NCBI GenBank assembly: GCA_964511015.1 | Contig: CAZEDX010000007.1 | Coordinates: 11,337 to 75,336 of the forward strand | Direction: 5' to 3' | Source of the DNA: an uncultured bacterium | GTDB lineage: Bacteria; Lernaellota; Lernaellaia; Lernaellales; Lernaellaceae | DNA length: 64,000 bases | Shown here: in pieces, positions 1 through 64,000 of the stretch | Position numbering within the stretch: position 1 is the stretch's first letter | How the letters are laid out: each line of letters opens with the position of its first letter | Made by a program: the position numbers and the translations under genes | Notes under the pieces: generated by a model | Told to the model about the DNA's origin: nothing | Databases searched by the model: none | The model's input: the letters and a program-made list of their open reading frames with translations, nothing else

Positions 1-1389
1 CGTCGCATCCAGGAACTCCGGCGCGCGCGGATCGGGCATGTCGTTCGGCAGGTAGAACACGCATTGCCGGGCGTAGTCAAAGCAGGTCGGCAACTGCTGT
101 TCGATACATTCGACGGGCACCCCGAGACGGTTCTTGATGTAGTCGAAACGGTTGTTCGCCGTGAGCGTCGCGCTGGTAAAGACCACCGAGGTGGTTGCCG
201 CAAAGAGGCTGTCTTGCATCATCGGTCCGAGGTCGATCGGCGCCTGGCGCAGGATCGTTGTCTTGGGGCGAATCTCGCGCCAATAGGCGAAGCGCGTGTC
301 GTCGGCGGCGCAGATCTCGTCGGTGGTCCGCGCCAGTTCGCCGAGGCGGGTGGCCAGTGGCGGCAGATCCAGCGCACTGTGCTTGGCCGCCAGCAATTCC
401 AGGGCGGCCATTACCTGTTGCGAGCTTTGGCGCAGCGCGGCCAAGGCGGCCAGGACCTCGGCCGTACAGTGCTCGGGCCGCAGGCGCAACTGCGTCTCCG
501 GCAAAGCGCGGTATGCGGCAAACACGGCATCGGCCGCCTGGCGCACGGCGGTCACCAAACGTATCAACGTGGCGTCATGGATCTGGGTTGCGGTCAGGAC
601 GCGGGTCAGATCGCGGCTCCATTCCTCGAAACGGAACGAGCTCGATTCCTGGCCGAAGTAGGAAGTGGCGGTGTCCTCAACCTGATGTGCTTCGTCGCAG
701 ATCACCGCATCGTAGTCGGGCAGCACTTGTCCTTCGCCGCGGCTATTCTGGCGCAGCGACAAATCGGCGAACAGCAGGTGATGGTTGACCACCACCAGGT
801 CGGCCGCGGCGGCGCGCGCGCGAGCCTTGGTGATGAAACATTCCTTATGGTGCTGGCATCGATGCCCGGTGCAGGTGACCGACGAGGAACAGATGTCGTT
901 CCAGGCCGCGTAGTCGTCCGGCAGTTCGGTCATTTCGGCGCGGTCACCCGTTTCGGTCTTTTCCGACCACCGCACCAGGTAGTCCCAACGTGCCGCTTCC
1001 TCGCGGGAGCGGAATTCCGGCTGCGCCAGAAAATTGTGCAGTCGGTAGCGGCACAGGTAGTTTTGCCGGCCCTTGAGCGTCACCGCGCGCACCGAACGAC
1101 CAAGTACCTGTTCGGCGACGGGCACGTCCTTGCGCACCACCTGTTCCTGCAACGTCTTGGTGCCGGTGGATACGATCACCCGGCGTCCGGCGGTGAGGGC
1201 CGGCACGAGATAGGCAATGGTTTTGCCGGTGCCGGTCGGGGCTTCGATTAACGCGACTTCATGTTCCTGCAAGGCTTGCCGTGTCAGGGTGGCCATGGTG
1301 AGCTGTCCTGGGCGGTGTTCGTAATGTTCGAAGACGCCGGCCAAGAGGCCCTGTGGTCCGAAGATGCGGGAGAGATTGTCAGTCGCCAC
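1..1389 (-). CDS. ATP-dependent DNA helicase, DinG/YoaA family (3' end runs off window)
   Basis: Not in the ORF track (no stop in window). Manual translation from GTG 1389: MATDNLSRIFGPQGLLAGVFEHYEHRPGQLTMA...EAPTGTGKTIAYLVPAL...VSTGTKTLQEQ (Q motif, Walker A, motif Ia); frame stays open to the edge (VFYLPNDMPDP). Confidence 0.92.
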   Translation of the reverse strand, partial: MATDNLSRIFGPQGLLAGVFEHYEHRPGQLTMATLTRQALQEHEVALIEAPTGTGKTIAYLVPALTAGRRVIVSTGTKTLQEQVVRKDVPVAEQVLGRSVRAVTLKGRQNYLCRYRLHNFLAQPEFRSREEAARWDYLVRWSEKTETGDRAEMTELPDDYAAWNDICSSSVTCTGHRCQHHKECFITKARARAAAADLVVVNHHLLFADLSLRQNSRGEGQVLPDYDAVICDEAHQVEDTATSYFGQESSSFRFEEWSRDLTRVLTATQIHDATLIRLVTAVRQAADAVFAAYRALPETQLRLRPEHCTAEVLAALAALRQSSQQVMAALELLAAKHSALDLPPLATRLGELARTTDEICAADDTRFAYWREIRPKTTILRQAPIDLGPMMQDSLFAATTSVVFTSATLTANNRFDYIKNRLGVPVECIEQQLPTCFDYARQCVFYLPNDMPDPRAPEFLDAT

Positions 1390-1392
1390 GAT

Positions 1393-3303
1393 TCAGTACA
1401 GCTCTTCGATGCCGTTGGGGCCGACACGCAGCAGGTACAGGCGGCGGCGGACATTTCGGTCTTCGCCCATCGACAACTCACCGGTGACGCCGGCAAAGGC
1501 ATCAAGCGACATCAGCTCGGTGCGGATCTTTTCCCGCCCCCGGGCGCCGGGCCGCGACAGGATGCGCTGCAACAGCCGAACGGTGTCGAATCCGACCGCA
1601 GACAGGAAACTGGGCTCCTGACCGTACTCGTTGCGGAACATGCTGACGAACGGGTCGACTTCGGTATTGGCCGCTCGGGCGAAAAAGCCGTCAACGAACA
1701 CCGCGCGCGAGAGATAGGCGTTGGCGGTGCGTGCCAGTTCGTCATTGTTCCAGCGGTTGATGCCCAGCAGCATCACGTTTTTGACTTCGTAGTACACCAG
1801 TTGCGGCGCCAGCAGTGCGACGCGGCGGTAGTTGTCAGGAATGAACAGCGCGTCGAATTTGCCGCCCGACCGGAGTTGCCCGATGGGGTACCGAAAGTCG
1901 GTTTCGTCGGGGGCATAACCGACCGCGGCAACCACCCGCCCGCGGGTGCCGGCTACCGCGCGGCGGAAGACATCGACGAAATGGCGCCCCTGTTCATCTT
2001 CGGGATACAGGATGGCGAAACGGGTGGCGTTTTGTTGTTCGACCGCATAGCGGACCAGCGTGCGAGCCTGGTCACTAGCGGTCAGGAAGTTGCGGAAGGC
2101 CCAGCGTCCTTCTTCGGCCAACGTCTCGCGCGGGCTGAGGGCGATCAGCGGGATCGCGCGCTTTTCGGCCGCTTCGACGGCAGCAGTGGCGGTCTTGCCC
2201 AGCAACGGCCCGATGATGGCGAGCACCTCGGGGTTGTCGGCCAGTTCGTTGACTGCTTGGGCGGCCGTCGCCGGGTCTCCGCGCGTATCGCGCACGATCA
2301 TGCGGCAGGCCGAAGGGTTCTGGTCGCCGAACAGACCGGCGCCGAGCATGACGCCATGCAACACTTCGCGGCCGAACACGCCGGCGTCGCCGCTCAGCGG
2401 CAGCAGCAAGCCGATCGCGCAGGCAGGCCCCTCGGAGATCGGCTCATTGCCGGTGAACGATTCAACCGCGCCGGCCGCCGGCGGAGTCGGGCCCGCGCCG
2501 AGCGCGCGCTGCAACAGTTCCTCGGCCTTGGCGTAGAACTTGTACTTGCGGTTAGTGTACTTGATTTCGCGTAGCAGCCGCACGGCTTCGGTGCGCCGCC
2601 CGCCATACATGAGCTGTTCGGCGGCGCGGTAGCGGGAGAAGTCGGCCACCGGCCCTTCGTTGAGGCGAGGGATGAGGGTGAGCAATTCGTCAAGTGAGAT
2701 CTTGTCGCTGAGTAAATCGCGCACTTTCTTGAGCAACTCGACCTGTTGGTCGTTGTCGAGGTCCGGACGACAAGAACCATAGGCGATCAGAGCTTTCGGG
2801 TATTGCTGCAATGCCACATAGCTGTCGCCGAGCAGGATCTTGGCCTCGTCGGGCCGCTTCGCACCCTGGACGTTCACGTAGTACCCGAATGCCTGCACGG
2901 CGCGATCGTGTTGCTTCAACTTCTGCTGGCAGACCCCCATCTCGAAGTAGGCTTCGACCGCCATCGGATGATCGGCGTGTTCACTGGTCAAAAGCCGGAA
3001 GTAGAAGAGGGCTTCTTCGAACGAGTTGGTGCGCAGGTAGATCTGACCGATCTGGTACATGGCCGGCGGCGCTTGGGGGCTGTGGGGGAAACGCTCGACC
3101 ACCAGTTTGTACTGCTCCAGCGCTTTGGTCATGAAGTTGTTGCGGTAGTAAGCTTCGGCCTTTTCAAACAATGCCTCGGCGCTTCCCTCGGGCGCCGGTG
3201 TGGTTCCGGGCGGCGTCACCGCCCGAACCAGTGCCGGGAACGTACCGATGACGAGCAATGCCAGGATGCCGACAGCGAGCAGCGTGGAGCGGCCTCGGTT
3301 CAT
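1393..3303 (-). CDS. Penicillin-binding protein activator LpoA/LppC-like protein: N-terminal TPRs plus C-terminal type 1 periplasmic binding fold
   Basis: Start moved to ATG 3303 (ATGA overlap with dnaJ stop). Signal peptide MNRGRSTLLAVGILALLVIG, TPR-like repeats (ALEQYKLVVERFPHSPQAPPAMYQIG), IGLLLPLSG...IIGPLL, LFIPD...LAPQL and GVTG motifs typical of the family. Confidence 0.75.
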   Translation of the reverse strand: MNRGRSTLLAVGILALLVIGTFPALVRAVTPPGTTPAPEGSAEALFEKAEAYYRNNFMTKALEQYKLVVERFPHSPQAPPAMYQIGQIYLRTNSFEEALFYFRLLTSEHADHPMAVEAYFEMGVCQQKLKQHDRAVQAFGYYVNVQGAKRPDEAKILLGDSYVALQQYPKALIAYGSCRPDLDNDQQVELLKKVRDLLSDKISLDELLTLIPRLNEGPVADFSRYRAAEQLMYGGRRTEAVRLLREIKYTNRKYKFYAKAEELLQRALGAGPTPPAAGAVESFTGNEPISEGPACAIGLLLPLSGDAGVFGREVLHGVMLGAGLFGDQNPSACRMIVRDTRGDPATAAQAVNELADNPEVLAIIGPLLGKTATAAVEAAEKRAIPLIALSPRETLAEEGRWAFRNFLTASDQARTLVRYAVEQQNATRFAILYPEDEQGRHFVDVFRRAVAGTRGRVVAAVGYAPDETDFRYPIGQLRSGGKFDALFIPDNYRRVALLAPQLVYYEVKNVMLLGINRWNNDELARTANAYLSRAVFVDGFFARAANTEVDPFVSMFRNEYGQEPSFLSAVGFDTVRLLQRILSRPGARGREKIRTELMSLDAFAGVTGELSMGEDRNVRRRLYLLRVGPNGIEELY

Positions 3304-4409
3304 GCGGCACCTCCGACGGCGCGGCGTACCGCTGCGGTCAGCGCGGGTGAGGGGTGGCCTTGGGCGGCGCGGGCTTCTTGCAACCACTGCATCGCCAGAT
3401 TGCGCGATTCGGCGGCCAACGCCGCCGGCAGACGAACGTCAATCACCACGAACAGGTCGCCGCGGCCGCGGTCGGACGGAACCGGGAACCCCTGGCCGGC
3501 GACACCAAGGTGCTGACCGGGATACAATCCACCTGGAGCGCGGACTTCCAGGGTTCGGCCGTCCGGCAGTTCCACCGGTAACACGCCGCCGTCGAGGGCA
3601 ATGGCGAGGTCGACTTCCCGCTCCACGATCAGGTCGTGGCCTTCGCGTCCGTAAGTAAGAGAGCCCTCGACGTTGAGGCGCACCAGCAAATCGCCGTCGC
3701 GGCCGCCAAAGCGGCCCGGCACACCTTGGCCCTTGAGGCGCAACCGTGTGCCACTGGCCACGCCGGCCGGTACGCGGACGGAGGTCGTGGCCTGGGTTTG
3801 CACCAAGCCTTCGCCGCGGCAAGGCTCGCAGCGGCCTTCACCGGCGACGCCTCGTCCGTTGCAGCGGGGGCAGCGCTTGGTGAGGCCGGGCACGGTGCGA
3901 ATCGCCAGCCGGCCCGCGCCCGCGCAAGCCGGGCAGGGCGTCGGTGCGCGCAGGCCGGTGCCGTTACACTCCTTGCATCGCGACGGTTTGGCATGGGTGA
4001 AGCGCAGTTCGGTGCCGGAGTAGCTTTCGGCGAAGGTGATGTCCCACGACAGCGAAAGGTCGTGCCCATCAATACGGCCAGCCCGTTGCCCCAGTTCGTT
4101 GAGGCGGCGCAAGCCGTGGGCGATGCGGCTGACGACGCGCGCCCGGGTCGCCGGGTCTTCGGCCAGCGAGACCAGGCGATCGACCGGCGGCAAGGCGCGC
4201 AGCAGGCGGCGGGCGTCATAAGATTTGCGGGCGCGCGGGTCGGAGAGCACGCGATAGGCTTCGGCCACCTCGGCGAAGCGCTGGTGGTCGGCCGGGTTGC
4301 TGTTCACGTCCGGGTGCAGTTGCCGGGCAAGCCGACGGTAGGCAGCGCGGATATCGTCCACGCTGTCCGTCGGTTTCACGCCCAATATGCGATACAAATC
4401 GCGCCGCAT
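3300..4409 (-). CDS. DnaJ-class co-chaperone (J domain, four CxxCxGxG repeats, C-terminal domain)
   Basis: DLYRILGV...LHPDVN (HPD), CKECNGTG/CPACAGAG/CPRCNGRG/CEPCRGEG, VPAGVASGTRLRLKGQG...GDL; directly downstream of dnaK. Confidence 0.9.
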   Translation of the reverse strand: MRRDLYRILGVKPTDSVDDIRAAYRRLARQLHPDVNSNPADHQRFAEVAEAYRVLSDPRARKSYDARRLLRALPPVDRLVSLAEDPATRARVVSRIAHGLRRLNELGQRAGRIDGHDLSLSWDITFAESYSGTELRFTHAKPSRCKECNGTGLRAPTPCPACAGAGRLAIRTVPGLTKRCPRCNGRGVAGEGRCEPCRGEGLVQTQATTSVRVPAGVASGTRLRLKGQGVPGRFGGRDGDLLVRLNVEGSLTYGREGHDLIVEREVDLAIALDGGVLPVELPDGRTLEVRAPGGLYPGQHLGVAGQGFPVPSDRGRGDLFVVIDVRLPAALAAESRNLAMQWLQEARAAQGHPSPALTAAVRRAVGGAA

Positions 4410-4479
4410 GCTCGCTTAACACCAAAACGGGGCGCGCACCGCCGCGGCCGCACCCCGTGTTCGAGTCACCGGTGAGGAA

Positions 4480-6360
<1,881 letters not shown>

Positions 6361-6448
6361 ATCTCGCGTCCCTCCAGCCCAGGAGTCTGTTTGCCCACAC
6401 TACACGTTTTCGTCCGGCCGTGTTCCCCCATGCAACCATGAGCGGGCG

Positions 6449-7357
6449 TTAACTACCGCTTTGACCTTCACTCCCTGGCGTCGTCGCATTTGCCGGGGGA
6501 GTTTCCGCCGCGGGCGCGGAATCAGGCCGTTTGCTCACCACCACTTTCGCCGGCCGCAACAGGCGATCGTGCAACAGATATCCACGTTGATACTCGCTCA
6601 CCACCAGGCTAGGCGGTATCTCCGTGGTTTCAATGGCCACCATTGCATCGTGAAACGCCGGGTCAAAAGCCTTGCCTTTAGCATCTATCGGCGTGACCCC
6701 GGAAGCTTTTAACGTATCGATTAGTTGCTTGTGGATCAGCCGAACGCCTTGCACCATTGCGTGCTTGTCGTCGCTTTTTTCCCCGTGTTCGATGGCCCGC
6801 TCCAAGTTATCGAGAATCGGCAGGATTTGCAACATTAAAGCTTCGTTGCTGAAACGTTTGGCGGTTTCGGTTTCCCGTTCGAGACGCTGCCGGAACTTTT
6901 CGAATTCCGCCTGGATTTTTCGCAAGCGCTCGACCAGTTCCTGAATCTGTCCTTCTTTTTCCTTCAGCAGTTCTTCATTGACCTTGCTCTCGCCTTTAAT
7001 CGCGTCAAAGAGCACGTTCTTGAAGAAGTCTGCTTCTTTTTCGAGGTTGTACTCCTCCTCGAGCAAACGGGTCAGTACCGAAAGATCATTTTCGTTGCCT
7101 TCCGCCTTTTCTTTTACCTTCGGTTTAGCCGGGGGGGGTGGGGTAGGGGCCGTTTCGGCTTCTAGAATTTCCATCAGATCAAGCAAATCTTGGGTGTCAG
7201 AGACAGGCTCCGCCGGAGCACCCTCGGCAGGCTCCTTCTCCTTCTTGCTTTTGCGCGTTTGCGCCTGGATTTTTTCGACGGCCCGAAGCGCTTCCTCGAA
7301 AACGGATTCCGGAATGTCAGCGGTGATCGTGTCGTCGTCTTTTTCTTCTGGTTTCAC
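6449..7357 (-). CDS. grpE: Nucleotide exchange factor GrpE with long N-terminal extension
   Basis: QAEFEKFRQR...LPILDNLERA...FDPAFHDAM...YQRGYLLHDRLLRPAKVVV; directly upstream of dnaK. Confidence 0.95.
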   Translation of the reverse strand: MKPEEKDDDTITADIPESVFEEALRAVEKIQAQTRKSKKEKEPAEGAPAEPVSDTQDLLDLMEILEAETAPTPPPPAKPKVKEKAEGNENDLSVLTRLLEEEYNLEKEADFFKNVLFDAIKGESKVNEELLKEKEGQIQELVERLRKIQAEFEKFRQRLERETETAKRFSNEALMLQILPILDNLERAIEHGEKSDDKHAMVQGVRLIHKQLIDTLKASGVTPIDAKGKAFDPAFHDAMVAIETTEIPPSLVVSEYQRGYLLHDRLLRPAKVVVSKRPDSAPAAETPPANATTPGSEGQSGS

Positions 7358-7437
7358 ACCGATTGCCCCAAGGTTCTGTGCCTGAAACTGAAGAAATCCC
7401 CTATATAGTGGACGACTCTCGCACTCTTGAGTTGGTA

Positions 7438-7466
7438 TGTATATTTGTTTGTCCCTAGGATGTCAA
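7438..7466 (-). promoter_or_regulatory. Possible sigma70-type promoter for grpE-dnaK-dnaJ
   Basis: Minus strand TTGACA (7466-7461), 17 nt spacer, TATACA (7443-7438); perfect -35 but only 4/6 -10. Confidence 0.4.
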
Positions 7467-7588
7467 GACGACCTCCCAAAGCCCTCTTTTTGGGTTTTAT
7501 TAAGTCAAACTATGGGATTGATCGAAAAAACCGAAGCACGCTTGTCGGATACGCGTTCAACTGGTAAACAAGACGCCGCGAGGGAAAC

Positions 7589-8005
7589 ATGTGGAAATTG
7601 TTGGTGCGGTGCGGAGAGGCCGGCGAGGCCGATATTCCAATCGATGGATCATTGACGGTTGGACGCGATGCGGGCAATTCGATCTGGCTTGACGACCCCC
7701 TGGTTTCACGCCGCCACGCGCGTGTGCGTTTGCGTGGCGACGAACTGTTGTTGGAAGACCTCGGCAGTGCCAACGGCGTGCTGCGCAACGGGGAGCCGGT
7801 CGATCAGTCGGCGCTCCTACGGGCGGGCGACGTGCTGGTAATCGGCTCAACGACCTTGTTGGTCACCTGGACGGCAGTTGATGGCACTTCGGCCACTACA
7901 TCCCGACCGTTGGATGCCACCGCTTCTTTGTCCATGATAAACGACGATGATGTGTTGCCTTCGTCGAATCAGACCCCAAACGAAAAGAGAGGCCAGGCGA
8001 AGTGA
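7589..8005 (+). CDS. FHA domain protein (possible read-through extension to 8071)
   Basis: VGRDAGNSIWLDDPLVSRRHA...EDLGSANG: conserved FHA GR, SxxH and NG motifs. Confidence 0.9.
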   Translation: MWKLLVRCGEAGEADIPIDGSLTVGRDAGNSIWLDDPLVSRRHARVRLRGDELLLEDLGSANGVLRNGEPVDQSALLRAGDVLVIGSTTLLVTWTAVDGTSATTSRPLDATASLSMINDDDVLPSSNQTPNEKRGQAK

Positions 8006-8117
8006 GGCTGTCTGGCGACGTTGTTGGTGATCGGCACTGCCGCTGTCGTGATATGGAGTGTGTTGTGTTGAGGTCACGGAACATTCGCCGTCATTTGCGC
8101 GGCCAGAGGAAGAGGCA

Positions 8118-8513
8118 ATGACCGGACGAAAACCTTCGCTGGAGGACACTACCGCCATCCGCACCAAGACGGATCTGATCAAGACCGCGAAGAAGAACAG
8201 GCGCGAGCCCCCCGGCGGAGTGCCGTTCTTGCTGGTGCTGTCCGGACCGCTCAAGCACAAGAAAGTGCTGTTGCTCGCCAGTGAAACCTTGCTGGGCCGT
8301 AGCCGGAAATGTCACGTGCGGCTGTCGGATCCCACCGTGTCGCAATTGCATGCCGCAATCACGCGTACACCGGAAGGCGTGTTCGTGCGCGATCTGGGCA
8401 GTTCTAACGGCACTCATCTCAACGGCGCGGCGGTGGAAAATTCGCGAGCGCTCGCCGACCGCGACCGGTTGTTCATCGGGGGCACCGAACTCGAGTACCG
8501 CGCGGGGAATTGA
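8118..8513 (+). CDS. FHA domain protein with N-terminal Thr-rich extension
   Basis: ATG 8118 after purine-rich GAGGAAGAGG; LGRSRKCHVRLSDPTVSQLHA...DLGSSNGT FHA motifs. Confidence 0.88.
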   Translation: MTGRKPSLEDTTAIRTKTDLIKTAKKNRREPPGGVPFLLVLSGPLKHKKVLLLASETLLGRSRKCHVRLSDPTVSQLHAAITRTPEGVFVRDLGSSNGTHLNGAAVENSRALADRDRLFIGGTELEYRAGN

Positions 8514-8558
8514 TGGGTAGTTGGCGGGTTATAACCGGTTTATCTTGCGGCAGGCGGA

Positions 8559-8984
8559 TTATTCCGAATGAAACTTGTTGTACAGGCAATGCCACTTGCC
8601 CCAACAGAACCAATAGTTGATCACGGGGCGAACATGTTTCGCCTGATCGAGTGGACAAATCGTGCGGGGCAGCTTGTCGAGCTTAATCACCTGGACTTCA
8701 TGTTCGGTTTCGCCGATTCGCGGCTGATAGATCACCACGAGTTCCGGCACCGGTCGGCCAGGGTATTTGATCGTGTAGGCGGCGCGTACTTCCCAAATCT
8801 CGCGGCGGTTCTGGCTGTTAACATCCCATAGCGCGGCGTCCAACGCCTTCTGGTTGTCATAACAATCGAAGCGAAAGTGCGCTTGATAGGCATCTGCCGC
8901 GCGCAATCCGACGACAAACAATAGCACGACGATGACCAGCAGAAAGGCCACATCGAGGACGGAAAAACCGCGTTGATGCTTCAT
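8559..8984 (-). CDS. Type IV pilin/pseudopilin-like protein
   Basis: MKHQRG|FSVLDVAFLLVIVVLLFVVGL class III signal-like N-terminus, post-helix CYDNQKAL, C-terminal CP...Y...C...H. Confidence 0.65.
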   Translation of the reverse strand: MKHQRGFSVLDVAFLLVIVVLLFVVGLRAADAYQAHFRFDCYDNQKALDAALWDVNSQNRREIWEVRAAYTIKYPGRPVPELVVIYQPRIGETEHEVQVIKLDKLPRTICPLDQAKHVRPVINYWFCWGKWHCLYNKFHSE

Positions 8985-9604
8985 CGGATCTTCACCACCC
9001 CGTCCGCCGTTGCGTAGAGCTTGCGGAACCCGAAGCGATCCGCGCGCGGTAGATTGAGAATGAATCCCTCCGGTCCGTTCACCGGTGTATAGACGTAGTC
9101 TTCCTCCGTTCCCAGTACGCTGGGCTTGTGCTCGAGGTAGTCGGGGAAAAGCTCGACCAGTTTCTCAGGAAACTGACCCTGGTGGTCGTTCGCGTAAGCA
9201 AACAGCTTGGCTACGATGTAGCTCATCTCCGGCGCCGGGTCGCCTTGATCGGCGAAGCGTTTGGTGTCGAAGGTCGCCGGTGTGCCCGCCCGGCCGATGT
9301 AGTGGCCCAAGAACAAGTGAATACCAACCAAGGCGAGAATGGTCAGCACAAGCCAACCGTTGATGTATTCCAACGCCTTGTCGATACGGCCGGGTTTTTC
9401 GATGCGTGCTTCACGCAGGCGTTGCACCCGATCGCGGTACTTGATCATGTCCTCGTCGGCATAGTCGACCGCTTGCTCCAGGGTGCAAGCGGGGCAGACC
9501 ACGTGGTCTTCGTCGTCAAACCGCATGCAGTCTTCGCAAATCGGTTTGCCGCAACTCGAGCATTCGTAGATTGCATCTTTGGTCGGGTGGAAGTAGCACT
9601 TCAT
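8981..9604 (-). CDS. B-box-type zinc finger membrane protein
   Basis: MKCYFHP...CSSCGKPICEDC...CPAC followed by one TM helix (WLVLTILALVGIHLFLG); ATG 9604; ATGA overlap with next gene. Confidence 0.8.
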   Translation of the reverse strand: MKCYFHPTKDAIYECSSCGKPICEDCMRFDDEDHVVCPACTLEQAVDYADEDMIKYRDRVQRLREARIEKPGRIDKALEYINGWLVLTILALVGIHLFLGHYIGRAGTPATFDTKRFADQGDPAPEMSYIVAKLFAYANDHQGQFPEKLVELFPDYLEHKPSVLGTEEDYVYTPVNGPEGFILNLPRADRFGFRKLYATADGVVKIR

Positions 9605-9662
9605 GCCAATCGAATCCTCGACATTATTATAGTCGTGCCTCCGCAGTTGGCGCAAATGTGCT

Positions 9663-11387
9663 TCATGACTCGAAGTCTTCGTTGAATGCCGCCGGTAGGG
9701 AGGGGTCCTTTCCCGGCGGACGATCGATCGGCAAGGTGATCGTGAACGCGGTGCCGTGCTGTGGTTTGCTGGCGAAATGGATTTCTCCGCCCATCGCTTC
9801 GATCAACATCTTCGACAGCGGCATGCCCAGTCCCAACCCTTCGTGGTGGACATCGATGCGCTCGATCTGCTGGAAGCGGTCGAAGACCTTATGCTTGTCC
9901 TCCGGCCGAATGCCGATGCCCGTGTCGGCCACGATCAAACGGGCACATAGCTGGCCGCCCACCTCGCTCAGGTTCAGACTAACAGTGATACGGCCCCGCT
10001 CGGTGAACTTGATCGCGTTGGAAAGCAGATTGGTCAGGACTTGCACCACCCGGTCGGCGTCGACCAACGCACGGCGCAGGCGCTGGTCGCTGGCGATCTC
10101 GATTTCCAGCTTGAGCCCCTTCTTTTCGACGGCGATTCGGTAGGCCTCTGCATTCTGGCGCACCAGTGCTGCCAAATTGGTGATGCGGTAGTTGAAAAGC
10201 ATGCGGCCGGCCTCCAACCGGGTCATGTCGAGCAATACGTTGATCAACCGGCTGAGCCGCTCCGCCTCGTACCGTACGATCGACAGCAGGTTTTCCCGAT
10301 CCTTCTCGGGCAACTTGAGGTCTTTGCTTAGCAATGCCTCGGCGCTGGCGCTGATGCTGGTCAGCGGCGTTTTCAGCTCATGCGACACCAGGCTGATGAA
10401 ATCGTCCTTGTTCTTGTCCAATTCCCGCAGCTTGTTCAGCGCTTCTTCCAATTCAGCGGTGCGTTCAAGGATGCGCTCTTCCAGGGTGAGATTGAGTTGC
10501 ATGAGTTCGAAATCGGCCTTTTCCAGTGCTTCTTGTTTTTCCGCTAGCTCGCGCCGGGCATTAACCAGTTTGCCGGTCATCTCGGCAAATTGCGAAGTCA
10601 ACAGGCCAACCTCGTCACGGCGGTGGCTGACGAGATCCACCGGTTGTGTGCCATCGAATTTCTCCATCGCCCTGGCAAGATCCTCGAGCGGTCTGCTGAG
10701 CGTGGTGGTCAACCGGCGGCTCATGGCCAAGGCGGCCAGGCTCAATGCCAAAAACAGCGACACCGCAAACAGATCTAGCCGCGAAGCCGTTTGGTCGATT
10801 TTGGCCTGCACATCGTCGGCGAAATCGTTTCGCCACCGAGTCGAAAGGGTGGATTCACCTGGCTCCAGCCCTAGTGATACCACCAACACCAGCACGTCGC
10901 CGCCGGGCGTCAATTCGGCGGTCTGGAATGGAAAGCGGTTTTGGGCCAGAAAATGGGCTACCTGGTCACGGCGTTCGGTTTGGGCTGGCAGCGCGTCCCA
11001 GTCGCCCGGATTCAACAACCGGCCTTCCCGATCAAACAGCAACGCCACCACGGCTTGGTCGGCCAATTTGGTCACGAGTTGCTGGCGAGCAGCCACCGCG
11101 TCCCCTTCGTTTTTGGCCAGCAACTGCTGGTAGTCCGCCACTGCTAGCGCGATGTCATGTGCGAGGTGTTTTTTCAGGTTGGCGTTGACCGTGGCCCGCA
11201 GGAGATCGACCTTGCGTTGGCCGAAGTCGGTCGCGTCTTTGACGATCAGCAGGTCTGTGGCGTCGAGCATCTGGCCGAGTAGATGGTACATCAACGCCAG
11301 CGGCGTCAGGGAGAACAGCAGAATCCACAGTAGGATTCGGTTGCGCAAGCCCAACGCACGATGAAATCTGGCACTCTGGCCCGTCAT
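9663..11387 (-). CDS. Membrane sensor histidine kinase (HAMP-HisKA-HATPase)
   Basis: Two TM segments, HAMP (DEVGLL), H-box SHELKTPL, N-box NLLSNAIKF, DTGIGI, GLGLG. Confidence 0.93.
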   Translation of the reverse strand: MTGQSARFHRALGLRNRILLWILLFSLTPLALMYHLLGQMLDATDLLIVKDATDFGQRKVDLLRATVNANLKKHLAHDIALAVADYQQLLAKNEGDAVAARQQLVTKLADQAVVALLFDREGRLLNPGDWDALPAQTERRDQVAHFLAQNRFPFQTAELTPGGDVLVLVVSLGLEPGESTLSTRWRNDFADDVQAKIDQTASRLDLFAVSLFLALSLAALAMSRRLTTTLSRPLEDLARAMEKFDGTQPVDLVSHRRDEVGLLTSQFAEMTGKLVNARRELAEKQEALEKADFELMQLNLTLEERILERTAELEEALNKLRELDKNKDDFISLVSHELKTPLTSISASAEALLSKDLKLPEKDRENLLSIVRYEAERLSRLINVLLDMTRLEAGRMLFNYRITNLAALVRQNAEAYRIAVEKKGLKLEIEIASDQRLRRALVDADRVVQVLTNLLSNAIKFTERGRITVSLNLSEVGGQLCARLIVADTGIGIRPEDKHKVFDRFQQIERIDVHHEGLGLGMPLSKMLIEAMGGEIHFASKPQHGTAFTITLPIDRPPGKDPSLPAAFNEDFES

Positions 11388-11390
11388 CGG

Positions 11391-12203
11391 CTAAAACGGA
11401 ATCCTTTCGTACGGTTGGGGCACCACGATTTCCACTTCGGGAGCCACGATCCGGACTCGCCGCCCGAACTCGTGCGGGTCGGACCTCGGGATATAGCGCG
11501 TGTCGGGCGCGAGCGGGAGAGAAAAATCCTCGAAGTGGAACGGCACTATTCTCTCCGGTTGCACGCGCCGCAGCAACCGCGGAAGGAAGTCCTCAGTATA
11601 GGTGTATCCGGACACGCACACCCATGCCGAACCAACTCGCCGGAAAGGCAACAAGTTGTCGATCAGATTGGCCGTGCCTTGGTGGTAGATGGTTCGCCCC
11701 CCGGCGGTCACAAACACCAACAGGGGCGGATCGCCGTGCCGGTAGTGCCAGACCCACAGCGGTGGTTTTAGGTCGGGCGAAATCTTTCCGGGAAAGGGCA
11801 CCTGTCCGAACATGACATTGCCGTGGCGCGTCTTGACGGCTTCAACGGTGAACGGACCGACCGATACGGTTTCGCCGCCCGCCAGCACCTGCGCACAACC
11901 GGGCAGGCCGTGCAGGCGCAACAGCGTATCGGTGCTTTCATTGCCCCAGACCGGCACATCCAGGCGACGCGCGATGAACGGCACGTCGACCAAATGGTCG
12001 GAGTGGCTGTGCGTCACGACGACGCCGATGACCCGGCCTTCGATGCCGGTCAGATAGGCGGCCACCCGGTCTTTGTCCGGCTCCAGTGGGCGGGTGAAGG
12101 TGCGCAGTTTGCTGTGGCGCGACAGGTGCGGATCGATCAGCAACACCTGCCCTTGGTGTTCCAGTTCAAGACTCGCTGTCCCGAGCCACTTCGCGGTAGC
12201 CAT
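11391..12203 (-). CDS. MBL-fold metallo-hydrolase
   Basis: WLGTASL...LLIDP...THSHSDH motif, IVPFHFED. Confidence 0.9.
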   Translation of the reverse strand: MATAKWLGTASLELEHQGQVLLIDPHLSRHSKLRTFTRPLEPDKDRVAAYLTGIEGRVIGVVVTHSHSDHLVDVPFIARRLDVPVWGNESTDTLLRLHGLPGCAQVLAGGETVSVGPFTVEAVKTRHGNVMFGQVPFPGKISPDLKPPLWVWHYRHGDPPLLVFVTAGGRTIYHQGTANLIDNLLPFRRVGSAWVCVSGYTYTEDFLPRLLRRVQPERIVPFHFEDFSLPLAPDTRYIPRSDPHEFGRRVRIVAPEVEIVVPQPYERIPF

Positions 12204-12963
12204 CGCGTACCCCCGTCTTCGCCACGTGGTCCAGATACCACTCGGTGTCTTGTAAAATGCCGCGGAGAATGCGGACTTCGCGCTCGTCCGGTTCGGCTCG
12301 CAGATAGATACGGCGTAGCGTGCGCATGATGGCCTCCGGGTTCTGTGGGCTTAAGAAACCCACTTCCAGATACATGCGGCGCATATGCCGGAACATGCGC
12401 TCCATGGTGCCGTGACTGGCCGGGCGGCGCGGGGTCATCGCGGTCGGCGTTTGGATCGCCGCCGCGAACAACTCATAGGTGATCACACACACTGCCTGTG
12501 CCAGGTTGAGGCTGCGATGGGCGGGATCGGTTTCGACCTCGACCACGCGGGCGCACAGATCAAGTTCCTCGTTCGACAGGCCGTCGGCTTCGTTGCCGAA
12601 CACCAGAGCCGCGGTCTTGCCTTCGCCCACTCGTGGCAACAACCATTCCGGTAGTGACTTGCTGGTGCAGAAACGCGGCCGGAACTTGCCGGTGCGCCGC
12701 GAGGTGCCGACGACAAATTCGAAACCGGCCAAGGCGTCGGCCAGTGTGGCATGATGCTCGGCCTGGCGCACGATTTCGTAAGCGTTGGGCGCCATCTGCC
12801 GGCAAAAGTCGGTGTCCACGTTGCACGGTTGTACCAGCAGCATGCGGGACAGACCAAAGTTCTTCATGGCGCGCGCGGCCTGGCCAACGTTGCCGTCGCC
12901 GGCCGGGCGGACAAGCACTACGGCAATCTGGTCCAGGACGGTCGGATGCGCTCGCTGGTTCAT
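12166..12963 (-). CDS. SPOUT RNA methyltransferase, TrmJ/LasT family
   Basis: VVLVRP...GNVGQAARAMKNFG, LVFGNEADGLSNEEL, SLNLAQAV, C-terminal REVRILRGIL; start ATG 12963. Confidence 0.9.
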   Translation of the reverse strand: MNQRAHPTVLDQIAVVLVRPAGDGNVGQAARAMKNFGLSRMLLVQPCNVDTDFCRQMAPNAYEIVRQAEHHATLADALAGFEFVVGTSRRTGKFRPRFCTSKSLPEWLLPRVGEGKTAALVFGNEADGLSNEELDLCARVVEVETDPAHRSLNLAQAVCVITYELFAAAIQTPTAMTPRRPASHGTMERMFRHMRRMYLEVGFLSPQNPEAIMRTLRRIYLRAEPDEREVRILRGILQDTEWYLDHVAKTGVRDGYREVARDSES

Positions 12964-13640
12964 GGTATCACCTGTGTGAAATTGCCGAAGATGGCCGCCG
13001 TATGACGAGGGCCGTCGGCGGCGCCGAGCCAATGGAACCAATCCAGCGGGATTTGGCGTTGGTGTAAACCCGCCTTAACCAGAATAGCCCAACCGCCCAG
13101 ACGGTCCATCTCAGGGTGAAATTGAATACCCCACACCGGTTGTCCACGCATACGAAACGCTTGCACCGGGCATTGGTCGCTTGCCGCCAGAATGACCGCG
13201 TCCGGTGGCAGGTTATGGACCTCATCGAAGTGCGAACAAAAAGCGACTACTTCCGGCGCCAGACCGGCAAACAACGGATCGGCGATGTCGAGGCGGATCT
13301 TGCGCCAACCGAACTCCGGTTCCTTGGCATGGCGCACTCGACCCCGACCCCAGCAGGCTCGGGCCAACAGTTGGTGGCCGAAACAAATGCCTAGCACCGG
13401 CTTGCCGTCATCGATGGCGCGTTGCACGAATTTGATTTCCCGATGAATCCACGGCCACTCATCGAGTACCGAGGCTTCCGAGCCGGTAAGCACCAAGCGG
13501 TCGAATGAATCGGACGGGGGGAGGGGCTGCCGCACCGCGTCCACGACTTGCGGGGTTTCCTCGAACCAACGACGGGTGAGACGACCCTCGCGCATAAACA
13601 CCGGTTGTACGGAGTTGTCGAGGATCAGCGTGCGCAACAA
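12960..13640 (-). CDS. Type 1 glutamine amidotransferase-like protein
   Basis: LGICFGHQ nucleophile motif and QFHPE His-x-Glu; TTG start abutting pyrF stop. Confidence 0.9.
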   Translation of the reverse strand: MLRTLILDNSVQPVFMREGRLTRRWFEETPQVVDAVRQPLPPSDSFDRLVLTGSEASVLDEWPWIHREIKFVQRAIDDGKPVLGICFGHQLLARACWGRGRVRHAKEPEFGWRKIRLDIADPLFAGLAPEVVAFCSHFDEVHNLPPDAVILAASDQCPVQAFRMRGQPVWGIQFHPEMDRLGGWAILVKAGLHQRQIPLDWFHWLGAADGPRHTAAIFGNFTQVIP

Positions 13641-14381
13641 CTAGGCGCCTCCGCTGGCGATCTCCGCCACGATGGCGTCGGCCGCCTCGGCCGGATCGGG
13701 AGCCTGGGTGATCGGCCGGCCGATTACCAGGAAATCAGAACCATTGGCTACCGCGCCGGCCGGTGTGCAAAGGCGTTTCTGGTCGCCGGCATCGCTGCCT
13801 GCGGGACGGATGCCGGGGCTGACCACGAGGAAATCGGCACCGCATTCGCGCTTGATCGCCGCCGCTTCCTGCGCGCTGGCGACCACGCCGTCGACGCCGC
13901 ATTCCTTGGCCAAAACCGCCAGACGGAGCGCCGCTTCTTCCGGCGTGCCGAGGATGCCGACCTCGCGCAGATCCTGCCCGTTCAAGCTGGTCAGCACGGT
14001 CACTGCGACGACCAGCGGCGGCTTCTTGTCGGGCGGAGGCAAGACTTCGTGCGCGGCCTGCACGGCGGCGCGCATCATCTCGCGGCCGCCGGAAGCATGG
14101 ATGTTCAACATCCATACGCCGCTACGGGTGGCGGAACGCACCGCGCCGGCCACCGTGTTCGGTATGTCATGGAACTTCAGGTCGAGGAAGACATTGCAGT
14201 CCTCCAAAACCAGCCGGTCGACAAAACTGCGGCCTTCGCTACGAAAGCCCGCGGTCACGAACAGTTCCTTGCCCACCTTGAAGCCGCCGACGTGACCGTC
14301 GAGCTCGGCGACCAGGCGGAACGCCGCTTCGAAGTCGTTCACGTCTAGCGCAACCAACACCCGGTCAAGCGGTCGCAGCAT
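13641..14381 (-). CDS. pyrF: Orotidine-5'-phosphate decarboxylase
   Basis: [35 protein letters not shown]. Confidence 0.97.
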
Positions 14382-16095
14382 GACTTTCCTCGCGTATGAT
14401 GGTGCGAATCTTATCGACGATCTCGCTGCGCGGCACCAGCTCGAACTTGGCGACCGACCGGCGTTTGAGTTCCACCGCCTGCTGGTCCAGCGCTTTCTTG
14501 CCCACGGTGATGCGTAGCGGGAAGCCGATCAGATCGGCGTCCTTGAATTTGACGCCCGGCCGTTCGTCGCGGTCGTCCAACACGGTTTCGAAACCCGCCG
14601 CGATCAACTCGTCGTAGAGTTGCTGTGCCGCCTGGTACTCCGGTCCGTCGGTCTTGCCGATGGGCACCACGATCACCTGGTAGGGCGCGAGTGGTAACGG
14701 CCAAATGATGCCGTCGGCATCGTGATTCTGCTCGATCGACGCAGCGGCGGTGCGGCCGATCCCGATACCGTAGCAGCCCATGATCATTTCTTTTTCGACG
14801 CCGTTTTCGTCGAGGAACGTGGCGCGCATGTTCTTGGAGTACTTGGTGCCCAGTTTGAAGATGTGGCCGACCTCGATACCGCGCTGCAGGCAAAGTTTGC
14901 CGGGCGCGCAACGCGGGCAGGGGTCGCCGATTTCCGCCTGCCGGATGTCAGCGAATTGGGTGGGGGTGAAATCGCGGCCCAGGTTAACGCCGGTCACGTG
15001 CACGTCGACCTCGTTGCCGCCGGCGACGAAATTGCCGCGCCCGCGGAGGCTGAAGTCGGCGATCAGCCGTTCAACCTTTAAACCCTGCGGACCGGCGAAA
15101 CCCACTGGTGCGCCGGTGACCTGCTCGATCGTGGCCGGGTCGGCCAGATCTAGCGCATCGGCTTTGAGCAAACGCTGCAACTTGATCGCGTTGACTTCAT
15201 GGTTGCCAGCAACCAGCGCCACCACCGGTTGGCCGTCGGCGACGAATACGAGGGTCTTGATCAGATCGCGCGGCTGCACGCCCAGGAAGTTGGACACTTC
15301 CTCGATCGTGCGCCGGTTCGGCGTCGGCACCCGCTTCATTTCCTGCAGTGGGCCGGCAAACGGCTGTTCGGGCGCGATCGCCACTTCTGCCTTCTCCAGG
15401 TTCGCCGCGTAGCCGCAGTGGTCGCAGTAGATGATGGCGTCTTCGCCGGTTTCCGCCAGCACCATGAACTCGGCGCTGTAGCTGCCGCCGATGTTGCCGC
15501 TGTCGGCCTCGACCTCGCGGAACCGTAAGCCGCACCGCTGGAAGATGCGGTGATACGCCTGACGCATGGCCTCGTAGCTGACGTTGGCACCGGCGTCATC
15601 GATGTCGAAACTATAGGCGTCCTTCATCACGAATTCGCGCGCGCGCATCAGGCCGAAGCGCGGACGCACTTCGTCGCGGAATTTGGTTTGGATCTGGTAC
15701 AGGTTGATCGGCAGTTCGCGATACGAACGCACATCGCGCCGCACCAAGTCGGTGATCACTTCTTCGTGCGTCGGGCCGATGCAGAATTCGCGGTTGTGGC
15801 GGTCGTGCAGGCGGAGCAATTCCGGACCGTAGAATTGCCAGCGGCCCGATTCCTGCCACAACTCGGCCGGTTGCACGGCCGGCAGGAGCACTTCCTGCGC
15901 GCCGGCGCGATTCATCTCTTCGCGCACGATCTGTTCGACCTTGCGCACCGCGCGCAGTCCGAGCGGCAGGTAGTCGTAGATGCCGGCGGCGAGCTTGCGG
16001 ATCATTCCGCCGCGCAGCATGAGTTGATGGCTGAGCGCCTCCGCGTCGGAGGGGACTTCCTTCAGGGTCGGGGCAAACATCTTCGACAGTCGCAA
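14365..16095 (-). CDS. proS: Proline--tRNA ligase (bacterial type with editing insertion)
   Basis: [64 protein letters not shown]. Confidence 0.98.
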
Positions 16096-16105
16096 CTTGC
16101 TCTCC

Positions 16106-17176
16106 TTACCGGTTTCGTTCCCGCTTCAAAAAATCGAGCGCTTCGCGCACGCTCGCCATGATCTGATCGCGGCGCACCTTCTGCCAGAATTCGCCGCCTT
16201 TGTACATCAGGTACCCATCCGGCGCCGCAATGACGCCGACGTCGGCTTGGCGCGCCTCGCCGGGGCCGTTCACGCTGCAGCCCATCACCGCGATGTGCCA
16301 CGATTCCGGGAGGCGACCGAATTCGCGTTCGATCTCGTCGATCACGTCTTCCACCGGTCGTTCCAAACGGCCGCAGTTCGGACAACTGGTGATGTTGATG
16401 CCACGTTCGCGCAGGCCTAGACTTTTTAGAATGTCCCACGCGACCCGCACTTCTTCGAGCGGATCGCCGGTGAGGCTGACGCGGATCGTGTCGCCGATCC
16501 CTTCGTGCAACAGAATGCCCATGCCGACCGCGCTGCGCACGGTGCCCGCGCGGGCCGAGCCCGCCTCGGTCACGCCCAGGTGTAACGGAATGTCCGACCG
16601 CTGGGCGAACAGGCGGTTGGCTTCTACCGTGCGAGACACGTCGGACGCCTTCAGGCTGACTTTAATCTGCCGGAAGCCGAGTTCCTCAAGAATCGCCGCG
16701 TGTTGAAGCGCCGATTCCACCATCGCTTCCGGCGTCGGTGACCCGTACTTGCGCAGCAGCGCCTTTTCCAGGCTGCCGGAATTGACGCCGATGCGGATCG
16801 GCACGCCGCGGTCGGCGCAGGCCTGTACTACCTGTTCGACGCGTTTTCGTTCGCCGATGTTGCCCGGGTTGATGCGCAGCCCGGCCACGCCGGCGGCCAC
16901 GGCCTTGAGCGCCAGGCGGTAGTCGAAATGGATGTCGGCGACCAGCGGCACGCTGGTGCGGGACACAATTTCGGCGAGGGCGTCGGCGGCTGGTTCGTCT
17001 TTGACCGCCGAACGGACGATTTCCGCCCCCGCACCCTGCAACGCGTTGATTTGCGCGATGGTGGCGGCAACATCCCGCGTGTCGGTCTTGGTCATGGACT
17101 GCACCGAAACCGGCGCGCCGCCCCCCACCGGCACCTTGCCGATCATGATGCGTCGGGTCTGCTGGCGAGTGTTCAT
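16106..17176 (-). CDS. ispG: (E)-4-hydroxy-3-methylbut-2-enyl-diphosphate synthase
   Basis: [58 protein letters not shown]. Confidence 0.98.
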
Positions 17177-18549
17177 TCGGTCGTTCCCCGCGGCAATTCG
17201 ATGGCCAGTGCTTTGATTTTGCGATGCAGGTTGGAACGTTCCATGTTCACGGCCTCAGCCGCGCGAGAGATGTTCCAACCGGCTTCTTCGAGCTTGCGGA
17301 TCAAAAACGCGCGTTCGAATGCCGCCCGCGCTTCGCGGTAGTCGTTGGTTTCGAACAATCCGGCCCACGGGTCGGTGCGCGGTGGCTCGATGGTCAGCGT
17401 ATTGCGCACATCGATGCCGGTCACTTCGCGGGCGCGGGTCATGATCATCAATCGTTCCACAATGTTCTTCAGTTCGCGCACATTGCCCGGCCAGGAATAC
17501 TGTTGCAACAATTCGATGGCTTCCGCCGTGAATTCCCGCGCGGGGAGGCCGGACCGATCGCTGAACGAACGGCTGAAAAAGGCGATGAAGCCGGGGATGT
17601 CGCCCGCGCGGTCGCGCAACGGGGGCACGAACAGCGGGATGACATTGAGGCGGAAGAAAAGGTCTTCGCGAAAACGATTGGCCGCGATCTCTTCCCGTAG
17701 GTTCTTGTTGGTCGCCGCAATAACGCGCACGTCGGTCGGGATCTGCTCGCTGCCCCCGACCCGCTCGAAACGGTGTTCCTGCAGAATGCGCAGGATCTTG
17801 GCTTGGGTTTTCAGGCTCATGTCGGCGATTTCATCGAGGAAAATGGTGCCGCCATCGGCCAGTTCGAACTTGCCGCGCCGGCGTTCGGTCGCGCCGGTGA
17901 AGGCGCCTTTCTCGTGCCCGAACAATTCCGATTCGATCAGTTCCTCTGGAATCGCCGCGCAGTTGACCTCGATGAACGGCTGGCGGCTGCGGCGGGATCG
18001 CAGGTGTATCTGCCGCGCGACCAGTTCCTTGCCCGTGCCGTTCTCGCCGGTGATCAACACATAACTGTCGGTCGGCGCCGCTAGCGCGATCTGATCGCGC
18101 AACGCCTCGATCAGCGGGTGGCTGCCGATCATGTCGTACTTGTCTTCGATGCCGGCCTGCAGACGAAGGTTTTCCTCGGCCAGCCGGATCAAATCCATCA
18201 CCCGATTAACGGTTAGCACGGTTTCGGACAACGAAAGCGGTTTCTCGATGAAGTCGTAGGCGCCGAGTTTGGTGGCTTTGACCGCGGTTTCGATCGAACC
18301 ATGGCCGCTAATCATTATGACTTGCAGGTCGGGGAATAGTTCTTTTAATTTGGATAGAGTTTCCAGGCCGTCGAGCCCCGGCATCCAGATATCCAGAATG
18401 ACCAGGTCCGGCCGGTCATTTCGCACCGATTCCAGTGCCTGTTCGCCGGTGGAAACCGAATGAACGCGGTAACCCTCATCTTCCAGAATTCCCCCCAACG
18501 TCTGGCGGATATCAGGCTCATCGTCCACAATCAGCACGTAGCGTTTCAT
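17173..18549 (-). CDS. Sigma54-dependent response regulator (NtrX-like REC-AAA+-HTH)
   Basis: REC (IVDDE, LDIWMP), GENGTGKE, ESELFGHEKGAFTGA, WPGNVRELKN, Fis-type HTH. Confidence 0.93.
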   Translation of the reverse strand: MKRYVLIVDDEPDIRQTLGGILEDEGYRVHSVSTGEQALESVRNDRPDLVILDIWMPGLDGLETLSKLKELFPDLQVIMISGHGSIETAVKATKLGAYDFIEKPLSLSETVLTVNRVMDLIRLAEENLRLQAGIEDKYDMIGSHPLIEALRDQIALAAPTDSYVLITGENGTGKELVARQIHLRSRRSRQPFIEVNCAAIPEELIESELFGHEKGAFTGATERRRGKFELADGGTIFLDEIADMSLKTQAKILRILQEHRFERVGGSEQIPTDVRVIAATNKNLREEIAANRFREDLFFRLNVIPLFVPPLRDRAGDIPGFIAFFSRSFSDRSGLPAREFTAEAIELLQQYSWPGNVRELKNIVERLMIMTRAREVTGIDVRNTLTIEPPRTDPWAGLFETNDYREARAAFERAFLIRKLEEAGWNISRAAEAVNMERSNLHRKIKALAIELPRGTTE

Positions 18550-18866
18550 TTTTTCCTCAAACCAGCGTAACAGCAGCGGGCGGATTGTAGCACAAATGCA
18601 ACAGTGGGAAAGAAGGAATGAAGACGCGATGTTGTTTCGGGATCATTCTTCTTTTCTTGACAATCTTCCGTGATATCCGGTATGTTTGAAATAGAGACTC
18701 GAACAGGTAGGAGTATCTCATGAAGTGGCGCCCTTCGCCCAAACCAAGACCGAATCCCCCTTCTCGCTGACCGCGATCGGGTATAGCCGGTCCGATGACC
18801 GGCGGGGGAACGCGCAAAGCAGGCTTGCTCGCCGGGCTAACACTGTAAATTTGTTCTGAGAGCGCA

Positions 18867-19769
18867 ATGAAGCATCCCCCACCGCATCGTGAGCCGAAAG
18901 GCCGTGTTGGTGCGCTGCTTGGCGAACCACGCGAGGTTGAAGCCTACTTGTCTGGCGATGCCGGGCTGCACAACGTCTACGGCTATCAGCGCGCATTCAA
19001 TGTCGAACCGCGGGTAATGGATTTTCTTAACCCGGTTTCCCCTTTCTTTGCCCTCAAGAAATTGTCGAGTCGCCTGTACTTCGACTGCTTCGGCACGGCG
19101 TTATCCACCCTCCCGCGGGAGGCGCGGGTGCTCGATGTCGCCTGCGGTGTCGGGCGCTTTACCTTGCCGTTAGCTCAGCGGTTTGCCCAGGTGACCGCTT
19201 TCGATGCCTGTCCGTCGGCGGTGGATGCCTGCGAGCAACATCTGCGGGAAGCTGGTTTGACCAACGTTGAGCTGGCTTGGGCCGATTTGACTTGGCTCGA
19301 CGATTTGCCGGCCGAGTCCTTCGATCTGCTCTGCGCCATTGAGGTGTTGTGTTACACCGCGGAGGCGCCGGCTGCCGTGCAGCGACTGGCCCGGGTGGCC
19401 AAGCCTGGGGCGTTGTTGTTGGTCGCGGTCGAGGCCCAGCCAGGTGCGCTGTGCGGTCAGGCGATGGAACCGGTGGAGCTAGCGGCCGTATTGAACGGCG
19501 ATCCGCTGTTTCTGCGGCACGACCGTTGGGTTCGCTACTACGATCGCTCGGCGCTGACCGAACTGCTGACCGGCGGCGGCTGGCGCATGGAAGGGTTGAT
19601 CGGATCGCACTATGTGAGTGAGGGACCTTTCTGGCAGGCGATGGACGAGCGACGACTGGAGGATGTCGAATACGTCGAACGCATAATCGAAGTCGAGCGC
19701 TTGTGCCGCGAGCACCCACTGGCGCGTGATCTGGCGCGCGTGCTGTGCGCCACCGCGAGAAAAGGGTAG
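18867..19769 (+). CDS. Class I SAM-dependent methyltransferase
   Basis: VLDVACGVGRF motif I, FDLLCAIEVLCY. Confidence 0.88.
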   Translation: MKHPPPHREPKGRVGALLGEPREVEAYLSGDAGLHNVYGYQRAFNVEPRVMDFLNPVSPFFALKKLSSRLYFDCFGTALSTLPREARVLDVACGVGRFTLPLAQRFAQVTAFDACPSAVDACEQHLREAGLTNVELAWADLTWLDDLPAESFDLLCAIEVLCYTAEAPAAVQRLARVAKPGALLLVAVEAQPGALCGQAMEPVELAAVLNGDPLFLRHDRWVRYYDRSALTELLTGGGWRMEGLIGSHYVSEGPFWQAMDERRLEDVEYVERIIEVERLCREHPLARDLARVLCATARKG

Positions 19770-19772
19770 TTC

Positions 19773-21203
19773 GTGGCGAGAGTTTTTCTGATCAATCCGG
19801 GAATGGATGTGGCCGCCGGCTTCGGTGAATACCAGAAGCTGATGGAACCGATGCCGTGCGTCGGCCTGGCCTACCTGGCTGGCGCCGTCCGCGCGGCCGG
19901 TCATGAAGTGCGTGTGTTGGACAACTTCGTCAACAACCACCCCATCGACCGCGTGGTGGATCTGGTGCGCGAATGGCGCGCTGACGTCGCCGGTTTGTCC
20001 ATGCTGACCCCGACCGCGCGTTCGACCGCGGCGCTGGGCCGGGCGATCCGCGAACGGACCGGCGCGAAGGTCGTCCTCGGCAACCTTCACGCCTCGTTGT
20101 TCCATGAAGAATTGCTCGGTGAAGGCGCGGCCGATGCGGTTGTTCACGGTGAGGGTGAAGTGGTTTTTCCCCGCCTGGTCACCGCTCTGACCGACGGCGG
20201 CGACCCGACGGCCTGGCCGGGTGTCACCGTGCGCAACGGCAGTGGGGTGCGCGGGCAGGTCACGCCGGAGTTGATCGAGAACCTCGACGCGGTGCCGCGG
20301 CCGGCGTGGGATCTTTTCCCCTGGCGGTCCTACACCTTCCTGCCGTTTGTCACGGTGGCCAAACCGTGCCTTTCGTTACTGGGCACGCGTGGCTGTCCGT
20401 TCAATTGCAAGTTCTGTGCGCTCGGCTATCAGGGCAATCGGGTGCGTGTCCGCTCGCCCGAAAACATCACCGACGAAATCGAGTGGCTGGTGCGCGACTA
20501 CGGCATCCGCCACGTTGGTTTCGTTGACCCGATCTTTCCGCTGAGCAAAAAGCACGGACTGGCGACGTGCGCGGCGATACGCGAACGAAACATTCCCGGC
20601 GACTGGTGGTGGACGAGCGAAACGCGCGTGGACGTGGTGGACGAAGAGATCTGCCGTGCGATGAAATCGGCCCGGTGCAAGCGCATCTTGTACGGCGTCG
20701 AGAGTGGAGTCGACGAGCTGTTGGCCGGCGTGGGCAAGAAATTTACCACCGCCGATGTACGCCGAGCCGTGCAGGTGGCGCGTGCTGCCGATCTGGAAAT
20801 CTCGGCGTTTTTCATGCTCGGATTGCCCGGCGAAACCGCGGCGATGACCCGTCGAACCATCGAGTTCGCGCGCGAGCTGGACATCGACTTCGCCAAGTTC
20901 GGCATCACCATTCCGTTGCCGGGGTCCGAACTCTACGACAACCTGGTGCGCGACGGCCGCATCCAGCCCGGCGAGTGGGAAAAGTACACCACGTTCAATC
21001 CCGATCCGGATGCGTTGCCCTACGTGCCGACCGGTTTGACCGGCCGCGAGTTGCAGCGGCTGCATCGCCGCGCGACCTGGCAGTTCTACGTGCGGCCGAA
21101 GATGATCTTCAAACACCTGTTCACGGTGCGGTCGATCGGCTGGAAGCAGCTGTTCAACGGCGCGGCGATTCTGCTGCGTCAGCTATTCCGGGGACGGCTA
21201 TAA
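19773..21203 (+). CDS. Cobalamin-binding radical SAM protein
   Basis: N-terminal B12-binding domain (GLAYLAG, GEGE), RGCPFNCKFC, GVESG, FMLGLPGET. Confidence 0.93.
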   Translation: MARVFLINPGMDVAAGFGEYQKLMEPMPCVGLAYLAGAVRAAGHEVRVLDNFVNNHPIDRVVDLVREWRADVAGLSMLTPTARSTAALGRAIRERTGAKVVLGNLHASLFHEELLGEGAADAVVHGEGEVVFPRLVTALTDGGDPTAWPGVTVRNGSGVRGQVTPELIENLDAVPRPAWDLFPWRSYTFLPFVTVAKPCLSLLGTRGCPFNCKFCALGYQGNRVRVRSPENITDEIEWLVRDYGIRHVGFVDPIFPLSKKHGLATCAAIRERNIPGDWWWTSETRVDVVDEEICRAMKSARCKRILYGVESGVDELLAGVGKKFTTADVRRAVQVARAADLEISAFFMLGLPGETAAMTRRTIEFARELDIDFAKFGITIPLPGSELYDNLVRDGRIQPGEWEKYTTFNPDPDALPYVPTGLTGRELQRLHRRATWQFYVRPKMIFKHLFTVRSIGWKQLFNGAAILLRQLFRGRL

Positions 21204-22751
21204 ATGCGCGTACTGCTCGTGCGCCCGCCCAAATACCTGTGGCCCTACATGAACGAGCAGGACAACTACCTGCTGCCGCAGGCGGTCGTTTGTCTCGGCG
21301 CCGAGGCGCGCCGCCGCGGCCACGAAGTCACCCTGCTCGACTGCCTGCCGGTGAAGATGGGCTGGCGCAGCCTGGAGCGGACCATCCGTGAGTTGCGGCC
21401 GCAGGTCGTGTGCGCCGGCGACAGCGAGACGTTGTACCAGCACGAAAGCGGCCGGGTGTTCCAACTGGCCAAAGCGATCGATCCGCAAATTTTCACCATC
21501 GCGGGCGGTGTGCATTTCTCGCACGCCTGCGAACATGCCTTTGCCCACTACCCGATCGACGCGATCGTGCGTGGTGAGGGTGAACGGACTTTCGGCGAAT
21601 TGCTCGATACACTGGCCGGCGGCGGCACGATCGATCGTATCGCCGGGTTGGCGCTACCCGACGGCCAAGGCGGCGTACGCTACACCGCGCGCCGCGAACT
21701 GATCGACAACCTCGATGAACTTCCCTTGCCGGCCTATGACCTGATGCCGATGGACCGCTATGGCACGGCGCGCTATCTTTTCTCCCCCGGCGGCGTGACC
21801 ATGCACCACAGCCGCGGATGCGTCGACGGCTGCGCCTATTGCGCTTGCTGGCTGCAGATGGCGCGGCGCGACGGCCAACCACCCGGCGAGCAGCTGTTGC
21901 CGCGGTGGCGCACGCGCTCGGTCGGCCCGGTGGTCGACGAGATGGAGCTGCTGCGCCGGCGCTACGGCAAATCCTGCATCGTGTTCGTCGATGACACGTG
22001 GAACGTCGATCCGAAATGGAGCGATGCCTTTGCCGAGGAATTGCTGCGCCGGCGGCTGGACCTTGTCTGGTTCGCATTCATGCGCGCCGATCTACTCGCG
22101 CGCGACGAGGAATCTGGCCTGTTCGCCAAGTTGATGCGCGCGGGGCTGACCCACATTTGCATCGGCATGGAGCGGGCCGACGACGCCGAATTGCGAGATC
22201 TGCAGAAGCACAACATTCGGCTCGAACGCAGCACCGAACTGGTGCGCACCTTGCGCCGCAAACATCCGGCGTTGTTTCTGCAGACGACGTTCATCGTCGG
22301 GTTGCCACAGGACACGCCGGAGAGTCTGGACCGGCTGTTGGGCTACGTCGAAAGCATCGACCCCGATTACCCGGCGTTCCACCCGATCACGCCGGTGCCG
22401 GGCACGGCGTTGTGGGACCAGGCCAAGCAAGACCGGCGCTTGGAGATCACCGACTTTACGCGCTACGACTGGATGACGCCGGTCATGCGCACCGACACGA
22501 TGTCGCGGGAAGATCTCGAATATAAAATCTGGCAGATGAATTCGCGCTACCTCAATCCGTGGCGGATTCTGCGCGGGGCGCTCTCGCGCCACACCTACCG
22601 CCGGCGAATGTACCTATGGTGGTTGCTGGTTAGTGCGCGCGTTGGTTGGGATTTCGTGCTTGACCGCGTGCTGCCGTCGCGTTCGACCCGCCGCAAGGCC
22701 CAGCTCTCGCAGTACGTCGGCATGATCAAACCGGATTGGTACGACCGGTGA
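21204..22751 (+). CDS. Cobalamin-binding radical SAM protein (BchE-like architecture)
   Basis: GGVHFS, GEGE, RGCVDGCAYC, FVDDTW, FIVGLPQDT. Confidence 0.92.
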   Translation: MRVLLVRPPKYLWPYMNEQDNYLLPQAVVCLGAEARRRGHEVTLLDCLPVKMGWRSLERTIRELRPQVVCAGDSETLYQHESGRVFQLAKAIDPQIFTIAGGVHFSHACEHAFAHYPIDAIVRGEGERTFGELLDTLAGGGTIDRIAGLALPDGQGGVRYTARRELIDNLDELPLPAYDLMPMDRYGTARYLFSPGGVTMHHSRGCVDGCAYCACWLQMARRDGQPPGEQLLPRWRTRSVGPVVDEMELLRRRYGKSCIVFVDDTWNVDPKWSDAFAEELLRRRLDLVWFAFMRADLLARDEESGLFAKLMRAGLTHICIGMERADDAELRDLQKHNIRLERSTELVRTLRRKHPALFLQTTFIVGLPQDTPESLDRLLGYVESIDPDYPAFHPITPVPGTALWDQAKQDRRLEITDFTRYDWMTPVMRTDTMSREDLEYKIWQMNSRYLNPWRILRGALSRHTYRRRMYLWWLLVSARVGWDFVLDRVLPSRSTRRKAQLSQYVGMIKPDWYDR

Positions 22752-24228
22752 GCGGTTCGACGCCACGGCTGGCCGGCGCGCGCGTCGCTTTCCTCCAAAC
22801 CAATGCCATCAACGAATCGCTCGGCTTGTGCGACCTGGCCGGCCACCTCCGCGAGCAGGGGGTGACGACGCGCCTGTTCCTGCGGCGCGAAGAGCGGCGA
22901 TTGCCCGAAGAGTTGCGCGCCTTCGCGCCCGAGTTGGTCGTCATTCCGGCCGACCTGTTGGGCCACAACGGCGCCCTCGCGCTGGCTGCGCTGGCGAAGG
23001 CGGCCACCAACGCGCCGACCGTTCTGGGTGGTACGCACCCGACCTTCTTCCCCAACATCGTGCACCGGCCGCATGTCGATTTCGCCTTTGCCGGCGAAGC
23101 GGAAGGGGTAGTGACCGATCTGCTCGCGGCAGTACGTGGCGGCAGCGATCCGTCCGGCATCCCGAATCTCATTGTGCGCGAGGGCGACCAGGAACGCATC
23201 AATCCGTTGCGCCCGCTGGTGGCCGATCTCGACCGGACCGCACTGCCCGACCGCGAAATCTACTATCGCTATCCCTTCCTTTCCGCGTTTCCGTGGAAAA
23301 GTTTGCTACCGGCCGCGGTTGCCTAAATTCCTGCGGCTATTGCTTCAACCCGGCCTACCGCGGGTTGGCCGGCGGTCCGCACGGTTTCTTCCGGCGCAAG
23401 GGGCCAGCGCGCATCGTGCAGGAGATCGAGCAGGTGCGGGCACGGCACCGGTTGGGAATCGTGCATTTTTCCGACGATCTGTTTTCCAGTGGCGAGGAAT
23501 GGCTTGCCTCGTGTGCCGAGGTCTACCGCCGCGAGGTGGCGCTGCCATTCTCGTGCAATGTGTTTGCCACGACGATCAACGAACGCACTGTCGGCGCATT
23601 GCGCGATGCGGGTTGCCGCGTATTGGCGATGGGCGTCGAGATCGCCGATGACGACCTGCGCGTGCGTCTGCTCAACAAGCCGGTGCGCACCGAACAGATT
23701 GTCGCGGCGGCGGCGTTGGTCAAGCAGGCGGGCATCCGGCTGGTGACGTTCAACATTCTCGGCCTGCCATGGTCGTCGCCCGAACAAGACCTCGACACGC
23801 TGCTGCTTAACCGACGTCTGGGCGTCAGCCACACGCGTGTGGCCGTACTGGTTCCGTTCCCCAAAAGTGCACTGACCAAGAAGTTGATCGACGAAGGCTA
23901 TCTGTGCGCCGACTACCACGAGCGTATCTACGAACTCGACGATCTGCCGCGCTGGCCGGCCGAAAGCGTGTTCCGCCGGCGCGATGTCGATCAAACCATG
24001 CGACTGTTCCGCCTCTGGCACCTATTGTTGCGGCTGCCGTTGGCGAAACCGGCGTTATTGCGGCTGGTGCGGTCGCGATGGGCGCAAGCGCTCGTGCCCT
24101 TGGCCTGGTGGTTCGGTCTGACCAACGAGAAACGCCTCTTTGGATTCCGCTGGCGCGAAGGTTTTCGCTATTTCCGGCACGTCAAGAGCCCGGCGCTCAA
24201 AACCACCAATTACGTTTCGTTTGTCTGA
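22748..24228 (+). pseudogene. Cobalamin-binding radical SAM gene split by a frameshift at 23297-23300 (pseudogene, recoding or assembly error)
   Basis: GTG 22748 overlaps previous stop. B12 domain (GGTHPT, GEAE) ends at TAA 23326; the radical SAM half (FATGRGCLNSCGYC...) is in another frame to 24228. One extra A in TGGAAAAG restores ...PWKKFATGRGC. Confidence 0.85.
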
Positions 24229-24233
24229 ACCGG

Positions 24234-26531
24234 CTAGTGACTACCCGTGGCGAACCTGTGCGCCAGCATGATGACGGCCAGGGCGGCATAGCCGATTGCC
24301 GCCTGATAAATGATGTTGGTATAACCGAAGTTGATGATCATCATCATGGCGTAGGTAGCCCCCGCCACCGACGACAAGGTGCTGATAGCGTAGGTGACCG
24401 GCACGGCGTTGTCGCGCCCGTGCCCGGCCAGCCAGGTGACCACGTGCGGGTAGAAGAAGCCCAGGCACAAGCCGACCGGGGAGATGATCAAAACGGTGAT
24501 CACCGTCTTGACCGGCAGCGACCAGCCTAGGCGCCGTTCGATGACCGAGTGAATGATCGACGCCGAAACCGCGACGATGCCGGCCACGATCAGCGGCATC
24601 AGGTTCATCGGCAGCCGGCCGCGCAACCGGTTGTACAACGCGCTGCCCGCGGCGTTGGTCATCAGGAAAATGGTGAGCAACAACGCCATGCTGTATAGCG
24701 GGTTCTCCAGAAACAACTCTAGCTTGCCGATATAAGTGATCTCCACCAGCATGTAACAAAAGCCGGTGACGAGCAGGTACAACATCATGCTCGGCGGCGG
24801 CATCGGCGCGTGGCGCACGTAGAGGAAAGCCAGAATGCCCATCAACACTAAGGCGATCAGCAGCATGGTCGTGATTTTGATCCAACTCCGGTAGTACGCC
24901 ACCGTCGCCAACTCGGCACCGGACGGAATCAGCTTGAAGCCGGCGAAATCCAGCCGGTGTAGATAAGGGCGATCGTCGGTGACCAACAGCGGCTTCGGCA
25001 GCACCGGGCCTTCGATGGCTTTCACGGCGTCCGACCGGTTGTTGGGACGTCCCGGAAGGTAGCGCCGGGTCCGGCCGAACAGATCCGACAGCACTTGCGT
25101 GTCCTGCTCGCTGTAAGGGCTCATCGAGAACATCAGGTCATCGCAGCGGTCCAAGCGGTGACGCGACGCCAGGGCAACATGGTTTTTGAAATCGCTCATG
25201 CCCCGGTCGTTGAAAACCGCCTTCAGCGATTGAATCAGATGCGAAGCGGGTTGGCAGTTGAACATCAACATGCCGTTGGGTCGCAAGTGGTCGAGGTAGA
25301 TCTCGATCGCTTCTCTCGTGTCGAGGTATTTGCGGCTGTGACCGGTTTTGTATTGGGACGTGGCCGCGTCGGAACCGGCGTAGATAACGTCGTATTTGGT
25401 CCGGTCGTTGTCCATGAACCGGCGTCCCTCGACCAAATGCATTTTTACGTGCGGCAGAGCAAAGAAATCACGAAGGTGGTAGTCGGCTAGTTCCGGCGAT
25501 CCCAGGGCGAAATCCATCACTAGCGGGTTGATTTCCACGCCGACCAAACGCCGCCGCCCGCCGCCGATGGCGTTGAACTTGATCATGTCGCGGCCGCAGC
25601 CGGCAAACATGACCAGAATATCGTCGGTCGGCCGCCCCAGCAGGAACGGCGCGCGGACTTCGGAGTTCTTGGCGACCAACGATGAGTCGAGCGGCCGATA
25701 GGGAATGACATAGACATTGCTCTCGGCGTTGTCGTGGACGATCTTGTATTCAGTTCGTTCGTGGCCGGTCTTCTGGATGCTGACCAACGACACGCGGGAG
25801 AACTCGTTCCAACGGTGAGCGATTTCGCGCACAATGCTGTGTTTGTCGGCCACCGCTTGTTGCAGGTCATAACGACCTTCGAGAAAAACAAGCCATGGCA
25901 ACGTGGCTAGGCTAAGAACGAGAAAAACGCCGGCCGTCTTGATCTTTGCCCGGCCAAGCGCCATCGCGGTGACACCGGTCATCGCCAGTAGACAGATGAT
26001 GATCAGGTAAGGCAAGTCGATGAAGTGGAACAGCAGCGGGGTCACACAACAGGCCACCGAAGCGCCGAGCAAGTCACAACCGTAGATCTTGCCGATCCGT
26101 TGCCGATTGATCGCGTACAACGCCGTCAAGATTCGGCCCACGGCATAGAATGGTGGCAGAAAGACCGCCACGAACACGGCCGATTTGAAAAACGACTGCG
26201 CGCCGCCGACGTTCGTGCGGTGAGTGATGGGGAAGAACTGGCTGAACAGCAGGAAAGCCACGGCGAACGACAGGAACGACAACACCGTTAGCCGCGCCAA
26301 CTCCGTGGCCAGGGGGAATTCCTCCACGTTCTTCTTGGAACGGTGAACGCTCAGACTACCCACCGCCAGACCAAACAAGGTCAGCGGAATGGCCAGAAAG
26401 GCGTTGGCATAGTTTAGATAGAAAACGGACATGCGGGAGATCAGCAGCTCGAACATCAAGACGCAGAAAGAGAGAACCAGGACGATCAACAGCGCCTGGC
26501 GGGTTCTATTTTCTTCGGGGGTACCCAACAT
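24234..26531 (-). CDS. Multi-TM membrane protein with central spermidine-synthase/methyltransferase-like domain
   Basis: N- and C-terminal TM bundles flanking WNEFSRV, MFAGCGRD, GVEINP, EGRRF, YDVI...D motifs. Confidence 0.75.
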   Translation of the reverse strand: MLGTPEENRTRQALLIVLVLSFCVLMFELLISRMSVFYLNYANAFLAIPLTLFGLAVGSLSVHRSKKNVEEFPLATELARLTVLSFLSFAVAFLLFSQFFPITHRTNVGGAQSFFKSAVFVAVFLPPFYAVGRILTALYAINRQRIGKIYGCDLLGASVACCVTPLLFHFIDLPYLIIICLLAMTGVTAMALGRAKIKTAGVFLVLSLATLPWLVFLEGRYDLQQAVADKHSIVREIAHRWNEFSRVSLVSIQKTGHERTEYKIVHDNAESNVYVIPYRPLDSSLVAKNSEVRAPFLLGRPTDDILVMFAGCGRDMIKFNAIGGGRRRLVGVEINPLVMDFALGSPELADYHLRDFFALPHVKMHLVEGRRFMDNDRTKYDVIYAGSDAATSQYKTGHSRKYLDTREAIEIYLDHLRPNGMLMFNCQPASHLIQSLKAVFNDRGMSDFKNHVALASRHRLDRCDDLMFSMSPYSEQDTQVLSDLFGRTRRYLPGRPNNRSDAVKAIEGPVLPKPLLVTDDRPYLHRLDFAGFKLIPSGAELATVAYYRSWIKITTMLLIALVLMGILAFLYVRHAPMPPPSMMLYLLVTGFCYMLVEITYIGKLELFLENPLYSMALLLTIFLMTNAAGSALYNRLRGRLPMNLMPLIVAGIVAVSASIIHSVIERRLGWSLPVKTVITVLIISPVGLCLGFFYPHVVTWLAGHGRDNAVPVTYAISTLSSVAGATYAMMMIINFGYTNIIYQAAIGYAALAVIMLAHRFATGSH

Positions 26532-26633
26532 GACCCACTGCCCTCCACGACGATAGACGAAAAAAACAACGTGATACTATGGGGGGAGGGCGGGCGGATC
26601 AAGGGAGTAGTCGCCGGGGTCGTGAAGAGAACC

Positions 26634-29600
26634 CTACGGTTTTTCGTCCAATAGGCTGCGTACACGCGTAGCTAGCATTTCGGGAGTGAAGGGCTTGCTG
26701 ACGAAGTTGATGCCGTTCTCCAAAATGCCATGGTGGACGATGACGTCTTCCGTGTAACCGGAGGTGAATAGCACGCGCAGGCCGGGGTAAAAGTTGCGGA
26801 GGCGATCCGCCAACTCGCGGCCGTTCATGCCCGGCATAATGACATCGGTGATCAGAAGTTGAATCGGGTGTGGATCCTTGGCTATCGCGGTGAGGGCGGC
26901 TGTGCCGCTGGGAAAGGCCAGGACCTTGTAGCCGAGCCTCTCCAGGATCTTGTATCCCAGGTCACGCACGACCGCTTCATCTTCGACCAGTATGATGGTC
27001 TCTCGCCCGCCGGGAAGCATGGCCGAACGAACCGGCGCCGATTCTTGCTCGCCTGCTTCCGCCGTGCGTGGCAGAAAAACCTTGAAGGTCGTGCCGTGGT
27101 TGACTTCGGAATACGCCGAAACGCTGCCACGGTTCTGTTTCACGATGCCGTAGACCGTGGCTAGGCCCAGGCCGGTGCCTTTGCCTAGCTCTTTGGTGGT
27201 AAAGAACGGTTCAAAAATGTGATCCAGCACATGCGGCGGCATGCCGCGGCCGGTGTCGCTGATCGCCAGGCAGATGTAAGCGCCGGGCAACATGTCCGGA
27301 TGACTTGCGCAGTATGCTTCGTCGAGTTCCACTCCGCTGGTTTCGATCGTCAGACGCCCGCCGTCGGGCATGGCATCGCGGGCATTGACGGCCAGGTTCA
27401 CTACGATCTGTTCGACCTGGCCGGGGTCGATCAATGCGCCGCCGATCCCATCGGGCAGGATCGTTACCAATTCGATGTCCTCGCCGATCAGGCGGCGCAA
27501 CATCTTCTGCAGGTTGCGGACGATATGATTGATGCTGACGTGTTTGGGCATCACGATCTGCCTGCGGCTGAAGGCGAGCAACTGGCGGGTCAGACCGGCC
27601 GCGCTTTCCGCCGCTTTGTTGATCTCTTCCAGCGTTTCACTCAGCGGGTCGCCGGGCGTGAGATCGAGCATGGCCAACGAGATGTTGCCCATGATGCCGG
27701 TCAGTAGGTTGTTGAAATCGTGGGCCACCCCCCCGGCGAGACGGCCGACCGACTCGAGTTTGCGGGCTTGCTCCAGTTGGGCCTCGAGTTTGGCCCGTTC
27801 TTGTTCGGCGTGCTTGCGTTCTGTGATGTCGCGAATTACCCCCAGGGTCCCATTCATGACGCCGTCTTTGTAAGCCGGGGAGGCTGTCAACTCGGCGTGG
27901 AAGGTGGTGCCGTCGAATCGTTTGGCGGTCAAGCGGAAGTCGGAAACGGCTTGTGCCGAACTCATACTCTCGCGAAAAGCCATCATGGCGCGTGGGATCT
28001 CCTCATCCGGCAGGAAATCGGTGAACATGCGACCCAGCATTTGCGCTTCGGTGCAGCGGAACATTTCGTTCACCGCCGGCGATGCGTAAGTGATCACGCC
28101 ATGGGTGTCGGTCAGGAAGATCAGACTCGGGATCTGTTCGGTGATGCGGCGCAGTCGTTCTTCGCTCTCGCGTACCGCTTCGGTCGCGCGTTTGTGTTCG
28201 ATCTGCTTCCACATAGCTTCCGCGATCAAAGTGATTTGGTTGACGTCGTTGTCGTCGTATTCTTCTTCCTTGTTGCCCACGCCCGCGACCAGCACAATGC
28301 GGCCGCCGGAAAACACCGGCAGATTCAGGTGTCGTTTGATGTGCACATGTCCGGCCGGATAGCCCCTTTTCCACGGGTTGTCCGCCTGGTAGTCATTGGT
28401 GAAAATCGGCCGGCGTTGCCGCACGGCTTCGCCCCACAGGCCCGTAGTGTCGATGGGGTACTTGATCGGCTTGTCGACCATCGCGCACTCGGCCAAGGCT
28501 GACCCCGACCAGGAATGCATGGTCAGTATGCGTTCGTCCGCATCGTAAAAAGCCAGGTAACCGATGCGGCTCTTGGTCAGCCGCACGATGGCCTCCAGCG
28601 CGTAGTCAGTAATCTCCGCCAACGGCGCGTCTTCCATTTGGTTCAAGTGCAGCATCGCTTCGATGCGTTCCGCATTCAGACGCAACGCCTCTTCGGCCCG
28701 CCGGCGCTCGGAGATTTCGGTGAACACCGCCACCATCTTGCCGGGCGTGGTTTGGAACGCGCGGACTTCAAACACCCCGGCGATCTTGTTGTCGTGGTAG
28801 ATCATCTGCTCGGTAGACCAAGGAATACCTTTGGCCGCGGCGTCGCGATACCGCGCTGGGATCTCGGTGTCGATCAACGACGGGAAGGCTTCTTCGATGG
28901 TCTTGCCGACGAATTGGGTGTGATCCAGGCCGACGAAGTGATCCGCCGCCGAGTTCGAACCAAGAAAGACCAGTCGGCCGTCGTCGTGCAACTGGTAGAA
29001 ATGCATACCCATCGGCGAATTCTCGACGAGCGAGCGGTACATGATGTCGCCTTCTCGGGCGGCGTCTTCAATTCGTTTGCGCTCGGCAACTTCCCACGCG
29101 ATATCCGCGGCATATGCAGCGGTGTCGAGGTCCTTTTCCGTGTAGTCGTTCGCTTTGTTGCCGATACCCATCACCGCGACGATGCGTTCGCCGCGGAAAA
29201 TCGGCACCAGGAGTTCGCGAACCACCTCGGCGTGCCCGGTGGGCATTCCGCGGCGGTTGGGCAGGGAAGCGACGTCATTATGGATCAGCGGCCGTCGTTC
29301 GCGGACGCAGTCGATCCAGACGCCGGCCTGGTCGATGCTGTAGTGGCGGCTGCTCGGGTCGGCCTGACAGAACTCGCGTAAAGTGCGGCTGGACCAAGCT
29401 TGCAGTGAAAGCGAACGCTGGTCTTCCGAAACGTAGTGGAAAAAGCCAATGGGGCTGCCGGTCAAGTCGCCCACTCGATCCAGCGTTTCCTGCAACAATT
29501 CCGGCATGGTGTGCGTGGCCGCATACTGGGTCAGGTGCAGCCGCAATTCCATCAGCTTTTCGGTACGTTTGCGCTCGGTGATGTCGCGCAAATTGACGAC

Positions 29601-30866
29601 CACCGCATGGACCCGCGGGTCGTCGAGCAGGTTGCAGCCCACCGCTTCCAGATAGCGCCATTCGCCACTCGTATGCTGTTGGCGGTATTCCACCCGCCGC
29701 ACCGCGCCTGGTTCGCGCAAACCCGATTGAAAGACCTCCATCACTCCCGGCATATCGTCCGGGTGCATCTTTTCAAACGCGTTGCGGCCGATCCACGCCG
29801 AGGCCGGCAGGCCGGTCAGGGATTCGATCGGTTCGCTGACATAGAACGACACGCCGTTGGCGTCGAGTGTCGTCACTGCGTCGTTTGAGTTTTGAATCAG
29901 CAGCCGGAACCGAGCTTCGCTGGCGGCCAGTTTCTCTTCCGCGCGCCGGCGCTCGGTAATGTCTAGCGCCAGCGAACCGAAGCGGTAACCTTTGTCGGTT
30001 TTGATCGGAAAGACGACCTGCTGTATCTCAAGTCGTTCGCCTCGTCGGTTGACGATCGAGAAGTTGTCGCCACCGGCGAAGACAGGCTCGCCGGTGCGCA
30101 AGGCCTTTTGAATCGCCCGCCGGGCCGCTTCGCGTTTTTGCTCCACGTGCTCCCGGTCGATGAACATCTCGGCCAGTATGTCCCAGAGCGGTCGCCCCAC
30201 TGTTTCCGCGCGGCTCATCCCCGACATTTTTTCCGAGGCGGCATTCCATTCGACCACCAGGCCATCCTCGTCCACGATGTGCACGGCCAGCGCCGAATGC
30301 TCGATGAAGGAACGCAGGATTTCCTCGCTGCGCTGAACGTTTTCCTCGGCGCGCTTGCGTGCCGTTACGTCGCGAGTGACCCCGATCAGCCCAATCGCCG
30401 TTCCTTGTTCGTCGCGCAGGAAACGAATGGTGTTTTCGGTCCAGATCATCGACCCGTCACGGCAATACTCTTCCAAAAGCAGTGTTCTCGTACGGTCTTT
30501 GGGAACGGTTGGGTCTTGCTCCAGCGCCATCTCTTCTTGAAAAGCCGTAATCGCCACGGCCAGCGACTCGGGGGTCATGACCTCCGGTAGGGTCTGCTTC
30601 AGGGATTCCTCGACTGTATAGCCGCGCATCCAAGCCACCGCCGGGCTCGAATACGTGAATTCCAGGTTCATATTGCAGATCCAGATCACATCGGTGGCGT
30701 TGTCCACCACGAGGCGGTACTTTTCGACCTCCGCCTGCAACTCGGCGACGCGTTGTTCCAATTGCGTCACGCGGCTGAGCTCCGCCTTTTTCGAAGTTCC
30801 AGGGTCGCGCTTGCTTTCAGTTTTCAGATGGTTGGTCCTCTTTGGCGCGTCCAACTTTTCTTTCAT
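26634..30866 (-). CDS. Cytoplasmic hybrid histidine kinase (about 5 PAS, 2 GAF, HisKA, HATPase, REC)
   Basis: ATG 30866 with GGAG-rich SD; repeated PAS ends (RDVT/LDIT/RDIT), HDFNNLL, NARDAMP, GTGLGL, C-terminal LLITDVIMP...KPF. Confidence 0.93.
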   Translation of the reverse strand: MKEKLDAPKRTNHLKTESKRDPGTSKKAELSRVTQLEQRVAELQAEVEKYRLVVDNATDVIWICNMNLEFTYSSPAVAWMRGYTVEESLKQTLPEVMTPESLAVAITAFQEEMALEQDPTVPKDRTRTLLLEEYCRDGSMIWTENTIRFLRDEQGTAIGLIGVTRDVTARKRAEENVQRSEEILRSFIEHSALAVHIVDEDGLVVEWNAASEKMSGMSRAETVGRPLWDILAEMFIDREHVEQKREAARRAIQKALRTGEPVFAGGDNFSIVNRRGERLEIQQVVFPIKTDKGYRFGSLALDITERRRAEEKLAASEARFRLLIQNSNDAVTTLDANGVSFYVSEPIESLTGLPASAWIGRNAFEKMHPDDMPGVMEVFQSGLREPGAVRRVEYRQQHTSGEWRYLEAVGCNLLDDPRVHAVVVNLRDITERKRTEKLMELRLHLTQYAATHTMPELLQETLDRVGDLTGSPIGFFHYVSEDQRSLSLQAWSSRTLREFCQADPSSRHYSIDQAGVWIDCVRERRPLIHNDVASLPNRRGMPTGHAEVVRELLVPIFRGERIVAVMGIGNKANDYTEKDLDTAAYAADIAWEVAERKRIEDAAREGDIMYRSLVENSPMGMHFYQLHDDGRLVFLGSNSAADHFVGLDHTQFVGKTIEEAFPSLIDTEIPARYRDAAAKGIPWSTEQMIYHDNKIAGVFEVRAFQTTPGKMVAVFTEISERRRAEEALRLNAERIEAMLHLNQMEDAPLAEITDYALEAIVRLTKSRIGYLAFYDADERILTMHSWSGSALAECAMVDKPIKYPIDTTGLWGEAVRQRRPIFTNDYQADNPWKRGYPAGHVHIKRHLNLPVFSGGRIVLVAGVGNKEEEYDDNDVNQITLIAEAMWKQIEHKRATEAVRESEERLRRITEQIPSLIFLTDTHGVITYASPAVNEMFRCTEAQMLGRMFTDFLPDEEIPRAMMAFRESMSSAQAVSDFRLTAKRFDGTTFHAELTASPAYKDGVMNGTLGVIRDITERKHAEQERAKLEAQLEQARKLESVGRLAGGVAHDFNNLLTGIMGNISLAMLDLTPGDPLSETLEEINKAAESAAGLTRQLLAFSRRQIVMPKHVSINHIVRNLQKMLRRLIGEDIELVTILPDGIGGALIDPGQVEQIVVNLAVNARDAMPDGGRLTIETSGVELDEAYCASHPDMLPGAYICLAISDTGRGMPPHVLDHIFEPFFTTKELGKGTGLGLATVYGIVKQNRGSVSAYSEVNHGTTFKVFLPRTAEAGEQESAPVRSAMLPGGRETIILVEDEAVVRDLGYKILERLGYKVLAFPSGTAALTAIAKDPHPIQLLITDVIMPGMNGRELADRLRNFYPGLRVLFTSGYTEDVIVHHGILENGINFVSKPFTPEMLATRVRSLLDEKP

Positions 30867-30979
30867 CCGTCTCCCGCCTCTAAGTCCATTCGGCCAATCT
30901 AACAATCAGCGAAAGCGAAAAGCAATCAAACGTGCCGCGATCTTCCAATCATGCGGAGTTTGTTGCAGTGCCCCTAATT

Positions 30980-31993
30980 CTATAGGCGGACCGGAACCTG
31001 GGGGTAGGTGCGACGGTCGACGAACTCGGCCGCACAGCCGTGGTCGCTGGTCAATTCCGCGAGTTGACGGCCGGATTTGTCCAGCAAGGTCAGCCGGAGC
31101 GAGGCCACCTTGCTATTGTTACACCACAGTTTTTCTCCGTCGGGGTCGGTGTAGGTCACCGCGACCATTTCGTCGTCGCGGCAAACGATAGCGCCGACCG
31201 CATCCAACTCGTTGCTCGTCAAGTGAAAGGTCCAGTGGCCTAGATCCCAGCGACTGGCATTGGTGAGCCATTGCGCGGGCCGATTGAAGTAGTAGTCTCG
31301 CCCCCCGTGGCGCAGGTAGAACAGCTTGAAATGCGGACTGTTCAACGGCCCGAGGCGAATCTGCGCGTCGAGGCCTTCCCAGATGGCGTCCGGGTCTTCG
31401 CGGAAGGTGTTGCAGTGGCCCCACACCCAACGATGCGCGTGCTTGGTGCCCCAGAGGTGCGTCTGCTGTCCTGGCGCGTTCTTCACGTTGATCTTCCGCC
31501 CGTTCGCGATGACCGTGCCCGAAAAACGCGCATGCACGTGAGGCGAGAGCCCTTTGGTTTTCGGAAAGGTGCCGGTGTAGAACGACTCGTGGGGGAAGTA
31601 CCGATAGGTCGGTACGGTGGAGTCGAACGTCAGATTCCAGGACAGTCGATGGCCGGTCTGCTCGTCGGTCAACTGCGCGTGACAAGCATTCATTGTCAGT
31701 TCGGCGTCGGCGATGCCCACGCGAAAATGATCGCGGCCGACCGCCAGCCGGTCGATTGGAAAACGGTTCTTGACCGCGAAGTTGTTGGTCGGCCGATCCA
31801 CGTCGAAGAAGATGCCCCACAGCTCGCAATACGGCTGGCCGACGCGTTCCCGCGGGCTGGTCAGCGTGTAGCGAATCCAGGCGGCGGTGCGGCTGGCGGC
31901 GTCGTTCCATTTCAGGTAGTAGACTTCGTACCAGCCCCGGCGCCGGCCGTCCCACCGCAAGAGGTTGTCTTGTTCCCGCGCGTCCAGAGCCAT
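30980..31993 (-). CDS. Tocopherol-cyclase/CrtC-like beta-barrel protein
   Basis: True start MALDAREQDN (ATG 31993, GGAGGG SD); WYEVYY, HLWGTKHA..WVWGHCN.F aromatic-rich motifs. Family assigned by recollection of motifs. Confidence 0.55.
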   Translation of the reverse strand: MALDAREQDNLLRWDGRRRGWYEVYYLKWNDAASRTAAWIRYTLTSPRERVGQPYCELWGIFFDVDRPTNNFAVKNRFPIDRLAVGRDHFRVGIADAELTMNACHAQLTDEQTGHRLSWNLTFDSTVPTYRYFPHESFYTGTFPKTKGLSPHVHARFSGTVIANGRKINVKNAPGQQTHLWGTKHAHRWVWGHCNTFREDPDAIWEGLDAQIRLGPLNSPHFKLFYLRHGGRDYYFNRPAQWLTNASRWDLGHWTFHLTSNELDAVGAIVCRDDEMVAVTYTDPDGEKLWCNNSKVASLRLTLLDKSGRQLAELTSDHGCAAEFVDRRTYPQVPVRL

Positions 31994-32013
31994 GATCCCT
32001 CCCTTGCGTCCGT

Positions 32014-32502
32014 TTAACGCGGTGGCAGCGACCGCAGCCAACCGCTCAGCCAGCGGCACAACGCATCGTCGGGCAGACGCGACAGCGTGAACAACGCCCC
32101 GTCGCGGTTGCCGGTCGCCAATTGCGCTAGCGCCAGTGCGCGCACTTCGTCGCGCGCATAGCGCGAAGCGACGGCCGCCAATTCGCGTCGCCGGATCTCC
32201 TCGGCCGACAAGCGCCCGCACCAGGCGGCCAGCTCGCCGGCGATCTCGGTCTTGCCCGCCAAATCTTTGTTTTGCAGATAGTGCTGCATCGCCTTGGTAT
32301 ACAGGGCCTGGGCCTGCCCAAACGCTCGGCAATCGCCGCCGATGCCGCGCACCATCGCCGCATCGGCCGCGTACACGTGCTGCCGCTCGGTCTCCCGATG
32401 GCCGACTTGCAGGCGAACGCCCAGCGCGAACAAGGCGGCCAGCACCAGCAGCGATATCAGACCGACGACGATGTTGCGGCGGCGATCGGACTCAACTGGC
32501 AT
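32014..32502 (-). CDS. Hypothetical single-TM protein
   Basis: N-terminal TM (IVVGLISLLVLAALFALGV) then helical domain; packed between neighbours on the same strand. Confidence 0.65.
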   Translation of the reverse strand: MPVESDRRRNIVVGLISLLVLAALFALGVRLQVGHRETERQHVYAADAAMVRGIGGDCRAFGQAQALYTKAMQHYLQNKDLAGKTEIAGELAAWCGRLSAEEIRRRELAAVASRYARDEVRALALAQLATGNRDGALFTLSRLPDDALCRWLSGWLRSLPPR

Positions 32503-32506
32503 GGGC

Positions 32507-33190
32507 TTAATCCTCGTGGCGCTTGCGTCGGCGAGTGTACCACCACAAGCCGCCCAGCACGACCACGACGAACACCGTCGAGAACAGGAAGAACTGCCAG
32601 GTGGTCACCCCGCGCGCCGTCAGTTCCGCGGCTAGCTTGGTGAACAGCAACTGATAGAAAGCGGTGCGCACCAGCATGCCGAGCGCGCTGCCGGCGAAGT
32701 AAGGCCCGAAGCGCAGTTCCACCAGGCCCGCCGCGAAGTTGAAATGGCGGTAGGGCGTGACCGGCAGAATGCGCAACCAGGTGATCGTTTTCCAATCGGC
32801 GCGTTGCAGCTTTTCGTTGAAGCGCGCGAGATGGCGTCCCAGGAGTTGGTCGATCAAGTCCTTGCCCGCCAGCCGCGACAGGGCGAAGCTCGCCGCCGCC
32901 GCAGTCATTTCACCGACCCAGATAATCACGGTGCTGCCGACAAAACCGAACACCTGCGCCCCGGCGATCTTGAGAATGTCGCGCAACGGCACCGGCACGA
33001 TCGAGATCAGCGCATAGACCAACGCCAGCAACGCGCCGGACAGTAGCGGATCGAACGAACGCAGATAGGCGGAGACAGCGGCGAAGGTGTAGTTGTATCG
33101 TCGGGCCAAAAGACCCAAAATGACCAAAGCGGCGACGGCCACTACGAATTTCGCCGCCGCTTTCAACAACCGCCGCGGGTGCTCCTTCAT
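32507..33190 (-). CDS. TVP38/TMEM64 (VTT, DedA superfamily) membrane protein
   Basis: AGAQVFG...F.LSR..G, LRILPVTPY...NFAAG...F..YF.GS.LG pattern. Confidence 0.88.
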   Translation of the reverse strand: MKEHPRRLLKAAAKFVVAVAALVILGLLARRYNYTFAAVSAYLRSFDPLLSGALLALVYALISIVPVPLRDILKIAGAQVFGFVGSTVIIWVGEMTAAAASFALSRLAGKDLIDQLLGRHLARFNEKLQRADWKTITWLRILPVTPYRHFNFAAGLVELRFGPYFAGSALGMLVRTAFYQLLFTKLAAELTARGVTTWQFFLFSTVFVVVVLGGLWWYTRRRKRHED

Positions 33191-33250
33191 GGGGCACTAG
33201 CATTAGCACAGCGGCGCGTAAATGCAACGAAGCACCGACGGAGACGGGCC

Positions 33251-34480
33251 ATTCGGCTGCTGCTGGCGTCCAACCGCTATTTTTTGTCCGGGGGGCCGGA
33301 ACGCTACCTGTTCGCGGTCAGCTCCTGGTTGGCGGCGCGCGGTCATGAGGTCGTGCCGTTCGCGCTGCGCTATGCGCGCAACGAACCGACGCCCGCCGCG
33401 GCCTACTTTCCGCCGCCGCCGCTCGACGACCAATTCGTGCTGCACGGTGACCGCCGGTTGAGCCTCGGTGAAAAGCTGCGGCTCGCCGCGCGTGTCGTCC
33501 GCGACCGGGAGGTGTACGACGCCACCGCGCGCGTGCTGCGCGAGCGCCGCATCAACGTGGTCTACGCGCTGCAGACCGCGCATTACCTGTATCCGGATCT
33601 CGTCCTGGCCGCGCGCGACGCGGGTGTGCCGGTGGTGATGCGTTTGTCCGACTACCAGATGGTCTGCCCGGCCTACCATTGCCTCCGCACGGGCCGGCCG
33701 TGTTTCGACTGCCGCGACAGTCTGCTGCCGGCGTTGGTGCACCGCTGCCTGAAAAACTCCCTCGCCATCACCGGCACCCGGGTGGCGGCGATGGTCTATG
33801 CGCGCGCGAAGGGAGCGCCGCAAGCGGTGGCGCGTTACCTCGCGCCGAGCCGGTTTCTGATCGACACGATGGCCGCCGGCGGCTTTGACCGGGCGCGCTT
33901 ACGGCACCTGCTGACACCGCTGGCGCTGCCACCTGATCCGGGCCCGCCACCGGCCGACGGACCGCTGCTGTACGTGGGCGGCCTCACCGAAGCCAAGGGT
34001 GTGCGCGTCGCGCTGGAAGCCGTGCGCGGCACCGGCCGGCGGCTATTGCTGGCCGGCGACCCGAATACTCCGGACGCGCGGGCGCTGCAGCAGGCGGTGG
34101 GCGAGGTGCCGGAAGCGGAATTCGTCGGCTTCACCACCGGCGACGCGCTTGACGCCCTGTACGCGCGCTCGAGCGCGGTGCTGGTGCCGTCGCTGTGGTG
34201 GGAAAACGTGCCGCACACGGCGCTGGAGGCGATGGCGCGCCGGCGGCCGGTGCTGGCCAGCGCGCACGGCAGCCTGCCCGAAATCGTTCGCGACGGACAG
34301 ACCGGCTTGTTGGTTCCGCCCGGCAATGTCGCGGCGTGGCGCGAGGCGATTGCGCGGCTCGCGGAGCCGGGGCTGGCCGATCGGCTCGGTCGCACCGGCC
34401 GTGCCATGGTTGCCGCCGAGCACGACCCGCAACGCCATGTCCAGCGGTTGGAAGGCATCTTGCAAGAGGTGCGCTCGTGA
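33251..34480 (+). CDS. Glycosyltransferase family 4
   Basis: RLLLASNRYFLSGGPERY N-terminus, VPSLWWENVPHTALEAMA...GSLPEIV GT-B motif. Probable start is ATT 33251 (see findings). Confidence 0.9.
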   Translation: MRLLLASNRYFLSGGPERYLFAVSSWLAARGHEVVPFALRYARNEPTPAAAYFPPPPLDDQFVLHGDRRLSLGEKLRLAARVVRDREVYDATARVLRERRINVVYALQTAHYLYPDLVLAARDAGVPVVMRLSDYQMVCPAYHCLRTGRPCFDCRDSLLPALVHRCLKNSLAITGTRVAAMVYARAKGAPQAVARYLAPSRFLIDTMAAGGFDRARLRHLLTPLALPPDPGPPPADGPLLYVGGLTEAKGVRVALEAVRGTGRRLLLAGDPNTPDARALQQAVGEVPEAEFVGFTTGDALDALYARSSAVLVPSLWWENVPHTALEAMARRRPVLASAHGSLPEIVRDGQTGLLVPPGNVAAWREAIARLAEPGLADRLGRTGRAMVAAEHDPQRHVQRLEGILQEVRS

Positions 34481-36072
34481 AGAAGCACCGCTTTTTGGCC
34501 GCGCTGGTTATCCTGCACCTGGCGATCACCGGCGCGCTGGCGCTGTTCAATCCGCACGCGTTGCTGATCGATGATGCCTACTACACCCTGACCATCGCGC
34601 GAAACATTGCGACCGGACAGGGCATCACCTATGGCGGCTTCCCCACCAACGGATTCCAACCGTTGTACGCCTTCGTCACAGCGCCGCTGTTGGGGCTGTT
34701 GCCCGGCTATCCCGACCTGTGCCTGCGCTTGGTGCTTTTGTTGATGACAATCTGTTCTGCCGCGTTGCTGGTGGTGATCTATCGGCTGGCCGAGCGCTTG
34801 GCCGGGCCGCATGCCGCCGCGATCGCCGGCCTGCTGTACGCCGCCAATGCCACGCTGATCGGCCAGCTCATGAGCGGGCTGGAAACGCCGCTGCACGGGC
34901 TGCTGTTCTGGGGCTTCGTTGCCCTGTACCTGCGCTGGCGCGACACCGATGCGGTTCGGCAACTGGCCGAGCTGGGCGTGCTGCTGGCACTGACCGCCTA
35001 CGCGCGCTTCGACACGGTCTTTCTGTTTCTCGCCGTCGGTGTCGATCTGGTCAACCGCGATTCACGCCGGCCGGCGCGGTTCATCCGGCGGGGGCTGTCG
35101 TTGTTCGGGCCGGCGCTCGCCTTGCTGGCGCCGTGGTTCGTCTGGTGCCGGGTCACCTTTGGCACCTTCGCGCAATCAAGCGGCGAGTTCCATCGTTGGC
35201 GCGGCCTGGTGCGGCAGGATCTGCCCGACTCGCTGCTGGGCATGTTGCAATTCGGCCTGGCGAAGCTGGTCAGTCTCGGCGTGAAGTTGCCGTTGGAGGC
35301 TGTCGGGTGGGAAGGCGCGTCGCGCACGGCCGTCGGCCGGCTGCTCGGCATCGACCGGCCGCAGACCGGGTTGCTGATCGAACTGGCCCGCCAGCGGCCG
35401 TTGGTCGCGGGACTGTTGTCGACGGCGCTGGTGGGGCTGCTTTGGCTGGCCATCCGCCACGGGCGCGCGGGCTGGCGCAACCTGCGTCAATTGTCGCCGT
35501 TGTCGTTTCTGTGGCCGACGCTCGCCGGCGCCGCGGTCTACTACCCGCTGTACCAGCTGAACTACTCGATGCGCCACTTCTTCCCCTACGGCGTCGGCAT
35601 GGTGATGGTGGTGGCGGTGTTCGCCGCCGGGGTGTTAGGTTCATGGCCGGCAAATCGCGCGCTGCGCGCTGCGCTGGCGGTCTTATTGCTGGCGGCAACG
35701 GCCGGGCCGGGGCTCGGGGTTTGGATCACCAATGCCGATGACCGTGTGCCGCGCCGGTTGATCGCCACGTTGGAGATGGCCACTCCCGCCGGTTCACGGA
35801 TCGGCTACACCGATTGCGGCGTGTTCGGCTACTACGTGCGCGGCCGGACGATCGTCAACCTTGACGGCATTCTGAACTTCGAGGCGCAGCGCGAGATGCG
35901 CGCAGGCGACATCGGCGCGTACCTGCTGCGCCATCGCATCCAGTACGTGTTGTACCTGCATAACTTCCGCGCCGAATTCGCTCAGCAGTGGGACGAAACC
36001 ATTGCTCCGCGCGCCTTGCCGGTGGCGCCCACCGACTGGATCTATCGGATGGTCGGGCCGCCCGGTTCGTAG
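34477..36072 (+). CDS. GT-C-fold (ArnT/PMT-like) polytopic membrane glycosyltransferase
   Basis: GTG overlapping GT4 stop; DDAYYTLTIARN...G, GLETPL, ARFD, C-terminal GYY...NLDGILN soluble domain. Confidence 0.7.
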   Translation: MKKHRFLAALVILHLAITGALALFNPHALLIDDAYYTLTIARNIATGQGITYGGFPTNGFQPLYAFVTAPLLGLLPGYPDLCLRLVLLLMTICSAALLVVIYRLAERLAGPHAAAIAGLLYAANATLIGQLMSGLETPLHGLLFWGFVALYLRWRDTDAVRQLAELGVLLALTAYARFDTVFLFLAVGVDLVNRDSRRPARFIRRGLSLFGPALALLAPWFVWCRVTFGTFAQSSGEFHRWRGLVRQDLPDSLLGMLQFGLAKLVSLGVKLPLEAVGWEGASRTAVGRLLGIDRPQTGLLIELARQRPLVAGLLSTALVGLLWLAIRHGRAGWRNLRQLSPLSFLWPTLAGAAVYYPLYQLNYSMRHFFPYGVGMVMVVAVFAAGVLGSWPANRALRAALAVLLLAATAGPGLGVWITNADDRVPRRLIATLEMATPAGSRIGYTDCGVFGYYVRGRTIVNLDGILNFEAQREMRAGDIGAYLLRHRIQYVLYLHNFRAEFAQQWDETIAPRALPVAPTDWIYRMVGPPGS

Positions 36073-36132
36073 TCCGACGCGCCGCCGGGCGCGATTCGAT
36101 CTCCGGCCGCCGATGCGCTACAATGCCGCCCG

Positions 36133-37988
36133 ATGAGTCGTATTCTTTTCGAGCCGAAACAGCGCCTCCTGCTGCGCATTACCGTTGCCTTCGCGATGGT
36201 ACTCGCGTTGCAGGCCGGCCTGTCGACCTACCTGGTGCTCGACGCGATGAAGCGCACGCTGCAACGCCGGCTGCACGCCAAGCTGCTGCACGTGGGCACC
36301 ATCGGCGTGAACGATCCGGCGTTGCCGCCGACGTTGGACGTCCGCTCCGACGATCCGCACGCGATGCGCAAAATCGAAGCGACCACCGAGTCATTGCGCC
36401 GGCTGGTCACCATGGCCGACGTGCGCAACGCGTATCTCTACCGCATGCAGGGCCAACGCTTCATCTATCTGGCCGGCACCATCGACACCGGCCGGCCGCT
36501 GCCGGTGCCGCGCATTAACCGCAAGGCCATGCAGCGGCTGGCGGCCGGTTCGCCGACCACCTTCGGCCCGTACCCCGACATCGACGGCGCGCTGATCATC
36601 ACCGCCTATATGCCGATCATGGTCGGCGACCAGTTGCAGGGCGTGCTCACGATCGAAGACCTGGCGACCGACTTCGCGGTGATGACCCAGTTGCGTAAAC
36701 AGCTCATGCTGATCACCGCGCTGGGGTTTGTCATCGTGGTCGCGGTGTCGTTCTTCACCGCCAGCACGATCGTCAAGCCGATTCGCCGGCTGGTGTCGGC
36801 CGCCGCGTTGATCGGGCAGGGCGAGTTCAACACGCGCTTCAAGGTGCGCAGCACCGACGAGATCAATTTCCTGGGCCAGACGATCAACGACATGGCCGAA
36901 GACATTCAGGCCCGCGATGCGCAGATCCGCCACATGAACGAGGCGGCGCTGGCCGACGCGCAGCAGCTCTACCAGCACGTCCTGCGCGCGATGATCTCCG
37001 GCATTCTGACCGCCGACCTGAACGGCATGGTGACCAGCGAAAACCCCGCGGCCGAGAAATTCCTCGGTCCGCGCAAGCACCAGAAAGAGACGATGAGCGA
37101 GCGCCTGGCCGCGCATCCGGACCTGTTGTCGATCTGGCGCCGGGGCAAGCCGATCGCCAACCAGCCGGTGGTGCTGCGCACCCCGGAAGGCGAACTCAAC
37201 ATCGAAGCGACATTGCAGCCGCTGACCGACCACATGAAGAAGCCGATGGGTTTCAGCCTGTCACTGGTCGACCGCACCGAAGAACACCGGCTGCAGAAGG
37301 AACTGACCATGCGCGAGCGCCTGGCCGCGTTGGGCGAACTGGCGGCCGGCATCGCGCACGAGATCCGCAATCCGCTCAACGGCATCGAGCTGTTGCTCGG
37401 CCTGGTGCAGGAAGACCTGTTGGAAAAGGGCATGCTCGACGAGCGGTTCACGCGCATCCACGACGAGGTGGCCCGCCTGAACGTCATTCTGACCGACTTC
37501 TTGCTGTTCGCTCGGCCCAAGCCGATGGAGCCGGAGTCGTCGAACCTGGTCGACCTGGTCGAAGACGCGGTGGCGTTGGTGACCGCCGACATCGAAGAAA
37601 AGAAGATCGAGGTCACGCGCGAATTCGCCGCCGCGGTGCCCAATACCATGCTCGACCCGGCCGCCGTCCGGCGCGCGCTGGTCAACCTGCTGAAGAACGC
37701 CTGTCAGGCGATGGACGCCGGCGGCCATCTGTGGCTCAGCGTGCGCGGCCCCGCGGAAACCAACGAAGGCTTCCAGATCGAAATCCGCGACAACGGCCCG
37801 GGCATCAAAGAGGAAGTGCGGGACCGGCTGTTCCATCCGTTCGTGACGACCAAGGGCAACGGCACCGGCCTGGGCCTGTCGATCGTGCACAAGACGATCA
37901 TCAGTCACAACGGCTCGATTCACTGCTACAATCATCCGGCGGGCGGCGCATGCTTCGTCGTCCAGTTGCCTTATACGGAGGTGGCGTA

Positions 37989-37989
<1 letters not shown>
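36133..37989 (+). CDS. Membrane sensor histidine kinase (HAMP-PAS-HisKA-HATPase, NtrB-like)
   Basis: Two TMs, HAMP (DEINFL), AHEIRNPL, NLLKNA, DNGPGI, GTGLGL. Confidence 0.93.
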
Positions 37990-39377
<1,388 letters not shown>

Positions 39378-39450
39378 TCCCCCCGCTCCCCCTGCTGGAC
39401 CTCCAGCGCCAGACTTTCTATCATTCGGCCATAAACGCCGGAGATAGACT

Positions 39451-41169
39451 TTGTCGTTGCCACGCCCCGAGCATCCCGACCCGCTGCTGGTCCGTAACGA
39501 GTGGCTGTCGCTCAACGGCGAATGGCAATTCGTTGCCGGTGGCGACCCTTACGAGAAGTGGTTTCGGCGCGAGGCGCTGCCGCAGCGGATCCAGGTGCCG
39601 TTCTGCGTCGAGGCCGAGGTATCGGGCGCGTCCCGCTACGCGCGCGCCAAGAGCTTCTGGTACATGCGCCGGTTCACGTTGCCGCCGGAGTGGGCCGGCA
39701 AGCAGATCTTCCTGCGCATCGGCGCCGCCGACTACTACTGCACCGGCTACGTCAACGGCCGGCCGGTCGGCACGCACGAAGGCGGGTTCACGCCGATTGC
39801 CTGGCGCATCGACCACGCGCTGAACGACGGCGAAAACGTCATCTGCCTGGCGGTCGCCGAGACCCGCAAAGGCTGTCTACCGCGCGGCAAGCAGACCCAT
39901 CTCCCGTTCCGCTACGCCGTGTTCTACCGGCCCTTCTCCGGCGTCTGGCAAAGCGTGTGGCTCGAGGCGCGCGGATCGACGCATCTGGAATCCGCGCACG
40001 CCATCGCAACCGACGGCGTGTTCGAGTTCCGCGTGGCCTTCGGCGGTAACGCGCGGGGCCAATTGACCATTCGGCTCATTCACCCCGACGGCGATGCCGA
40101 CAACGAGATTCGCGTGCCGATTTCCGCCGGCCAGATGACCGTGCCGCTCACCCCCTTGCGCGCGGCTTGGTGGTCGCCCGATCGACCGCAATTGTATGGG
40201 GTGGAATACACCATCCGCGACAATGGTCGCGTGGTCGACCGCGCCACCGGTTACGCCGGTCTGCGCACCATCTCCGTGCGCGACGGCCAGGTGTGGCTGA
40301 ACGGACAGCCGTTCTACCAAAAGTTGGTGCTTTACCAGGCGTATTACCCCGGCGGTTGGGCGACCGCCGTCGATGACGACACCTTGCGCGGCGACGTCGA
40401 GCGCATCAAGGCGTTCGGCTTCAACGGCTTGCGCGTGCATCAGACGCTGGCCGATCCGCGCCTGCTGTATTGGTGCGACCGGCTGGGGTTGGTGGCTTGG
40501 GGCGAGATGCCCAGCGCGTTCGTCTTTTCGCTGGTCGATCGCCGCGCGTTCGAGATGCTGCTGCGCGAGGCGATTGCGCGCGACCAGGGGCATCCGTCGG
40601 TCATCACCTGGGTGCTGTTCAACGAAACCTGGGGGATTCCCCACATTCTATGGAGCGAGGGCGCGCGCCAGTGGGTGCGCAACATGGTTGGCCTGGCCCG
40701 CCGGCTCGACCCCTCGCGGCTGGTGATCGACAACTCCGGATTCGACCACCTCGACACCGACGTGCTCGACATCCACCACTACCTGACCGACCCCGCGCGC
40801 ATCCGCGACTTTTACGCCGCGCTGGCGCAGCCAAGCACGCGCGGATCGGCAAAGTCCAACCTCTACTTCGTCATGCCCAACCGGGTGACCAAAAACCCGT
40901 TCGCGCCGGGGGGCAAATACCGCGGCCAGCCGGTGCTGATCAGCGAGTGCGGTGGCCACGGCTTCGGCCCCTATGGTGGCAAAAACCAGACCCTCACCGA
41001 AAGCCTCACCCAGGTGATCGACCTGCTTGCCGAACACCCCCACCTGCGCGGCTTCTGCTACACGCAGTTTTGTGACGTCGAACAGGAGCGCAACGGCCTG
41101 TGCACCATCGACCGCGAACCGAAGGTCGACCCCGCCGCCGTGCGCGCTGTGCTGGCGCGGCTGAAGTAA
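39451..41169 (+). CDS. Glycoside hydrolase family 2
   Basis: PRPE...W.SLNGEW, HEGGFTP, GKQ, SGVWQSVWLE, HPSVITWVLFNETWG, ISECGG, TQFCDVEQERNGL. Confidence 0.92.
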   Translation: MSLPRPEHPDPLLVRNEWLSLNGEWQFVAGGDPYEKWFRREALPQRIQVPFCVEAEVSGASRYARAKSFWYMRRFTLPPEWAGKQIFLRIGAADYYCTGYVNGRPVGTHEGGFTPIAWRIDHALNDGENVICLAVAETRKGCLPRGKQTHLPFRYAVFYRPFSGVWQSVWLEARGSTHLESAHAIATDGVFEFRVAFGGNARGQLTIRLIHPDGDADNEIRVPISAGQMTVPLTPLRAAWWSPDRPQLYGVEYTIRDNGRVVDRATGYAGLRTISVRDGQVWLNGQPFYQKLVLYQAYYPGGWATAVDDDTLRGDVERIKAFGFNGLRVHQTLADPRLLYWCDRLGLVAWGEMPSAFVFSLVDRRAFEMLLREAIARDQGHPSVITWVLFNETWGIPHILWSEGARQWVRNMVGLARRLDPSRLVIDNSGFDHLDTDVLDIHHYLTDPARIRDFYAALAQPSTRGSAKSNLYFVMPNRVTKNPFAPGGKYRGQPVLISECGGHGFGPYGGKNQTLTESLTQVIDLLAEHPHLRGFCYTQFCDVEQERNGLCTIDREPKVDPAAVRAVLARLK

Positions 41170-41177
41170 TCCTTTTT

Positions 41178-41210
41178 CAGGATGAACAGGATTGCGAGGA
41201 TCGATAGGAT
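41178..41210 (+). repeat. Four AGGAT copies at exact 9-nt period
   Basis: AGGAT starts at 41179, 41188, 41197, 41206. Confidence 0.8.
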
Positions 41211-41327
41211 CCGGAGTTCCTTTTTCTGATCGCATCGGACCAACAGGATTCTGAGCGTTGCGAAGGAACTATGAAGAAGTCCAAGGCTGTCGTTTCCGAC
41301 TTTTCATTCTTCACTTTCTACTGGTCT

Positions 41328-41508
41328 CCGGCCTAAAGCCTCTCCCTCCGGAACCCTTCGCCACCCACCACTGTCCAATCAACCGGGCGATCGGTTCTTT
41401 CCGTGCCGGGTCATCCGCCCAACCGCCCGGCCGGAAACGGCACACGCTGGCCGCCGGCCGATCGCCCAGGAAGAGACTTTCGGCTGTAGGTAGGAGGCTG
41501 TAGACCGG
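41328..41508. repeat. Nested inverted-repeat element (~180 bp)
   Basis: CCGGCCTAAAGCCTC (41328-42) vs GAGGCTGTAGACCGG (41494-508), 13/15 complementary; GGGCGATCGG (41385-94)/CCGATCGCCC (41458-67) perfect; inner TTTCCG/CGGAAA and CCGGG/CCCGG. Confidence 0.7.
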
Positions 41509-41674
41509 AAACCCGGCTCCTATCACCCATCAGTTCTACAAGTAAGTCCCATCATTCCCACCCGTAGTTATCTCAAATCGAATGGCCAAACACTAGGCGC
41601 ACTTTATGGCAATCCCACAAATTCACGAACCGCCTTTACCACCAACGGTAACGGCTCCGCACCAGCGAATTACG

Positions 41675-41699
41675 GTAGCGGCGCACGGCTGTGCGCCCT
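41675..41699. repeat. GTAG-prefixed REP-like palindrome
   Basis: GTAGC-GGCGCAC-GGCT-GTGCGCC-CT. Confidence 0.55.
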
Positions 41700-41968
41700 T
41701 GCCGCCCCTTACCCTAAACCCCAGATCCTAGCCCCAAGACCCCTCATAGATCCTTCGGCAAAGCCTCAGGATGACGCCGCCTCCCCCGCTGTGAAATTTA
41801 TTGCCCTGTGAAATCTTTCACGGCATCTCGAACGGCTGTTCCAGCTCCGCTAGCGCCGAATTCAAAACGTGCCTTTGCCTCTCTTACAGCCGCAGGCGTT
41901 CACGCGGGCGAAATCGGCAAAAATCACGGTCGGAAAAAGGGCTTTTAACGGGAAATCGGCCCTAGTAA

Positions 41969-41981
41969 AATCAAGCACTTG
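41969..41981 (+). promoter_or_regulatory. IHF-binding site match
   Basis: AATCAAGCACTTG matches WATCAANNNNTTR exactly and has flanking A-tracts. Confidence 0.5.
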
Positions 41982-42113
41982 CACGTCGAAAAAGGTCCAA
42001 TTGCACGCCCTTTTTTCGGCGATGTGCGAAAAAATAATCCACTAAAACAAACATTTGCGCGGCAGTGGTTGCTCGAAAACACGACTGTTTGCGACAAGGT
42101 GGGACCGCGGCTC

Positions 42114-43625
42114 CTAGGTCGGGCCGGTGTGATCGACATCCGTTTGGCGCGGCTTTCCCGACCGTCGAACGACGGGCATGAGGGCCACGCCGGCCAGGGC
42201 GACCATCTGGGGTATTACGAGGAGCCGGAAACGATTGTTCTCGCCGAGTTCGGCGGCGTTGCCCACCACGACGACGAACAGTACGTTGAAGCATAGCAGA
42301 CCGACGGTCCAGCGCCACGCCACGGCGTCACGGTCGGGGAAACGACGTGCGCGCCAGGCCAGCACCATTACCACGACCAGGATTGCGGCATATCCGACCA
42401 CGTCGAACCAGCAGACCTCCGCCAGGCCGTCGCCAAAGCAGCCACACAGCGCGAGGTGATAGACCTGATCCCACCAGCCCAATATCTGGCGATTGCGCTC
42501 GACAAACGGATAGCGGCTTGGCGGATAGAAAAACGTCAAGTAACCGCGTCGGAGGTTGGCCAGATCGGCCGCCGGATGCGTCGCGAACAGACGCAACGCG
42601 TCACGCCCATACTGGCGAGAGATGGCCACATAGCCCAGATGATGGAAATTGACGGCGCCGGTCGATTTGGTCGGCTGATCGAGTAGCGGCACGCCGGTTG
42701 GCGGCGGCAGTGGCACTAGATTCTGGTAGGCCGTCAGTACATTGAACGGATGAATCAACACCAGCGGCGAGACCTGTCCCGACTGGGCCAGCATTAGTCG
42801 TTCTTCGCGGGGCAGGTTGGCGGTGATGACGCGGGACAAATTCAAGCCGAACCAGGTGCTGCCGGTAAATTCGCCAAACACCAGGTAGTTCTTCGCGTAC
42901 CAACCGACGGCCAGCAACAGCGGCAACAGAGCGGCGGCGAGCAGTCGTCGTGGTTCGATTCGCCGCGCCAAAAGCAGAGCGGCGATGACGATCAAAAACC
43001 AGAGCAGCGAAAACAGTGAGCGTAGCAGCACCAGCGCGGCGAGGCAGGCAAAAAAGGCCAGTCCGTCGCGCGTCCGTTCGCGTTGCAGGTAAGCGTGCAA
43101 GCGCGACGCGGCGACGACCAACAACAAGGCCGTCGGCAATTCATAAAACAGGTAGTTCTCGTAGAGCAGCAAATCCGGACTGATGGCGAACAGCGCAGTC
43201 AGCGCACCACGCAAGCCCGGCGCGACCTTCAGTCGTGCCAGCAGGAAATACAATGCCAGGCACAATGCCCAACCAAGAAGCAGAAACGCCGTTTGGAACA
43301 GCCACACCGCGTTCTCGCCGCCGAGCTTTAACCCGAAGCCCAGAAACAGGTTGAACAACGGAGGCTGGCCGCCAAGATAGAAAATACTGCGCGCCAAATC
43401 GGTGCGGAGCAACGCCGGGTCGATGAATTGCCAACACCGGCCCAGCGTCGAGGCGTCGAACCGCACACCGGCCACGTACGCCGCCACACGTGCCGACCAG
43501 AACAGCAGCGAGAGGACGACGCCGCCACCACGCACAGTCCGTGCGTAAGCGATAATCCGGCCACAAGAGGTGTTTCCGGTCACCTGGCCGCCTTTGTTGT
43601 GCAATGACGGTTGATCTTCGCGCAA
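42114..43625 (-). CDS. Polytopic membrane protein, probable GT-C-like
   Basis: About 10 hydrophobic segments, QPPLFNL, YELPT, large loop with KNY..FG, terminal ENNRF; start uncertain. Confidence 0.6.
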   Translation of the reverse strand: MREDQPSLHNKGGQVTGNTSCGRIIAYARTVRGGGVVLSLLFWSARVAAYVAGVRFDASTLGRCWQFIDPALLRTDLARSIFYLGGQPPLFNLFLGFGLKLGGENAVWLFQTAFLLLGWALCLALYFLLARLKVAPGLRGALTALFAISPDLLLYENYLFYELPTALLLVVAASRLHAYLQRERTRDGLAFFACLAALVLLRSLFSLLWFLIVIAALLLARRIEPRRLLAAALLPLLLAVGWYAKNYLVFGEFTGSTWFGLNLSRVITANLPREERLMLAQSGQVSPLVLIHPFNVLTAYQNLVPLPPPTGVPLLDQPTKSTGAVNFHHLGYVAISRQYGRDALRLFATHPAADLANLRRGYLTFFYPPSRYPFVERNRQILGWWDQVYHLALCGCFGDGLAEVCWFDVVGYAAILVVVMVLAWRARRFPDRDAVAWRWTVGLLCFNVLFVVVVGNAAELGENNRFRLLVIPQMVALAGVALMPVVRRSGKPRQTDVDHTGPT

Positions 43626-43682
43626 GCGTCTTCAGTATGACGCGGGCCTGATCGAATGAAAACCCGGCGTGATCGCGAAGGC

Positions 43683-44606
43683 CTACACCATTCCGCCCTG
43701 GTCGACCGGCTCGTACGGATCGTAGATATCGGTGAACGGGTCGGTGCGGTGCAGGTAGATGTACTGCAGGAACTTGGCGAGCTTGCGCACGGCGCCCATG
43801 TCGTTGGCCTGGGTGCGGTGCGGCCGCGTGAACTCGGCGGCCACGTCGATGCACAGCAGGTCGTTGATGCACGGCTGGCGCGCGTCGAATTTTTCGGTGT
43901 AGGGCAGGGGGTCGTAGCTGCCGATCAGCTTGGTGATCCAGTAACGATTCAACGCATAATAAGTATTAGCGACCTTGAACGGCTCGCCGGGCACATCGGC
44001 GTCGGCCTTGGCCGCGAGGCGAATGCCGGCGGTCGCGAAGCGCGAGGCGATCTGGTGCTCGGGGTGGCCGGTGAAGCCGTGAATCGGGGAGAAGGTCAGC
44101 ACGATGTCCGGTTTGAACTGGCGGATCGACTTGGCGATTTTCACCGCCGGGTCGCCGTTGGTCGCCGTCCACTTCTCGGCGATCTTGTGCCGCGGCGGAA
44201 ACGTCTCGGTCGGCAGCGGTGCATTCCAGTAGTAGTGGTGCTCCAACTCGGCGCCGTAAAGCTTGGCCACCTGCTTGAGCTCCTCGCCGCGCACCGTCGC
44301 GACGTCGGGATAACAGCCCTCGGGGAGGCCGCATTCGCCGCCGTCGCCGTGCGTCAGCACCAGCATGTACAGTGGATTGCCGAGCTTCGGACCGGCTTTG
44401 GCCATGATCGAACCGGCGAGCGATTCGTCGTCCGGATGCGCCGCGATCCACATCAGCCGCGCGCCCTTTTCCAGCAGTTCGTCGATGGGCGCGGCGCCCT
44501 CGCGGACCAACTGCGGCCCCGCGCAGCCCGCCAGCATGGTAGAGGAGGAGAGGGATAGACCGGCCACCGCGCCGGCCGAGAGTCTGAGAAAATCGCGACG
44601 GTTCAT
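43683..44606 (-). CDS. PIG-L/LmbE-family deacetylase, Tat-exported lipoprotein
   Basis: MNRRDFL twin-arginine motif, lipobox LAGC, AHPDDE, LTHGDGG, R..E, GHPEH. Confidence 0.88.
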   Translation of the reverse strand: MNRRDFLRLSAGAVAGLSLSSSTMLAGCAGPQLVREGAAPIDELLEKGARLMWIAAHPDDESLAGSIMAKAGPKLGNPLYMLVLTHGDGGECGLPEGCYPDVATVRGEELKQVAKLYGAELEHHYYWNAPLPTETFPPRHKIAEKWTATNGDPAVKIAKSIRQFKPDIVLTFSPIHGFTGHPEHQIASRFATAGIRLAAKADADVPGEPFKVANTYYALNRYWITKLIGSYDPLPYTEKFDARQPCINDLLCIDVAAEFTRPHRTQANDMGAVRKLAKFLQYIYLHRTDPFTDIYDPYEPVDQGGMV

Positions 44607-44872
44607 GGCAACACCTCCGGACGCGTGAACGACCTAGCGTGTATAAGACCAATCGACGGCCCTGTAAAGATACGCTCGCGGTTGGTGCCACTTCGTCGCC
44701 GCGCCCGCGCCGCAGGTCGCTGAGTTGACACCTCCGGCCCCGTCGCCTAGTGTGAGGGCCGAAAAACGGTAGGCGAAATCCGGTTATTGGCGCACGCGAC
44801 CATTGCGGTTGGGCAGGTGTCCGATAGCGCGGACTTCGTAGTTTGTGACGTGTAAATTGCGGCGAGCGTAAT

Positions 44873-46537
44873 TTGTTTCAGCCCCAACTGACCATCGGCC
44901 CGGGCGTCGTCCTGGCCAACAAATACCAAATCATCGAGCGCATCGGCGCCGGCGGCATGGGGGCGGTGTATCGCGCGCGCGAGATCGATTTCCACGTCGA
45001 CCGCAGCGTGGCGATCAAGGTGCTGCCGCCGCAATACGCGGGCGATCCGCGCCTGACCCGCCGCTTCGCCGAAGAGATCAAGATTGCCGCCCAACTCGAT
45101 CACCCACACATTGTGCCGATCTATTTCGTCGGCCGCGAAGCCGACTGCCTGTTCTTCGTGATGAAGCACCTGCGCGGCGAAACACTCAAGGCGCGCGTCG
45201 CCCGTAGCGGCCCGTTGCCGCCGCGCTTCGTTGTGCGCGTGATGGGGCAGATGGCCCGCGCGCTCGATTCGATCCACCGCAAGGGTGCGATCCACCGCGA
45301 TATCAAGTCGGTCAACATCATGATCGACGACGACGGCAACGCTACGCTGATGGACTTCGGCATCGCGAAGATGGAAGGTGGCGCCGAGCTGACCACCACC
45401 GGCGAAGTGCTGGGCACCGCGCCGTACATGGCGCCGGAGCAGTGGCACGGGCAGAAGGATCCGCGGTCCGACATCTACGCCCTGGGCATCGTGATGTATG
45501 AAGCGCTCACCGGCACCCCGCCGTTCGTCAGCGACAAGCTGCCGGAGGTAATGGATGCTCATCTGCGCCAGGCGCCGCAGCCCGTCCGTGACGCGCGGCC
45601 CGAGGTGCCCGAAGCCTTGGCCGAGGTGGTGCATCGGTGCTTGGAAAAGATCCCCGACAAACGCTACGCGACCGCCGGCGATCTGGCCCAGGCGCTGGAT
45701 TTCGTTGATCGCAGTCTGCCGCCCGATCTGCCCGCCGACACGCCGCCGCCCGCGCCGCCGCCGAGCGACGATCCGCTGGCCGCCGCGATTGCGGAATCCG
45801 ACCGGCAGGTCAACGACGGTTACCCCCGCCAGGCGCGCCAGATTCTCAGTGACGCGGTCGGCCGCGCCACGCCGCCGGCCGAGGTGATCGAACGGCTCGA
45901 TAAACTCGCCGCGCTGGCGATGAGCGACGACCAGGCCAAGGTCCGGGCGCAGAAACTGCTCGATCAGCAGAAACCGGCCGAGGCCGAGAAGGTCATTCGT
46001 GACCACTTGCGCGAATATCCGGCCAGCCGCATCGGCAACCTGCTGGCATCGATCTACCAATCGCCGACCGGTTTGCGACAGGCGATCTACGGCGCCGACA
46101 CGCCCACGCGGGTCGCCGCAGAAGCCGCCACGCTCATTGTGCGTCCGCCGCGGCGCATGTGGCCGAAGATCCTGGCCATCGCCATCGCGCTGTTGGTGGT
46201 CGCCGGCGCGATCGGCGGCACATTCGTGTTCTCGTCAGCCACCAGCAAAGGGCTGCTCTATCTGGGCAACCATTTCTACGGCCGGCAGTGGTACGTCTCG
46301 CCGCCGGTCGTCAACGCCGCCGCGGCTTATCATCTGGCGCTGGTCTACAATAACCACAACGACGACGCGAAGAAGGCGTTGGACAACATGGCCGCTCACC
46401 TGTACCGCACCGGACGCGAGTTCCGCAAACGCGGCGACCTGAACAGCGCGGTGCAGTACCTCGGCTGGGCGATTGAGATCAACCGCGATCCGGATTGGGT
46501 GCGCACCTACGAGCAGTACAAACAGGCGCAGAAATAG
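44873..46537 (+). CDS. Hanks-type Ser/Thr protein kinase with TM and C-terminal TPR-like domain
   Basis: IGAGGMGAVY, VAIK, HRDIKSVN, DFG, YMAPE, DIYALG; TM (ILAIAIALLVVAGAIGG). Confidence 0.93.
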   Translation: MFQPQLTIGPGVVLANKYQIIERIGAGGMGAVYRAREIDFHVDRSVAIKVLPPQYAGDPRLTRRFAEEIKIAAQLDHPHIVPIYFVGREADCLFFVMKHLRGETLKARVARSGPLPPRFVVRVMGQMARALDSIHRKGAIHRDIKSVNIMIDDDGNATLMDFGIAKMEGGAELTTTGEVLGTAPYMAPEQWHGQKDPRSDIYALGIVMYEALTGTPPFVSDKLPEVMDAHLRQAPQPVRDARPEVPEALAEVVHRCLEKIPDKRYATAGDLAQALDFVDRSLPPDLPADTPPPAPPPSDDPLAAAIAESDRQVNDGYPRQARQILSDAVGRATPPAEVIERLDKLAALAMSDDQAKVRAQKLLDQQKPAEAEKVIRDHLREYPASRIGNLLASIYQSPTGLRQAIYGADTPTRVAAEAATLIVRPPRRMWPKILAIAIALLVVAGAIGGTFVFSSATSKGLLYLGNHFYGRQWYVSPPVVNAAAAYHLALVYNNHNDDAKKALDNMAAHLYRTGREFRKRGDLNSAVQYLGWAIEINRDPDWVRTYEQYKQAQK

Positions 46538-46591
46538 CGTGGGCGCCGGCGTAGAACCTTTACCAAGTGTCGCGCCGGCAGGGGACAATCG

Positions 46592-47002
46592 ATGAGCCAC
46601 CAACTGCCCGAAACCCCGCTGTGCACGGTCGATATCATCATCCGCTTGGGCGACGGCCGCATCGTGCTGATCGAACGCAAGAACCCGCCGCACGGTTGGG
46701 CGATCCCGGGTGGTTTCATCGACCGCGGCGAGTCGGCCGAGGCCGCCGCCGTGCGCGAGGCGAAGGAAGAAACGAGCCTCGACGTAACGCTGGTGCGGCA
46801 GTTCCACGTCTACTCCGACCCGCACCGCGACGCGCGCTTCCATACGCTGTCGGTGGTTTTCGAGGCGACGGCCACCGGCACGCCGCGCGCCGCCGACGAC
46901 GCCAAGCACCTGGGCGTCTTCACCCCTGAAGAGGCGCTGGCTCTGCCGCTGGCATTCGACCACCGGCAGATTCTGACCGATTTCTTTGCCGGGAAGTTTT
47001 AA
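46592..47002 (+). CDS. NUDIX hydrolase
   Basis: [24 protein letters not shown] Nudix box; LAFDH. Confidence 0.93.
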
Positions 47003-47134
47003 GACCGGCAAACCCGACCCACTATATCTAGCCCGCCCGCCACCCCCCGGATACCACCCCTGTGTCGCTTTCATGGGAATGTCCTAAGCTGGTCATTTCA
47101 TGGAATTTTTCGCTGAATCGCGCCTAAAATTTCC

Positions 47135-47163
47135 TTGACAGGTGGGGTTCGATCCCATATGAT
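47135..47163 (+). promoter_or_regulatory. Sigma70 promoter of the dcw operon
   Basis: TTGACA (47135-40), 17 nt, TATGAT (47158-63). Confidence 0.85.
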
Positions 47164-47199
47164 CCCACACCAGTGGGGATCAGTCCCATCAAGTTCCAT
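47142..47199. promoter_or_regulatory. Probable MraZ operator (TGGG/CCCA boxes)
   Basis: GTGGG 47142, CCCAT 47154, CCCAC 47164, GTGGG 47173, CCCAT 47185, CCAT 47196; roughly 10-bp period overlapping the promoter. Confidence 0.7.
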
Positions 47200-47215
47200 T
47201 GCGCGAGGTCGAGCG

Positions 47216-47671
47216 GTGAGATTCACAGGCCTATTTCCCTTGGCGTTGGACGCGAAAGGACGCACGAGCGTCCCCGCGCCCATTCGCGAGGAATTGGCCA
47301 AAGCCGGCATCGACCGTCTGGTGATCACGACCGATCAGGTGCGCGCTTGCGACTGCCTGATCGTTTATCCCGAGCCGGTGTGGGAGAAGCTGATCCGGAA
47401 GTTTGAGCGTCTTCCGGAGATGGATCCGGACGTGGAAGTGTTCCGGGATACCCACATCGCTCCGGCGCAGCCCCTCACGATGGACGGGCAAGGCCGGGTT
47501 TTGATTCCTCAGTCGTTGCGGGACGAGGTGAAACTGGGGAGCAAGGTTGTCGTCGTGGCGGCCGGCGACACGTTTCGGATTTGGGACGCGGACCTCTGGG
47601 CGGCTGATCGTCAGGACGCCAAGGCGCGTTATGCCGAATCCAAAAAGGCGCTGGCAACGAGACTGAGCTGA
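47216..47671 (+). CDS. mraZ: Transcriptional regulator MraZ
   Basis: Two DxxGR motifs (LDAKGR, MDGQGR), FRIW; GTG start 47216. Confidence 0.95.
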   Translation: MRFTGLFPLALDAKGRTSVPAPIREELAKAGIDRLVITTDQVRACDCLIVYPEPVWEKLIRKFERLPEMDPDVEVFRDTHIAPAQPLTMDGQGRVLIPQSLRDEVKLGSKVVVVAAGDTFRIWDADLWAADRQDAKARYAESKKALATRLS

Positions 47672-48621
47672 TGGCCGCGCACCTGCCGGTGCTGCTGGCC
47701 GAGTCCGTGGACCTTTTGGCGCCCCGTGCGGGCGCCGTGCTGGTCGATGCCACGTGCGGGGCAGGCGGTCACACGATGAGGTTGGCGGACGCCGTCGGCA
47801 GCGACGGCTTGGTGTTGGCGATCGATCAGGATGATGCGGCCCTGGCGATCGCGCGAGAGAAGCTGGCGGGAACTATGAACGTCCGATTCGTCCGAGCCAA
47901 TTTCCGTCATCTCGCAAGCGTGCTGCGCGAGCAGGGTGTGAAGCAGGTGGACGGCATTCTCGCCGACCTGGGCGTCAGCTCGATGCAGCTCGACCAGGCC
48001 GAGCGCGGCTTCTCGTTTCGCGCCGACGGCGAGCTCGACATGCGGATGGATCGACGGGAGGCGCTGACGGCGGCCCGCTGGTTGCGCGAAACCGACGAAG
48101 CCGAACTCGGGCGCGTCTTCCGCGACTACGGCGAAGAACGCCGCTGGCGCGCGGTGGCCCGAGCGGTCGTGCGGCACCGCGAAGCAGGCGGCGCCTTCAC
48201 CGGCGGCGAGTTCCAGCGTCTGGTGCATCGCGCGTTGGGCACGCCCCGCAGCGGCGGTATTGACAGCGCCACGCGCTCGTTCCAGGCCGTGCGCCTGGCC
48301 GTGAACGACGAACTGGGCGCGCTGGAAGAATTTCTCGACGCCGCCATCGACGCGCTCGCCCCGGGCGGGCGCCTGGCGGTGATTTCGTTTCACAGCCTGG
48401 AAGATCGGGCGGTGAAACACCGGCTGCGAGAAGCCGCGACCGGCTGCCGCTGTCCGAAGGACCTGCCGGTCTGCGCTTGCGGCGGCCGACCTGTGCTGCG
48501 CTTGCTCGGCAAGGCCGTCACGCCGAGCGAGGACGAGGTGCGGGCGAACCCGCGCGCCCGTTCGGCCCGGCTGCGCGCGGCGGAAAAACTGGCGGACTCG
48601 AAGGAGGCGAACCATGGCTGA
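47671..48621 (+). CDS. rsmH: 16S rRNA m4C1402 methyltransferase
   Basis: HLPVLL, DATCGAGGH, DLGVSSMQLD...RGFSF, LDMRMD, ISFHSLEDR, NPRARSARLR. Confidence 0.97.
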   Translation: MAAHLPVLLAESVDLLAPRAGAVLVDATCGAGGHTMRLADAVGSDGLVLAIDQDDAALAIAREKLAGTMNVRFVRANFRHLASVLREQGVKQVDGILADLGVSSMQLDQAERGFSFRADGELDMRMDRREALTAARWLRETDEAELGRVFRDYGEERRWRAVARAVVRHREAGGAFTGGEFQRLVHRALGTPRSGGIDSATRSFQAVRLAVNDELGALEEFLDAAIDALAPGGRLAVISFHSLEDRAVKHRLREAATGCRCPKDLPVCACGGRPVLRLLGKAVTPSEDEVRANPRARSARLRAAEKLADSKEANHG

Positions 48622-48994
48622 GGCGTTTCGCGAAACCCCGTTTGAACGCCGGCCTGATTCCCTGCACGCGCCGAAGAAGCGCCGTCGCGCCGGCCGTTCA
48701 CCCGAGGAATGGGTCGACTGGCGCAGCGTGGCGCTCTTCCTGGGGCTGCTGACCCTAACCGTGCTGTATATGCTCGTGCTGACCAACGTGCGGGCTGAGG
48801 TCGTGCAACTGGGCTACGAACTGCACGACCTGCAATACAAAGCCGACTCGCTCGAGGTGGAGGTCGGCAATCTGTCGCGGGCGCGGCAGGGATTGCGTAG
48901 CCCGGAACGTTTGCAACAGTTGGCGACCGACCTGAAGTTGGCCAAGCCGAAGCCGGAACAACTCGTGGTGGTGCATGAACACCCGGCGAATTGA
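48614..48994 (+). CDS. ftsL: Cell division protein FtsL
   Basis: Single TM plus leucine-heptad coiled coil, SPERL; canonical position. Confidence 0.85.
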   Translation: MAEAFRETPFERRPDSLHAPKKRRRAGRSPEEWVDWRSVALFLGLLTLTVLYMLVLTNVRAEVVQLGYELHDLQYKADSLEVEVGNLSRARQGLRSPERLQQLATDLKLAKPKPEQLVVVHEHPAN

Positions 48995-51026
48995 CATCTA
49001 CCGCACGCACCGCCGCCGCCGCTCGCAGGCGCGGGCGGCGCGTCCGGGCCGCGCGTTCCATCTGGAGGAAACCCAGAAGGTGCGCGCCGGCATCGTGCTG
49101 GTGTTCTTCATTCTGCTGTTCGCCGTATTGTTGTACCGCGCTTTCGACCTGACCATTCTCAAGCACGACCGCCTGGTGGCGATGGCCGATCGCATGCACG
49201 ACATCTCGATCGAGTTGACCCAGCCGCGTGGCGAGATCATCGACCGAAACGGCGTGCCGCTGGCGGTGCGCACCATGGCCGAGTCGGTGTTCGCCGATCC
49301 GAAAAAGCTCGAAGACGTCGACCAGGCGGTGAAGCTGTTGTCGTCGGCGTTGTCGCTCGACCCGGAGATGCTGCACCAAAAGCTGGCCGACAAGACGCGG
49401 CGTTTCGTGTGGCTTAAGCGCAAGATTTCGGTGCAGGAATCGGCCGCGCTGCCGGCCAAATTGCCGCCCGGTCTCGGCCGCGTCAACGAATCGGCGCGGC
49501 AGTACCCTTACGGCCGCATGGCCGCCGCGTTGATCGGTTTCGCCGACATCGACACGGTCGGGCTGGAAGGCCTCGAACTGCAGTACGACGACGTCCTGGC
49601 CGGCCAGGCCGGCAAGATGATCGGCCAGCGCGACGCGCACCGGCGAATTTTCTTCCCCGACGGCGTGCAGGTGCGCGGCTTCGAACCGGGCGGCACGCTG
49701 CGGCTGACGCTCGACGCTCACATTCAGTGGTATGCTGAAAACGCGCTCGACGCGACGATGGCCGAGTTCAAACCGAAGGGCGCCTGGGCCATCGTGATGG
49801 ACGTGCAGACCGGCGAGATTCTGGCCATCGCCAACCGGCCGACTTACGACCCCAGCAATCCGTCGAAGTACCCGCCGGAAAACCGGCAGAACCGGGCGTT
49901 GATCAACCGCTACGAGCCCGGTTCCACCATGAAGCCGGTGACCATGGCGATGGGCCTGGAAGAGGGCAAGGTCGACCTCAACGAAAAGATCTACTGCGAA
50001 AGTGGCACTTGGCATCTCTATGGCTCGGTGATCCAGGACGCGCACGGCCACGGCTGGCTGACCCCGTCACAGATCATTCAGGTCAGCTCCAACATCGGCT
50101 CTGCGAAAATCGCCATGCGCCTGGGCCGCGAGAAGGTATGGGGTTGGCTGAGCAACTTCGGCTTTTCGCACCCCAGCGGCATCGATCTGCCCGGCGAAGC
50201 CAGTGGCCAGATGCTGCACTGGTCGCGCTGGTACCCAATCGCCGTGGCGACCCACGCTTACGGCCATGGCTTCTCGGTCACCGCGTTGCAGATGCTTTGT
50301 GCCATCTCCTGCCTGGGTAACCACGGCAACCTGATGAGGCCCTATGTTGTGGCCGAAACACTCGATGCCTCGGGCCGGGTGATCACCCGCAACTACCCGC
50401 AGATCCGCGGCCGCATTGTCAGCGAAAAGACGGCGCAGACCGTGGTCGACATGATGAAGCTGGTCACGCAGCAGGGCGGTACCGCCCGCCGTGCCGCGCT
50501 CGACGGTTTCGAAATCGCGGGCAAGACCGGCACCGCCTACAAGGTGAACGGGCAGACCCGCCGCTATGACAAGAGCCGGCTGGTAAGCAGCTTCGTCGGG
50601 CTGGCGCCGGGCTACGACCCGCAGCTCGGCATCATTGTCGTGGTCGACGAGCCGAGCGGACACGCCTACGGCGGCACCTGCGCGGCGCCGGCGTTCCGCG
50701 AGATCGCCGAGAACGCCCTGCGCTACCGCGGCATCTACGGCCGTCAGGGAGCCGAGACACAGCCGACGCCGCCGCGCCCACCGGTGCTGGTGAAGCGCGG
50801 GCCGGCGCCGAGCGCCACGCCCGCGCCGGAAATGCGTGCCGCGGCTGAAGGGCAGACGCCCAACTTCCTGGGCCTGACCATGCGCCGCGCCGTCCGTCTG
50901 GCGATCGAACAAGGCATCGAAATCCGCACCGTCGGCAGCGGGGTGGCGGTCGGGCAGAATCCGCCGCCGCACGAATCGTTGCCGGCGAACAAAGTGGTCA
51001 CCGTGCAGTTCGGACCGTCGAGCTGA
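48975..51026 (+). CDS. ftsI: Septal transpeptidase PBP3 with C-terminal PASTA-like domain
   Basis: RGEIIDRNG, EPGSTMK (SxxK), SSN, GKTGT; C-terminal PNFLGLT...G.G.AV.Q.P. Confidence 0.95.
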   Translation: MNTRRIDIYRTHRRRRSQARAARPGRAFHLEETQKVRAGIVLVFFILLFAVLLYRAFDLTILKHDRLVAMADRMHDISIELTQPRGEIIDRNGVPLAVRTMAESVFADPKKLEDVDQAVKLLSSALSLDPEMLHQKLADKTRRFVWLKRKISVQESAALPAKLPPGLGRVNESARQYPYGRMAAALIGFADIDTVGLEGLELQYDDVLAGQAGKMIGQRDAHRRIFFPDGVQVRGFEPGGTLRLTLDAHIQWYAENALDATMAEFKPKGAWAIVMDVQTGEILAIANRPTYDPSNPSKYPPENRQNRALINRYEPGSTMKPVTMAMGLEEGKVDLNEKIYCESGTWHLYGSVIQDAHGHGWLTPSQIIQVSSNIGSAKIAMRLGREKVWGWLSNFGFSHPSGIDLPGEASGQMLHWSRWYPIAVATHAYGHGFSVTALQMLCAISCLGNHGNLMRPYVVAETLDASGRVITRNYPQIRGRIVSEKTAQTVVDMMKLVTQQGGTARRAALDGFEIAGKTGTAYKVNGQTRRYDKSRLVSSFVGLAPGYDPQLGIIVVVDEPSGHAYGGTCAAPAFREIAENALRYRGIYGRQGAETQPTPPRPPVLVKRGPAPSATPAPEMRAAAEGQTPNFLGLTMRRAVRLAIEQGIEIRTVGSGVAVGQNPPPHESLPANKVVTVQFGPSS

Positions 51027-51040
51027 GTGAAGGAACCCGA

Positions 51041-52555
51041 ATGCGACTAAGCGCCCTTATCGCCGATCTGCCCTGGACTACCGTCGACCGCGATGCCGAG
51101 GTGGCGCGCGCGGTGGTCGATTCGCGCCGCGTGCAGCCGGGCGACCTGTTCGTCGCTATCCGCGGGCAGGAAATCGATGGGGCGAAGTTCATCCCCGCGG
51201 CGGTTGCGGCCGGGGCCGCGGCGATCGCGGTGGAAGGCGATGTGCCCAAACCCGGCGTGCCCGTGGTGCGCGTGGCCGACGCCCGGCGCTTCGCGGCCCT
51301 GGCGGCGCACCGGCTGGCCGGCGACCCGACCGCCGGCATGACCGTGATCGGCATCACCGGCACCAGCGGCAAGACCACCGTTACCTATCTGCTGGAAGCG
51401 ATCTTCAAGGCCCAGGGCCGGAAGGTTGGCGTGATCGGCACGGTCAACTACCGCTACAACGGCACCGTCGTGCAGGCCAAGTACACCACGCCCGAGGCGG
51501 CGGACTTGGTCGCCATTCTGCTCGAGATGAAAGACGCGGGCGTGGATACCGTGGTGATGGAGGTGTCCAGCCACGCGTTGCAGTTGCAGCGCGTCGTCGG
51601 CTGCCACTTCGACGCCGGGGTCTTCACCAACCTCTCGCGCGACCACCTTGACTTCCACGCCGGCCTCGACGCCTACCTGGCGGCGAAGATGCGGCTGTTC
51701 AACGAAATCCTGCCTGCCTCGGTGCGGTACAAGCCGGCCGTTTTTGCGGCGATCAACGTCGACGACCCGGTGGCCGCGCAGATCATCGCCGCCACGCCGG
51801 TGCCGCGCATTCTGTACGGCGACGGCGACACGGTGAGCTGGCGCGAGGTGAACTGCGACTTCAGCGGTTTGCGCGGCCGCCTGCGCTACGGCGATGTCGA
51901 GTTCGACGTGACCTGTCCGCTGCTCGGCGATTTCCAGATCTACAACGTGCTGGCCGCGGTCGCGGTGGCCCACGGCCTGCGTGTGCCGCCGGCGGTGGCG
52001 GCGGCCGGACTGGCCGTCTGCGGGCGCGTGCCCGGGCGGCTGGACGCGGTCGGCGAACAGGAATTCCTGGTGCTGGTCGACTACGCGCACAAGCCCGACG
52101 CGCTGGACAACGCGCTGGCCACATTGCGGCGCCTGGCGCGGGGCCGTGTCATCACCGTCTTCGGTTGCGGCGGCGACCGCGACCAGGGCAAGCGCCCGTT
52201 GATGGGCCGAGCCGCGGCGGCGCGATCGGATCTGACCATCGTCACCAGCGACAATCCGCGCACCGAAGACCCGCGCGCGATTATCAACATGATCCTGCCC
52301 GGGGTGCGGACCGCGGGCCTGCCGGAAATCGCGCCGGACCGGGCGGCGGCCTGGAACGGCGAGCCTGCGTTTGTGGTCGAACCGGACCGGGCGCGCGCGA
52401 TCCAATTGGCGGTGCGCGTGGCTCGCGCCGGCGACATCGTGCTGCTGGCGGGCAAAGGGCACGAAGACTACATGATCATCGGCCGTGAACGCATCCATTT
52501 CGACGACCGCGAGGTCGCCGCGGCGGCGCTGGCTGAACGCGCGGGAGAGAAGTGA
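51041..52555 (+). CDS. murE: UDP-MurNAc-tripeptide ligase (meso-DAP type)
   Basis: GITGTSGKTT, MEVSSHAL, TNLSRDHLD, DYAHKPD, DNPR, GKGHE. Confidence 0.97.
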   Translation: MRLSALIADLPWTTVDRDAEVARAVVDSRRVQPGDLFVAIRGQEIDGAKFIPAAVAAGAAAIAVEGDVPKPGVPVVRVADARRFAALAAHRLAGDPTAGMTVIGITGTSGKTTVTYLLEAIFKAQGRKVGVIGTVNYRYNGTVVQAKYTTPEAADLVAILLEMKDAGVDTVVMEVSSHALQLQRVVGCHFDAGVFTNLSRDHLDFHAGLDAYLAAKMRLFNEILPASVRYKPAVFAAINVDDPVAAQIIAATPVPRILYGDGDTVSWREVNCDFSGLRGRLRYGDVEFDVTCPLLGDFQIYNVLAAVAVAHGLRVPPAVAAAGLAVCGRVPGRLDAVGEQEFLVLVDYAHKPDALDNALATLRRLARGRVITVFGCGGDRDQGKRPLMGRAAAARSDLTIVTSDNPRTEDPRAIINMILPGVRTAGLPEIAPDRAAAWNGEPAFVVEPDRARAIQLAVRVARAGDIVLLAGKGHEDYMIIGRERIHFDDREVAAAALAERAGEK

Positions 52556-53958
52556 TGCACGATCTGTATACCGCCCGGAATCTGCAGGCGGCGCTCGGCG
52601 CGACACTCGTGCGGGGCGATGCCAACCGCACCTTCGCCGGCATTTCCACCGACACCCGCACCATTCGGCCGCGCGACTGTTTCGTGGCGCTAATCGGTCC
52701 GAACTTCAACGGCCACCACTTTCTGGCCGCGGCGGTCGAGAAAGACGCCGGCGGGCTGGTGGTCAGCGAAGACACGCCCACGCCGGGCGGCGACGAGGTG
52801 GTGGTACTGCGCGTGCCCGACACGCTGCAGGCGTTGGGCGACCTGGCGCGCTGGACGCTCGCGCAGCGCCACGTGCCGGTCATCGCCATCACCGGGTCGA
52901 CCGGCAAGACGACGACCAAGGAAATGCTTTCGGCCATCATGGAAATGCATCTGCCCGGGCGGGTGCTGCGCAATGAAGGCAACCTCAACAACTTGATCGG
53001 CCTGCCGCAGACCGTTTTCCAGCTCACCGCGAAGCACCAGGTGGCGGTGCTCGAAATGGGCATGTCGATGCGGGGCGAGATCCGGCGTCTGGCCGAGATC
53101 GCCCGGCCGCACATCGGCGTGGTGACCAACGTCAGCGCCGTGCACCTCGAACACCTCAAGACCATCGGCGCGGTGGCCGAGGCCAAGCGCGAACTGCTCG
53201 AGGATTTCGGCGCGCAGCACATCGCCGTGCTTAACGCCGACGACGAACGCGTCGCTCGCTTCGGCGAAGGACGCCCGTTTCGCTGCCTGTACTTTTCGGC
53301 CGAGCCGGGCAAGGCGGCCGATATCCGCGCCGGGCGGGTGCGCATGAAGGGCTTCGAGGGCATCGAGGTCGAGCTGGCCGTCGGCGGCGAGACGGTGCCG
53401 GTCACGCTGTCGTGCTTTGGCCGGCACAACATCATGAACGCGCTGGCTGCGGCCGGCGCCGCGTACGCCTTCGGCGTGCCGTTAGCCACGATCGCGCGCG
53501 GGCTCGAGGCCTTCCGGCCGGCGGCGATGCGCAGCCGCGTGCTGCACATCTTCGGCGTTACGGTGATCGACGACACTTACAACGCCAACCCGCGCAGCAT
53601 GGATGCGGCCCTGTCCGCCCTGGCCGAACTGGCCGGGCAGGGGCGCAAGATCGCCGTGCTGGGCGATATGTTCGAGCTGGGCGACGAATCCGCCGCCGCG
53701 CACCGGCGCCTCGGCCGGCACGCGGCGAAGATCGGGCTGGACCGCCTGATTCTGTTGGGCGAGCAGGCGCCGCTGGTCGCTGCGGGTGCGCGCGAGGAGC
53801 TGATGCCGGAAGAGCGGATCACGCTGGCCGCCGACGCCGCGCTGATCGTTGAGGATCTGCGCGAAAGCTCGCGCCGGGGCGACGTCATTCTGGTCAAGGG
53901 CAGCCGCGGCATGCGCATGGAACGCGTGGTGCGCGGGTTGAAAGGAGAAACGATCTGA
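52552..53958 (+). CDS. murF: UDP-MurNAc-pentapeptide ligase
   Basis: TGSTGKTTTK, GNLNNLIGLP, EMGM, DDTYNANP, LGDMFELG, VKGSRG. Confidence 0.97.
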   Translation: MMHDLYTARNLQAALGATLVRGDANRTFAGISTDTRTIRPRDCFVALIGPNFNGHHFLAAAVEKDAGGLVVSEDTPTPGGDEVVVLRVPDTLQALGDLARWTLAQRHVPVIAITGSTGKTTTKEMLSAIMEMHLPGRVLRNEGNLNNLIGLPQTVFQLTAKHQVAVLEMGMSMRGEIRRLAEIARPHIGVVTNVSAVHLEHLKTIGAVAEAKRELLEDFGAQHIAVLNADDERVARFGEGRPFRCLYFSAEPGKAADIRAGRVRMKGFEGIEVELAVGGETVPVTLSCFGRHNIMNALAAAGAAYAFGVPLATIARGLEAFRPAAMRSRVLHIFGVTVIDDTYNANPRSMDAALSALAELAGQGRKIAVLGDMFELGDESAAAHRRLGRHAAKIGLDRLILLGEQAPLVAAGAREELMPEERITLAADAALIVEDLRESSRRGDVILVKGSRGMRMERVVRGLKGETI

Positions 53959-55289
53959 TGTTGCTGACCGACCGCAAAGTGCTGGTGGTGGGCCTCGGAC
54001 GTAGCGGCCGCGCCGTGGTGCGCGTGGCCCGCGATCTGGGTGCTCGCGTCGCGGTCAGCGATAAAGCGAAGCGCGAAGATCTAGCGGAGGTGTTACGCGA
54101 CCTGGGGCCGGCGGTCGATCAGGTCGAGACCGGCGGACATTCCCCCGCCCTGTTCCGCTGGGCCGATTTGATCGTCGTCAGCCCCGGGGTTCCTCTGGCC
54201 GACCCGGTCTTTGCCATCGCGCGCGAGGCTGGCGCGGAAATCATTGGCGAAGTCGAGTTCGCGTTCCGCTATCTCGATTGTCCGGTGCTCGGCATCACCG
54301 GCACCAACGGCAAGTCCACCACGACAGCGTTGCTGGGCGCGATCATGCAGGCCAGCGGCAAGAAGGTATTCGTCGGCGGCAACCTGGGCACGCCGTTGAT
54401 CGAGGCGGTGGAGAACCGTGTGGAGTACGACTTCGCGGTGGTGGAGCTTTCGAGCTTCCAACTTGAAGGCATCCATCGCCTGCGTGCTACCGTCGCCGCG
54501 CTGCTCAACCTGACGCCCGACCACCTGAATCGCTACGCCGATTTCGACGCGTACGTCGCGGCCAAGTGCCGCATCTTCCGCAATCAACTGCCGTCCGACG
54601 CCGCGGTACTCAACGCCGGCGACGCCAAGGTCATGGCCCGCGCCGCCGAGGTGCGTTCGCGCCTGTTCACCTTCGGCCGCGCCGGCGGCAACGCCTGGAT
54701 CGAAGGCTCGACGCTGCGCTTGGAAAGCGACGAGTTCCACGACGCGATCGACATTGCCGGCTACCAACTGCCCGGCGCGCACAACCGCGCCAACCTCGAG
54801 GCGGCCGCGTTGATGGCCCGCCTGGCCGGCGCCGACGCCGCCGCCATCGCCCTGGCCGCTTCGACCTTTCCCGGTCTCGAACACCGCCTGGAGATCCTCG
54901 GCGAGCGCGACGGGGTGCTGTACATCAACGATTCCAAATCGACCACCGAAGACTCGGTGCTGACCGCGGTGGCGGCGATGAATCGGCCGGTGGTGCTGGT
55001 GCTCGGCGGCCGCGACAAGGGCGCCGATTGGGAAGCGCTCGACGAGGCGCTGGCCGGCCGCGTGCGCGCGGTGGTGGCCTACGGCGAGGCCGGCGACGTC
55101 ATCGCACGGCACCTGGTGCACACGCCGACCCGCTTGATGCCGCCGTTTGCCGCCGCGTTGGACGAAGCGGCGCGCTTGGCCCGCCCGGGGGACGTGGTGC
55201 TGCTCTCGCCGGGCTGCACCAGCTTTGACCAGTTCAAGAATTTCGAGGAACGCGGCGCCGCGATGCGCGCGTGGGTGAGGGAACGCTGA
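53958..55289 (+). CDS. murD: UDP-MurNAc-L-Ala:D-Glu ligase
   Basis: [56 protein letters not shown]. Confidence 0.97.
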
Positions 55290-56497
55290 TGGTCGAGCGG
55301 ACACGCCAGCATGGCTTCTCGTTCGACCGGCCGTTGCTGTTCCTGTTGCTGGTCATCATCAGCATCGGGCTGGTGATGGTCAGCAGCGCCAGCTTCCCGC
55401 TGCACGAGAACCCCTACCACTACTTCACGCGCCAACTGGTCTTCGTCGGCATCGGCCTGGTGCTGATGTTCTTCATCGGCAGCCGCGACATCCACCGCCT
55501 GAATTCGACTCCATTGGTCGTCACGCTGCTGGCTGTCAGTGGCGTGCTGCTGGCGCTGTGCTTCGTGCCGGGCATCGCCGCGCCGGCCAACGGTGCGCGC
55601 CGTTGGCTGCAAATCGGGCCGATTTCGGGCCAACCGTCGGAAATCGCCAAAGGCGCGGCTCTGCTGTTCTTCGCCCATTTCCTGGCTCGCAAGGGCGAGG
55701 ATGTGCGCGACTTCTGGCGCGGCGTGTTGCCGGTCACCCTGGCGGCTCTGGTAATCATCGGTGGCATCATCATCGAACCCGACCTCGGTGGCAGCACGAT
55801 GGTCGGTCTGTTGATGATGGTCATGTTGTTTCTCGCCGGCGCACGGCTGCGGGTGTTAGGCTTGTACGCGCTAGGGGGGCTGACCGGCTTCGTGGCGCTG
55901 ATGCTGTCCAACCCCTACCAGCTTCGCCGGCTGATGTCGTTCCTGCACCCGTGGGACGACCCGACCGGCACCAGCTACCAGATCAAAAATTCACTGATCG
56001 CGCTGGGCCGCGGCGGCTTGACCGGTGTCGGCGTCGGCAACGGCATGCAGAAGCTGTTCTTCCTGCCCGAAATCCACAACGACTTCATTCTGGCCAACCT
56101 CGGCGAGGAGCTCGGCCTGCTCGGCCTGTGGTTGGTTTTCATTCTGTTCGGCCTGTTGGTTTTCCGGTCGATGCGTTTGGCGATGCGCTGCCGCGAACCG
56201 TTTGCGCGGTTGATCGGCGCGGGCGCCGCGGCGCTGCTCGGGCTGCAGGTCGTGGTCAATGCCGCGGTGGTCATGTGCCTGGCCCCGACCAAGGGCCTGG
56301 CGATTCCGTTTCTGTCTTACGGCGGCAGTTCGGCAGTGCTCAATTTCAGCCTGATCGGCCTGATTCTGGCGGTCGGGCGGGCCGGCGGGCCGAAGACGGC
56401 GCCCGAAGCCGGGGTCGCCTGGCATCCGTTGCGCGACCGCCGCGTGGCCGGTCTGGAGGAACCATGTTCGGACGTACGGAACACATCCATTTCGTAG
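55289..56497 (+). CDS. ftsW: SEDS peptidoglycan polymerase FtsW
   Basis: GARRW...QPSE.AK, EPDLG, YQ...S..A.G.GG..G.G.G.G.QK..FLPE.HNDFI...GEE.G, PTKG..IPF.SYGGS. Confidence 0.96.
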
Positions 56498-57846
56498 GCA
56501 TCGGCGGCATCGGCATGAGCGGCATCGCCGAGGTGCTGCTCAATCTGGGCTACCGCGTCTCCGGTTCGGACATGAAGGACAGCGAGATCACCAAGAACCT
56601 GGAGCGCCTGGGCGCGACCGTGTTCGTCGGCCACACCGGGTCGAACATCGCCGGGGCCGACGTGGTGGTGACCAGCAGCGCGATCAAGCCGGACAACCCC
56701 GAGATCACCGCGGCGCGCGCCGCCGCCGTGCCGGTCATTCCGCGGGCCGAGATGCTGGCCGAACTGATGCGCATGAAGTACGGTGTGGCGGTGGCCGGCA
56801 CGCACGGCAAGACGACGACCACCAGCCTGATCGCCACGGTGCTCAACGCGGCCGGGTTCGATCCGACGGTCGTGGTCGGCGGGCGGGTCGACGCGCTCGG
56901 CTCGAACGCCAAGCTCGGCCGCAGCCAGTATTTCGTGGCTGAGGCCGACGAATCCGACGGCAGCTTCCTGCTACTCACCCCGACCATCGCCGTGGTGACC
57001 AACATCGACCTGGAGCACCTCGACTACTACAGCGGCATGGAGCAGCTCAAGCGCACGTTCCTCACCTTCCTGAACAAGGTGCCGTTCTACGGGCTGTGCG
57101 TGATGTGCCATGACGACGAAAACGTGCGTGCGTTGCTGCCGCAGATCCGCAAACGCCTGGTGACCTATGGTCTGACGCAGTCGGCTGAGTTCTTCGCTAG
57201 CGACATCGTGCAGGAGCAGTTCGGCACGCGCTTCATCGCCCACCACACGCAGGCCGGTCGCCTGGGCGAGATCCGCCTGCAGTTGCCCGGCCGGCACATG
57301 GTGCAAAACGCCCTGGCGGCGTTGGCCGTCGCGATGGAACTGGGCGTGAAGTTCGAAGTCGCCGCCGCGGCGATGGCGCAATTCGGCGGCGTGCGGCGCC
57401 GGTTCCAACGCGTCGGCGAAGTCAACAACATTCTGGTCATCGACGACTACGGCCACCACCCGACCGAGATCAAGGCGACGCTGGCCGCGGCGCGCGGCGG
57501 CTTCCAGCGCCGGCTGGTGGTCGCCTTCCAGCCGCACCGGTACACCCGCACGCGCGACCTGTTCGACATGTTCTTGTCGGCGTTTAACGACACCGACAAG
57601 TTGATCATCACCGACATCTACGCGGCCAGCGAAACGCCGCTGGAAGGCGTGACGGCGAAGAAGCTGGTCGACGGCATCCGGGCCATCGGCCATTGCGACG
57701 TCGAATACGTGACCAGCAACGACCAGGTGCTCGAGCGCTTGGTAGAGATCGCGCGGCCGGGCGACCTGATCATGACCCTGGGCGCCGGCGACCTGAACAA
57801 GGTGGCCGTGAGACTGGTGGAACGGTTGAGTGGAGGCCGGGCGTGA
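56464..57846 (+). CDS. murC: UDP-MurNAc:L-Ala ligase
   Basis: ATG 56464 with GGAGGA SD; [41 protein letters not shown]. Confidence 0.97.
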
Positions 57847-58778
57847 CCACACAGCGCATCCAGGAACGACTGCGGCAGATCTTCGGCGATCGCTGCGAGT
57901 TCGGCGTGCCGATGGCGCCGTTGACCACTTGGCAGGTCGGCGGCCCGGCCGACTGCCTGGTGCGTCCGGTAGCCGCCGACGAAGTCGCCGAGGTGATGCG
58001 CCTGTGCGCCGAATTCCAGTTGCCGGTGCGCGTGGTCGGCAACGGTTCGAACTTGCTGGTGCTCGACGGCGGCCTGCGTGGCGTGACGATGCTGATCCGC
58101 CAGGGCTTCGACCGCTTCGAGCCGAAATTCAGCGGCGAGAACAACGTCGAGCTGGCGGTCGGCGCGGCGCTGTCGATGGCCCGCGCGGTCGACCAGTGCG
58201 CGGCGGCCGGCATCGCCGGCCTGGAATTCCTGGCCGGTATCCCCGGCTCGATCGGCGGCGGCGTGCGCATGAACGCCGGCACACGCGAAGGCGACATTTC
58301 GCGGGTGCTGACTGAGATCGAACTGGTCGACGCCGACGGCAAGGTGCGCCGGGTGCCGCGCGACAAGTTGGTCTATCGCTACCGCGGCCTGGTGTACGAC
58401 GGGCCGTTCGTGATCACCGAAGTGCGCCTGGCGTTGCGGCGCGGCGACGCGGCGCAGATCGCCGCCGCGGTGCAGAAAATCATCGCCTGGCGGCGCGGCC
58501 GACACCCGTACGAATTGCCCAGCGCCGGTTCGACCTTCAAGAACCCGGAAGGGCAGTTCGCCGGCGAATTGATCGAACGTGCCGGCCTCAAGGGCACGCG
58601 CATCGGCGGCGCGCAGGTCAGCGAAAAGCACGCCAATTTCCTGGTCAATCTCGGCCACGCCACGGCGGCAGATGTGTTGGCGCTGATTGAACGTGTGCGG
58701 CAGGTGGTCTTCGAAAAAACCGGCGTGATGCTCGAGCCGGAAGTCAAGATTTGGGGGGAAAAAGATGTGGCGGAATAG
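57843..58778 (+). CDS. murB: UDP-N-acetylenolpyruvoylglucosamine reductase
   Basis: [44 protein letters not shown]. Confidence 0.96.
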
Positions 58779-59715
58779 GCGCGTCGGCGTGTTGTTCGGC
58801 GGCCCGAGCGCCGAACGGGAAGTCTCGTTGAAGACCGGGCAGGCGGTGTGCGGCGCGCTGCGGCGCAAAGGCTACGACGTGGTGGAACTCGATCTGGACG
58901 ACCAGACCGCAGCCCGTTTGCGCGCCGAGCGGATCGACGTGGTCTACAATGCCCTGCACGGCAAATGGGGCGAGGACGGCTGTGTGCAGGGGTTGCTTGA
59001 GATCCTGCGCATCCCGTACACCGGCCCGGGTGTGACCTCCTCGGCCGTCGGCATGGACAAGGTCATCAGCAACCGGCTGTTCCAGGCGGCGGGCTTGCCG
59101 GTGCCGCCGAACCGCGTGATCGACCGGACTGACTGCGTGGCGTTCGTGAATGCGGACTCGCCCTTCGGCTACCCGCTGGTGATCAAGCCGGCGACCGAAG
59201 GCAGCAGCGTCGGCGTGACCGTGGTGCCGCAGGCGGCGCAGTTGGCCGCGGCGCTGGACAAGGCTTTCGCCGCCGACCAACGCGTGATCGCCGAGCAGTA
59301 TTTGCCCGGGCGCGAGATTCAGGTGGCGGTGCTGGGCAGGCAGGCGATCGGTATCGTCGAGGTGAAGCCGAAGCCGCAGCCCGGCGAGGAGATCACCTTT
59401 TACGACTACGCGCACAAGTACACCAAGGGCATGACCGACTACTTCACCCGGCCGGCCGGGCTCGACGAAGCGCTGGTGCGCGCGGCGGAAGAGATGGCCG
59501 TTCGCGCCTGCCAAGCGATTCTGGCCGAGGGCGTTTGCCGGGTGGATCTGATTCTCGACGGCCAGAACCGTTACTGGGTGTTGGAAGTCAACACGCTGCC
59601 CGGCCTGACGGAGTTGTCACTGGTGCCGATGATCGCGCGTGACTGGCGCGGTCTGGCCTTCGACGACCTGGTAGAAATGGTGCTCAACACGGCGCGGCTG
59701 AAGATCGGCGCGTAA
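58765..59715 (+). CDS. ddl: D-alanine--D-alanine ligase
   Basis: GGPSAEREVSL, LHGKWGEDG, KPATEGSS, YDY..KY, EVNTLPG. Confidence 0.96.
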   Translation: MWRNRRVGVLFGGPSAEREVSLKTGQAVCGALRRKGYDVVELDLDDQTAARLRAERIDVVYNALHGKWGEDGCVQGLLEILRIPYTGPGVTSSAVGMDKVISNRLFQAAGLPVPPNRVIDRTDCVAFVNADSPFGYPLVIKPATEGSSVGVTVVPQAAQLAAALDKAFAADQRVIAEQYLPGREIQVAVLGRQAIGIVEVKPKPQPGEEITFYDYAHKYTKGMTDYFTRPAGLDEALVRAAEEMAVRACQAILAEGVCRVDLILDGQNRYWVLEVNTLPGLTELSLVPMIARDWRGLAFDDLVEMVLNTARLKIGA

Positions 59716-59728
59716 GGACGGAACGCGA

Positions 59729-60595
59729 ATGATCCGGACCAAGAGCGAAAACGGACGGCGAAAGGCGGGGCGGCTGGCCCGGCACAACCGGCCGCGCGGC
59801 CTGATCAAGGCCCGCGTGGTGGCGTTCGCCTGTTCGCTCCAACCGCGGGTGCTGGGCCTGTGGCGGCTGTGGCCGGCGGCGATCTTTCTGGCGCTGGTGG
59901 TGCTACTGCACCAGAACTTCACCCGCGCCGATCAGTTCCGGCTGCGCACGATCGACGTGCCCGAATGCCGCCACCTGACCAAGGCGGCGTTGCTCAATTA
60001 CCTGCATTTCCGGCCCGGCCAGAACATCTTCACCGTCGATGTGCGCGGCGCGGCCGACCGCATCGCCGAGCATCCGTGGGTCAAGACGGCGTCGGTGCGG
60101 CGCCAACTGCCCGACCTGGTTGTGGTCGAGCTGACCGAACGTGAGCCGGTGGCTCTGCTGCGGATGGACGCGCTCTACCTGGTCGACGAAGACGGCGAGC
60201 CGTTCAAGAAGGTCGAGCCGACCGATCCGGTGGATCTGCCGCTGTTGACCGGCTTCGACGCCACCGCGTTTCAGCGCGGCGGCCGGGCGGCCCAACGGGC
60301 GGCCATGCTGATCCGCGAAGGGGCGCGGCTGATTCAGGCTGGCCAGCGCGTTGGCCGTCTCGACCCGCAAGACATCAGCGAGGTGCGCTACGAGGCCAGC
60401 GGCGGGTTTACCTTCATCACCGCCGAAACCGGCGCCCAGATTCGTCTGGGTTTCGGCGACTACGACAAGAAACTCCGGCGCTTCGCCGTCGTTTCGCAGC
60501 AGATCGGCGCGCGGATGGCGCAGGTGCGCCTGGTTGACGTCAGCATTCCCGGCCGCGTGGTGGTGCGCGGCCTGCGCCAGGAGGCGGGGGCATGA
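59729..60595 (+). CDS. ftsQ: Cell division protein FtsQ/DivIB
   Basis: Basic N-terminus, TM, POTRA (HPWVK.ASVRR.LP..V), ERE P.A; canonical position. Confidence 0.9.
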   Translation: MIRTKSENGRRKAGRLARHNRPRGLIKARVVAFACSLQPRVLGLWRLWPAAIFLALVVLLHQNFTRADQFRLRTIDVPECRHLTKAALLNYLHFRPGQNIFTVDVRGAADRIAEHPWVKTASVRRQLPDLVVVELTEREPVALLRMDALYLVDEDGEPFKKVEPTDPVDLPLLTGFDATAFQRGGRAAQRAAMLIREGARLIQAGQRVGRLDPQDISEVRYEASGGFTFITAETGAQIRLGFGDYDKKLRRFAVVSQQIGARMAQVRLVDVSIPGRVVVRGLRQEAGA

Positions 60596-61821
60596 AGAAG
60601 CCGAATCCGCTGGTCGTCGGTCTGGATATCGGAACCACCAAGGTGTGCGCCGTGGTCGCGCAGCGCACCACCGCGGGCATGGACATCACCGGCCTGGGCA
60701 CCTCGCCCAGCGAAGGCATGCGCAAGGGCGTGGTGGTCGACATCGAGTCGACGGTCAAGTCGATCACCGCCGCGGTGGAAGAGGCCGAGGCGATGGCCAA
60801 GTGCGAGATCGGCTCGGTGTTCGTCGGCATCGCCAGCGGCTACATCAAGGGCTTCAACAGCCAGGGCATGATCGCGTTGCGCGACAAGGACGTTACCGCC
60901 GAAGACGTCGCGCGCGTCATCGACGCCGCCAAGGCCGTGGCCATTCCGACCGACCGCGAAGTGCTTCACGTGCTGCCGCGCGAATTCATTCTCGACGGGC
61001 AGGGCGGGATCAAAGACCCGATCGGCATGCAGGGCGTGCGTTTGGAAGTGATGTGCCACATCGTCACCGGCCAGGCCGCCAGCGCCAGCAATCTGATTCG
61101 TTGTTGCCACCAGGCCGGCCTGGACGTCGACAACCTGATTCTCGAGCCGCTGGCCAGCGCCGAGGCCGTGCTCACTGCCGAGGAACGCGAACTGGGCGTG
61201 GCGCTGGTCGACGTCGGCGGCGGCACGACCGACATGGTGGTCTACGTCGACGACGCGGTTGCGCACACCGCCGTGCTCGGCCTGGGCGGCATGCAGATCA
61301 CCAACGACATCGCCCACGGCATGCAGACCACCGCGGCCAGCGCCGAGTGGTTGAAGAAACGCTACGGCCACTGCGTGCCGGGCAAGATCGTGCCGGGCGA
61401 GGAAATCGAAGTCGAATCGCTGGGCGACCGCGAGCCGCGGCTGATGGACCGGCGGATGCTCAGCGAGATCACCGAAGCGCGCGTGCGCGAGATTCTCGAT
61501 CTGATCCACGAAGAGATCATGCGGCAGGAACTCGACGTGCACATCCCGGCCGGCATCGTGCTGACCGGCGGCACGGCGGAACTGCGCGGCATCGAGGAGT
61601 TGGCCGAGCGCATCTTCGGCTGCCCGGTGCGGGTGGGGCGGTCGCGGCACATCGGCGGCCTGGTCGATGTCGTCGCCAGCCCGATGTACGCGACGGGCGT
61701 GGGCCTGGTGCTATTGGGCGCGCGCGAGCTCGCCGCCGGCCGGTTGCCGGTGGGCGATCGCGGCGTGTTCGACAAAGTGAAAGATACGATGTCCGGATGG
61801 ATGAAGAAATTGTGGTCCTGA
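60592..61821 (+). CDS. ftsA: Cell division protein FtsA
   Basis: [28 protein letters not shown]-terminal amphipathic helix ([10 protein letters not shown]). Confidence 0.97.
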
Positions 61822-61864
61822 GATTGTGCGGCACGGGAGCTTGGGGCTCCGAAGGAGGGAAAGG

Positions 61865-63091
61865 ATGTCTCTGAAGTTCAAGATCGTAGAGCCGGATAGC
61901 GGCGCCAAGTTGAAGGTCGTCGGCATCGGCGGCGGCGGCGGCAACGCCGTCAACACGATGATCGAGGCTGGCCTCCAGGGCGTGGAATTCATCGCCTGCA
62001 ACACCGACAAGCAGGCGCTGGCGTCCAACCTGGCGGCGGTCAAGGTGCAGCTCGGCATCGGCTTGGGGGCCGGCGGCAAACCGGAGGTCGGCGCGCGGTC
62101 GGCCGAGGAGAGCCGCGAGAAGCTGCGCGAGGTGCTCGACGGCGCCGACATGGTGTTCGTCACCGCGGGCATGGGCGGCGGCACCGGCACCGGCGGCGCG
62201 CCGGTCGTGGCCAAGATCGCCAAGGAAATGGGTGCGCTGACGGTCGGCGTAGTGACCAAGCCGTTCCATTTCGAAGGCAAGCGGCGCATGCGGCAGGCCG
62301 AGGAAGGCATCGCCAAGCTGCGCGAGCACGTGGATACGATCATCATCATTCCGAACCAGAAATTGCTGGCCGTGGCCGGCACCGACACCACGCTGGTCGA
62401 CGCCTTCCGGCGCGCCGACGACGTGTTGCTCAAGGGCGTGAAGGCGATCTCCGACCTGGTGGTGAACCAGGGCGCGGTGAACCTCGACTTCGCTGACGTC
62501 GAATCGGTGATGGAAGCGACCGAGTCCACCGGCGAACTGGCGTTGATGGGCACCGGCGAAGCGGCCGGCGCCGACCGCGCGGTCAAGGCCGCGGCGGAGG
62601 CGATCAGCTGCCCGTTGCTGGAAAACGTCAGCATCGAAGGCGCGCGCGGGGTGTTGATCAACATCACCGGCGGCGCCGATCTCAAGCTGTGCGAAGTCAC
62701 CGCGGCGGCCGATCTGATCAAGAAGGCGACCGCCGAAGATGCGGCGATCTTCTGGGGCCAGGTCATCGACCCGACGCTCACCGACGTACTGCGCGTGACG
62801 GTCATCGCCACCGGTTTCGACGAGGCGCGCGAACACGCGCAGACGCCGGTGGTCGAACGGCAGAAGGTGACCTACCTCAACCAGGCCGTCGAGCCGGAGG
62901 CAAAAGAGACGCGTGCGCCGCGCCAACGCGCCGAGCGGGTCGAGGAAGCGCCGATTACCGTCGAGACCGATCCGAAATTGAACCAGCCGCGGCGCAAGGT
63001 GGCGGTGCACACCTGGCGGTCGAGCCGGTTGCAGGCCGACGACGACGCCTACGACATTCCGGCGTTTCTGCGGTATCGCAAACCGGATTGA
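61865..63091 (+). CDS. ftsZ: Cell division GTPase FtsZ
   Basis: [32 protein letters not shown]-terminal DIPAFLR; ATG 61865 with SD. Confidence 0.98.
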
Positions 63092-63140
63092 GCAGGAGCA
63101 GTTCGTGAGCCCCCGCCTTTGCCCAGATAGAACACAGGCT

Positions 63141-63270
63141 TCGCCGCCGCACGCGGCGAGGATCACTCAGGGATCATCCTCGGGAGTTCGTGGTCCTTCC
63201 CCCCGGCCGGGACCCCTCTACCCCTCTGTGCCGCACAGCCCGGCCTAACATCACGAACTCCGACTCGGAT
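63141..63270. ncRNA. Candidate structured RNA in the ftsZ 3' region
   Basis: Hairpin 63141-59; rod GGAGTTCGTG/CACGAACTCC enclosing GGCCGGG/CCCGGCC and CTGTG/CACAG with C-rich loops; no credible ORF. Confidence 0.45.
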
Positions 63271-63273
63271 TCA

Positions 63274-63306
63274 GGCCGCCGAACACCCCTTCGGCGGCCC
63301 TTTTTT
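63274..63306 (+). terminator. Rho-independent terminator closing the dcw/ftsZ transcript
   Basis: GGCCGCCGAA-CACCCC-TTCGGCGGCC followed by CTTTTTT. Confidence 0.9.
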
Positions 63307-63448
63307 GTTCTTAGACTCTGGCGTTTTGGCTTTGGGCTGTAGTTTGGAACAGGCATTTTTGGTTGAACGTTGCCCGTTCTCCGATAACCAAGGCCCGGAA
63401 TCCGGATCCCGGTATACGAAAAACTCCGACACGGGACTCCAACAACAC

Positions 63449-64000
63449 TTAGCAGCCACAGCCGCCGGTGTCGTCATCATCATCGCCGGTTCCCTGGTCG
63501 TCGTCGGCATCGTCGTCGGCGGCGGTGTCGTCATCGGCGGCGTCGTCGTCGGCCGGCGGGGCGTCTTCGGGTTTGGCGGCGTTGGAGATGTAAGACATCA
63601 GCCCGACGTCGTCGAACGAACGCAGGGCGAAGGAGGCCGCGCCGGGCGCCGTGACCTTCACCACCACTTCCAGACCGCCCTCGATGGGTGTGACGCTTTC
63701 CAGCGATGTCGCGCCGGACCAACCGCTCGCGCTGCGCAAGTCGACGCCGCTATCCGTGGTGTAGCGCAGATCGTAGGACAGCGCCGTGCCGCAATCGTGG
63801 TCGTCGCCGGGCGCGGTGAAGTGCAGTTCGAAGACGTCCGGATCATCGGTCTTGTAGGCGACCAGATCGCGCACCATGCGCGGCGGCAGCGTGTCGGCGC
63901 CGTAGAAGCCGCTGTTGTAGTTGTCGTGGTGGAACCGACCCCATTCGCGCGTGCTCTCGCCACGGCGGCAAGCCTTGCCACGCGTGTACCAGGCGAACAG
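63449..64000 (-). CDS. C-terminal part of a probable secreted/surface protein (FN3-like domain, Asp-rich linker, terminal GGCGC); 5' end off window
   Basis: Frame open from 64000: ...WGRFHHDNYNSG...FTAPGDDHDCGTALSYDLRY...DDDAADDDTAADDDADDDQGTGDDDDDTGGCGC-TAA. Confidence 0.85.
   Translation of the reverse strand: MFAWYTRGKACRRGESTREWGRFHHDNYNSGFYGADTLPPRMVRDLVAYKTDDPDVFELHFTAPGDDHDCGTALSYDLRYTTDSGVDLRSASGWSGATSLESVTPIEGGLEVVVKVTAPGAASFALRSFDDVGLMSYISNAAKPEDAPPADDDAADDDTAADDDADDDQGTGDDDDDTGGCGC

Follow-up and report, generated by a model that had tools for sequence, protein, structure and literature searches.

A four-gene operon of one methyltransferase (MT) and three B12-binding radical SAM enzymes (R1, R2 and R3) is present in the 64,000-nucleotide stretch of DNA analysed here (the window), and upstream of it lies a gene of only 16 codons that exists under coding selection and whose linkage to MT, R2 and R1 holds whether the search begins with the peptide or with the enzymes. 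We conclude that the locus is probably a RiPP-type cassette (ribosomally synthesized, post-translationally modified peptide) of uncultured anaerobes. As in known RiPP loci, a short encoded putative precursor lies beside candidate modifying enzymes and is conserved as coding sequence. The features are collected in Table 1.

Table 1. Features of the peptide and enzyme locus (positions in the window).
Feature	Position	Strand	Description
Sigma-70-like promoter TTGACA-18 nt-TATGTT	18657-18686	+	Suggestive only; ~34 nt before the peptide start codon
Shine-Dalgarno AGGAG	18709-18713	+	6 nt before the peptide ATG, read from the sequence
WRP peptide gene	18720-18770	+	16 codons, MKWRPSPKPRPNPPSR; leaderless, cationic, proline-rich; proposed precursor
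MT	18867-19769	+	300 aa, class I SAM-dependent methyltransferase
R1	19773-21203	+	476 aa, B12-binding radical SAM, CPFNCKFC
R2	21204-22751	+	515 aa, B12-binding radical SAM, CVDGCAYC
R3	22748-24228	+	~493 aa if read through, B12-binding radical SAM, CLNSCGYC, -1 nt frameshift
A4 run	23297-23300	+	R3 frameshift site; one A fewer than in orthologues and near-identical strains

The positions, the spacing and the cysteine motifs of the tightly packed genes are as an earlier note on this DNA had described them. The gap between MT and R1 is 3 nt and that between R1 and R2 is 0 nt, and the GTG start of R3 at 22748 runs into the stop codon of R2 (GTGA). MT, R1 and R2 are intact; the fourth claimed gene, R3, is not one open frame. 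The three radical SAM proteins are indeed divergent, with a pairwise identity of only ~24-26%, and each carries both PF02310 and PF04055. The Radical_SAM domain (PF04055) scored 83.8, 45.5 and 63.2 bits in R1, R2 and R3 (Pfam cut-off 29.5) and the N-terminal Rossmann B12-binding domain (PF02310) scored 73.7, 43.0 and 43.0 bits (cut-off 32.1); no other Pfam domain was found in R1-R3, and the CX3CX2C motif for [4Fe-4S]/SAM is present in all three. By domains and fold they are assigned to the class B (cobalamin-binding) radical SAM enzymes, and their use of cobalamin is predicted. MT matches the Pfam families Methyltransf_11/25/23/31/12 (E = 1e-14 to 1e-19). Membrane-spanning segments are absent from all four enzymes.

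The nearest solved structure to R1 by sequence is AprD4 (E = 3e-31), an enzyme that carries a B12-binding domain but does not use B12. Orthologues of R1, 57-83% identical, were found in Lernaellota-like, Syntrophales and Elusimicrobia MAGs. Modelled with AlphaFold2 (pLDDT 87.7, pTM 0.88), R2 had AprD4, TsrM, CysS, OxsB, MgmA and TokK as its top Foldseek matches, with TM-scores of 0.6-0.68, and could be aligned over its whole length with TsrM, TokK, OxsB, CysS and MgmA. R2 has 536 homologues at E <= 1e-30, none with an experimental name; the label 'BchE' on homologues at JGI is an automatic annotation.

No enzyme reached the cut-off of any curated family in NCBIfam, a library set in which the archaeal lipid-enzyme families are without a model, and MT reached no equivalog cut-off. 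The best scores were 77-178 bits against cut-offs of 360-750. The top match of R1 and R2 is BchE (TIGR02026), at 170 and 178 bits, with 77 bits for the remaining enzyme (cut-off 481); the earlier note's statement that no NRPS/PKS or bch genes lie nearby is true for the whole 64 kb. The three enzymes scored 134, 107 and 38 bits for HpnR (cut-off 650) and 131, 98 and 71 bits for HpnJ (cut-off 578), and the window is free of shc and hpn genes. BzaD/BzaE were matched at 103, 75 and 83 bits (cut-off 450), with bzaA/B/F and cobT absent from the window. The enzymes are not members of the RiPP families either, with 89, 62 and 62 bits for the RiPP C-methyltransferases of TIGR03975 (cut-off 282) and 121, 73 and 63 bits for ApyD (NF050148, cut-off 750), although the cassette may work like these families. 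One point against the RiPP reading is that sequence similarity places the enzymes no nearer to known peptide-modifying B12-radical-SAM enzymes than to lipid or cofactor enzymes. Since no characterised isofunctional family takes them in and the MT-R1-R2 core is syntenic in relatives, the pathway looks undescribed, as the earlier note had proposed in staking that claim on these two points.

The same note had reported no precursor peptide nearby. This premise was wrong, which weakens the preference built on it for a lipid, a glycan or a metabolite as the substrate. The peptide gene of the L005 cluster encodes a peptide identical to that of the window, from DNA that differs by three synonymous Pro-codon changes and another stop codon. 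In the other loci listed, the peptide ORF is preceded at 6-10 nt by a site of the GGAG/AGGA type, and Rfam gave no match at the peptide gene. The promoter-like sequence is the only such match in 18400-24600, where 1.3 are expected by chance, and L005 and L208 likewise have a TTGACA box about as far ahead of the peptide gene.

The consensus M-x-W-R-P-x-P followed by a Lys/Arg/Pro tail was found in several phyla. The peptides are 13-23 aa long and the conserved motif begins at residue 3. ORFs with M-x-W-R-P-[S/A]-P-[K/R/I]-P-[K/R]-P adjoin homologues of MT, R1 or R2 in 27 distinct loci, MT being the gene that most often adjoins the peptide gene. The relaxed motif W[R/K]PxP was present in 33 of 89 enzyme-anchored loci with zero false positives, and in ~55 of the 89 R1-anchored loci no peptide was found within 10 kb. 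Among 26 distinct DNA versions the entropy at codon positions 1, 2 and 3 was 0.41, 0.37 and 1.41 bits. The Trp, the Arg and three Pro positions are invariant, with all four Pro codons in use at the latter; invariance is confined to the N-terminal W-R-P-x-P, and the tails differ in length and sequence. The search was then reversed by scanning metagenome contigs with a degenerate DNA pattern that encodes the peptide. Short-ORF matches with a Shine-Dalgarno site lay within 2 kb of an MT or B12-radical-SAM homologue in 18 of 25 cases, against 2 of 95 for the other matches (Fisher p = 7e-14); three peptide-like ORFs had no such enzyme nearby.

The placement of the peptide gene varies: upstream of MT, after R1, or divergent from MT-R2, the last two placements being common. 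The order peptide, MT, R2 was found in L209 and in many metagenome loci, and in a marine clade the peptide gene is located ~100 nt after R1 and is followed by its own terminator-like hairpin. Several copies of the peptide gene have such hairpins of their own. Putative precursors with tandem cores were also found; L098 has one with three cores and P0241 one with two. The variable position together with the two- and three-core versions all but rules out a leader peptide and fits the role of a substrate.

The frame of R3 that starts at 22748 ends at a stop codon at 23324-23326, and CLNSCGYC lies in another frame that runs to 24228. One A is missing from the A4 run, as shown by the intact orthologues, in which FPWKKFATGRGC corresponds to tgg-aaaa-gtt of the window; the contigs X1 and X3, from strains ~97% and ~93% identical, have the extra A behind 23296. 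Pfam recognises the B12-binding and Radical_SAM domains in the read-through product, which shares 80% identity across 493 aa with the intact gene of L005 and 60% with that of L003. As no 100%-identical read spans the site, R3 may have been lost through a genuine frameshift or may be lost only in appearance through a homopolymer assembly error. R3 is an accessory gene, and the minimal module elsewhere consists of the peptide, MT and R2. Three radical SAM genes in series, as the earlier note had it, are present here but are not the conserved unit.

In the neighbourhood comparison no other gene family was conserved with these enzymes across clades. Two further marks of RiPP loci are lacking: no leader or follower region and no RRE/PqqD-like recognition domain is conserved with the module, and neither is a dedicated protease, exporter or immunity gene. 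These absences count against the RiPP reading, as do the anchored loci without a peptide and the three peptide-like ORFs without such an enzyme. S41/Tricorn-like peptidases are near the module only in L001 and L208. Glycosyltransferase genes (GT-C/PMT_2, GT2, YfhO) are located near some clusters (L003, L086, L087 and L019), and glycosyltransferase-type genes lie at 33179-36072 of the window. The neighbours of the module in one clade are the housekeeping genes LpxC and RuvABC, which is unusual for a secondary-metabolite island and a further point against the RiPP reading. The locus sequence was absent from all of the RNA runs listed.

If the cassette is of the RiPP type, transcription from a promoter at ~18657 would lead through the very short gene, whose leaderless 16-residue product would be the substrate of the enzymes encoded downstream on the same strand. 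Each B12-radical-SAM enzyme would use the 5'-deoxyadenosyl radical derived from [4Fe-4S]/SAM, together with cobalamin, to alter unactivated carbons of Trp-Arg-Pro-x-Pro; C-methylation is the most likely chemistry, and a radical cross-link or a ring is possible. The class I methyltransferase would place a methyl group onto a heteroatom. The product would then be a small, cationic, multiply alkylated and presumably protease-resistant proline-rich peptide, made in this genome with the R3 step lost or lost only in appearance.

The stepwise tailoring of a lipid, an envelope glycan or a small metabolite, favoured by the earlier note, would leave the small ORF unrelated to the chemistry, and we consider it unlikely. 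The best sub-threshold NCBIfam matches are BchE, HpnR, HpnJ and a ladderane-type lipid radical SAM enzyme, and the recurrence of glycosyltransferase genes near some clusters, that of the window included, and the lack of a protease and an exporter would agree with it. However, none of these matches reached its family cut-off, the glycosyltransferase neighbours are not conserved across clades as the peptide gene is, and the peptide gene is the sole partner that recurs across phyla. Nor are there shc, hpn, tes/mss, other lipid-synthesis, fatty-acid or isoprenoid-tailoring genes in the 64 kb, the housekeeping ispG excepted, and the four enzymes are all without membrane-spanning segments. The strong purifying selection on the peptide and its multi-core forms would also be left unexplained.

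The peptide could instead be the precursor of a cofactor or metabolite excised from Trp-Arg(-Pro), as with PQQ or mycofactocin, and not the end product. The variable tails behind the invariant W-R-P-x-P, the housekeeping neighbours in one clade, the absence of an exporter and an immunity gene and the minimal module with only two enzymes are all in favour of such a precursor, which we nevertheless hold to be improbable: no peptidase is conserved with the module, no linked redox enzyme could use the cofactor, and the Pro-x-Pro periodicity and cationic tail are kept beyond the W-R pair, which suggests that the whole peptide matters. Least probable is a cis-acting role for the small ORF as a leader, in which a proline-rich peptide would act by ribosome arrest or attenuation and control the MT and radical SAM operon downstream. 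Proline-rich nascent chains slow ribosomes, and in the window and close relatives 95-270 nt separate the ORF from MT, which follows on the same strand. A constant same-strand position directly upstream is not kept, though, and the gene arrangements described above (after R1 with a hairpin behind in the marine clade, divergent from MT-R2 in others) largely refute this model; the multi-core versions also count against it, and in the window the RNA that joins the ORF to MT shows no more folding than its shuffled versions do (z = 0.59).

Bottromycin is made with three class-B radical SAM C-methyltransferases, one O-methyltransferase and a short precursor without an N-terminal leader, and one of the B12-radical-SAM targets is a proline beta-carbon. 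The locus resembles this system in its three B12-radical-SAM enzymes, one SAM methyltransferase and small precursor without a classical leader, but the YcaO, amidohydrolase, P450, protease and follower peptide of the actinobacterial system are not present here, and no specific sequence relationship is detectable (62-89 bits for the RiPP C-methyltransferase model against 282). Polytheonamides, bottromycins and clavusporins are all C-methylated by B12-radical-SAM enzymes, and the clavusporin operon, which is widespread, plays a physiological role (PMC10849626). In clavusporins (MpcA/MpcB/MpcC) and polytheonamides (PoyB/PoyC) such an enzyme adds several C-methyls to unactivated carbons of a ribosomal peptide. 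MpcB, with a CX7CX2C motif, needs a DUF5825 partner and a 39-residue precursor with leader and follower, along with a peptidase and a transporter; the cassette described here has CX3CX2C and 13-23-residue precursors, with no DUF5825, leader, peptidase or transporter. The biarylitides show that a RiPP precursor can be ultrashort, leaderless and missed by gene callers (PMC12951456), although their 5-residue precursor is cross-linked into a biaryl by a cytochrome P450 and not by a B12-radical-SAM enzyme, and the cores are unrelated.

In methyl-coenzyme M reductase, Arg and Gln are C-methylated by Mmp10 and QCMT/MgmA (PMC8828468, PMC13469106). Both are cobalamin radical SAM enzymes whose targets are sp3 carbons within a polypeptide, and MgmA is one of the structural matches to R2, with a TM-score of about 0.6-0.7. 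They are archaeal, their substrate is a large enzyme subunit with no dedicated small peptide gene, and TIGR04014 scored 33-97 bits here against a cut-off of 360. The pairing of a class I methyltransferase with one or more B12-radical-SAM enzymes has operon parallels in BzaC/BzaD/BzaE, of anaerobic dimethylbenzimidazole synthesis, and in BchM/BchE; BzaD is the top NCBIfam match of R3, yet the scores are far below the cut-offs for both families (75-103 and 77-178 bits) and their companion genes are missing from the window. The lipid enzymes HpnP/HpnR, GrsA/B, Gmm, the GDGT methylases and Ted, which methylate, form rings or desaturate at unactivated carbons (PMC13459092; bioRxiv 10.1101/2025.10.20.683597), are of the same enzyme class, but the HpnR and HpnJ scores (38-134 and 71-131 bits) are low and no hopanoid or tetraether genes are nearby.

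It is possible, and we propose it tentatively, that the locus represents the first example of a RiPP family that spans phyla and has not been described before, the 'WRP peptides'. Its precursors would be leaderless, cationic and Pro-x-Pro-rich, of 13-23 residues with one to three cores, encoded by a gene invisible to standard gene callers and tailored by a methyltransferase and one to ~eleven site-specific B12-radical-SAM enzymes. The hosts would be uncultured anaerobes of the Lernaellota, Syntrophales, marine 'Deltaproteobacteria', Myxococcota, Omnitrophota and Elusimicrobiota. By analogy with the eukaryotic proline-rich antimicrobial peptides, which they resemble in composition, the mature peptides might have the ribosome or a chaperone as target and might serve either as weapons or as internal regulators.

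Should the peptide be the substrate, several hundred MAG proteins labelled 'BchE-like' or 'radical SAM' would gain a concrete, testable and almost free-to-make substrate, and radical chemistry on Trp, Arg, Pro or Lys could be read directly as mass shifts. It would also mean that clusters recorded as having no precursor can hide one that falls below the 30-codon minimum of gene callers. Were the peptide not the substrate, its tight linkage to the enzymes would still want an explanation; if it is, a new RiPP family would be added from phyla without cultured members.

A short ORF encoding a proline-rich peptide, the WRP peptide (38% Pro, net charge around +4.5), lies in the 317-nt spacer that separates the divergent sigma-54 response-regulator gene from the class I SAM methyltransferase gene (MT), upstream of three B12-binding radical SAM (B12-rSAM) genes (R1, R2 and R3). 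The earlier note had reported that no precursor peptide was present. This is wrong: the ORF is precursor-like. A relaxed rule, which asks for a short ORF with a Shine-Dalgarno site and with W[R/K]PxP among its first nine residues, picked up ORFs of the same kind in 33 of 89 loci and gave no false positives. A scan of all loci compared gave like ORFs in 27 distinct loci, with products such as MNWRPAPKPRPNPPTR, MQWRPSPKPKPNPPQ, MQEWRPSPKPRPKPH, MNWRPAPIPKPTPKPRPRD, MNWRPSPRPKPGPKK and MKANWRPAPKVKKPKK, and the Shine-Dalgarno motif is present throughout. The peptide gene is under selection. In the closest relative, L005, the peptide is identical to that of the window, while its DNA carries three synonymous Pro-codon changes and another stop codon and the flanking spacer has diverged. 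The nine-codon core was compared in 26 distinct DNA versions: the W, the R and three of the Pro never vary, all four Pro codons are in use at those Pro positions, and the entropy at codon positions 1, 2 and 3 is 0.41, 0.37 and 1.41 bits. Judged from its sequence, the ORF is a translated gene, although annotators leave it uncalled, as in the NCBI record behind L208. An RNA element in place of the ORF was rejected, with no Rfam match, no tRNA and no unusual RNA structure in the spacer. No transcripts of this sequence were present in the RNA runs listed.

Coordinates of the module, its surroundings and selected homologous loci
Feature	Locus	Position	Strand	Details
Response-regulator genes	window	17173-18549; 37731-39377		two in the window, both sigma-54-dependent
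Promoter-like element	window	18657-18686		TTGACA-18-TATGTT
WRP peptide ORF	window	18720-18770		16 codons, encodes MKWRPSPKPRPNPPSR; AGGAG 6 nt 5' of ATG
MT	window	18867-19769	+	300 aa; class I SAM methyltransferase (Pfam)
R1	window	19773-21203	+	476 aa; GTG start; 3-nt gap from MT
R2	window	21204-22751	+	515 aa; 0-nt gap from R1
R3	window	22748-24228	+	GTG start; GTGA overlap with R2 stop codon; two frames
A run at R3 break	window	23297-23300		
Stop of first R3 frame	window	23324-23326		TAA
765-aa protein gene	window	24234-26531	-	polytopic-looking by eye; convergent with R3, 5 nt between stop codons
Hybrid sensor kinase	window	26634-30905	-	1423 aa; four PAS, two GAF, HisKA, HATPase, receiver domain
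Tocopherol-cyclase-like gene	window	30980-32332	-	450 aa; PF14249, 33 bits; followed by VTT/DedA, GT1 glycosyltransferase and PMT_2-like GT-C protein genes
dcw cluster	window	51041-57846		
Second Mur ligase gene	window	52552-53958		
MurD-like gene	window	53958-55289		directly after second Mur ligase gene
FtsW gene	window	55271-56497		
MurC-type ligase domain	window	from ~56480		directly after FtsW gene
Tandem-core peptide ORF	L098	945-1070	-	MN(WRPSPRPKPGPKA)x3; core 13 residues
Enzyme-rich cluster	L040	1-21404		one MT and one peptide gene amid ~eleven B12-rSAM paralogues in 21 kb
Peptide gene	L040	14052-14102		MRFPQWRPSPRPKPKE
Tricorn-like S41 peptidase	L001	13022-16270		~1080 aa; convergent, directly after R2
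Tricorn-like S41 peptidase	L208	12566-15805		~1080 aa; convergent, directly after R2
Peptidase-U32 family gene and second class I methyltransferase	L003	13656-15492		within five-rSAM cluster

The linkage of peptide and enzymes holds in both directions. A degenerate 32-nt DNA pattern for M-x-W-R-P-x-P-x-P-x-P, scanned over metagenome contigs, matched at least 120 stretches. Among the matches listed, 18 of the 25 that are a short ORF with a Shine-Dalgarno site have an MT or B12-rSAM homologue no more than 2 kb away, against 2 of the 95 others, which are mostly inside long open frames (Fisher p = 7e-14); these two genuinely belong to the family, and the search pattern overlooked their Shine-Dalgarno site. 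Several of the remaining seven short ORFs are on contigs too short to judge, and three (L117, L157, L189) are truly without rSAM or MT nearby and are either orphan copies or chance matches.

The position of the peptide gene relative to the enzymes varies. It precedes MT, R1, R2 and, in some loci, R3 in the window and in Lernaellota-like, Syntrophales and Elusimicrobia MAGs. In a marine 'Deltaproteobacteria' clade it comes after R1, with a terminator-like hairpin behind it, and in Myxococcota-like and other MAGs it lies beside MT-R2, on the same strand or divergent, in many cases with a terminator-like hairpin of its own. It is also found ahead of an R1 paralogue. The minimal module, in L209, consists of the peptide gene, MT and R2 in that order with no other rSAM gene. 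Tandem cores were observed three times over in L098, where the first copy differs by synonymous changes, and as two copies of the 13-residue core WRPSPRPKPGPKA in the protein record P0241.

R1, R2 and R3 each harbor a B12-binding and a Radical_SAM domain above the Pfam gathering thresholds, are ~24-26% identical to one another, and are the only B12-rSAM genes in the 64 kb. The cysteine motifs assigned to them in the earlier note are correct, and the ORFs bear out the tight spacing that it described. Its picture of four tightly packed genes is accurate for order and spacing and for MT, R1 and R2, but R3 is frameshifted and is not one open frame: the frame opened by its GTG closes early, and the CLNSCGYC motif sits in another frame that is open to the end of the gene. 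Read through, R3 gives a product that can be aligned uninterrupted with intact orthologues, at 80% identity over 493 aa to L005 and 60% to L003. At the break the orthologues read FPWKKFATGRGC and the window reads tgg-aaaa-gtt, which indicates that one A is missing from the run. Two related populations, ~97% and ~93% identical and sampled in wastewater and other metagenomes, have the extra A in their Logan contigs. Since no 100%-identical read covers the site and the other large genes of the window give no sign of interruptions, the frameshift may be genuine or may be a homopolymer error left in the assembly. A programmed frameshift was rejected, because relatives carry one more A and the A4 in tgg-aaaa-g is not a slippery heptamer.

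Hundreds of R1 homologues were found, and every organism-named one is from a metagenome or MAG. Several of the MAGs that carry them (L018, L020, L036, L038, L042) bear record titles with unlikely taxa ('Rickettsiales', 'Enterobacterales', 'Klebsiella pneumoniae') for marine or freshwater bins and are probably mislabelled. DNA near-identical to the window is present in wastewater and sludge metagenomes. L005 ('Deltaproteobacteria bacterium fen_1099') keeps the MT-R1-R2-R3 order with an intact R3 (identities of 71%, 83%, 87% and 80%, respectively), the R2 of Candidatus Lernaella stagnicola (phylum Ca. Lernaellota) is 73% identical, which makes a relative of this bacterium the probable source of the window, and the MT-R1-R2 core also occurs in L001, L003, L008, L009, L011, L013, L086 and L208. 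R3 is adjacent to this core, 1-7 kb off or absent, and the other B12-rSAM paralogues differ between loci, with one per cluster in L209 and about eleven in L040, the most enzyme-rich version seen.

ORF clustering around the R1 homologues returned only other B12-rSAMs, MT and antisense shadow ORFs, and clustering around enzymes and around the peptide gave no further family common to several clades. The extra neighbours of peptide-positive loci are the housekeeping genes of one lineage (LpxC, RuvA/B/C, DUF192), and no RRE (recognition) domain, protease or exporter is conserved with the module. In the Lernaella-like loci L001 and L208, and only there, the Tricorn-like peptidase is accompanied by a second S41/PDZ peptidase a few kb upstream; the S41 peptidase could be a processing protease or mere lineage synteny. 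Some U32 proteins, the family represented in L003, are O2-independent hydroxylases. The sigma-54 response regulator, the 765-aa membrane protein, the hybrid kinase and the tocopherol-cyclase-like gene that flank the module in the window were rejected as parts of it, being unconserved beside it elsewhere. The 765-aa protein has no Pfam family, its sole match being a faint N-terminal one to a polyamine aminopropyltransferase model (16 bits). The tocopherol-cyclase-like region may be an envelope-lipid or glycoconjugate locus, and it is unlinked to the module in other genomes. In the dcw (division and cell wall) cluster, whose gene names come solely from Pfam domains and the order of genes, neither mraY nor murG can be seen in its customary place.

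None of the four proteins reached the curated cut-off of any NCBIfam model. The top match of R1 and R2 was BchE (170 and 178 bits against a cut-off of 481) and that of R3 was BzaD (83 against 450), and the models for HpnR, HpnJ, ladderane-type lipid rSAM, AprD4, ApyD, PhpK, the RiPP C-methyltransferase family, TsrM and the MCR (methyl-coenzyme M reductase) glutamine methylase were far under threshold. The nearest solved structure to R1 by sequence is AprD4 (E = 3e-31), and no PDB relative of R2 was better than E = 7.5e-5. The AlphaFold2 model of R2 is confident (pLDDT 87.7, pTM 0.88) and superposes over its full length on AprD4, TsrM, CysS, OxsB, MgmA and TokK with TM-scores of 0.6-0.68, so that its predicted architecture is that of a generic class-B radical SAM enzyme with no specific affinity. 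No hydrophobic segment of membrane-spanning length was found in MT, R1, R2 or R3. With no characterised family reached among the NCBIfam models and gene order kept in relatives, the proposal of an undescribed pathway in the earlier note stands.

The simplest reading of these data is a RiPP-type cassette (ribosomally synthesized, post-translationally modified peptide) with the WRP peptide as substrate. The earlier note had placed the substrate among lipids, envelope glycans or metabolites. Tailoring of a lipid or glycan, peptide aside, would agree with the sub-threshold similarities of the enzymes and with the PMT_2/GT-C, GT2 and YfhO glycosyltransferases that recur by some clusters (in the window, GT1 and PMT_2-like genes lie ~9-10 kb downstream of the module), but these neighbours are not constant and the peptide would be left unexplained. 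A Pfam search of the window for shc, hpn, tes/mss, fatty-acid and bch genes found none; it contains instead dnaK/dnaJ/grpE, proS, ispG, two-component systems, glycosyltransferases and the dcw cluster. With a peptide gene present and no lipid genes in the window, the lipid, glycan or metabolite substrate class is probably wrong.

Two other roles for the peptide were considered. A regulatory leader is contradicted by the ORFs located downstream of R1 or divergent from MT-R2, since a leader cannot control genes that it follows or diverges from, and by the two- and three-core versions; multi-core precursors typify ribosomal natural products rather than regulatory leaders. A peptide-derived, PQQ-like cofactor is a serious alternative that would keep the same framework; it matches the housekeeping context and the variable peptide tails, but no peptidase is linked.

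In the RiPP-type cassette, the ribosome would make a leaderless, strongly cationic peptide, the B12-rSAM enzymes would modify unactivated carbons both in the invariant W-R-P-x-P segment and in the Pro-x-Pro tail, and MT would methylate a heteroatom. We infer all of this chemistry. On peptides, enzymes of this class C-methylate by default, as in polytheonamides, bottromycins and clavusporins (PMC10849626) and on Arg and Gln of MCR (PMC8828468, PMC13469106). A Trp-Arg cross-link or ring is also possible, because members of the class form and contract rings, dehydrate and desaturate (PMC13459092; bioRxiv 10.1101/2025.10.20.683597). The range of one to about eleven paralogues per cluster would fit site-specific enzymes. 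In bottromycin, the B12-rSAMs are site-specific. The composition of the peptide presumably resembles that of eukaryotic proline-rich antimicrobial peptides, which is only a lead.

No NCBIfam model matches the peptide, and its motif was found in no searchable (open-access) paper, so that an earlier description elsewhere is possible. Nothing fitting proline-rich or leaderless B12-rSAM RiPPs was found in the open-access literature; for precursors that are ultrashort and leaderless, the biarylitides offer a precedent (PMC12951456). We class the WRP system as one with no leader, RRE, protease or exporter. RiPP systems with B12-rSAM tailoring are known, and we class the precursor family and the enzyme clades as new.

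Follow-up and report, generated by a model that had tools for sequence, protein, structure and literature searches.

The product of MurF is converted by MraY into lipid I and then by MurG into lipid II, which is used by FtsW and FtsI. In Escherichia coli the genes for these proteins belong to the dcw cluster, which has the order mraZ-rsmH-ftsL-ftsI-murE-murF-mraY-murD-ftsW-murG-murC-ddlB-ftsQ-ftsA-ftsZ, and mraY is one of the genes that most consistently stay within it. Lineage-specific loss of single dcw genes from the cluster, with retention of the gene elsewhere, has been documented, and mraY is not among the genes listed as lost (PMC8871954).

A baseline for the position of mraY was obtained by scanning JGI metagenomes with a MraY alignment, which yielded at least 80 loci, those listed all being canonical. 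Among the matches listed, mraY lies downstream of murF inside a dcw cluster in every one of the 62 evaluable metagenomic loci, and murD is the next gene after mraY in 55 of 58. Measured against these counts, the arrangement described in the present work, in which murF is followed directly by murD throughout a clade of uncultured bacteria, is unusual.

The locus lies in a 64-kb stretch of DNA from an uncultured bacterium (GCA_964511015.1 CAZEDX010000007.1:11337-75336), the whole of which is referred to here as the window. On its + strand, at 47216-63091, the window carries the operon mraZ-rsmH-ftsL-ftsI-murE-murF-murD-ftsW-murC-murB-ddl-ftsQ-ftsA-ftsZ. This operon shares with the E. coli cluster all of its other genes, their order and strand, the position of the promoter before mraZ and the tight overlaps between genes, but it lacks mraY and murG, it has murB between murC and ddl, a placement found in many non-enteric bacteria, and its FtsI carries a PASTA domain. 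The operon is a real, conserved and uncommon gene-order variant of the known dcw cluster.

Gene content and organization of the operon

All 14 genes of the operon were assigned to families with Pfam, and the products of six of them (MurE, MurF, MurD, FtsW, MurC and MurB) also score above the curated cut-offs of NCBIfam models, which are equivalog models except in the case of MurF, where the model is at the subfamily level. The 5' end is formed by mraZ (47216-47671; PF02381) and rsmH, or mraW (47671-48621; PF01795, E = 2e-104), joined by a TGATG overlap and followed by ftsL (48614-48994), which is recognized by a weak match to PF04999 and by its conserved position, and by ftsI (48975-51026), which encodes a class B PBP. 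The genes murE (51041-52555, meso-DAP type; NF001124, 504 bits against a cut-off of 476) and murF (52555-53958, 467 aa from an ATG as in the L090 gene call; TIGR01143, 423 bits against 288.6) are adjacent and co-oriented and overlap by TGATG, as do murD (53958-55289, 443 aa; TIGR01087, 405 bits against 212) and the adjacent ftsW (55289-56497, 402 aa), which encodes a SEDS polymerase (TIGR02614, 367 bits against 337.5). The 3' end consists of murC (56464-57846, 460 aa; TIGR01082, 567 bits against 335), murB (57843-58778; NF010480, 332 bits against 259), ddl (58765-59715; PF07478 and PF01820), ftsQ (59729-60595; PF08478 and PF03799), ftsA (60592-61821; PF14450 and PF02491) and ftsZ (61865-63091, 408 aa from an ATG, L083 gene call; PF00091 and PF12327). 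The canonical order is thus interrupted at two places only: there is no mraY between murF and murD, and no murG between ftsW and murC.

The PASTA domain, which is usually a trait of Gram-positive PBP2x/PknB-type proteins, occupies the C-terminal residues 628-680 of FtsI, and it is also called in three of the related contigs described below (L090, L091 and L094) and in one outgroup (L084).

Neighbouring genes overlap at 10 of the 13 junctions of the operon. Matches to promoter and terminator consensus sequences, which are all that the scans for these elements report, include a sigma-70-like site on the + strand at 47135-47163 (TTGACA-17-TATGAT, 11 of 12 matches), about 50 nt upstream of mraZ, and a terminator-like hairpin on the same strand at 63274-63299 (a 10-bp stem with 8 GC pairs and a T-run), which is the strongest found and lies just after ftsZ. 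The single sigma-70-like site in 46500-64000 is a count not above chance, and it is the position of the site that suggests a role for it. The overlapping junctions, the promoter-like site before mraZ and the terminator-like hairpin after ftsZ together fit a single translationally coupled operon. Delimited mechanically, the mraZ reading frame would begin with the TTG at 47135, but this TTG falls in the -35 hexamer of the promoter-like site, and translation most likely begins at the GTG at 47216, which gives the protein of 151 aa that is called in L090.

Immediately upstream of mraZ, at 44873-47002, the window encodes a Ser/Thr protein kinase and a NUDIX hydrolase. Their position is kept in L090, L093 and L094, and the pair is found upstream of the operon in all of the relatives' contigs L091-L095 that reach far enough, so that the two genes may have a regulatory link to the operon.

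Absence of mraY and murG from the window

The initial annotation had reported that mraY is missing from an otherwise canonical dcw operon and that murG has been lost along with it, and both observations are upheld by homology searches of the whole window. The E. coli dcw proteins, taken from NC_000913, were compared by tblastn with all six frames of the 64 kb, in which neither MraY (best E = 1.5) nor MurG (best E = 0.09) has a match. The remaining E. coli proteins, with the exception of FtsL, matched their orthologues at E values from 5e-9 to 9e-123; FtsL is short and reached a best E value of only 1.4, and the ftsL of the window was identified by Pfam instead. In Pfam scans of essentially all large ORFs of the window, none contained PF00953 or the GT28 domains PF03033/PF04101, so that no mraY or murG is present in the approximately 47 kb upstream of the cluster or in the approximately 0.9 kb downstream of it. 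The genes on either side of the first gap were both identified by Pfam and NCBIfam, and at the second gap ftsW overlaps murC directly. None of the genes flanking the gaps has gained an MraY or GT28 domain or extra length, the products being of standard size (MurF 467, MurD 443, FtsW 402 and MurC 460 aa).

The remaining large ORFs of the window are housekeeping and signalling genes by Pfam, including dnaK-grpE-dnaJ, proS, ispG, pyrF, histidine kinases, sigma-54 activators and radical SAM enzymes. Beside grpE-dnaK-dnaJ, a pair of adjacent genes encodes small proteins with FHA domains (7589-8513, + strand; L082 gene calls). At 18867-24228 a SAM methyltransferase gene precedes a row of three radical SAM genes, of which two encode B12-binding domains, and the group resembles a small cassette for modification or biosynthesis. 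A 1423-aa hybrid sensor kinase is encoded at 26634-30905 on the - strand; it combines at least four PAS and two GAF domains with HisKA/HATPase and a receiver domain. The ORFs at 24234-26531 and 42114-43625 (-) encode large multi-pass membrane proteins that match no Pfam or NCBIfam family. Both were considered as a divergent MraY and rejected, neither giving a PF00953 or NCBIfam signal; the impression given by their sequences is of a product that may be membrane-anchored and spermidine-synthase-like in the first case and one that may resemble a GT-C-type glycosyltransferase in the second.

Conservation of the arrangement in related bacteria

A contig found by exact-protein look-ups (L090; JAHZTK010009578, GCA_020047475.1) proved to be a second assembly of the same organism, collinear with the window over 43958-58701 (14.7 kb) at 99.2% nucleotide identity, and its murF/murD and ftsW/murC junctions are the same as those of the window. 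More distant relatives were reached in two ways. A MurF scan of species-representative genomes returned three unclassified TPA MAGs (L002, L003 and L005) with 73% MurF identity and the order murF-murD, and in the two whose contigs reach far enough (L002 and L005) ftsW and murC are adjacent as well. A protein search with MurD delimited a clade at 56-81% identity, after which identity drops to 50% or less (Anaeromyxobacter, Vulgatibacter and Desulfuromonas). A 245-kb ENA contig (L091), two Logan contigs (L092 and L095), a 192-kb JGI contig (L093) and GCA_012517325.1, which is labelled ‘Myxococcales bacterium’ (L094), all have the cluster with neither mraY nor murG in it. The contigs and genomes of the clade include GCA_012517325.1 (JAAYVF01), the MAGs that contain DAIMDW01, DAIPLW01 and DAINPV01, ERZ24794679 NODE_23 (245 kb) and JGI 3300082323 Ga0675941_000462 (192 kb). 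Among the eight contigs of relatives with the same junction, MurD identity to the window goes down to 57%, and in the flanks of up to 10 kb around the clusters of these relatives mraY and murG are likewise absent.

The possibility that misassembly had joined murF to murD, which had been raised together with the first description of the locus, is not borne out, because the junction recurs in nine other contigs from different assemblies, namely the independent assembly of the same organism and the eight contigs of relatives. It is true that MAG contigs can be chimeric, and this prior is all that speaks for an artefact of assembly or binning, but ten contigs, drawn from assemblies of NCBI, ENA, Logan and JGI, have an identical gene order, two of them being as long as 192 kb and 245 kb, and the junction sequences vary (TGATG or ATGA) as real divergence would make them vary, which leaves such an artefact with a negligible probability.

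The nearest outgroups (L004, L006, L084 and L087) have the canonical order murF-mraY-murD-ftsW-murG-murC. Together with the absence of both genes throughout the clade, this implies that the trait is ancestral to a family- or order-level lineage. In one of these outgroups, L006, murG is split into two tblastn segments (14880-15161 and 15217-15930), as is murC (15966-16820 and 16822-17310); we take these splits to be probable frameshift-type assembly errors and not pseudogenes.

Anatomy of the excision

At the first gap the window reads ...GGGTTGAAAGGAGAAACGATCTGATGTTG..., where the stop codon TGA of murF (53956-53958) and the ATG of murD (53958-53960) share one nucleotide. The direct joining of murF to murD by a TGATG overlap can therefore be read at 53956-53960, as had been described. 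The junction as a whole (53940-53960, + strand) begins with GAAAGGAG at 53940-53947, the codons of MurF LKGE, which act as a Shine-Dalgarno sequence and are followed by the TGATG. In the outgroup L087 the C-terminus of MurF is encoded by ...GGGCTGAAGGGCGAGACGCTCTGATGCTGTACCAC, and the ATG CTG TAC CAC found there is the start of MraY (MLYH); this same end of MurF, which in the window reads ...GGGTTGAAAGGAGAAACGATCTGATGTTGCTGACC, leads there into MurD (MLLT). The C-terminal codons of MurF and the TGATG or ATGA that follows them are common to the clade and the outgroups, ATGA taking the place of TGATG at murF/murD in other clade members, and it is only the downstream ORF that differs.

Since the same MurF end and TGATG precede mraY in the outgroups, murD has inherited the translation start site of mraY. 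The initial annotation had credited murD with an SD of its own, AAAGGAG; this sequence is present, but it is not a new element belonging to murD, because it consists of codons of the conserved MurF GLKGE and also precedes mraY in the outgroups, and it was rejected as a new regulatory feature on these grounds. The TGATG is not a special feature of this junction either, as it is the default junction of the operon, found at 4 of the 13 junctions in the window (mraZ/rsmH, murE/murF, murF/murD and murD/ftsW). At the second gap, which is the position of murG in the outgroups, ftsW and murC overlap by 34 nt (56464-56497, + strand), and the overlap has this length in most clade members. The reading frames of mraY and murG have been removed exactly from the operon: the outgroups share the MurF C-terminus and the TGATG before mraY and have the canonical order, so the excision is exact at the level of the ORF and ancestral to the clade.

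Integrity of the lipid II pathway

The remaining genes of the operon are intact and under purifying selection. FtsI keeps its SxxK, SxN and KTG motifs, the Asp that corresponds to E. coli D297 is conserved in FtsW, and the P-loops are kept in all four Mur ligases. From mraZ to murB, the codon differences between the window and L090 are synonymous in 55 cases and non-synonymous in 13, and across the clade the operon proteins are 44-82% identical. The cut-offs passed, the catalytic motifs kept and the purifying selection together imply that lipid II must still be made. The enzymes that make UDP-MurNAc-pentapeptide and those that polymerise and cross-link lipid II are all maintained, and the activities of MraY and MurG are therefore required.

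These data also bear on the reading that the pathway is decaying, with the lineage losing peptidoglycan and the remaining genes being relics. All that speaks for such decay is that both lipid-linked steps are missing. Against it, the twelve remaining genes for the cell wall and division all have their full length in at least five divergent lineages, the curated cut-offs are passed, the catalytic motifs are kept and synonymous change is in strong excess; these results effectively refute decay, and we give it next to no credence.

Location of mraY and murG

A cell that still makes and uses lipid II most likely encodes canonical mraY and murG elsewhere on its chromosome. Three explanations had been put forward for the gap, namely relocation, an MraY-MurG fusion and non-orthologous replacement, and relocation is the most plausible of the three, its support, which is indirect, being the intact and selected genes that produce and consume lipid II. 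It is highly probable that mraY and murG underwent an ancient, exact removal from the operon and have been retained elsewhere, the part of this reading that concerns relocation following from the logic of the pathway.

Database searches for the relocated genes used the proteins of the outgroups as queries. Among the best 120 database homologues of the MraY of L004 there is no candidate that can be tied to the clade, and the same holds for the best 120 homologues of the outgroup MurG. Within the best 120 MraY matches, identity levels off at about 65% over many ‘deltaproteobacterial’ lineages, so that the clade cannot be picked out by rank, and none of the matches is a MraY with a Myxococcota name, which suggests that the clade's own MraY may rank below them. 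Among the best 120 MurG matches, identity is 45% or less once past the clade of L004 itself. The genomic contexts of four candidates were looked up: P0012 and P0013, the best MraY candidates on long contigs, and P0147, a candidate MurG, lie in canonical clusters and were rejected as the relocated genes of the clade, and P0146, a stand-alone murG, was rejected because it belongs to a different lineage, grouping with Enhygromyxa salina.

The same matches weigh on the idea that the two genes left the operon and now encode one fused MraY-MurG protein elsewhere. In its favour, the natural Mur fusions on record include chimeras of MraY and MurG (PMC10214165), and the two genes are jointly absent in every clade member and jointly present in every outgroup; against this, among the matches listed, a GT28 domain occurs in 0 of the 120 closest MraY homologues and PF00953 in 0 of the 120 closest MurG homologues, the genes flanking the gaps in the operon have neither extra length nor an extra domain, and the only stand-alone murG context seen (L088, described below) has no adjacent mraY. 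A fusion is very improbable.

The explanation by replacement holds that canonical MraY, MurG or both are truly lost, and that lipid I and lipid II are made by enzymes that are not orthologous to them or are only distant paralogues, for instance a GT28 paralogue resembling MurG2 or a transferase of the WecA type. We know of no functional substitute for MraY, which counts against it, and the window contains nothing like a GT4-family phosphotransferase or a GT28 protein. In its favour, no mraY or murG of the clade was found among the matches listed, and MurG2, an alternative lipid II synthase able to replace MurG, occurs in actinobacteria (PMC8092295). A gene that leaves the cluster and is kept elsewhere is, on the other hand, a documented pattern (PMC8871954), and replacement has in our judgement only a slight chance of being correct. 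There is an equally slight chance that an order-level lineage with the Myxococcales label has the cytoplasmic MurA-F-type steps, FtsW and FtsI with no canonical MraY and/or MurG anywhere in the genome, its lipid-linked precursors being made by unrelated or highly divergent enzymes.

The course of events can be set out as follows. The lineage is uncultured, and one of its members carries the NCBI label ‘Myxococcales bacterium’; in the common ancestor of the lineage, the mraY and murG frames were removed exactly from a canonical mraZ...ftsZ operon. The start of murD now occupies the ATG position of mraY in sister lineages, with the Shine-Dalgarno sequence that serves mraY there, and murC has come to overlap the end of ftsW. 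What is left would still be a single, tightly coupled transcription unit, with one promoter-like site ahead of mraZ and one strong terminator-like hairpin behind ftsZ, and canonical mraY and murG are most likely encoded elsewhere on the chromosome. The expression of these two genes would then be uncoupled from that of the operon; that they form a separately regulated unit, as the initial annotation proposed, is speculation.

Discussion

The removal strikes precisely the two membrane-bound steps that yield lipid I and lipid II, and it does so in the whole clade, while the rest of the cluster is kept in one tightly coupled operon. The gap left by mraY and murG is a clean synapomorphy by which this uncultured lineage can be defined and tracked, and it provides a natural experiment on the need for MraY and MurG to be co-transcribed with, and stoichiometrically coupled to, the Mur ligases. 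Pipelines that deduce the loss of a pathway from the content of a gene cluster should take it as a warning. Should the two genes prove to be truly absent from the genome, which is unlikely, the lineage would have a new route to lipid II.

Comparison with known dcw arrangements

Variants in which one gene is missing from the murF-to-murC block were seen in unrelated metagenomic lineages: one (L021) has no murG between ftsW and murC, and in three (L118, L156 and L163) murD is missing from its place after mraY and before ftsW. They resemble the clade in the exactness of the removal, but each concerns a single gene, and mraY is always kept.

A stand-alone murG was observed in L088 (8199-11152), directly downstream of a single gene of 591 aa that is of VanW plus GT1-like type, and the surrounding 10 kb contain no further dcw gene. 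The MurG of L088 groups with that of Enhygromyxa salina (P0146, P0163), and the affiliation of L088 with Myxococcota is through that match. L088 is like the clade in having murG outside any dcw cluster, but it belongs to a different lineage, since there is no Enhygromyxa-type MurD among the best 120 matches of the window's MurD. It is a precedent for the dispersal of murG in Myxococcota.

MurG2 (PMC8092295) and the MraY-MurG chimeras (PMC10214165) are known non-standard encodings of the MurG and MraY steps; none has been identified for the clade, for which they serve as leads only. There is also a likeness in kind to the clusters of PMC8871954, in which the absence of a gene likewise defines a clade, the genes concerned being here mraY and murG.

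What the first reader, a model, noticed from the sequence alone, without database searches (positions are those of the whole stretch)
56380..56497. murG missing; ftsW runs 34 nt into murC
murG normally lies between ftsW and murC. Here murC starts at 56464 (GGAGGA SD) inside an extended, non-conserved-looking ftsW tail ([29 protein letters not shown]), which resembles a deletion scar. No GGTGGH-type MurG N-terminus is found in any frame nearby. This is the second lipid II step lost from the same operon.
Basis: partly seen in the sequence, partly recalled or inferred. Interest (0 to 1): 0.65.

Follow-up and report, generated by a model that had tools for sequence, protein, structure and literature searches.

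The report
Cell-wall operon lacking mraY and murG
In this uncultured wastewater bacterium and its relatives, a subgroup of candidate phylum Lernaellota, the otherwise intact cell-division and cell-wall operon has cleanly lost the genes mraY and murG, an old inherited rearrangement and not a fresh deletion scar or an assembly error; where the two genes now sit could not be found.

Summary
In the window, ftsW (55289-56497) is followed directly by murC (56464-57846) with a 34-nt overlap. murF is followed directly by murD. No MurG or MraY homologue is detectable anywhere in the 64 kb.

The "deletion scar" reading is not supported:
- The same order, murF-murD-ftsW-murC, is found in seven other independent contigs whose FtsW is 42-100% identical, including Ca. 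Lernaella stagnicola.
- These genomes form one clade (100/100 NJ bootstraps).
- The sister lineages and Ca. Alcyoniella australis keep the canonical murF-mraY-murD-ftsW-murG-murC.
- The roughly 30-residue FtsW tail is also present in the canonical relatives and is predicted to be disordered.
- Deep-branching clade members stop ftsW 2 nt before the murC ATG. The window's subclade lost that stop and reads on into murC.
- Unitigs from two wastewater runs span both junctions.

Best explanation: both genes left the operon on the stem of this clade and are now encoded elsewhere. That last step is inferred. This is a modest new variant of known dcw gene delocalisation.

The parts
47135..47163 (+). 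Promoter-like site (TTGACA-17-TATGAT, 11 of 12) just upstream of mraZ. It is the only such site in 46500-64000.
47216..47671 (+). mraZ (GTG start, 151 aa, as called in the 99.2%-identical contig L008)
   Evidence: Pfam MraZ; gene call in L008
47671..48621 (+). rsmH (mraW)
   Evidence: TIGR00006, 318.6 bits
48614..48994 (+). ftsL-position gene (126 aa, no family hit), assigned by position only
48975..51026 (+). ftsI (class B penicillin-binding protein)
51041..52555 (+). murE
52555..53958 (+). murF. Its TGA stop shares base 53958 with the murD ATG. The canonical mraY slot is empty.
53958..55289 (+). murD. Its TGA shares base 55289 with the ftsW ATG.
55289..56497 (+). ftsW (402 aa; SEDS glycosyltransferase). 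The last transmembrane helix ends near residue 366. Residues 370-402 form a predicted disordered tail.
56464..56497 (+). 34-nt ftsW/murC overlap. The last 11 FtsW codons are read in an alternative frame of the first 11 murC codons. The canonical murG slot is empty.
56455..56460 (+). GGAGGA ribosome-binding site of murC, inside the ftsW coding sequence
56464..57846 (+). murC (460 aa)
   Evidence: TIGR01082, 566.8 bits
57843..58778 (+). murB (311 aa, by analogy with relatives)
58765..59715 (+). ddl
59729..60595 (+). ftsQ
60592..61821 (+). ftsA
61866..63091 (+). ftsZ (ATG at 61866, preceded by GAAGGAGG)
63274..63308 (+). Terminator-like hairpin (10 pairs, 8 G-C) followed by a T run, just after ftsZ

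Best explanation
The window carries a complete, compact division and cell-wall (dcw) operon: mraZ-rsmH-ftsL-ftsI-murE-murF-murD-ftsW-murC-murB-ddl-ftsQ-ftsA-ftsZ. Consensus scans find one promoter-like site before mraZ and one strong terminator-like hairpin after ftsZ.

In the common ancestor of a clade within candidate phylum Lernaellota (FEN-1099), the two lipid-linked step genes were removed cleanly from this operon. That clade includes Ca. Lernaella stagnicola and this wastewater organism. The two genes are mraY (lipid I synthesis) and murG (lipid II synthesis).

What was left behind are tight, translationally coupled junctions: murF TGA overlapping murD ATG, and the ftsW stop sitting 2 nt before the murC ATG. 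Later, in the subclade containing the window, the ftsW stop codon was lost. FtsW now reads 34 nt (55 nt in one relative) into murC, in another frame. This adds 11 incidental residues to a tail that already existed and is predicted to be disordered and cytoplasmic. The murC ribosome-binding site lies inside ftsW, so murC translation is probably coupled to ftsW translation.

Shown: the gene content, the junction anatomy, the phylogenetic distribution, and the independence from any one assembly.

Inferred: that mraY and murG are still present elsewhere in the genome. This follows from the intact, conserved MurB-F, Ddl, FtsW and FtsI, which have no use without lipid II.
For: Gene identities are all above curated cut-offs.

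The order murF-murD-ftsW-murC is seen in seven other contigs:
- L001 and L002: FtsW 74% identical
- L003 and L004: 57%; L003 is from GCA_035405285.1
- L005: Ca. Lernaella stagnicola, GCA_030765525.1, 42%
- L006: 42%
- L007: only ftsW-murC is visible
- L008: GCA_020047475.1

A concatenated MurE/F/D/FtsW/MurC NJ tree gives {window, L001, L003, L005, L006} 100/100 bootstrap support. It places them as sister to the canonical L010/L016 lineage.

The canonical order, with mraY and murG in place, is seen in L010, L016, L018, L009 and in Ca. Alcyoniella australis L017.

The tail is present in all members and in the canonical relatives. It has pLDDT below 50 over residues 370-402.

Independence from assembly: L008 is 99.2% identical over 13.4 kb, with 104 mismatches, so it is a separate population. 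Logan unitigs from two wastewater runs span both junctions: 2045 bp over 55954-57000, 406 bp over 53890-54295, and 235 bp over 56301-56535.

A single promoter-like site and a terminator-like hairpin bracket the operon.

Leonard et al. 2022 (PMC8871954) describe dcw history as 'mainly gene loss or gene delocalization'.
Against: The relocated mraY and murG were never found.

- A search of one genome per GTDB species for an adjacent mraY->murG pair gave 5 hits, none with Lernaellota-like G+C content.
- Homology searches seeded with MurG and MraY of the sister lineage returned no protein named for either annotated clade genome among the best 120. Alcyoniella's MraY did appear, at rank 18.

This is only weak evidence. 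The cut-off for the MraY list was about 63% identity. Alcyoniella's own canonical MurG was also missing from the MurG list.

The promoter and terminator are consensus matches only. No transcript data were examined.
Confidence: 0.85

Rival explanations
1. Recent deletion: murG (and mraY) were deleted recently in this genome. The extended FtsW tail would then be the scar, and the organism may be losing lipid II synthesis.
For: The gene is absent from its canonical slot, and the last 11 FtsW residues are unrelated to canonical FtsW.
Against: The same arrangement is found in relatives down to 42% FtsW identity, and they form a monophyletic clade. There are no murG or mraY remnants at the 0-2 nt junctions. 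All neighbouring genes are intact and score above family cut-offs. The tail predates the event.
Confidence: 0.02
2. Assembly or binning artefact: murG and mraY were collapsed out of the contig.
For: The window comes from a metagenome-derived contig, and its depth in public runs is low, about 2-6x.
Against: An independent NCBI assembly, 99.2% identical with 104 SNPs, has the same order. Seven further contigs from ENA, JGI and NCBI agree. Unitigs from two runs cross both junctions with 1-5 mismatches.
Confidence: 0.01
3. Genuine absence or non-orthologous replacement: the clade has no canonical MraY or MurG. It would make lipid-linked precursors with very divergent, horizontally acquired or analogous enzymes.
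For: None of my searches retrieved a clade MraY or MurG. The two annotated clade MAGs have no named hit among the 120 best relatives of the sister lineage's MraY, although the more distant Alcyoniella does. A MurG paralogue that can replace MurG is known in Kitasatospora (PMC8092295, title and abstract listed; the paper itself was not read).
Against: The searches were rank-limited, not genome-wide, and the cut-offs lay close to the expected identity. To my knowledge, every bacterium with FtsW/FtsI and the full Mur pathway has MraY and MurG. The clade keeps MurB-F, Ddl, FtsW and FtsI under evident constraint.
Confidence: 0.06
4. The 11-residue FtsW extension is itself functional, for example as a new interaction motif. 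On this view the overlap is selected for its protein product and is not a by-product.
For: The motif C[SL]D.RN..[ST]S recurs in six relatives.
Against: It overlaps the conserved MurC N-terminal codons, which explains the recurrence. Its length varies (34 nt against 55 nt) according to synonymous changes in murC, for example GTA against GTG. It is absent in deeper-branching clade members and is predicted to be disordered.
Confidence: 0.05

Closest known systems
Canonical dcw cluster (E. coli and B. subtilis type: mraZ-rsmH-ftsL-ftsI-murE-murF-mraY-murD-ftsW-murG-murC-(murB)-ddl-ftsQ-ftsA-ftsZ)
   Same: Same genes, same order, same strand and tight or overlapping junctions for 14 genes. There is a promoter-like site before mraZ.
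   Different: mraY and murG are both missing from their slots. murB is inside the cluster, as in many non-enteric bacteria.
Lineage-specific dcw gene delocalisation (Cyanobacteria, Planctomycetes, Chloroflexi sub-clusters; Leonard et al. 2022, PMC8871954)
   Same: Genes leave an ancient cluster while being kept in the genome, and the loss characterises a taxon.
   Different: Here the rest of the cluster is untouched. Exactly the two membrane-associated lipid-linked steps are removed, with seamless junctions. I found no description of this pattern in the papers searched.
dcw clusters of the nearest relatives: L010/L016 lineage, L018/L063 lineage, Ca. Alcyoniella australis (L017)
   Same: MurC and MurF are 53-66% identical. 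The FtsW tail has the same length. The cluster boundaries are the same.
   Different: They retain mraY and murG. ftsW overlaps murG by ATGA, and murG abuts or slightly overlaps murC (adjacent in L010 and L016; an 11-nt overlap in L017).
Translationally coupled overlapping genes in bacterial operons
   Same: The downstream ribosome-binding site and start codon lie inside the upstream ORF, and the upstream stop lies shortly after the downstream start.
   Different: A 34-nt out-of-frame overlap is longer than the usual 1- or 4-nt overlaps found elsewhere in this same operon.
MglA, an alternative lipid II synthase that can replace MurG in Kitasatospora (PMC8092295)
   Same: It is a precedent for lipid II synthesis encoded outside the dcw cluster.
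   Different: MglA is a MurG paralogue that coexists with a dcw-encoded murG. Nothing of this kind was identified here.

Membership tests
dcw cluster (canonical composition) | Co-directional contiguous block from mraZ/rsmH to ftsA/ftsZ containing the mur ligases, ftsI and ftsW | tested here: met
dcw cluster (canonical composition) | mraY between murF and murD | tested here: not met
   murF and murD share base 53958. There is no PNPT homologue in the window.
dcw cluster (canonical composition) | murG between ftsW and murC | tested here: not met
   ftsW and murC overlap by 34 nt. There is no GT28 homologue or GGTGGH motif in the window.
FtsW (SEDS family, TIGR02614 / PF01098) | Full-length match above the curated cut-off | tested here: met
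   366.8 bits against 337.5, residues 20-369
FtsW (SEDS family, TIGR02614 / PF01098) | Polytopic membrane fold and the conserved Asp in the PE.H.DF motif | tested here: met
   The AF2 model is helical through residue 366. P260, D265 and F266 are invariant across 13 homologues. Equating D265 with the catalytic Asp rests on my knowledge of SEDS proteins.
MurC (TIGR01082) | Full-length match above the cut-off, starting at the proposed ATG | tested here: met
   566.8 bits against 335.1, residues 7-451 to model positions 1-448
MurG (GT28; PF03033 + PF04101) | Any homologous ORF in the window | tested here: not met
MurG / MraY elsewhere in the genome | A homologue on another contig of the same genome | not testable with these tools
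   There is no whole-genome access. Rank-limited searches did not retrieve one.
Deletion scar / pseudogene remnant | Residual murG or mraY coding fragments, frameshifts, or variability among close relatives | tested here: not met
   tblastn at E <= 1 is negative in the window and in L001-L008. The junctions are 0-2 nt and conserved.
Candidate phylum Lernaellota (FEN-1099) | Clusters with named members on conserved proteins and on synteny | tested here: met
   The window is monophyletic with the Ca. Lernaella stagnicola contig L005 on 5 proteins. It shares the Pkinase-NUDIX-dcw synteny. No 16S or GTDB placement was done.

The most novel reading that the evidence does not exclude
The Lernaella-containing clade has no canonical, vertically inherited MraY and MurG. 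The two lipid-linked steps would then be carried out by strongly divergent, horizontally acquired or non-homologous enzymes, while the cytoplasmic Mur pathway and FtsW/FtsI remain canonical.

A milder version: the two genes were moved together into a new operon, for example by duplication of mraY-murD-ftsW-murG followed by reciprocal loss, and have evolved unusually fast since.
Probability: 0.07. Interest if true: 0.85.

Novelty: new variant of a known kind. Interest (0 to 1): 0.3.

Why it matters
[quoted passage not shown] A clade that has removed exactly the two membrane-bound, lipid-linked steps, and left the other 14 genes and their coupling intact, is a natural experiment. It tests how far co-localisation of these genes with the divisome genes is needed (the 'genomic channelling' idea).

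It also gives a simple synapomorphy that separates the Lernaella clade from Alcyoniella and other FEN-1099-related lineages.

For annotation, it warns against calling these genomes lipid II-deficient, or the FtsW tail a pseudogene remnant. If the two genes were truly absent, the case would be far more important. That is unlikely.

Tried and rejected
1. Whole-window search for MurG and MraY with tblastn, motif patterns and Pfam on all large ORFs: nothing. A weak tblastn hit at 21378-21788 lies in a B12-binding radical SAM protein.

2. Scan of one genome per GTDB species for MraY 'MAPxHHH' followed 110-170 nt later by MurG 'GGTGGH'. This tests whether the two genes are adjacent or fused. It gave 5 real mraY->murG pairs (two Rikenellaceae MAGs, one Ruminococcaceae MAG, two low-GC MAGs), none Lernaellota-like.

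3. Homology search with the sister lineage's MurG. The top group P0122-P0128 belongs to the canonical L010/L016 lineage.

4. Homology search with the sister lineage's MraY. It found Alcyoniella's MraY (context L017) and P0253 (context L018), both inside canonical clusters.

5. Exhaustive profile search of 50%-identity cluster representatives with a MurG profile. Candidates P0364 and P0384 lie on the same contigs as MraY P0251 and P0268, judged by matching contig lengths. Their context could not be read because the look-ups were exhausted.

6. Metagenome scan with the high-GC MurG group P0213, P0216, P0238 and P0362, chosen for motifs shared with the sister lineage. It turned out to be a 72-75% GC lineage with canonical clusters.

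7. Linking MraY P0284 (MBZ0273906.1) to the window's species through NCBI accession numbering. The relevant assemblies carry no protein accessions.

8. Viral-contig scan for MraY: no relatives.

9. Papers on Lernaellota say nothing about peptidoglycan genes, and no supplements are held.

10. The 'joints' reported when laying reads are short cross-matches of conserved Mur-ligase motifs from other organisms, not rearrangements.

Full report
**What is there**

The window (63% G+C) carries on its + strand a compact dcw operon. NCBIfam and Pfam identify these genes:
- mraZ 47216-47671
- rsmH 47671-48621
- an ftsL-position gene 48614-48994
- ftsI 48975-51026
- murE 51041-52555
- murF 52555-53958
- murD 53958-55289
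- ftsW 55289-56497
- murC 56464-57846
- murB 57843-58778
- ddl 58765-59715
- ftsQ 59729-60595
- ftsA 60592-61821
- ftsZ 61866-63091

The Mur ligases, MurB, Ddl, RsmH and FtsW all score above their curated cut-offs.

A consensus scan of 46500-64000 finds a single sigma-70-like site (TTGACA-17-TATGAT) at 47135-47163, before mraZ. It also finds one strong hairpin with a T run at 63274-63308, after ftsZ. This fits one long transcription unit, although these are only pattern matches.

**The observation**

The murC ATG is at 56464, GGAGGA is at 56455-60, and the ftsW TAG is at 56495-97. The overlap is 34 nt and the tail sequence is as quoted.

There is no murG between ftsW and murC and no mraY between murF and murD. 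The murF stop and murD start share base 53958, and the murD stop and ftsW start share base 55289.

Neither gene is anywhere in the 64 kb:
- tblastn with genuine MraY and MurG taken from the nearest canonical relatives found nothing at E <= 1.
- The GGTGGH pattern has no match, even with one mismatch.
- Pfam on every other sizeable ORF shows no GT28 or PNPT domain.

**It is not an artefact**

An independent NCBI assembly (GCA_020047475.1, locus L008) is 99.2% identical to window 45289-58701, with 104 mismatches. It is therefore a different population, and it has the same gene order.

The organism occurs in wastewater and sludge metagenomes. Logan unitigs cross both junctions with 1-5 mismatches:
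- run X1: 2045 bp over 55954-57000
- run X1: 406 bp over 53890-54295
- run X2: 235 bp over 56301-56535

**It is not recent**

FtsW homologues fall off in steps: 74, 70 and 68%, then 55-57%, then 47-50%, then 42% (Ca. Lernaella stagnicola).

I read the gene neighbourhoods of members at each depth: L001/L002, L003/L004, L005 (Lernaella, GCA_030765525.1), L006 and L007. All show murF-murD-ftsW-murC, with almost identical gene lengths and junctions. Most also share an upstream Ser/Thr kinase and NUDIX gene.

The nearest proteins outside this group sit in canonical clusters with mraY and murG in place:
- the L010/L016 lineage, with MurF and MurC 61-64% identical to the window's
- the L018/L063 lineage
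- Ca. Alcyoniella australis (L017), the other named Lernaellota genus
- a 'Deltaproteobacteria' MAG (L009)

An NJ tree of concatenated MurE, MurF, MurD, FtsW and MurC (2120 columns) recovers {window, L001, L003, L005, L006} in 100 of 100 bootstraps, as sister to L010/L016.

The most economical reading is that both genes left the operon on the stem of this clade. The trait is not phylum-wide, because Alcyoniella is canonical.

**The tail and the overlap**

In an alignment of 13 FtsW proteins, every member has a tail of about 30-45 residues after the last transmembrane helix (...GLILAVGR). Canonical relatives have one of the same length (L010...RRTVRKPARRKSTGTMPLGEIAR*).

AlphaFold2 with this alignment gives a helical bundle through residue 366. 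Residues 370-402 have pLDDT below 50 and no secondary structure. The tail therefore predates the loss of murG and is not a scar.

In the deeper-branching members (L005, L006, L007), ftsW ends ...GGAGA(T/A/G)-stop, 2 nt before the murC ATG. In the window's subclade that stop is a sense codon. FtsW runs on in an alternative frame of murC until the first stop in that frame:
- 34 nt in the window and L003: TAG, created by the murC Val codon GTA
- 55 nt in L001: where that codon is GTG

The recurring C[SL]D.RN..[ST]S is the shadow of the conserved MurC N-terminus [11 protein letters not shown] regard the 11 extra residues as incidental. The arrangement places the murC ribosome-binding site and start inside ftsW, so translational coupling is likely. 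This is inferred, not tested.

**Where are mraY and murG?**

This is the part I could not settle. The intact and conserved MurB-F, Ddl, FtsW and FtsI make sense only if lipid II is made. I therefore infer that both genes exist elsewhere.

The attempts:
1. A scan of one genome per GTDB species for an adjacent mraY->murG pair found five real cases, none with Lernaellota-like composition.
2. Homology searches seeded with the sister lineage's MurG and MraY returned that lineage, Alcyoniella and the L018 lineage. All those I could check were canonical.
3. A profile search of cluster representatives and a metagenome scan led only to canonical clusters of other lineages.

One thing stays mildly odd. 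On Mur ligases the clade is closer to L010 than Alcyoniella is. Yet Alcyoniella's MraY ranks 18th among relatives of L010's MraY, while no protein from the two annotated clade MAGs appears in the best 120. The list's cut-off (about 63% identity) is close to the expected value, so this is a hint of faster evolution or replacement, not evidence.

The following are unverified candidates whose neighbourhoods should be read: MraY P0251, P0252, P0257, P0261, P0263 and P0284, plus P0268 and P0255, and MurG P0364 and P0384. They are equidistant from the L010 and L018 lineages.

**Comparison and novelty**

Delocalisation of individual dcw genes in particular taxa is a known phenomenon (PMC8871954). Gene overlaps with coupling are commonplace.

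What is particular here is the selective and seamless removal of exactly the two lipid-linked steps from an otherwise canonical 14-gene operon, shared by a whole clade. I found no mention of it in the Lernaellota papers. I class it as a new variant of a known kind, of modest interest.

The exciting alternative is true absence or replacement of MraY and MurG. It is not excluded, but it is improbable.

Noticed in passing
window 44873-47002; also L001, L005, L006, L008 upstream of mraZ: A Ser/Thr protein kinase (554 aa; Pfam matches only the kinase domain) and a NUDIX hydrolase sit immediately upstream of mraZ. This pairing is conserved across the clade that lacks mraY and murG. L003 keeps only the NUDIX gene. 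It is not seen upstream of the canonical relatives L010, L017 or L018.
   Followed up: partly
window 18867-23326 (+): A SAM methyltransferase is followed by two B12-binding radical SAM proteins (476 and 515 aa) and a third B12-binding-domain ORF. This looks like a possible modification or natural-product cassette.
   Followed up: no
window 26634-30905 (-): A 1423-aa hybrid histidine kinase with multiple PAS and GAF domains and a receiver domain. Two further histidine kinase and sigma-54 activator pairs lie at 9663-11387 with 17173-18549, and at 36133-39377.
   Followed up: no
window 24234-26531 (-), 42114-43625 (-), 34195-36072 (+): Large ORFs with high third-position G+C. The first two have no Pfam hit. 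34195-36072 has only a borderline PMT_2 (GT-C glycosyltransferase) match.
   Followed up: partly
L011-L015 (genome-contig hits): Directly adjacent mraY->murG pairs exist in two Rikenellaceae MAGs, a Ruminococcaceae MAG and two MAGs of about 31-33% G+C. They suggest the reciprocal rearrangement, with murD-ftsW removed from between them.
   Followed up: partly
L091 3302-4405: A stand-alone murG has GGSGGH instead of GGTGGH. Its neighbours are a WrbA-like flavodoxin and ispG, with no dcw genes within 3.3 kb upstream. It comes from an unidentified 65% G+C organism.
   Followed up: partly
P0242 (571 aa) and P0259 (459 aa), MraY hits: These MraY proteins have an internal tandem duplication of a large part of the sequence, on short contigs. 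They are probably assembly chimeras but were not checked.
   Followed up: no
L018 13895-16301: In this long-read contig the murG and murC genes are broken into fragments (a 247-aa Glyco_tran_28_C piece and a 170-aa Mur_ligase_C piece). Homopolymer or indel errors are more likely than real pseudogenes.
   Followed up: no
window 56317-57005 (-): ORFs antisense to ftsW and murC (162 and 151 aa; third-position G+C 0.94). These are the usual shadow ORFs of a high-GC gene, not genes.
   Followed up: partly
window 3300-7357 (-) and 8058-8513 (+): A grpE-dnaK-dnaJ chaperone cluster and a small FHA-domain protein.
   Followed up: no

Follow-up and report, generated by a model that had tools for sequence, protein, structure and literature searches.

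Why should an apparently exported protein run through a long stretch of aspartates and then stop directly after Gly-Gly-Cys-Gly-Cys? The question is raised by a gene that runs off the end of the window, by which we mean the whole 64,000-nucleotide stretch of Lernaellota DNA analysed here.

The gene and its C-terminal tail

A sequence-only reading of the window had quoted this tail and its coordinates, and both proved exact on retranslation: the minus strand of positions 63449–64000 encodes 183 codons that end ...PEDAPPADDDAADDDTAADDDADDDQGTGDDDDDTGGCGC and are followed by TAA at 63449–63451, the last residues and the stop being ...DDDDDTGGCGC-TAA. The features of the region are the following.

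63449..64000, minus strand: 3' end of the gene for an S8 peptidase/FG-GAP exported protein (P0161), 183 codons and the stop; the gene extends past the window end
63908..63943, minus strand: WGRFHHDNYNSG motif that closes the FG-GAP region; W20, H25, D26, N29 and G31 are invariant in alignment A1
63563..63883, minus strand: FN3-type beta-sandwich domain (AlphaFold2 pLDDT ~90; FN3 matches in the PDB by Foldseek)
63467..63550, minus strand: Asp-rich disordered linker, 28 amino acids, 61% Asp, without Lys or Arg
63452..63466, minus strand: terminal Gly-Gly-Cys-Gly-Cys, the MYXO-CTERM signature motif at a free C-terminus
63449..63451, minus strand: TAA stop directly after the last Cys; the read-through frame encodes no helix
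63274..63299, plus strand: terminator-like GC hairpin and T run between the convergent ftsZ (61826–63091) and the tagged gene

The full-length product, P0161, was recovered with a profile of full-length orthologues; it has 1337 amino acids, and its C-terminus is the window fragment. It consists, in order, of a Sec signal peptide, an Ig-like domain, an S8 peptidase domain, FG-GAP repeats, an FN3 domain, the Asp linker and GGCGC. Its N-terminus reads MKSLRLLLIASLLTLVLLSSAEA|FD, a signal peptide of the SPase-I type (AEA|FD), and judged from it P0161 is exported by Sec, as the sequence-only reading had thought likely. That reading had also seen an FN3-like domain, which the structure prediction bears out: in the AlphaFold2 model of the fragment residues ~40–146 form a beta-sandwich (pLDDT ~90) and the tail is unstructured, and the best Foldseek matches in the PDB are FN3 domains (E 1.6e-4, probability 1.0). 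There is in addition a weak match of this region to the CLCA FN3 region. Neither Lys nor Arg occurs among the last 40 residues of the protein.

The same architecture is uniform among the orthologues (Sec signal peptide, Big_5 Ig-like domain, Peptidase_S8, FG-GAP repeats, FN3, Asp-rich linker and Cys motif), and their FG-GAP repeats are closed by a W-x-F-H-H-D-x-x-N-[ST]-G motif. Close orthologues are annotated as S8 family serine peptidases (Ca. Lernaella stagnicola as well as Ca. Alcyoniella australis), further ones come from MAGs labelled Deltaproteobacteria or Myxococcales bacterium, and identity in comparisons of the C-terminal fragment is at most ~55%, so that the window must belong to a different, though related, organism. 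The tagged gene converges on the end of the dcw cluster (murB, ddl, ftsQ, ftsA and ftsZ, the last at 61826–63091); this murB-ddl-ftsQAZ neighbourhood is kept in none of the fetched orthologue loci, and no Rfam family matches the 3' hairpin element. Among the 383 stop-to-stop ORFs of at least 80 amino acids in the window, the gene at 63449 is the only one with an acidic, CxC-terminal tail.

Conservation of the ending and its spread to unrelated proteins

All three first-pass homologues end with an Asp-rich stretch and GCCGC, GCGC or CCG, and the seven closest loci in GTDB genomes all have an Asp-rich stretch and a terminal Cys motif likewise. An exhaustive search of cluster representatives with a four-sequence profile, which was dominated by multi-repeat FG-GAP/FN3 proteins, found nine further tail-bearing orthologues. 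A CxC ending is present in 43 of the best 120 profile matches, and nearly all of these 43 belong to a clade of proteins of ~1340 amino acids. The linker of the orthologues is 6–102 residues long (median 34), 59% Asp and free of Lys and Arg; the terminal motifs are CGC (n=28), CCGC (n=4) and CCG (n=3), a few with one to three extra residues. Almost all full-length orthologues have a signal-peptide-like start, and the few exceptions resemble miscalled starts. The ending is retained across orthologues that are only 40–60% identical to one another. Its Gly and Cys codons differ synonymously between them and TAA, TAG and TGA all occur as stops, which argues that selection acts on the peptide and not on the DNA; a DNA- or RNA-level cause of the conserved ending was considered and rejected for the synonymous variation of the codons.

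It had also been suggested that the tail might be common to many proteins, and this is the case. A DNA pattern (four Asp codons, a gap of at most 12 nucleotides, [G/C]-C-G-C and a stop) matched at least 120 metagenome stretches, a sample biased by the pattern itself, and these hold at least 58 in-frame ORFs of at least 90 amino acids with the Asp run and the Cys ending; the out-of-frame matches are short Arg-rich chance ORFs. When the acidic regions are masked the 58 listed ORFs fall into at least 31 blastp clusters, with the P0161 family accounting for four of the 58, so the tail is not unique to this gene. Among the matches listed, the Pfam domains of the tagged ORFs include those of enzymes (peptidases C25, C1, S8 and M28, GH2, GH18, NAGidase and purple-acid-type metallophosphatases) and of transglutaminase-like, PKD, FG-GAP, BNR/sortilin and kelch proteins. 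A signal-peptide-like start, called by a simple heuristic in tagged and control ORFs, was found in 44 of the 46 complete tagged ORFs among the matches listed and in 67 of 159 neighbouring untagged ORFs (Fisher p = 5e-12), the very enrichment for which the sequence-only reading had proposed to look. Tagged genes often lie side by side (loci L055, L057, L063, L087, L137 and L156), and in assembly Ga0116164 at least 13 genes with the strict pattern were counted on ten of the largest contigs (~1.5 Mb together), which gives an indirect idea of the number per genome.

One such protein lies beside a P0161 orthologue in the same MAG (L002, 318–1802, plus strand); it is an unrelated Cys-rich-repeat protein of 494 amino acids with a signal peptide and the ending ...SSAGCGC-stop. 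On these sequences the tail is a modular C-terminal tag borne by many unrelated exported hydrolases and adhesin-like proteins of Lernaellota-like bacteria. A profile of 52 tail peptides gave no match at E ≤ 1 in a set of 5.8 billion proteins, which we blame on the low complexity of poly-Asp. The L002 protein has about eight C..GCC..G.C..G....CG..G..C..C repeats and then an Asp-rich linker of ~130 amino acids, and matches nothing in Pfam or NCBIfam. A helix hidden behind the stop and reached by read-through was also considered; it was rejected, the read-through frame encoding a helix in none of the 58 listed ORFs.

Relation to MYXO-CTERM and other sorting signals

In Haft's survey all prokaryotic C-terminal sorting signals consist of a signature, a membrane helix and a basic cluster, and each has a cleaving enzyme. 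Of these the MYXO-CTERM signal (TIGR03901) is the one that the window tail resembles. Both have a Cys signature (GC, often GCGC; here GGCGC) near the C-terminus behind a disordered linker, both occur on proteins with an N-terminal signal peptide (P0161, and 44 of the 46 complete ORFs among the matches listed), and both are common to otherwise dissimilar exported hydrolases and adhesins (at least 58 ORFs in at least 31 clusters for the tag described here). The helix that directly follows the signature in MYXO-CTERM is absent from the window protein, where TAA follows the last Cys, as is the C-terminal Arg-rich cluster, and the protein ends at the proposed cut site of the protease. The helix-less tail, moreover, almost always has two Cys rather than one, and it scores nothing on TIGR03901.2: neither the window fragment nor the tail-only peptides match the TIGR03901 HMM (cutoff 20 bits) at E ≤ 10. 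The hosts differ as well; MYXO-CTERM is described in the Haft preprint as confined to Myxococcota plus Bradymonadales and to the tripartite form, and the lineage with the helix-less tag is Lernaellota-like.

The orthologues of P0161 itself connect the two forms. Distant ones (30–35% identity, ~1100–1470 amino acids, some labelled Myxococcota) end with GC[GSA]C, a hydrophobic helix and RRRR; the six that were tested with TIGR03901.2 all score 22–35 bits (cutoff 20), and four distant orthologues carry the JGI name "MYXO-CTERM domain-containing protein". Five close orthologues (P0176, P0180, P0184, P0185 and L007) have GCGC, a spacer of 15–20 amino acids, a helix and a basic tail, and are not recognised by TIGR03901.2. 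In addition, both forms of the tag are found 2 kb apart on one contig, Ga0272444_10004827:

L101 5788–7590, plus strand: full MYXO-CTERM gene
L101 9753–11660, plus strand: unrelated helix-less gene with the Asp run and GCGC-stop, ending ...DDNDDGCGC-stop

The product of the first gene ends with DDDDDDDDDDGCGC, a helix and RK, more fully ...PADDDDDDDDDDGCGC-RAGGNTTALP-LTAMMLLIGLAAFCFGL-RKNQ; it passes TIGR03901.2 and has the Asp-run and GCGC signature. By sequence comparison, then, the resemblance to a cleaved MYXO-CTERM tail, which had been pointed out earlier, reflects common ancestry with MYXO-CTERM, and the suggestion of a new anchoring system unrelated to known ones gives way to that of a helix-less MYXO-CTERM derivative.

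In a rough neighbor-joining tree calculated without the last 90 residues the MYXO-CTERM forms fall outside the ~1340-amino-acid clade, in which ~45 of the 52 members are helix-less and the helix-bearing forms make up two small nested groups. Two Cys within the last few residues are present in 45 of 46 helix-less and 29 of 46 helix-bearing orthologues (p = 1.4e-5, uncorrected for phylogeny). These data bear on the possibility that the tail is a functionless remnant of MYXO-CTERM after loss of the helix, or an artefact of a premature stop or assembly error. The few close orthologues that still have GCGC, spacer, helix and basic tail could be taken in its favour, and the sequence-only reading had held that orthologues running on into a TM helix would mark the stop as a truncation. 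Taken literally, a few close and most distant orthologues do run on in this way, but the stop is not an accidental truncation, as the helix-less state dominates the deep clade and many other families. A remnant or artefact would scarcely be retained in ~45 of 52 members diverged to 40–60% identity and recur in at least 31 unrelated clusters, with synonymous codon changes, all three stops and no helix in the read-through frames; the conservation data make this explanation unlikely, and we give it very little credence.

Homologues elsewhere have other endings or none: MYXO-CTERM, a CFI-box-like tail, a tripartite Cys tail in a Nevskia orthologue, and no tag in Actinomycetota orthologues. Such varied anchors among orthologues amount to the "choice of anchor" behaviour that is Haft's criterion for sorting signals. 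The CFI-box-like tail is a second short Cys tail in the same protein family; these helix-less orthologues, from Bacteriovoracaceae and Desulfomonilia MAGs, end with GG[WIL]CF[ILM]xTA..:

L012 2524–6309
L014 6719–10438
L016 6785–10447
L034 7064–10453

The first of them scores 12.4 bits with NF041763, the "CFI-box putative sorting motif" (cutoff 15.9).

No model in NCBIfam (June 2026 release) or Pfam matches the window tail, those of the LPXTG, PEP-CTERM, T9SS CTD and GlyGly-CTERM domains included. Like the CFI-box it is a short C-terminal Cys motif without the full tripartite architecture, but CFI tails have a different sequence, a single Cys followed by 6–10 mostly hydrophobic residues, and the 14-position NF041763 model finds no match at the C-terminus of the window protein. 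Eukaryotic CAAX-box and Rab CXC/CC proteins likewise have Cys at the extreme C-terminus, including CXC, and myxosortases are members of the Rce1/CPBP family. This likeness is an analogy only, and the comparison with Rab proteins made by the sequence-only reading does not fit, because Rab prenylation is cytosolic and the window protein, although it has the CXC, has a Sec signal peptide and extracytoplasmic domains; nor is a prenyltransferase or REP-like factor implicated. With the lipobox of the Lgt/LspA lipoprotein pathway the tail shares a Cys preceded by a small residue (Gly), but the lipobox is N-terminal, in the signal peptide, whereas the window protein has an SPase-I type signal peptide (AEA|FD) and its Cys pair is at the free C-terminus.

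Possible roles of the terminal cysteines

In the published model of MYXO-CTERM sorting, Sec export is followed by retention of the protein in the inner membrane by the helix, a yet-unnamed Lgt-like enzyme lipidates the Cys of the "generic GCGC motif", myxosortase cuts distal to this Cys, and the T2SS carries the lipid-anchored protein to the surface (PMC11980579; Haft preprint). Cleavage and anchoring both depend on the Cys residues; the lipidation of these residues is a proposal only, even in Myxococcus, with Lgt as the leading candidate enzyme (PMC11980579). Because the window protein ends exactly at the proposed myxosortase cut, its tail can be read as a helix-less, "pre-cleaved" variant of the MYXO-CTERM signal, Cys-modified and tethered to the surface without a myxosortase cut, and we judge the chances that this is correct to be about even. 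For the tagged proteins we infer Cys modification, surface retention and an export route along these lines. One or both terminal Cys would be S-modified, the likeliest modification being a lipid, and the enzyme would be the same "Lgt-like" one that has been proposed for MYXO-CTERM; no intramembrane cleavage would be needed, since the helix and the Arg cluster are not made and the protein already ends where the protease is thought to cut; and the modified protein would stay attached to the cell surface, the Asp-rich stalk keeping the enzyme at a distance from the membrane. The main weakness of the pre-cleaved reading is that, the helix being absent, there is no obvious means of keeping the tail at the inner membrane within reach of a membrane enzyme, and that the window and the fetched loci yielded no enzyme for the modification. 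The two-Cys rule could, besides, just as well reflect metal chelation or disulfide chemistry.

The tagged proteins might accordingly be released, with poly-Asp and the terminal Cys-Gly-Cys serving as a non-covalent or redox handle and not as a lipid anchor; Ca2+/Mg2+ bridging to the envelope, metal or mineral binding in anoxic habitats and disulfide exchange with a partner are possibilities. A CxC unit with a role in chelation or redox chemistry would be expected to have two nearly obligatory Cys, as seen here (45 of 46); the linker is ~59% Asp without Lys or Arg, several of the source metagenomes (digesters, lake water and sediments) are presumably anoxic, and no lipidating enzyme was found in the window or the fetched loci. 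On the other hand, orthologues of other lineages bear the membrane-anchoring MYXO-CTERM at the same position, the same organisms retain a small number of full tripartite copies in which the Asp-run and GCGC signature is identical, and a Gly stands before each Cys, which is also the pattern of lipid-modified Cys motifs. We consider a handle of this kind unlikely but deserving of attention.

The tail might also be a recognition signal only, for crossing of the outer membrane by the T2SS or some other system, with no covalent modification. This would agree with the dependence of MYXO-CTERM cargo on the T2SS in M. xanthus (PMC11980579) and with a tag that is modular, C-terminal and carried by Sec-exported cargo. 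It leaves the strict retention of two Cys unexplained, however, and no secretion genes are linked to the tag in the window or the fetched loci. The T2SS, moreover, generally recognises folded cargo and not a four-residue terminus, and we regard a crossing signal as improbable.

The pre-cleaved reading can be taken a step further. A free C-terminal Gly-Cys-Gly-Cys alone might suffice for Cys lipidation after export and for surface tethering, without helix, basic tail or sorting protease, and would then be the first prokaryotic C-terminal anchoring signal without a tripartite structure, in use on dozens of proteins per genome in Lernaellota-like bacteria; this stronger statement we advance tentatively and with more doubt than conviction. 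Full-text literature searches brought up no description of a helix-less GCGC-stop tag, and the tail goes unmentioned in the paper that named the Lernaellota. An entire lineage appears to have lost both the helix and the requirement for cleavage but to keep the Cys pair strictly; should the tag still function, the chemistry at the Cys can do without helix and protease, and the tagged proteins are natural "pre-cleaved" substrates with a C-terminal peptide open to direct analysis. The Cys-modifying enzyme is called the main gap in the model in the 2025 myxosortase paper (PMC11980579), and comparison of genomes that have GCGC-stop only, MYXO-CTERM only, both or neither offers a way to it: should GCGC alone suffice, tag-bearing genomes without myxosortase would point to the Cys-modifying enzyme of MYXO-CTERM. 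The tag also marks degradative enzymes, secreted or at the surface, in a phylum that is uncultured, and, nameless as it is in current annotation pipelines, could be added to them.

No CPBP-family myxosortase was found in the 64-kb window, a scan for the EExxxR...FxxxH...HxxxN motif was empty across all fetched loci, and nothing in the window or these loci connected the tag with a modifying enzyme, a myxosortase or a T2SS. The only multi-pass membrane proteins of the window with a Pfam match are a PMT_2-type glycosyltransferase-like protein (34195–36069, plus strand) and a VTT/DedA-family protein (32510–33190, minus strand), and no link of either to the tag was found; two other multi-pass proteins (24237–26531 and 42117–43625) matched no family. 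The window also contains three consecutive radical SAM genes (19773–24225, plus strand), two of them with B12-binding domains. Close homologues of the B12-binding one at 19773–21200 recur near tagged genes in six loci: in L004, L041, L077 and L111 they lie at a distance of 5–8 kb from the tagged P0161 orthologue, and in L117 and L152 they are close to tagged genes of other kinds. The recurrence is most likely due to clade synteny or to the abundance of a paralogue family, and less probably to a partnership with the tag.

Several small observations on tagged genes may be added. Two tiny ORFs (L088 453–767 and L142 611–922, both on the plus strand) encode a lipoprotein-type signal peptide with a lipobox Cys, mostly poly-Asp, and a terminal GCGC; these small peptides, if real, would have Cys motifs at both ends. 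A family of tagged proteins of ~210 amino acids with Asp-rich stretches at both ends adjoins, in each case, a large multi-pass membrane protein in which TPR repeats can be seen by eye, forming a conserved gene pair (L052 1380–2045 and 2298–2879; L073 3555–4184 and 907–3288; L153 218–895 and 1150–1521). Finally, a conserved hairpin element of ~45 nucleotides, ...ACGATTGAGCG.AGCGAAATCCCGCC-NNNN-GGCGGGA, lies just 3' of the GCGC-stop in L045 (2819–5074, minus strand), L124 (11643–12545, minus strand), L156 (810–2612 and 3844–5559, both plus strand), L155 and L073, and is absent from Rfam. Four genes have behind it a near-exact repeat of their own last 15 nucleotides, so that the read-through frame is open for 17–22 codons and would add (R)RLxEAKSRxRR(DD)GCGC before a second stop; a small insertion element that has produced a target-site duplication and a read-through extension are both conceivable explanations.
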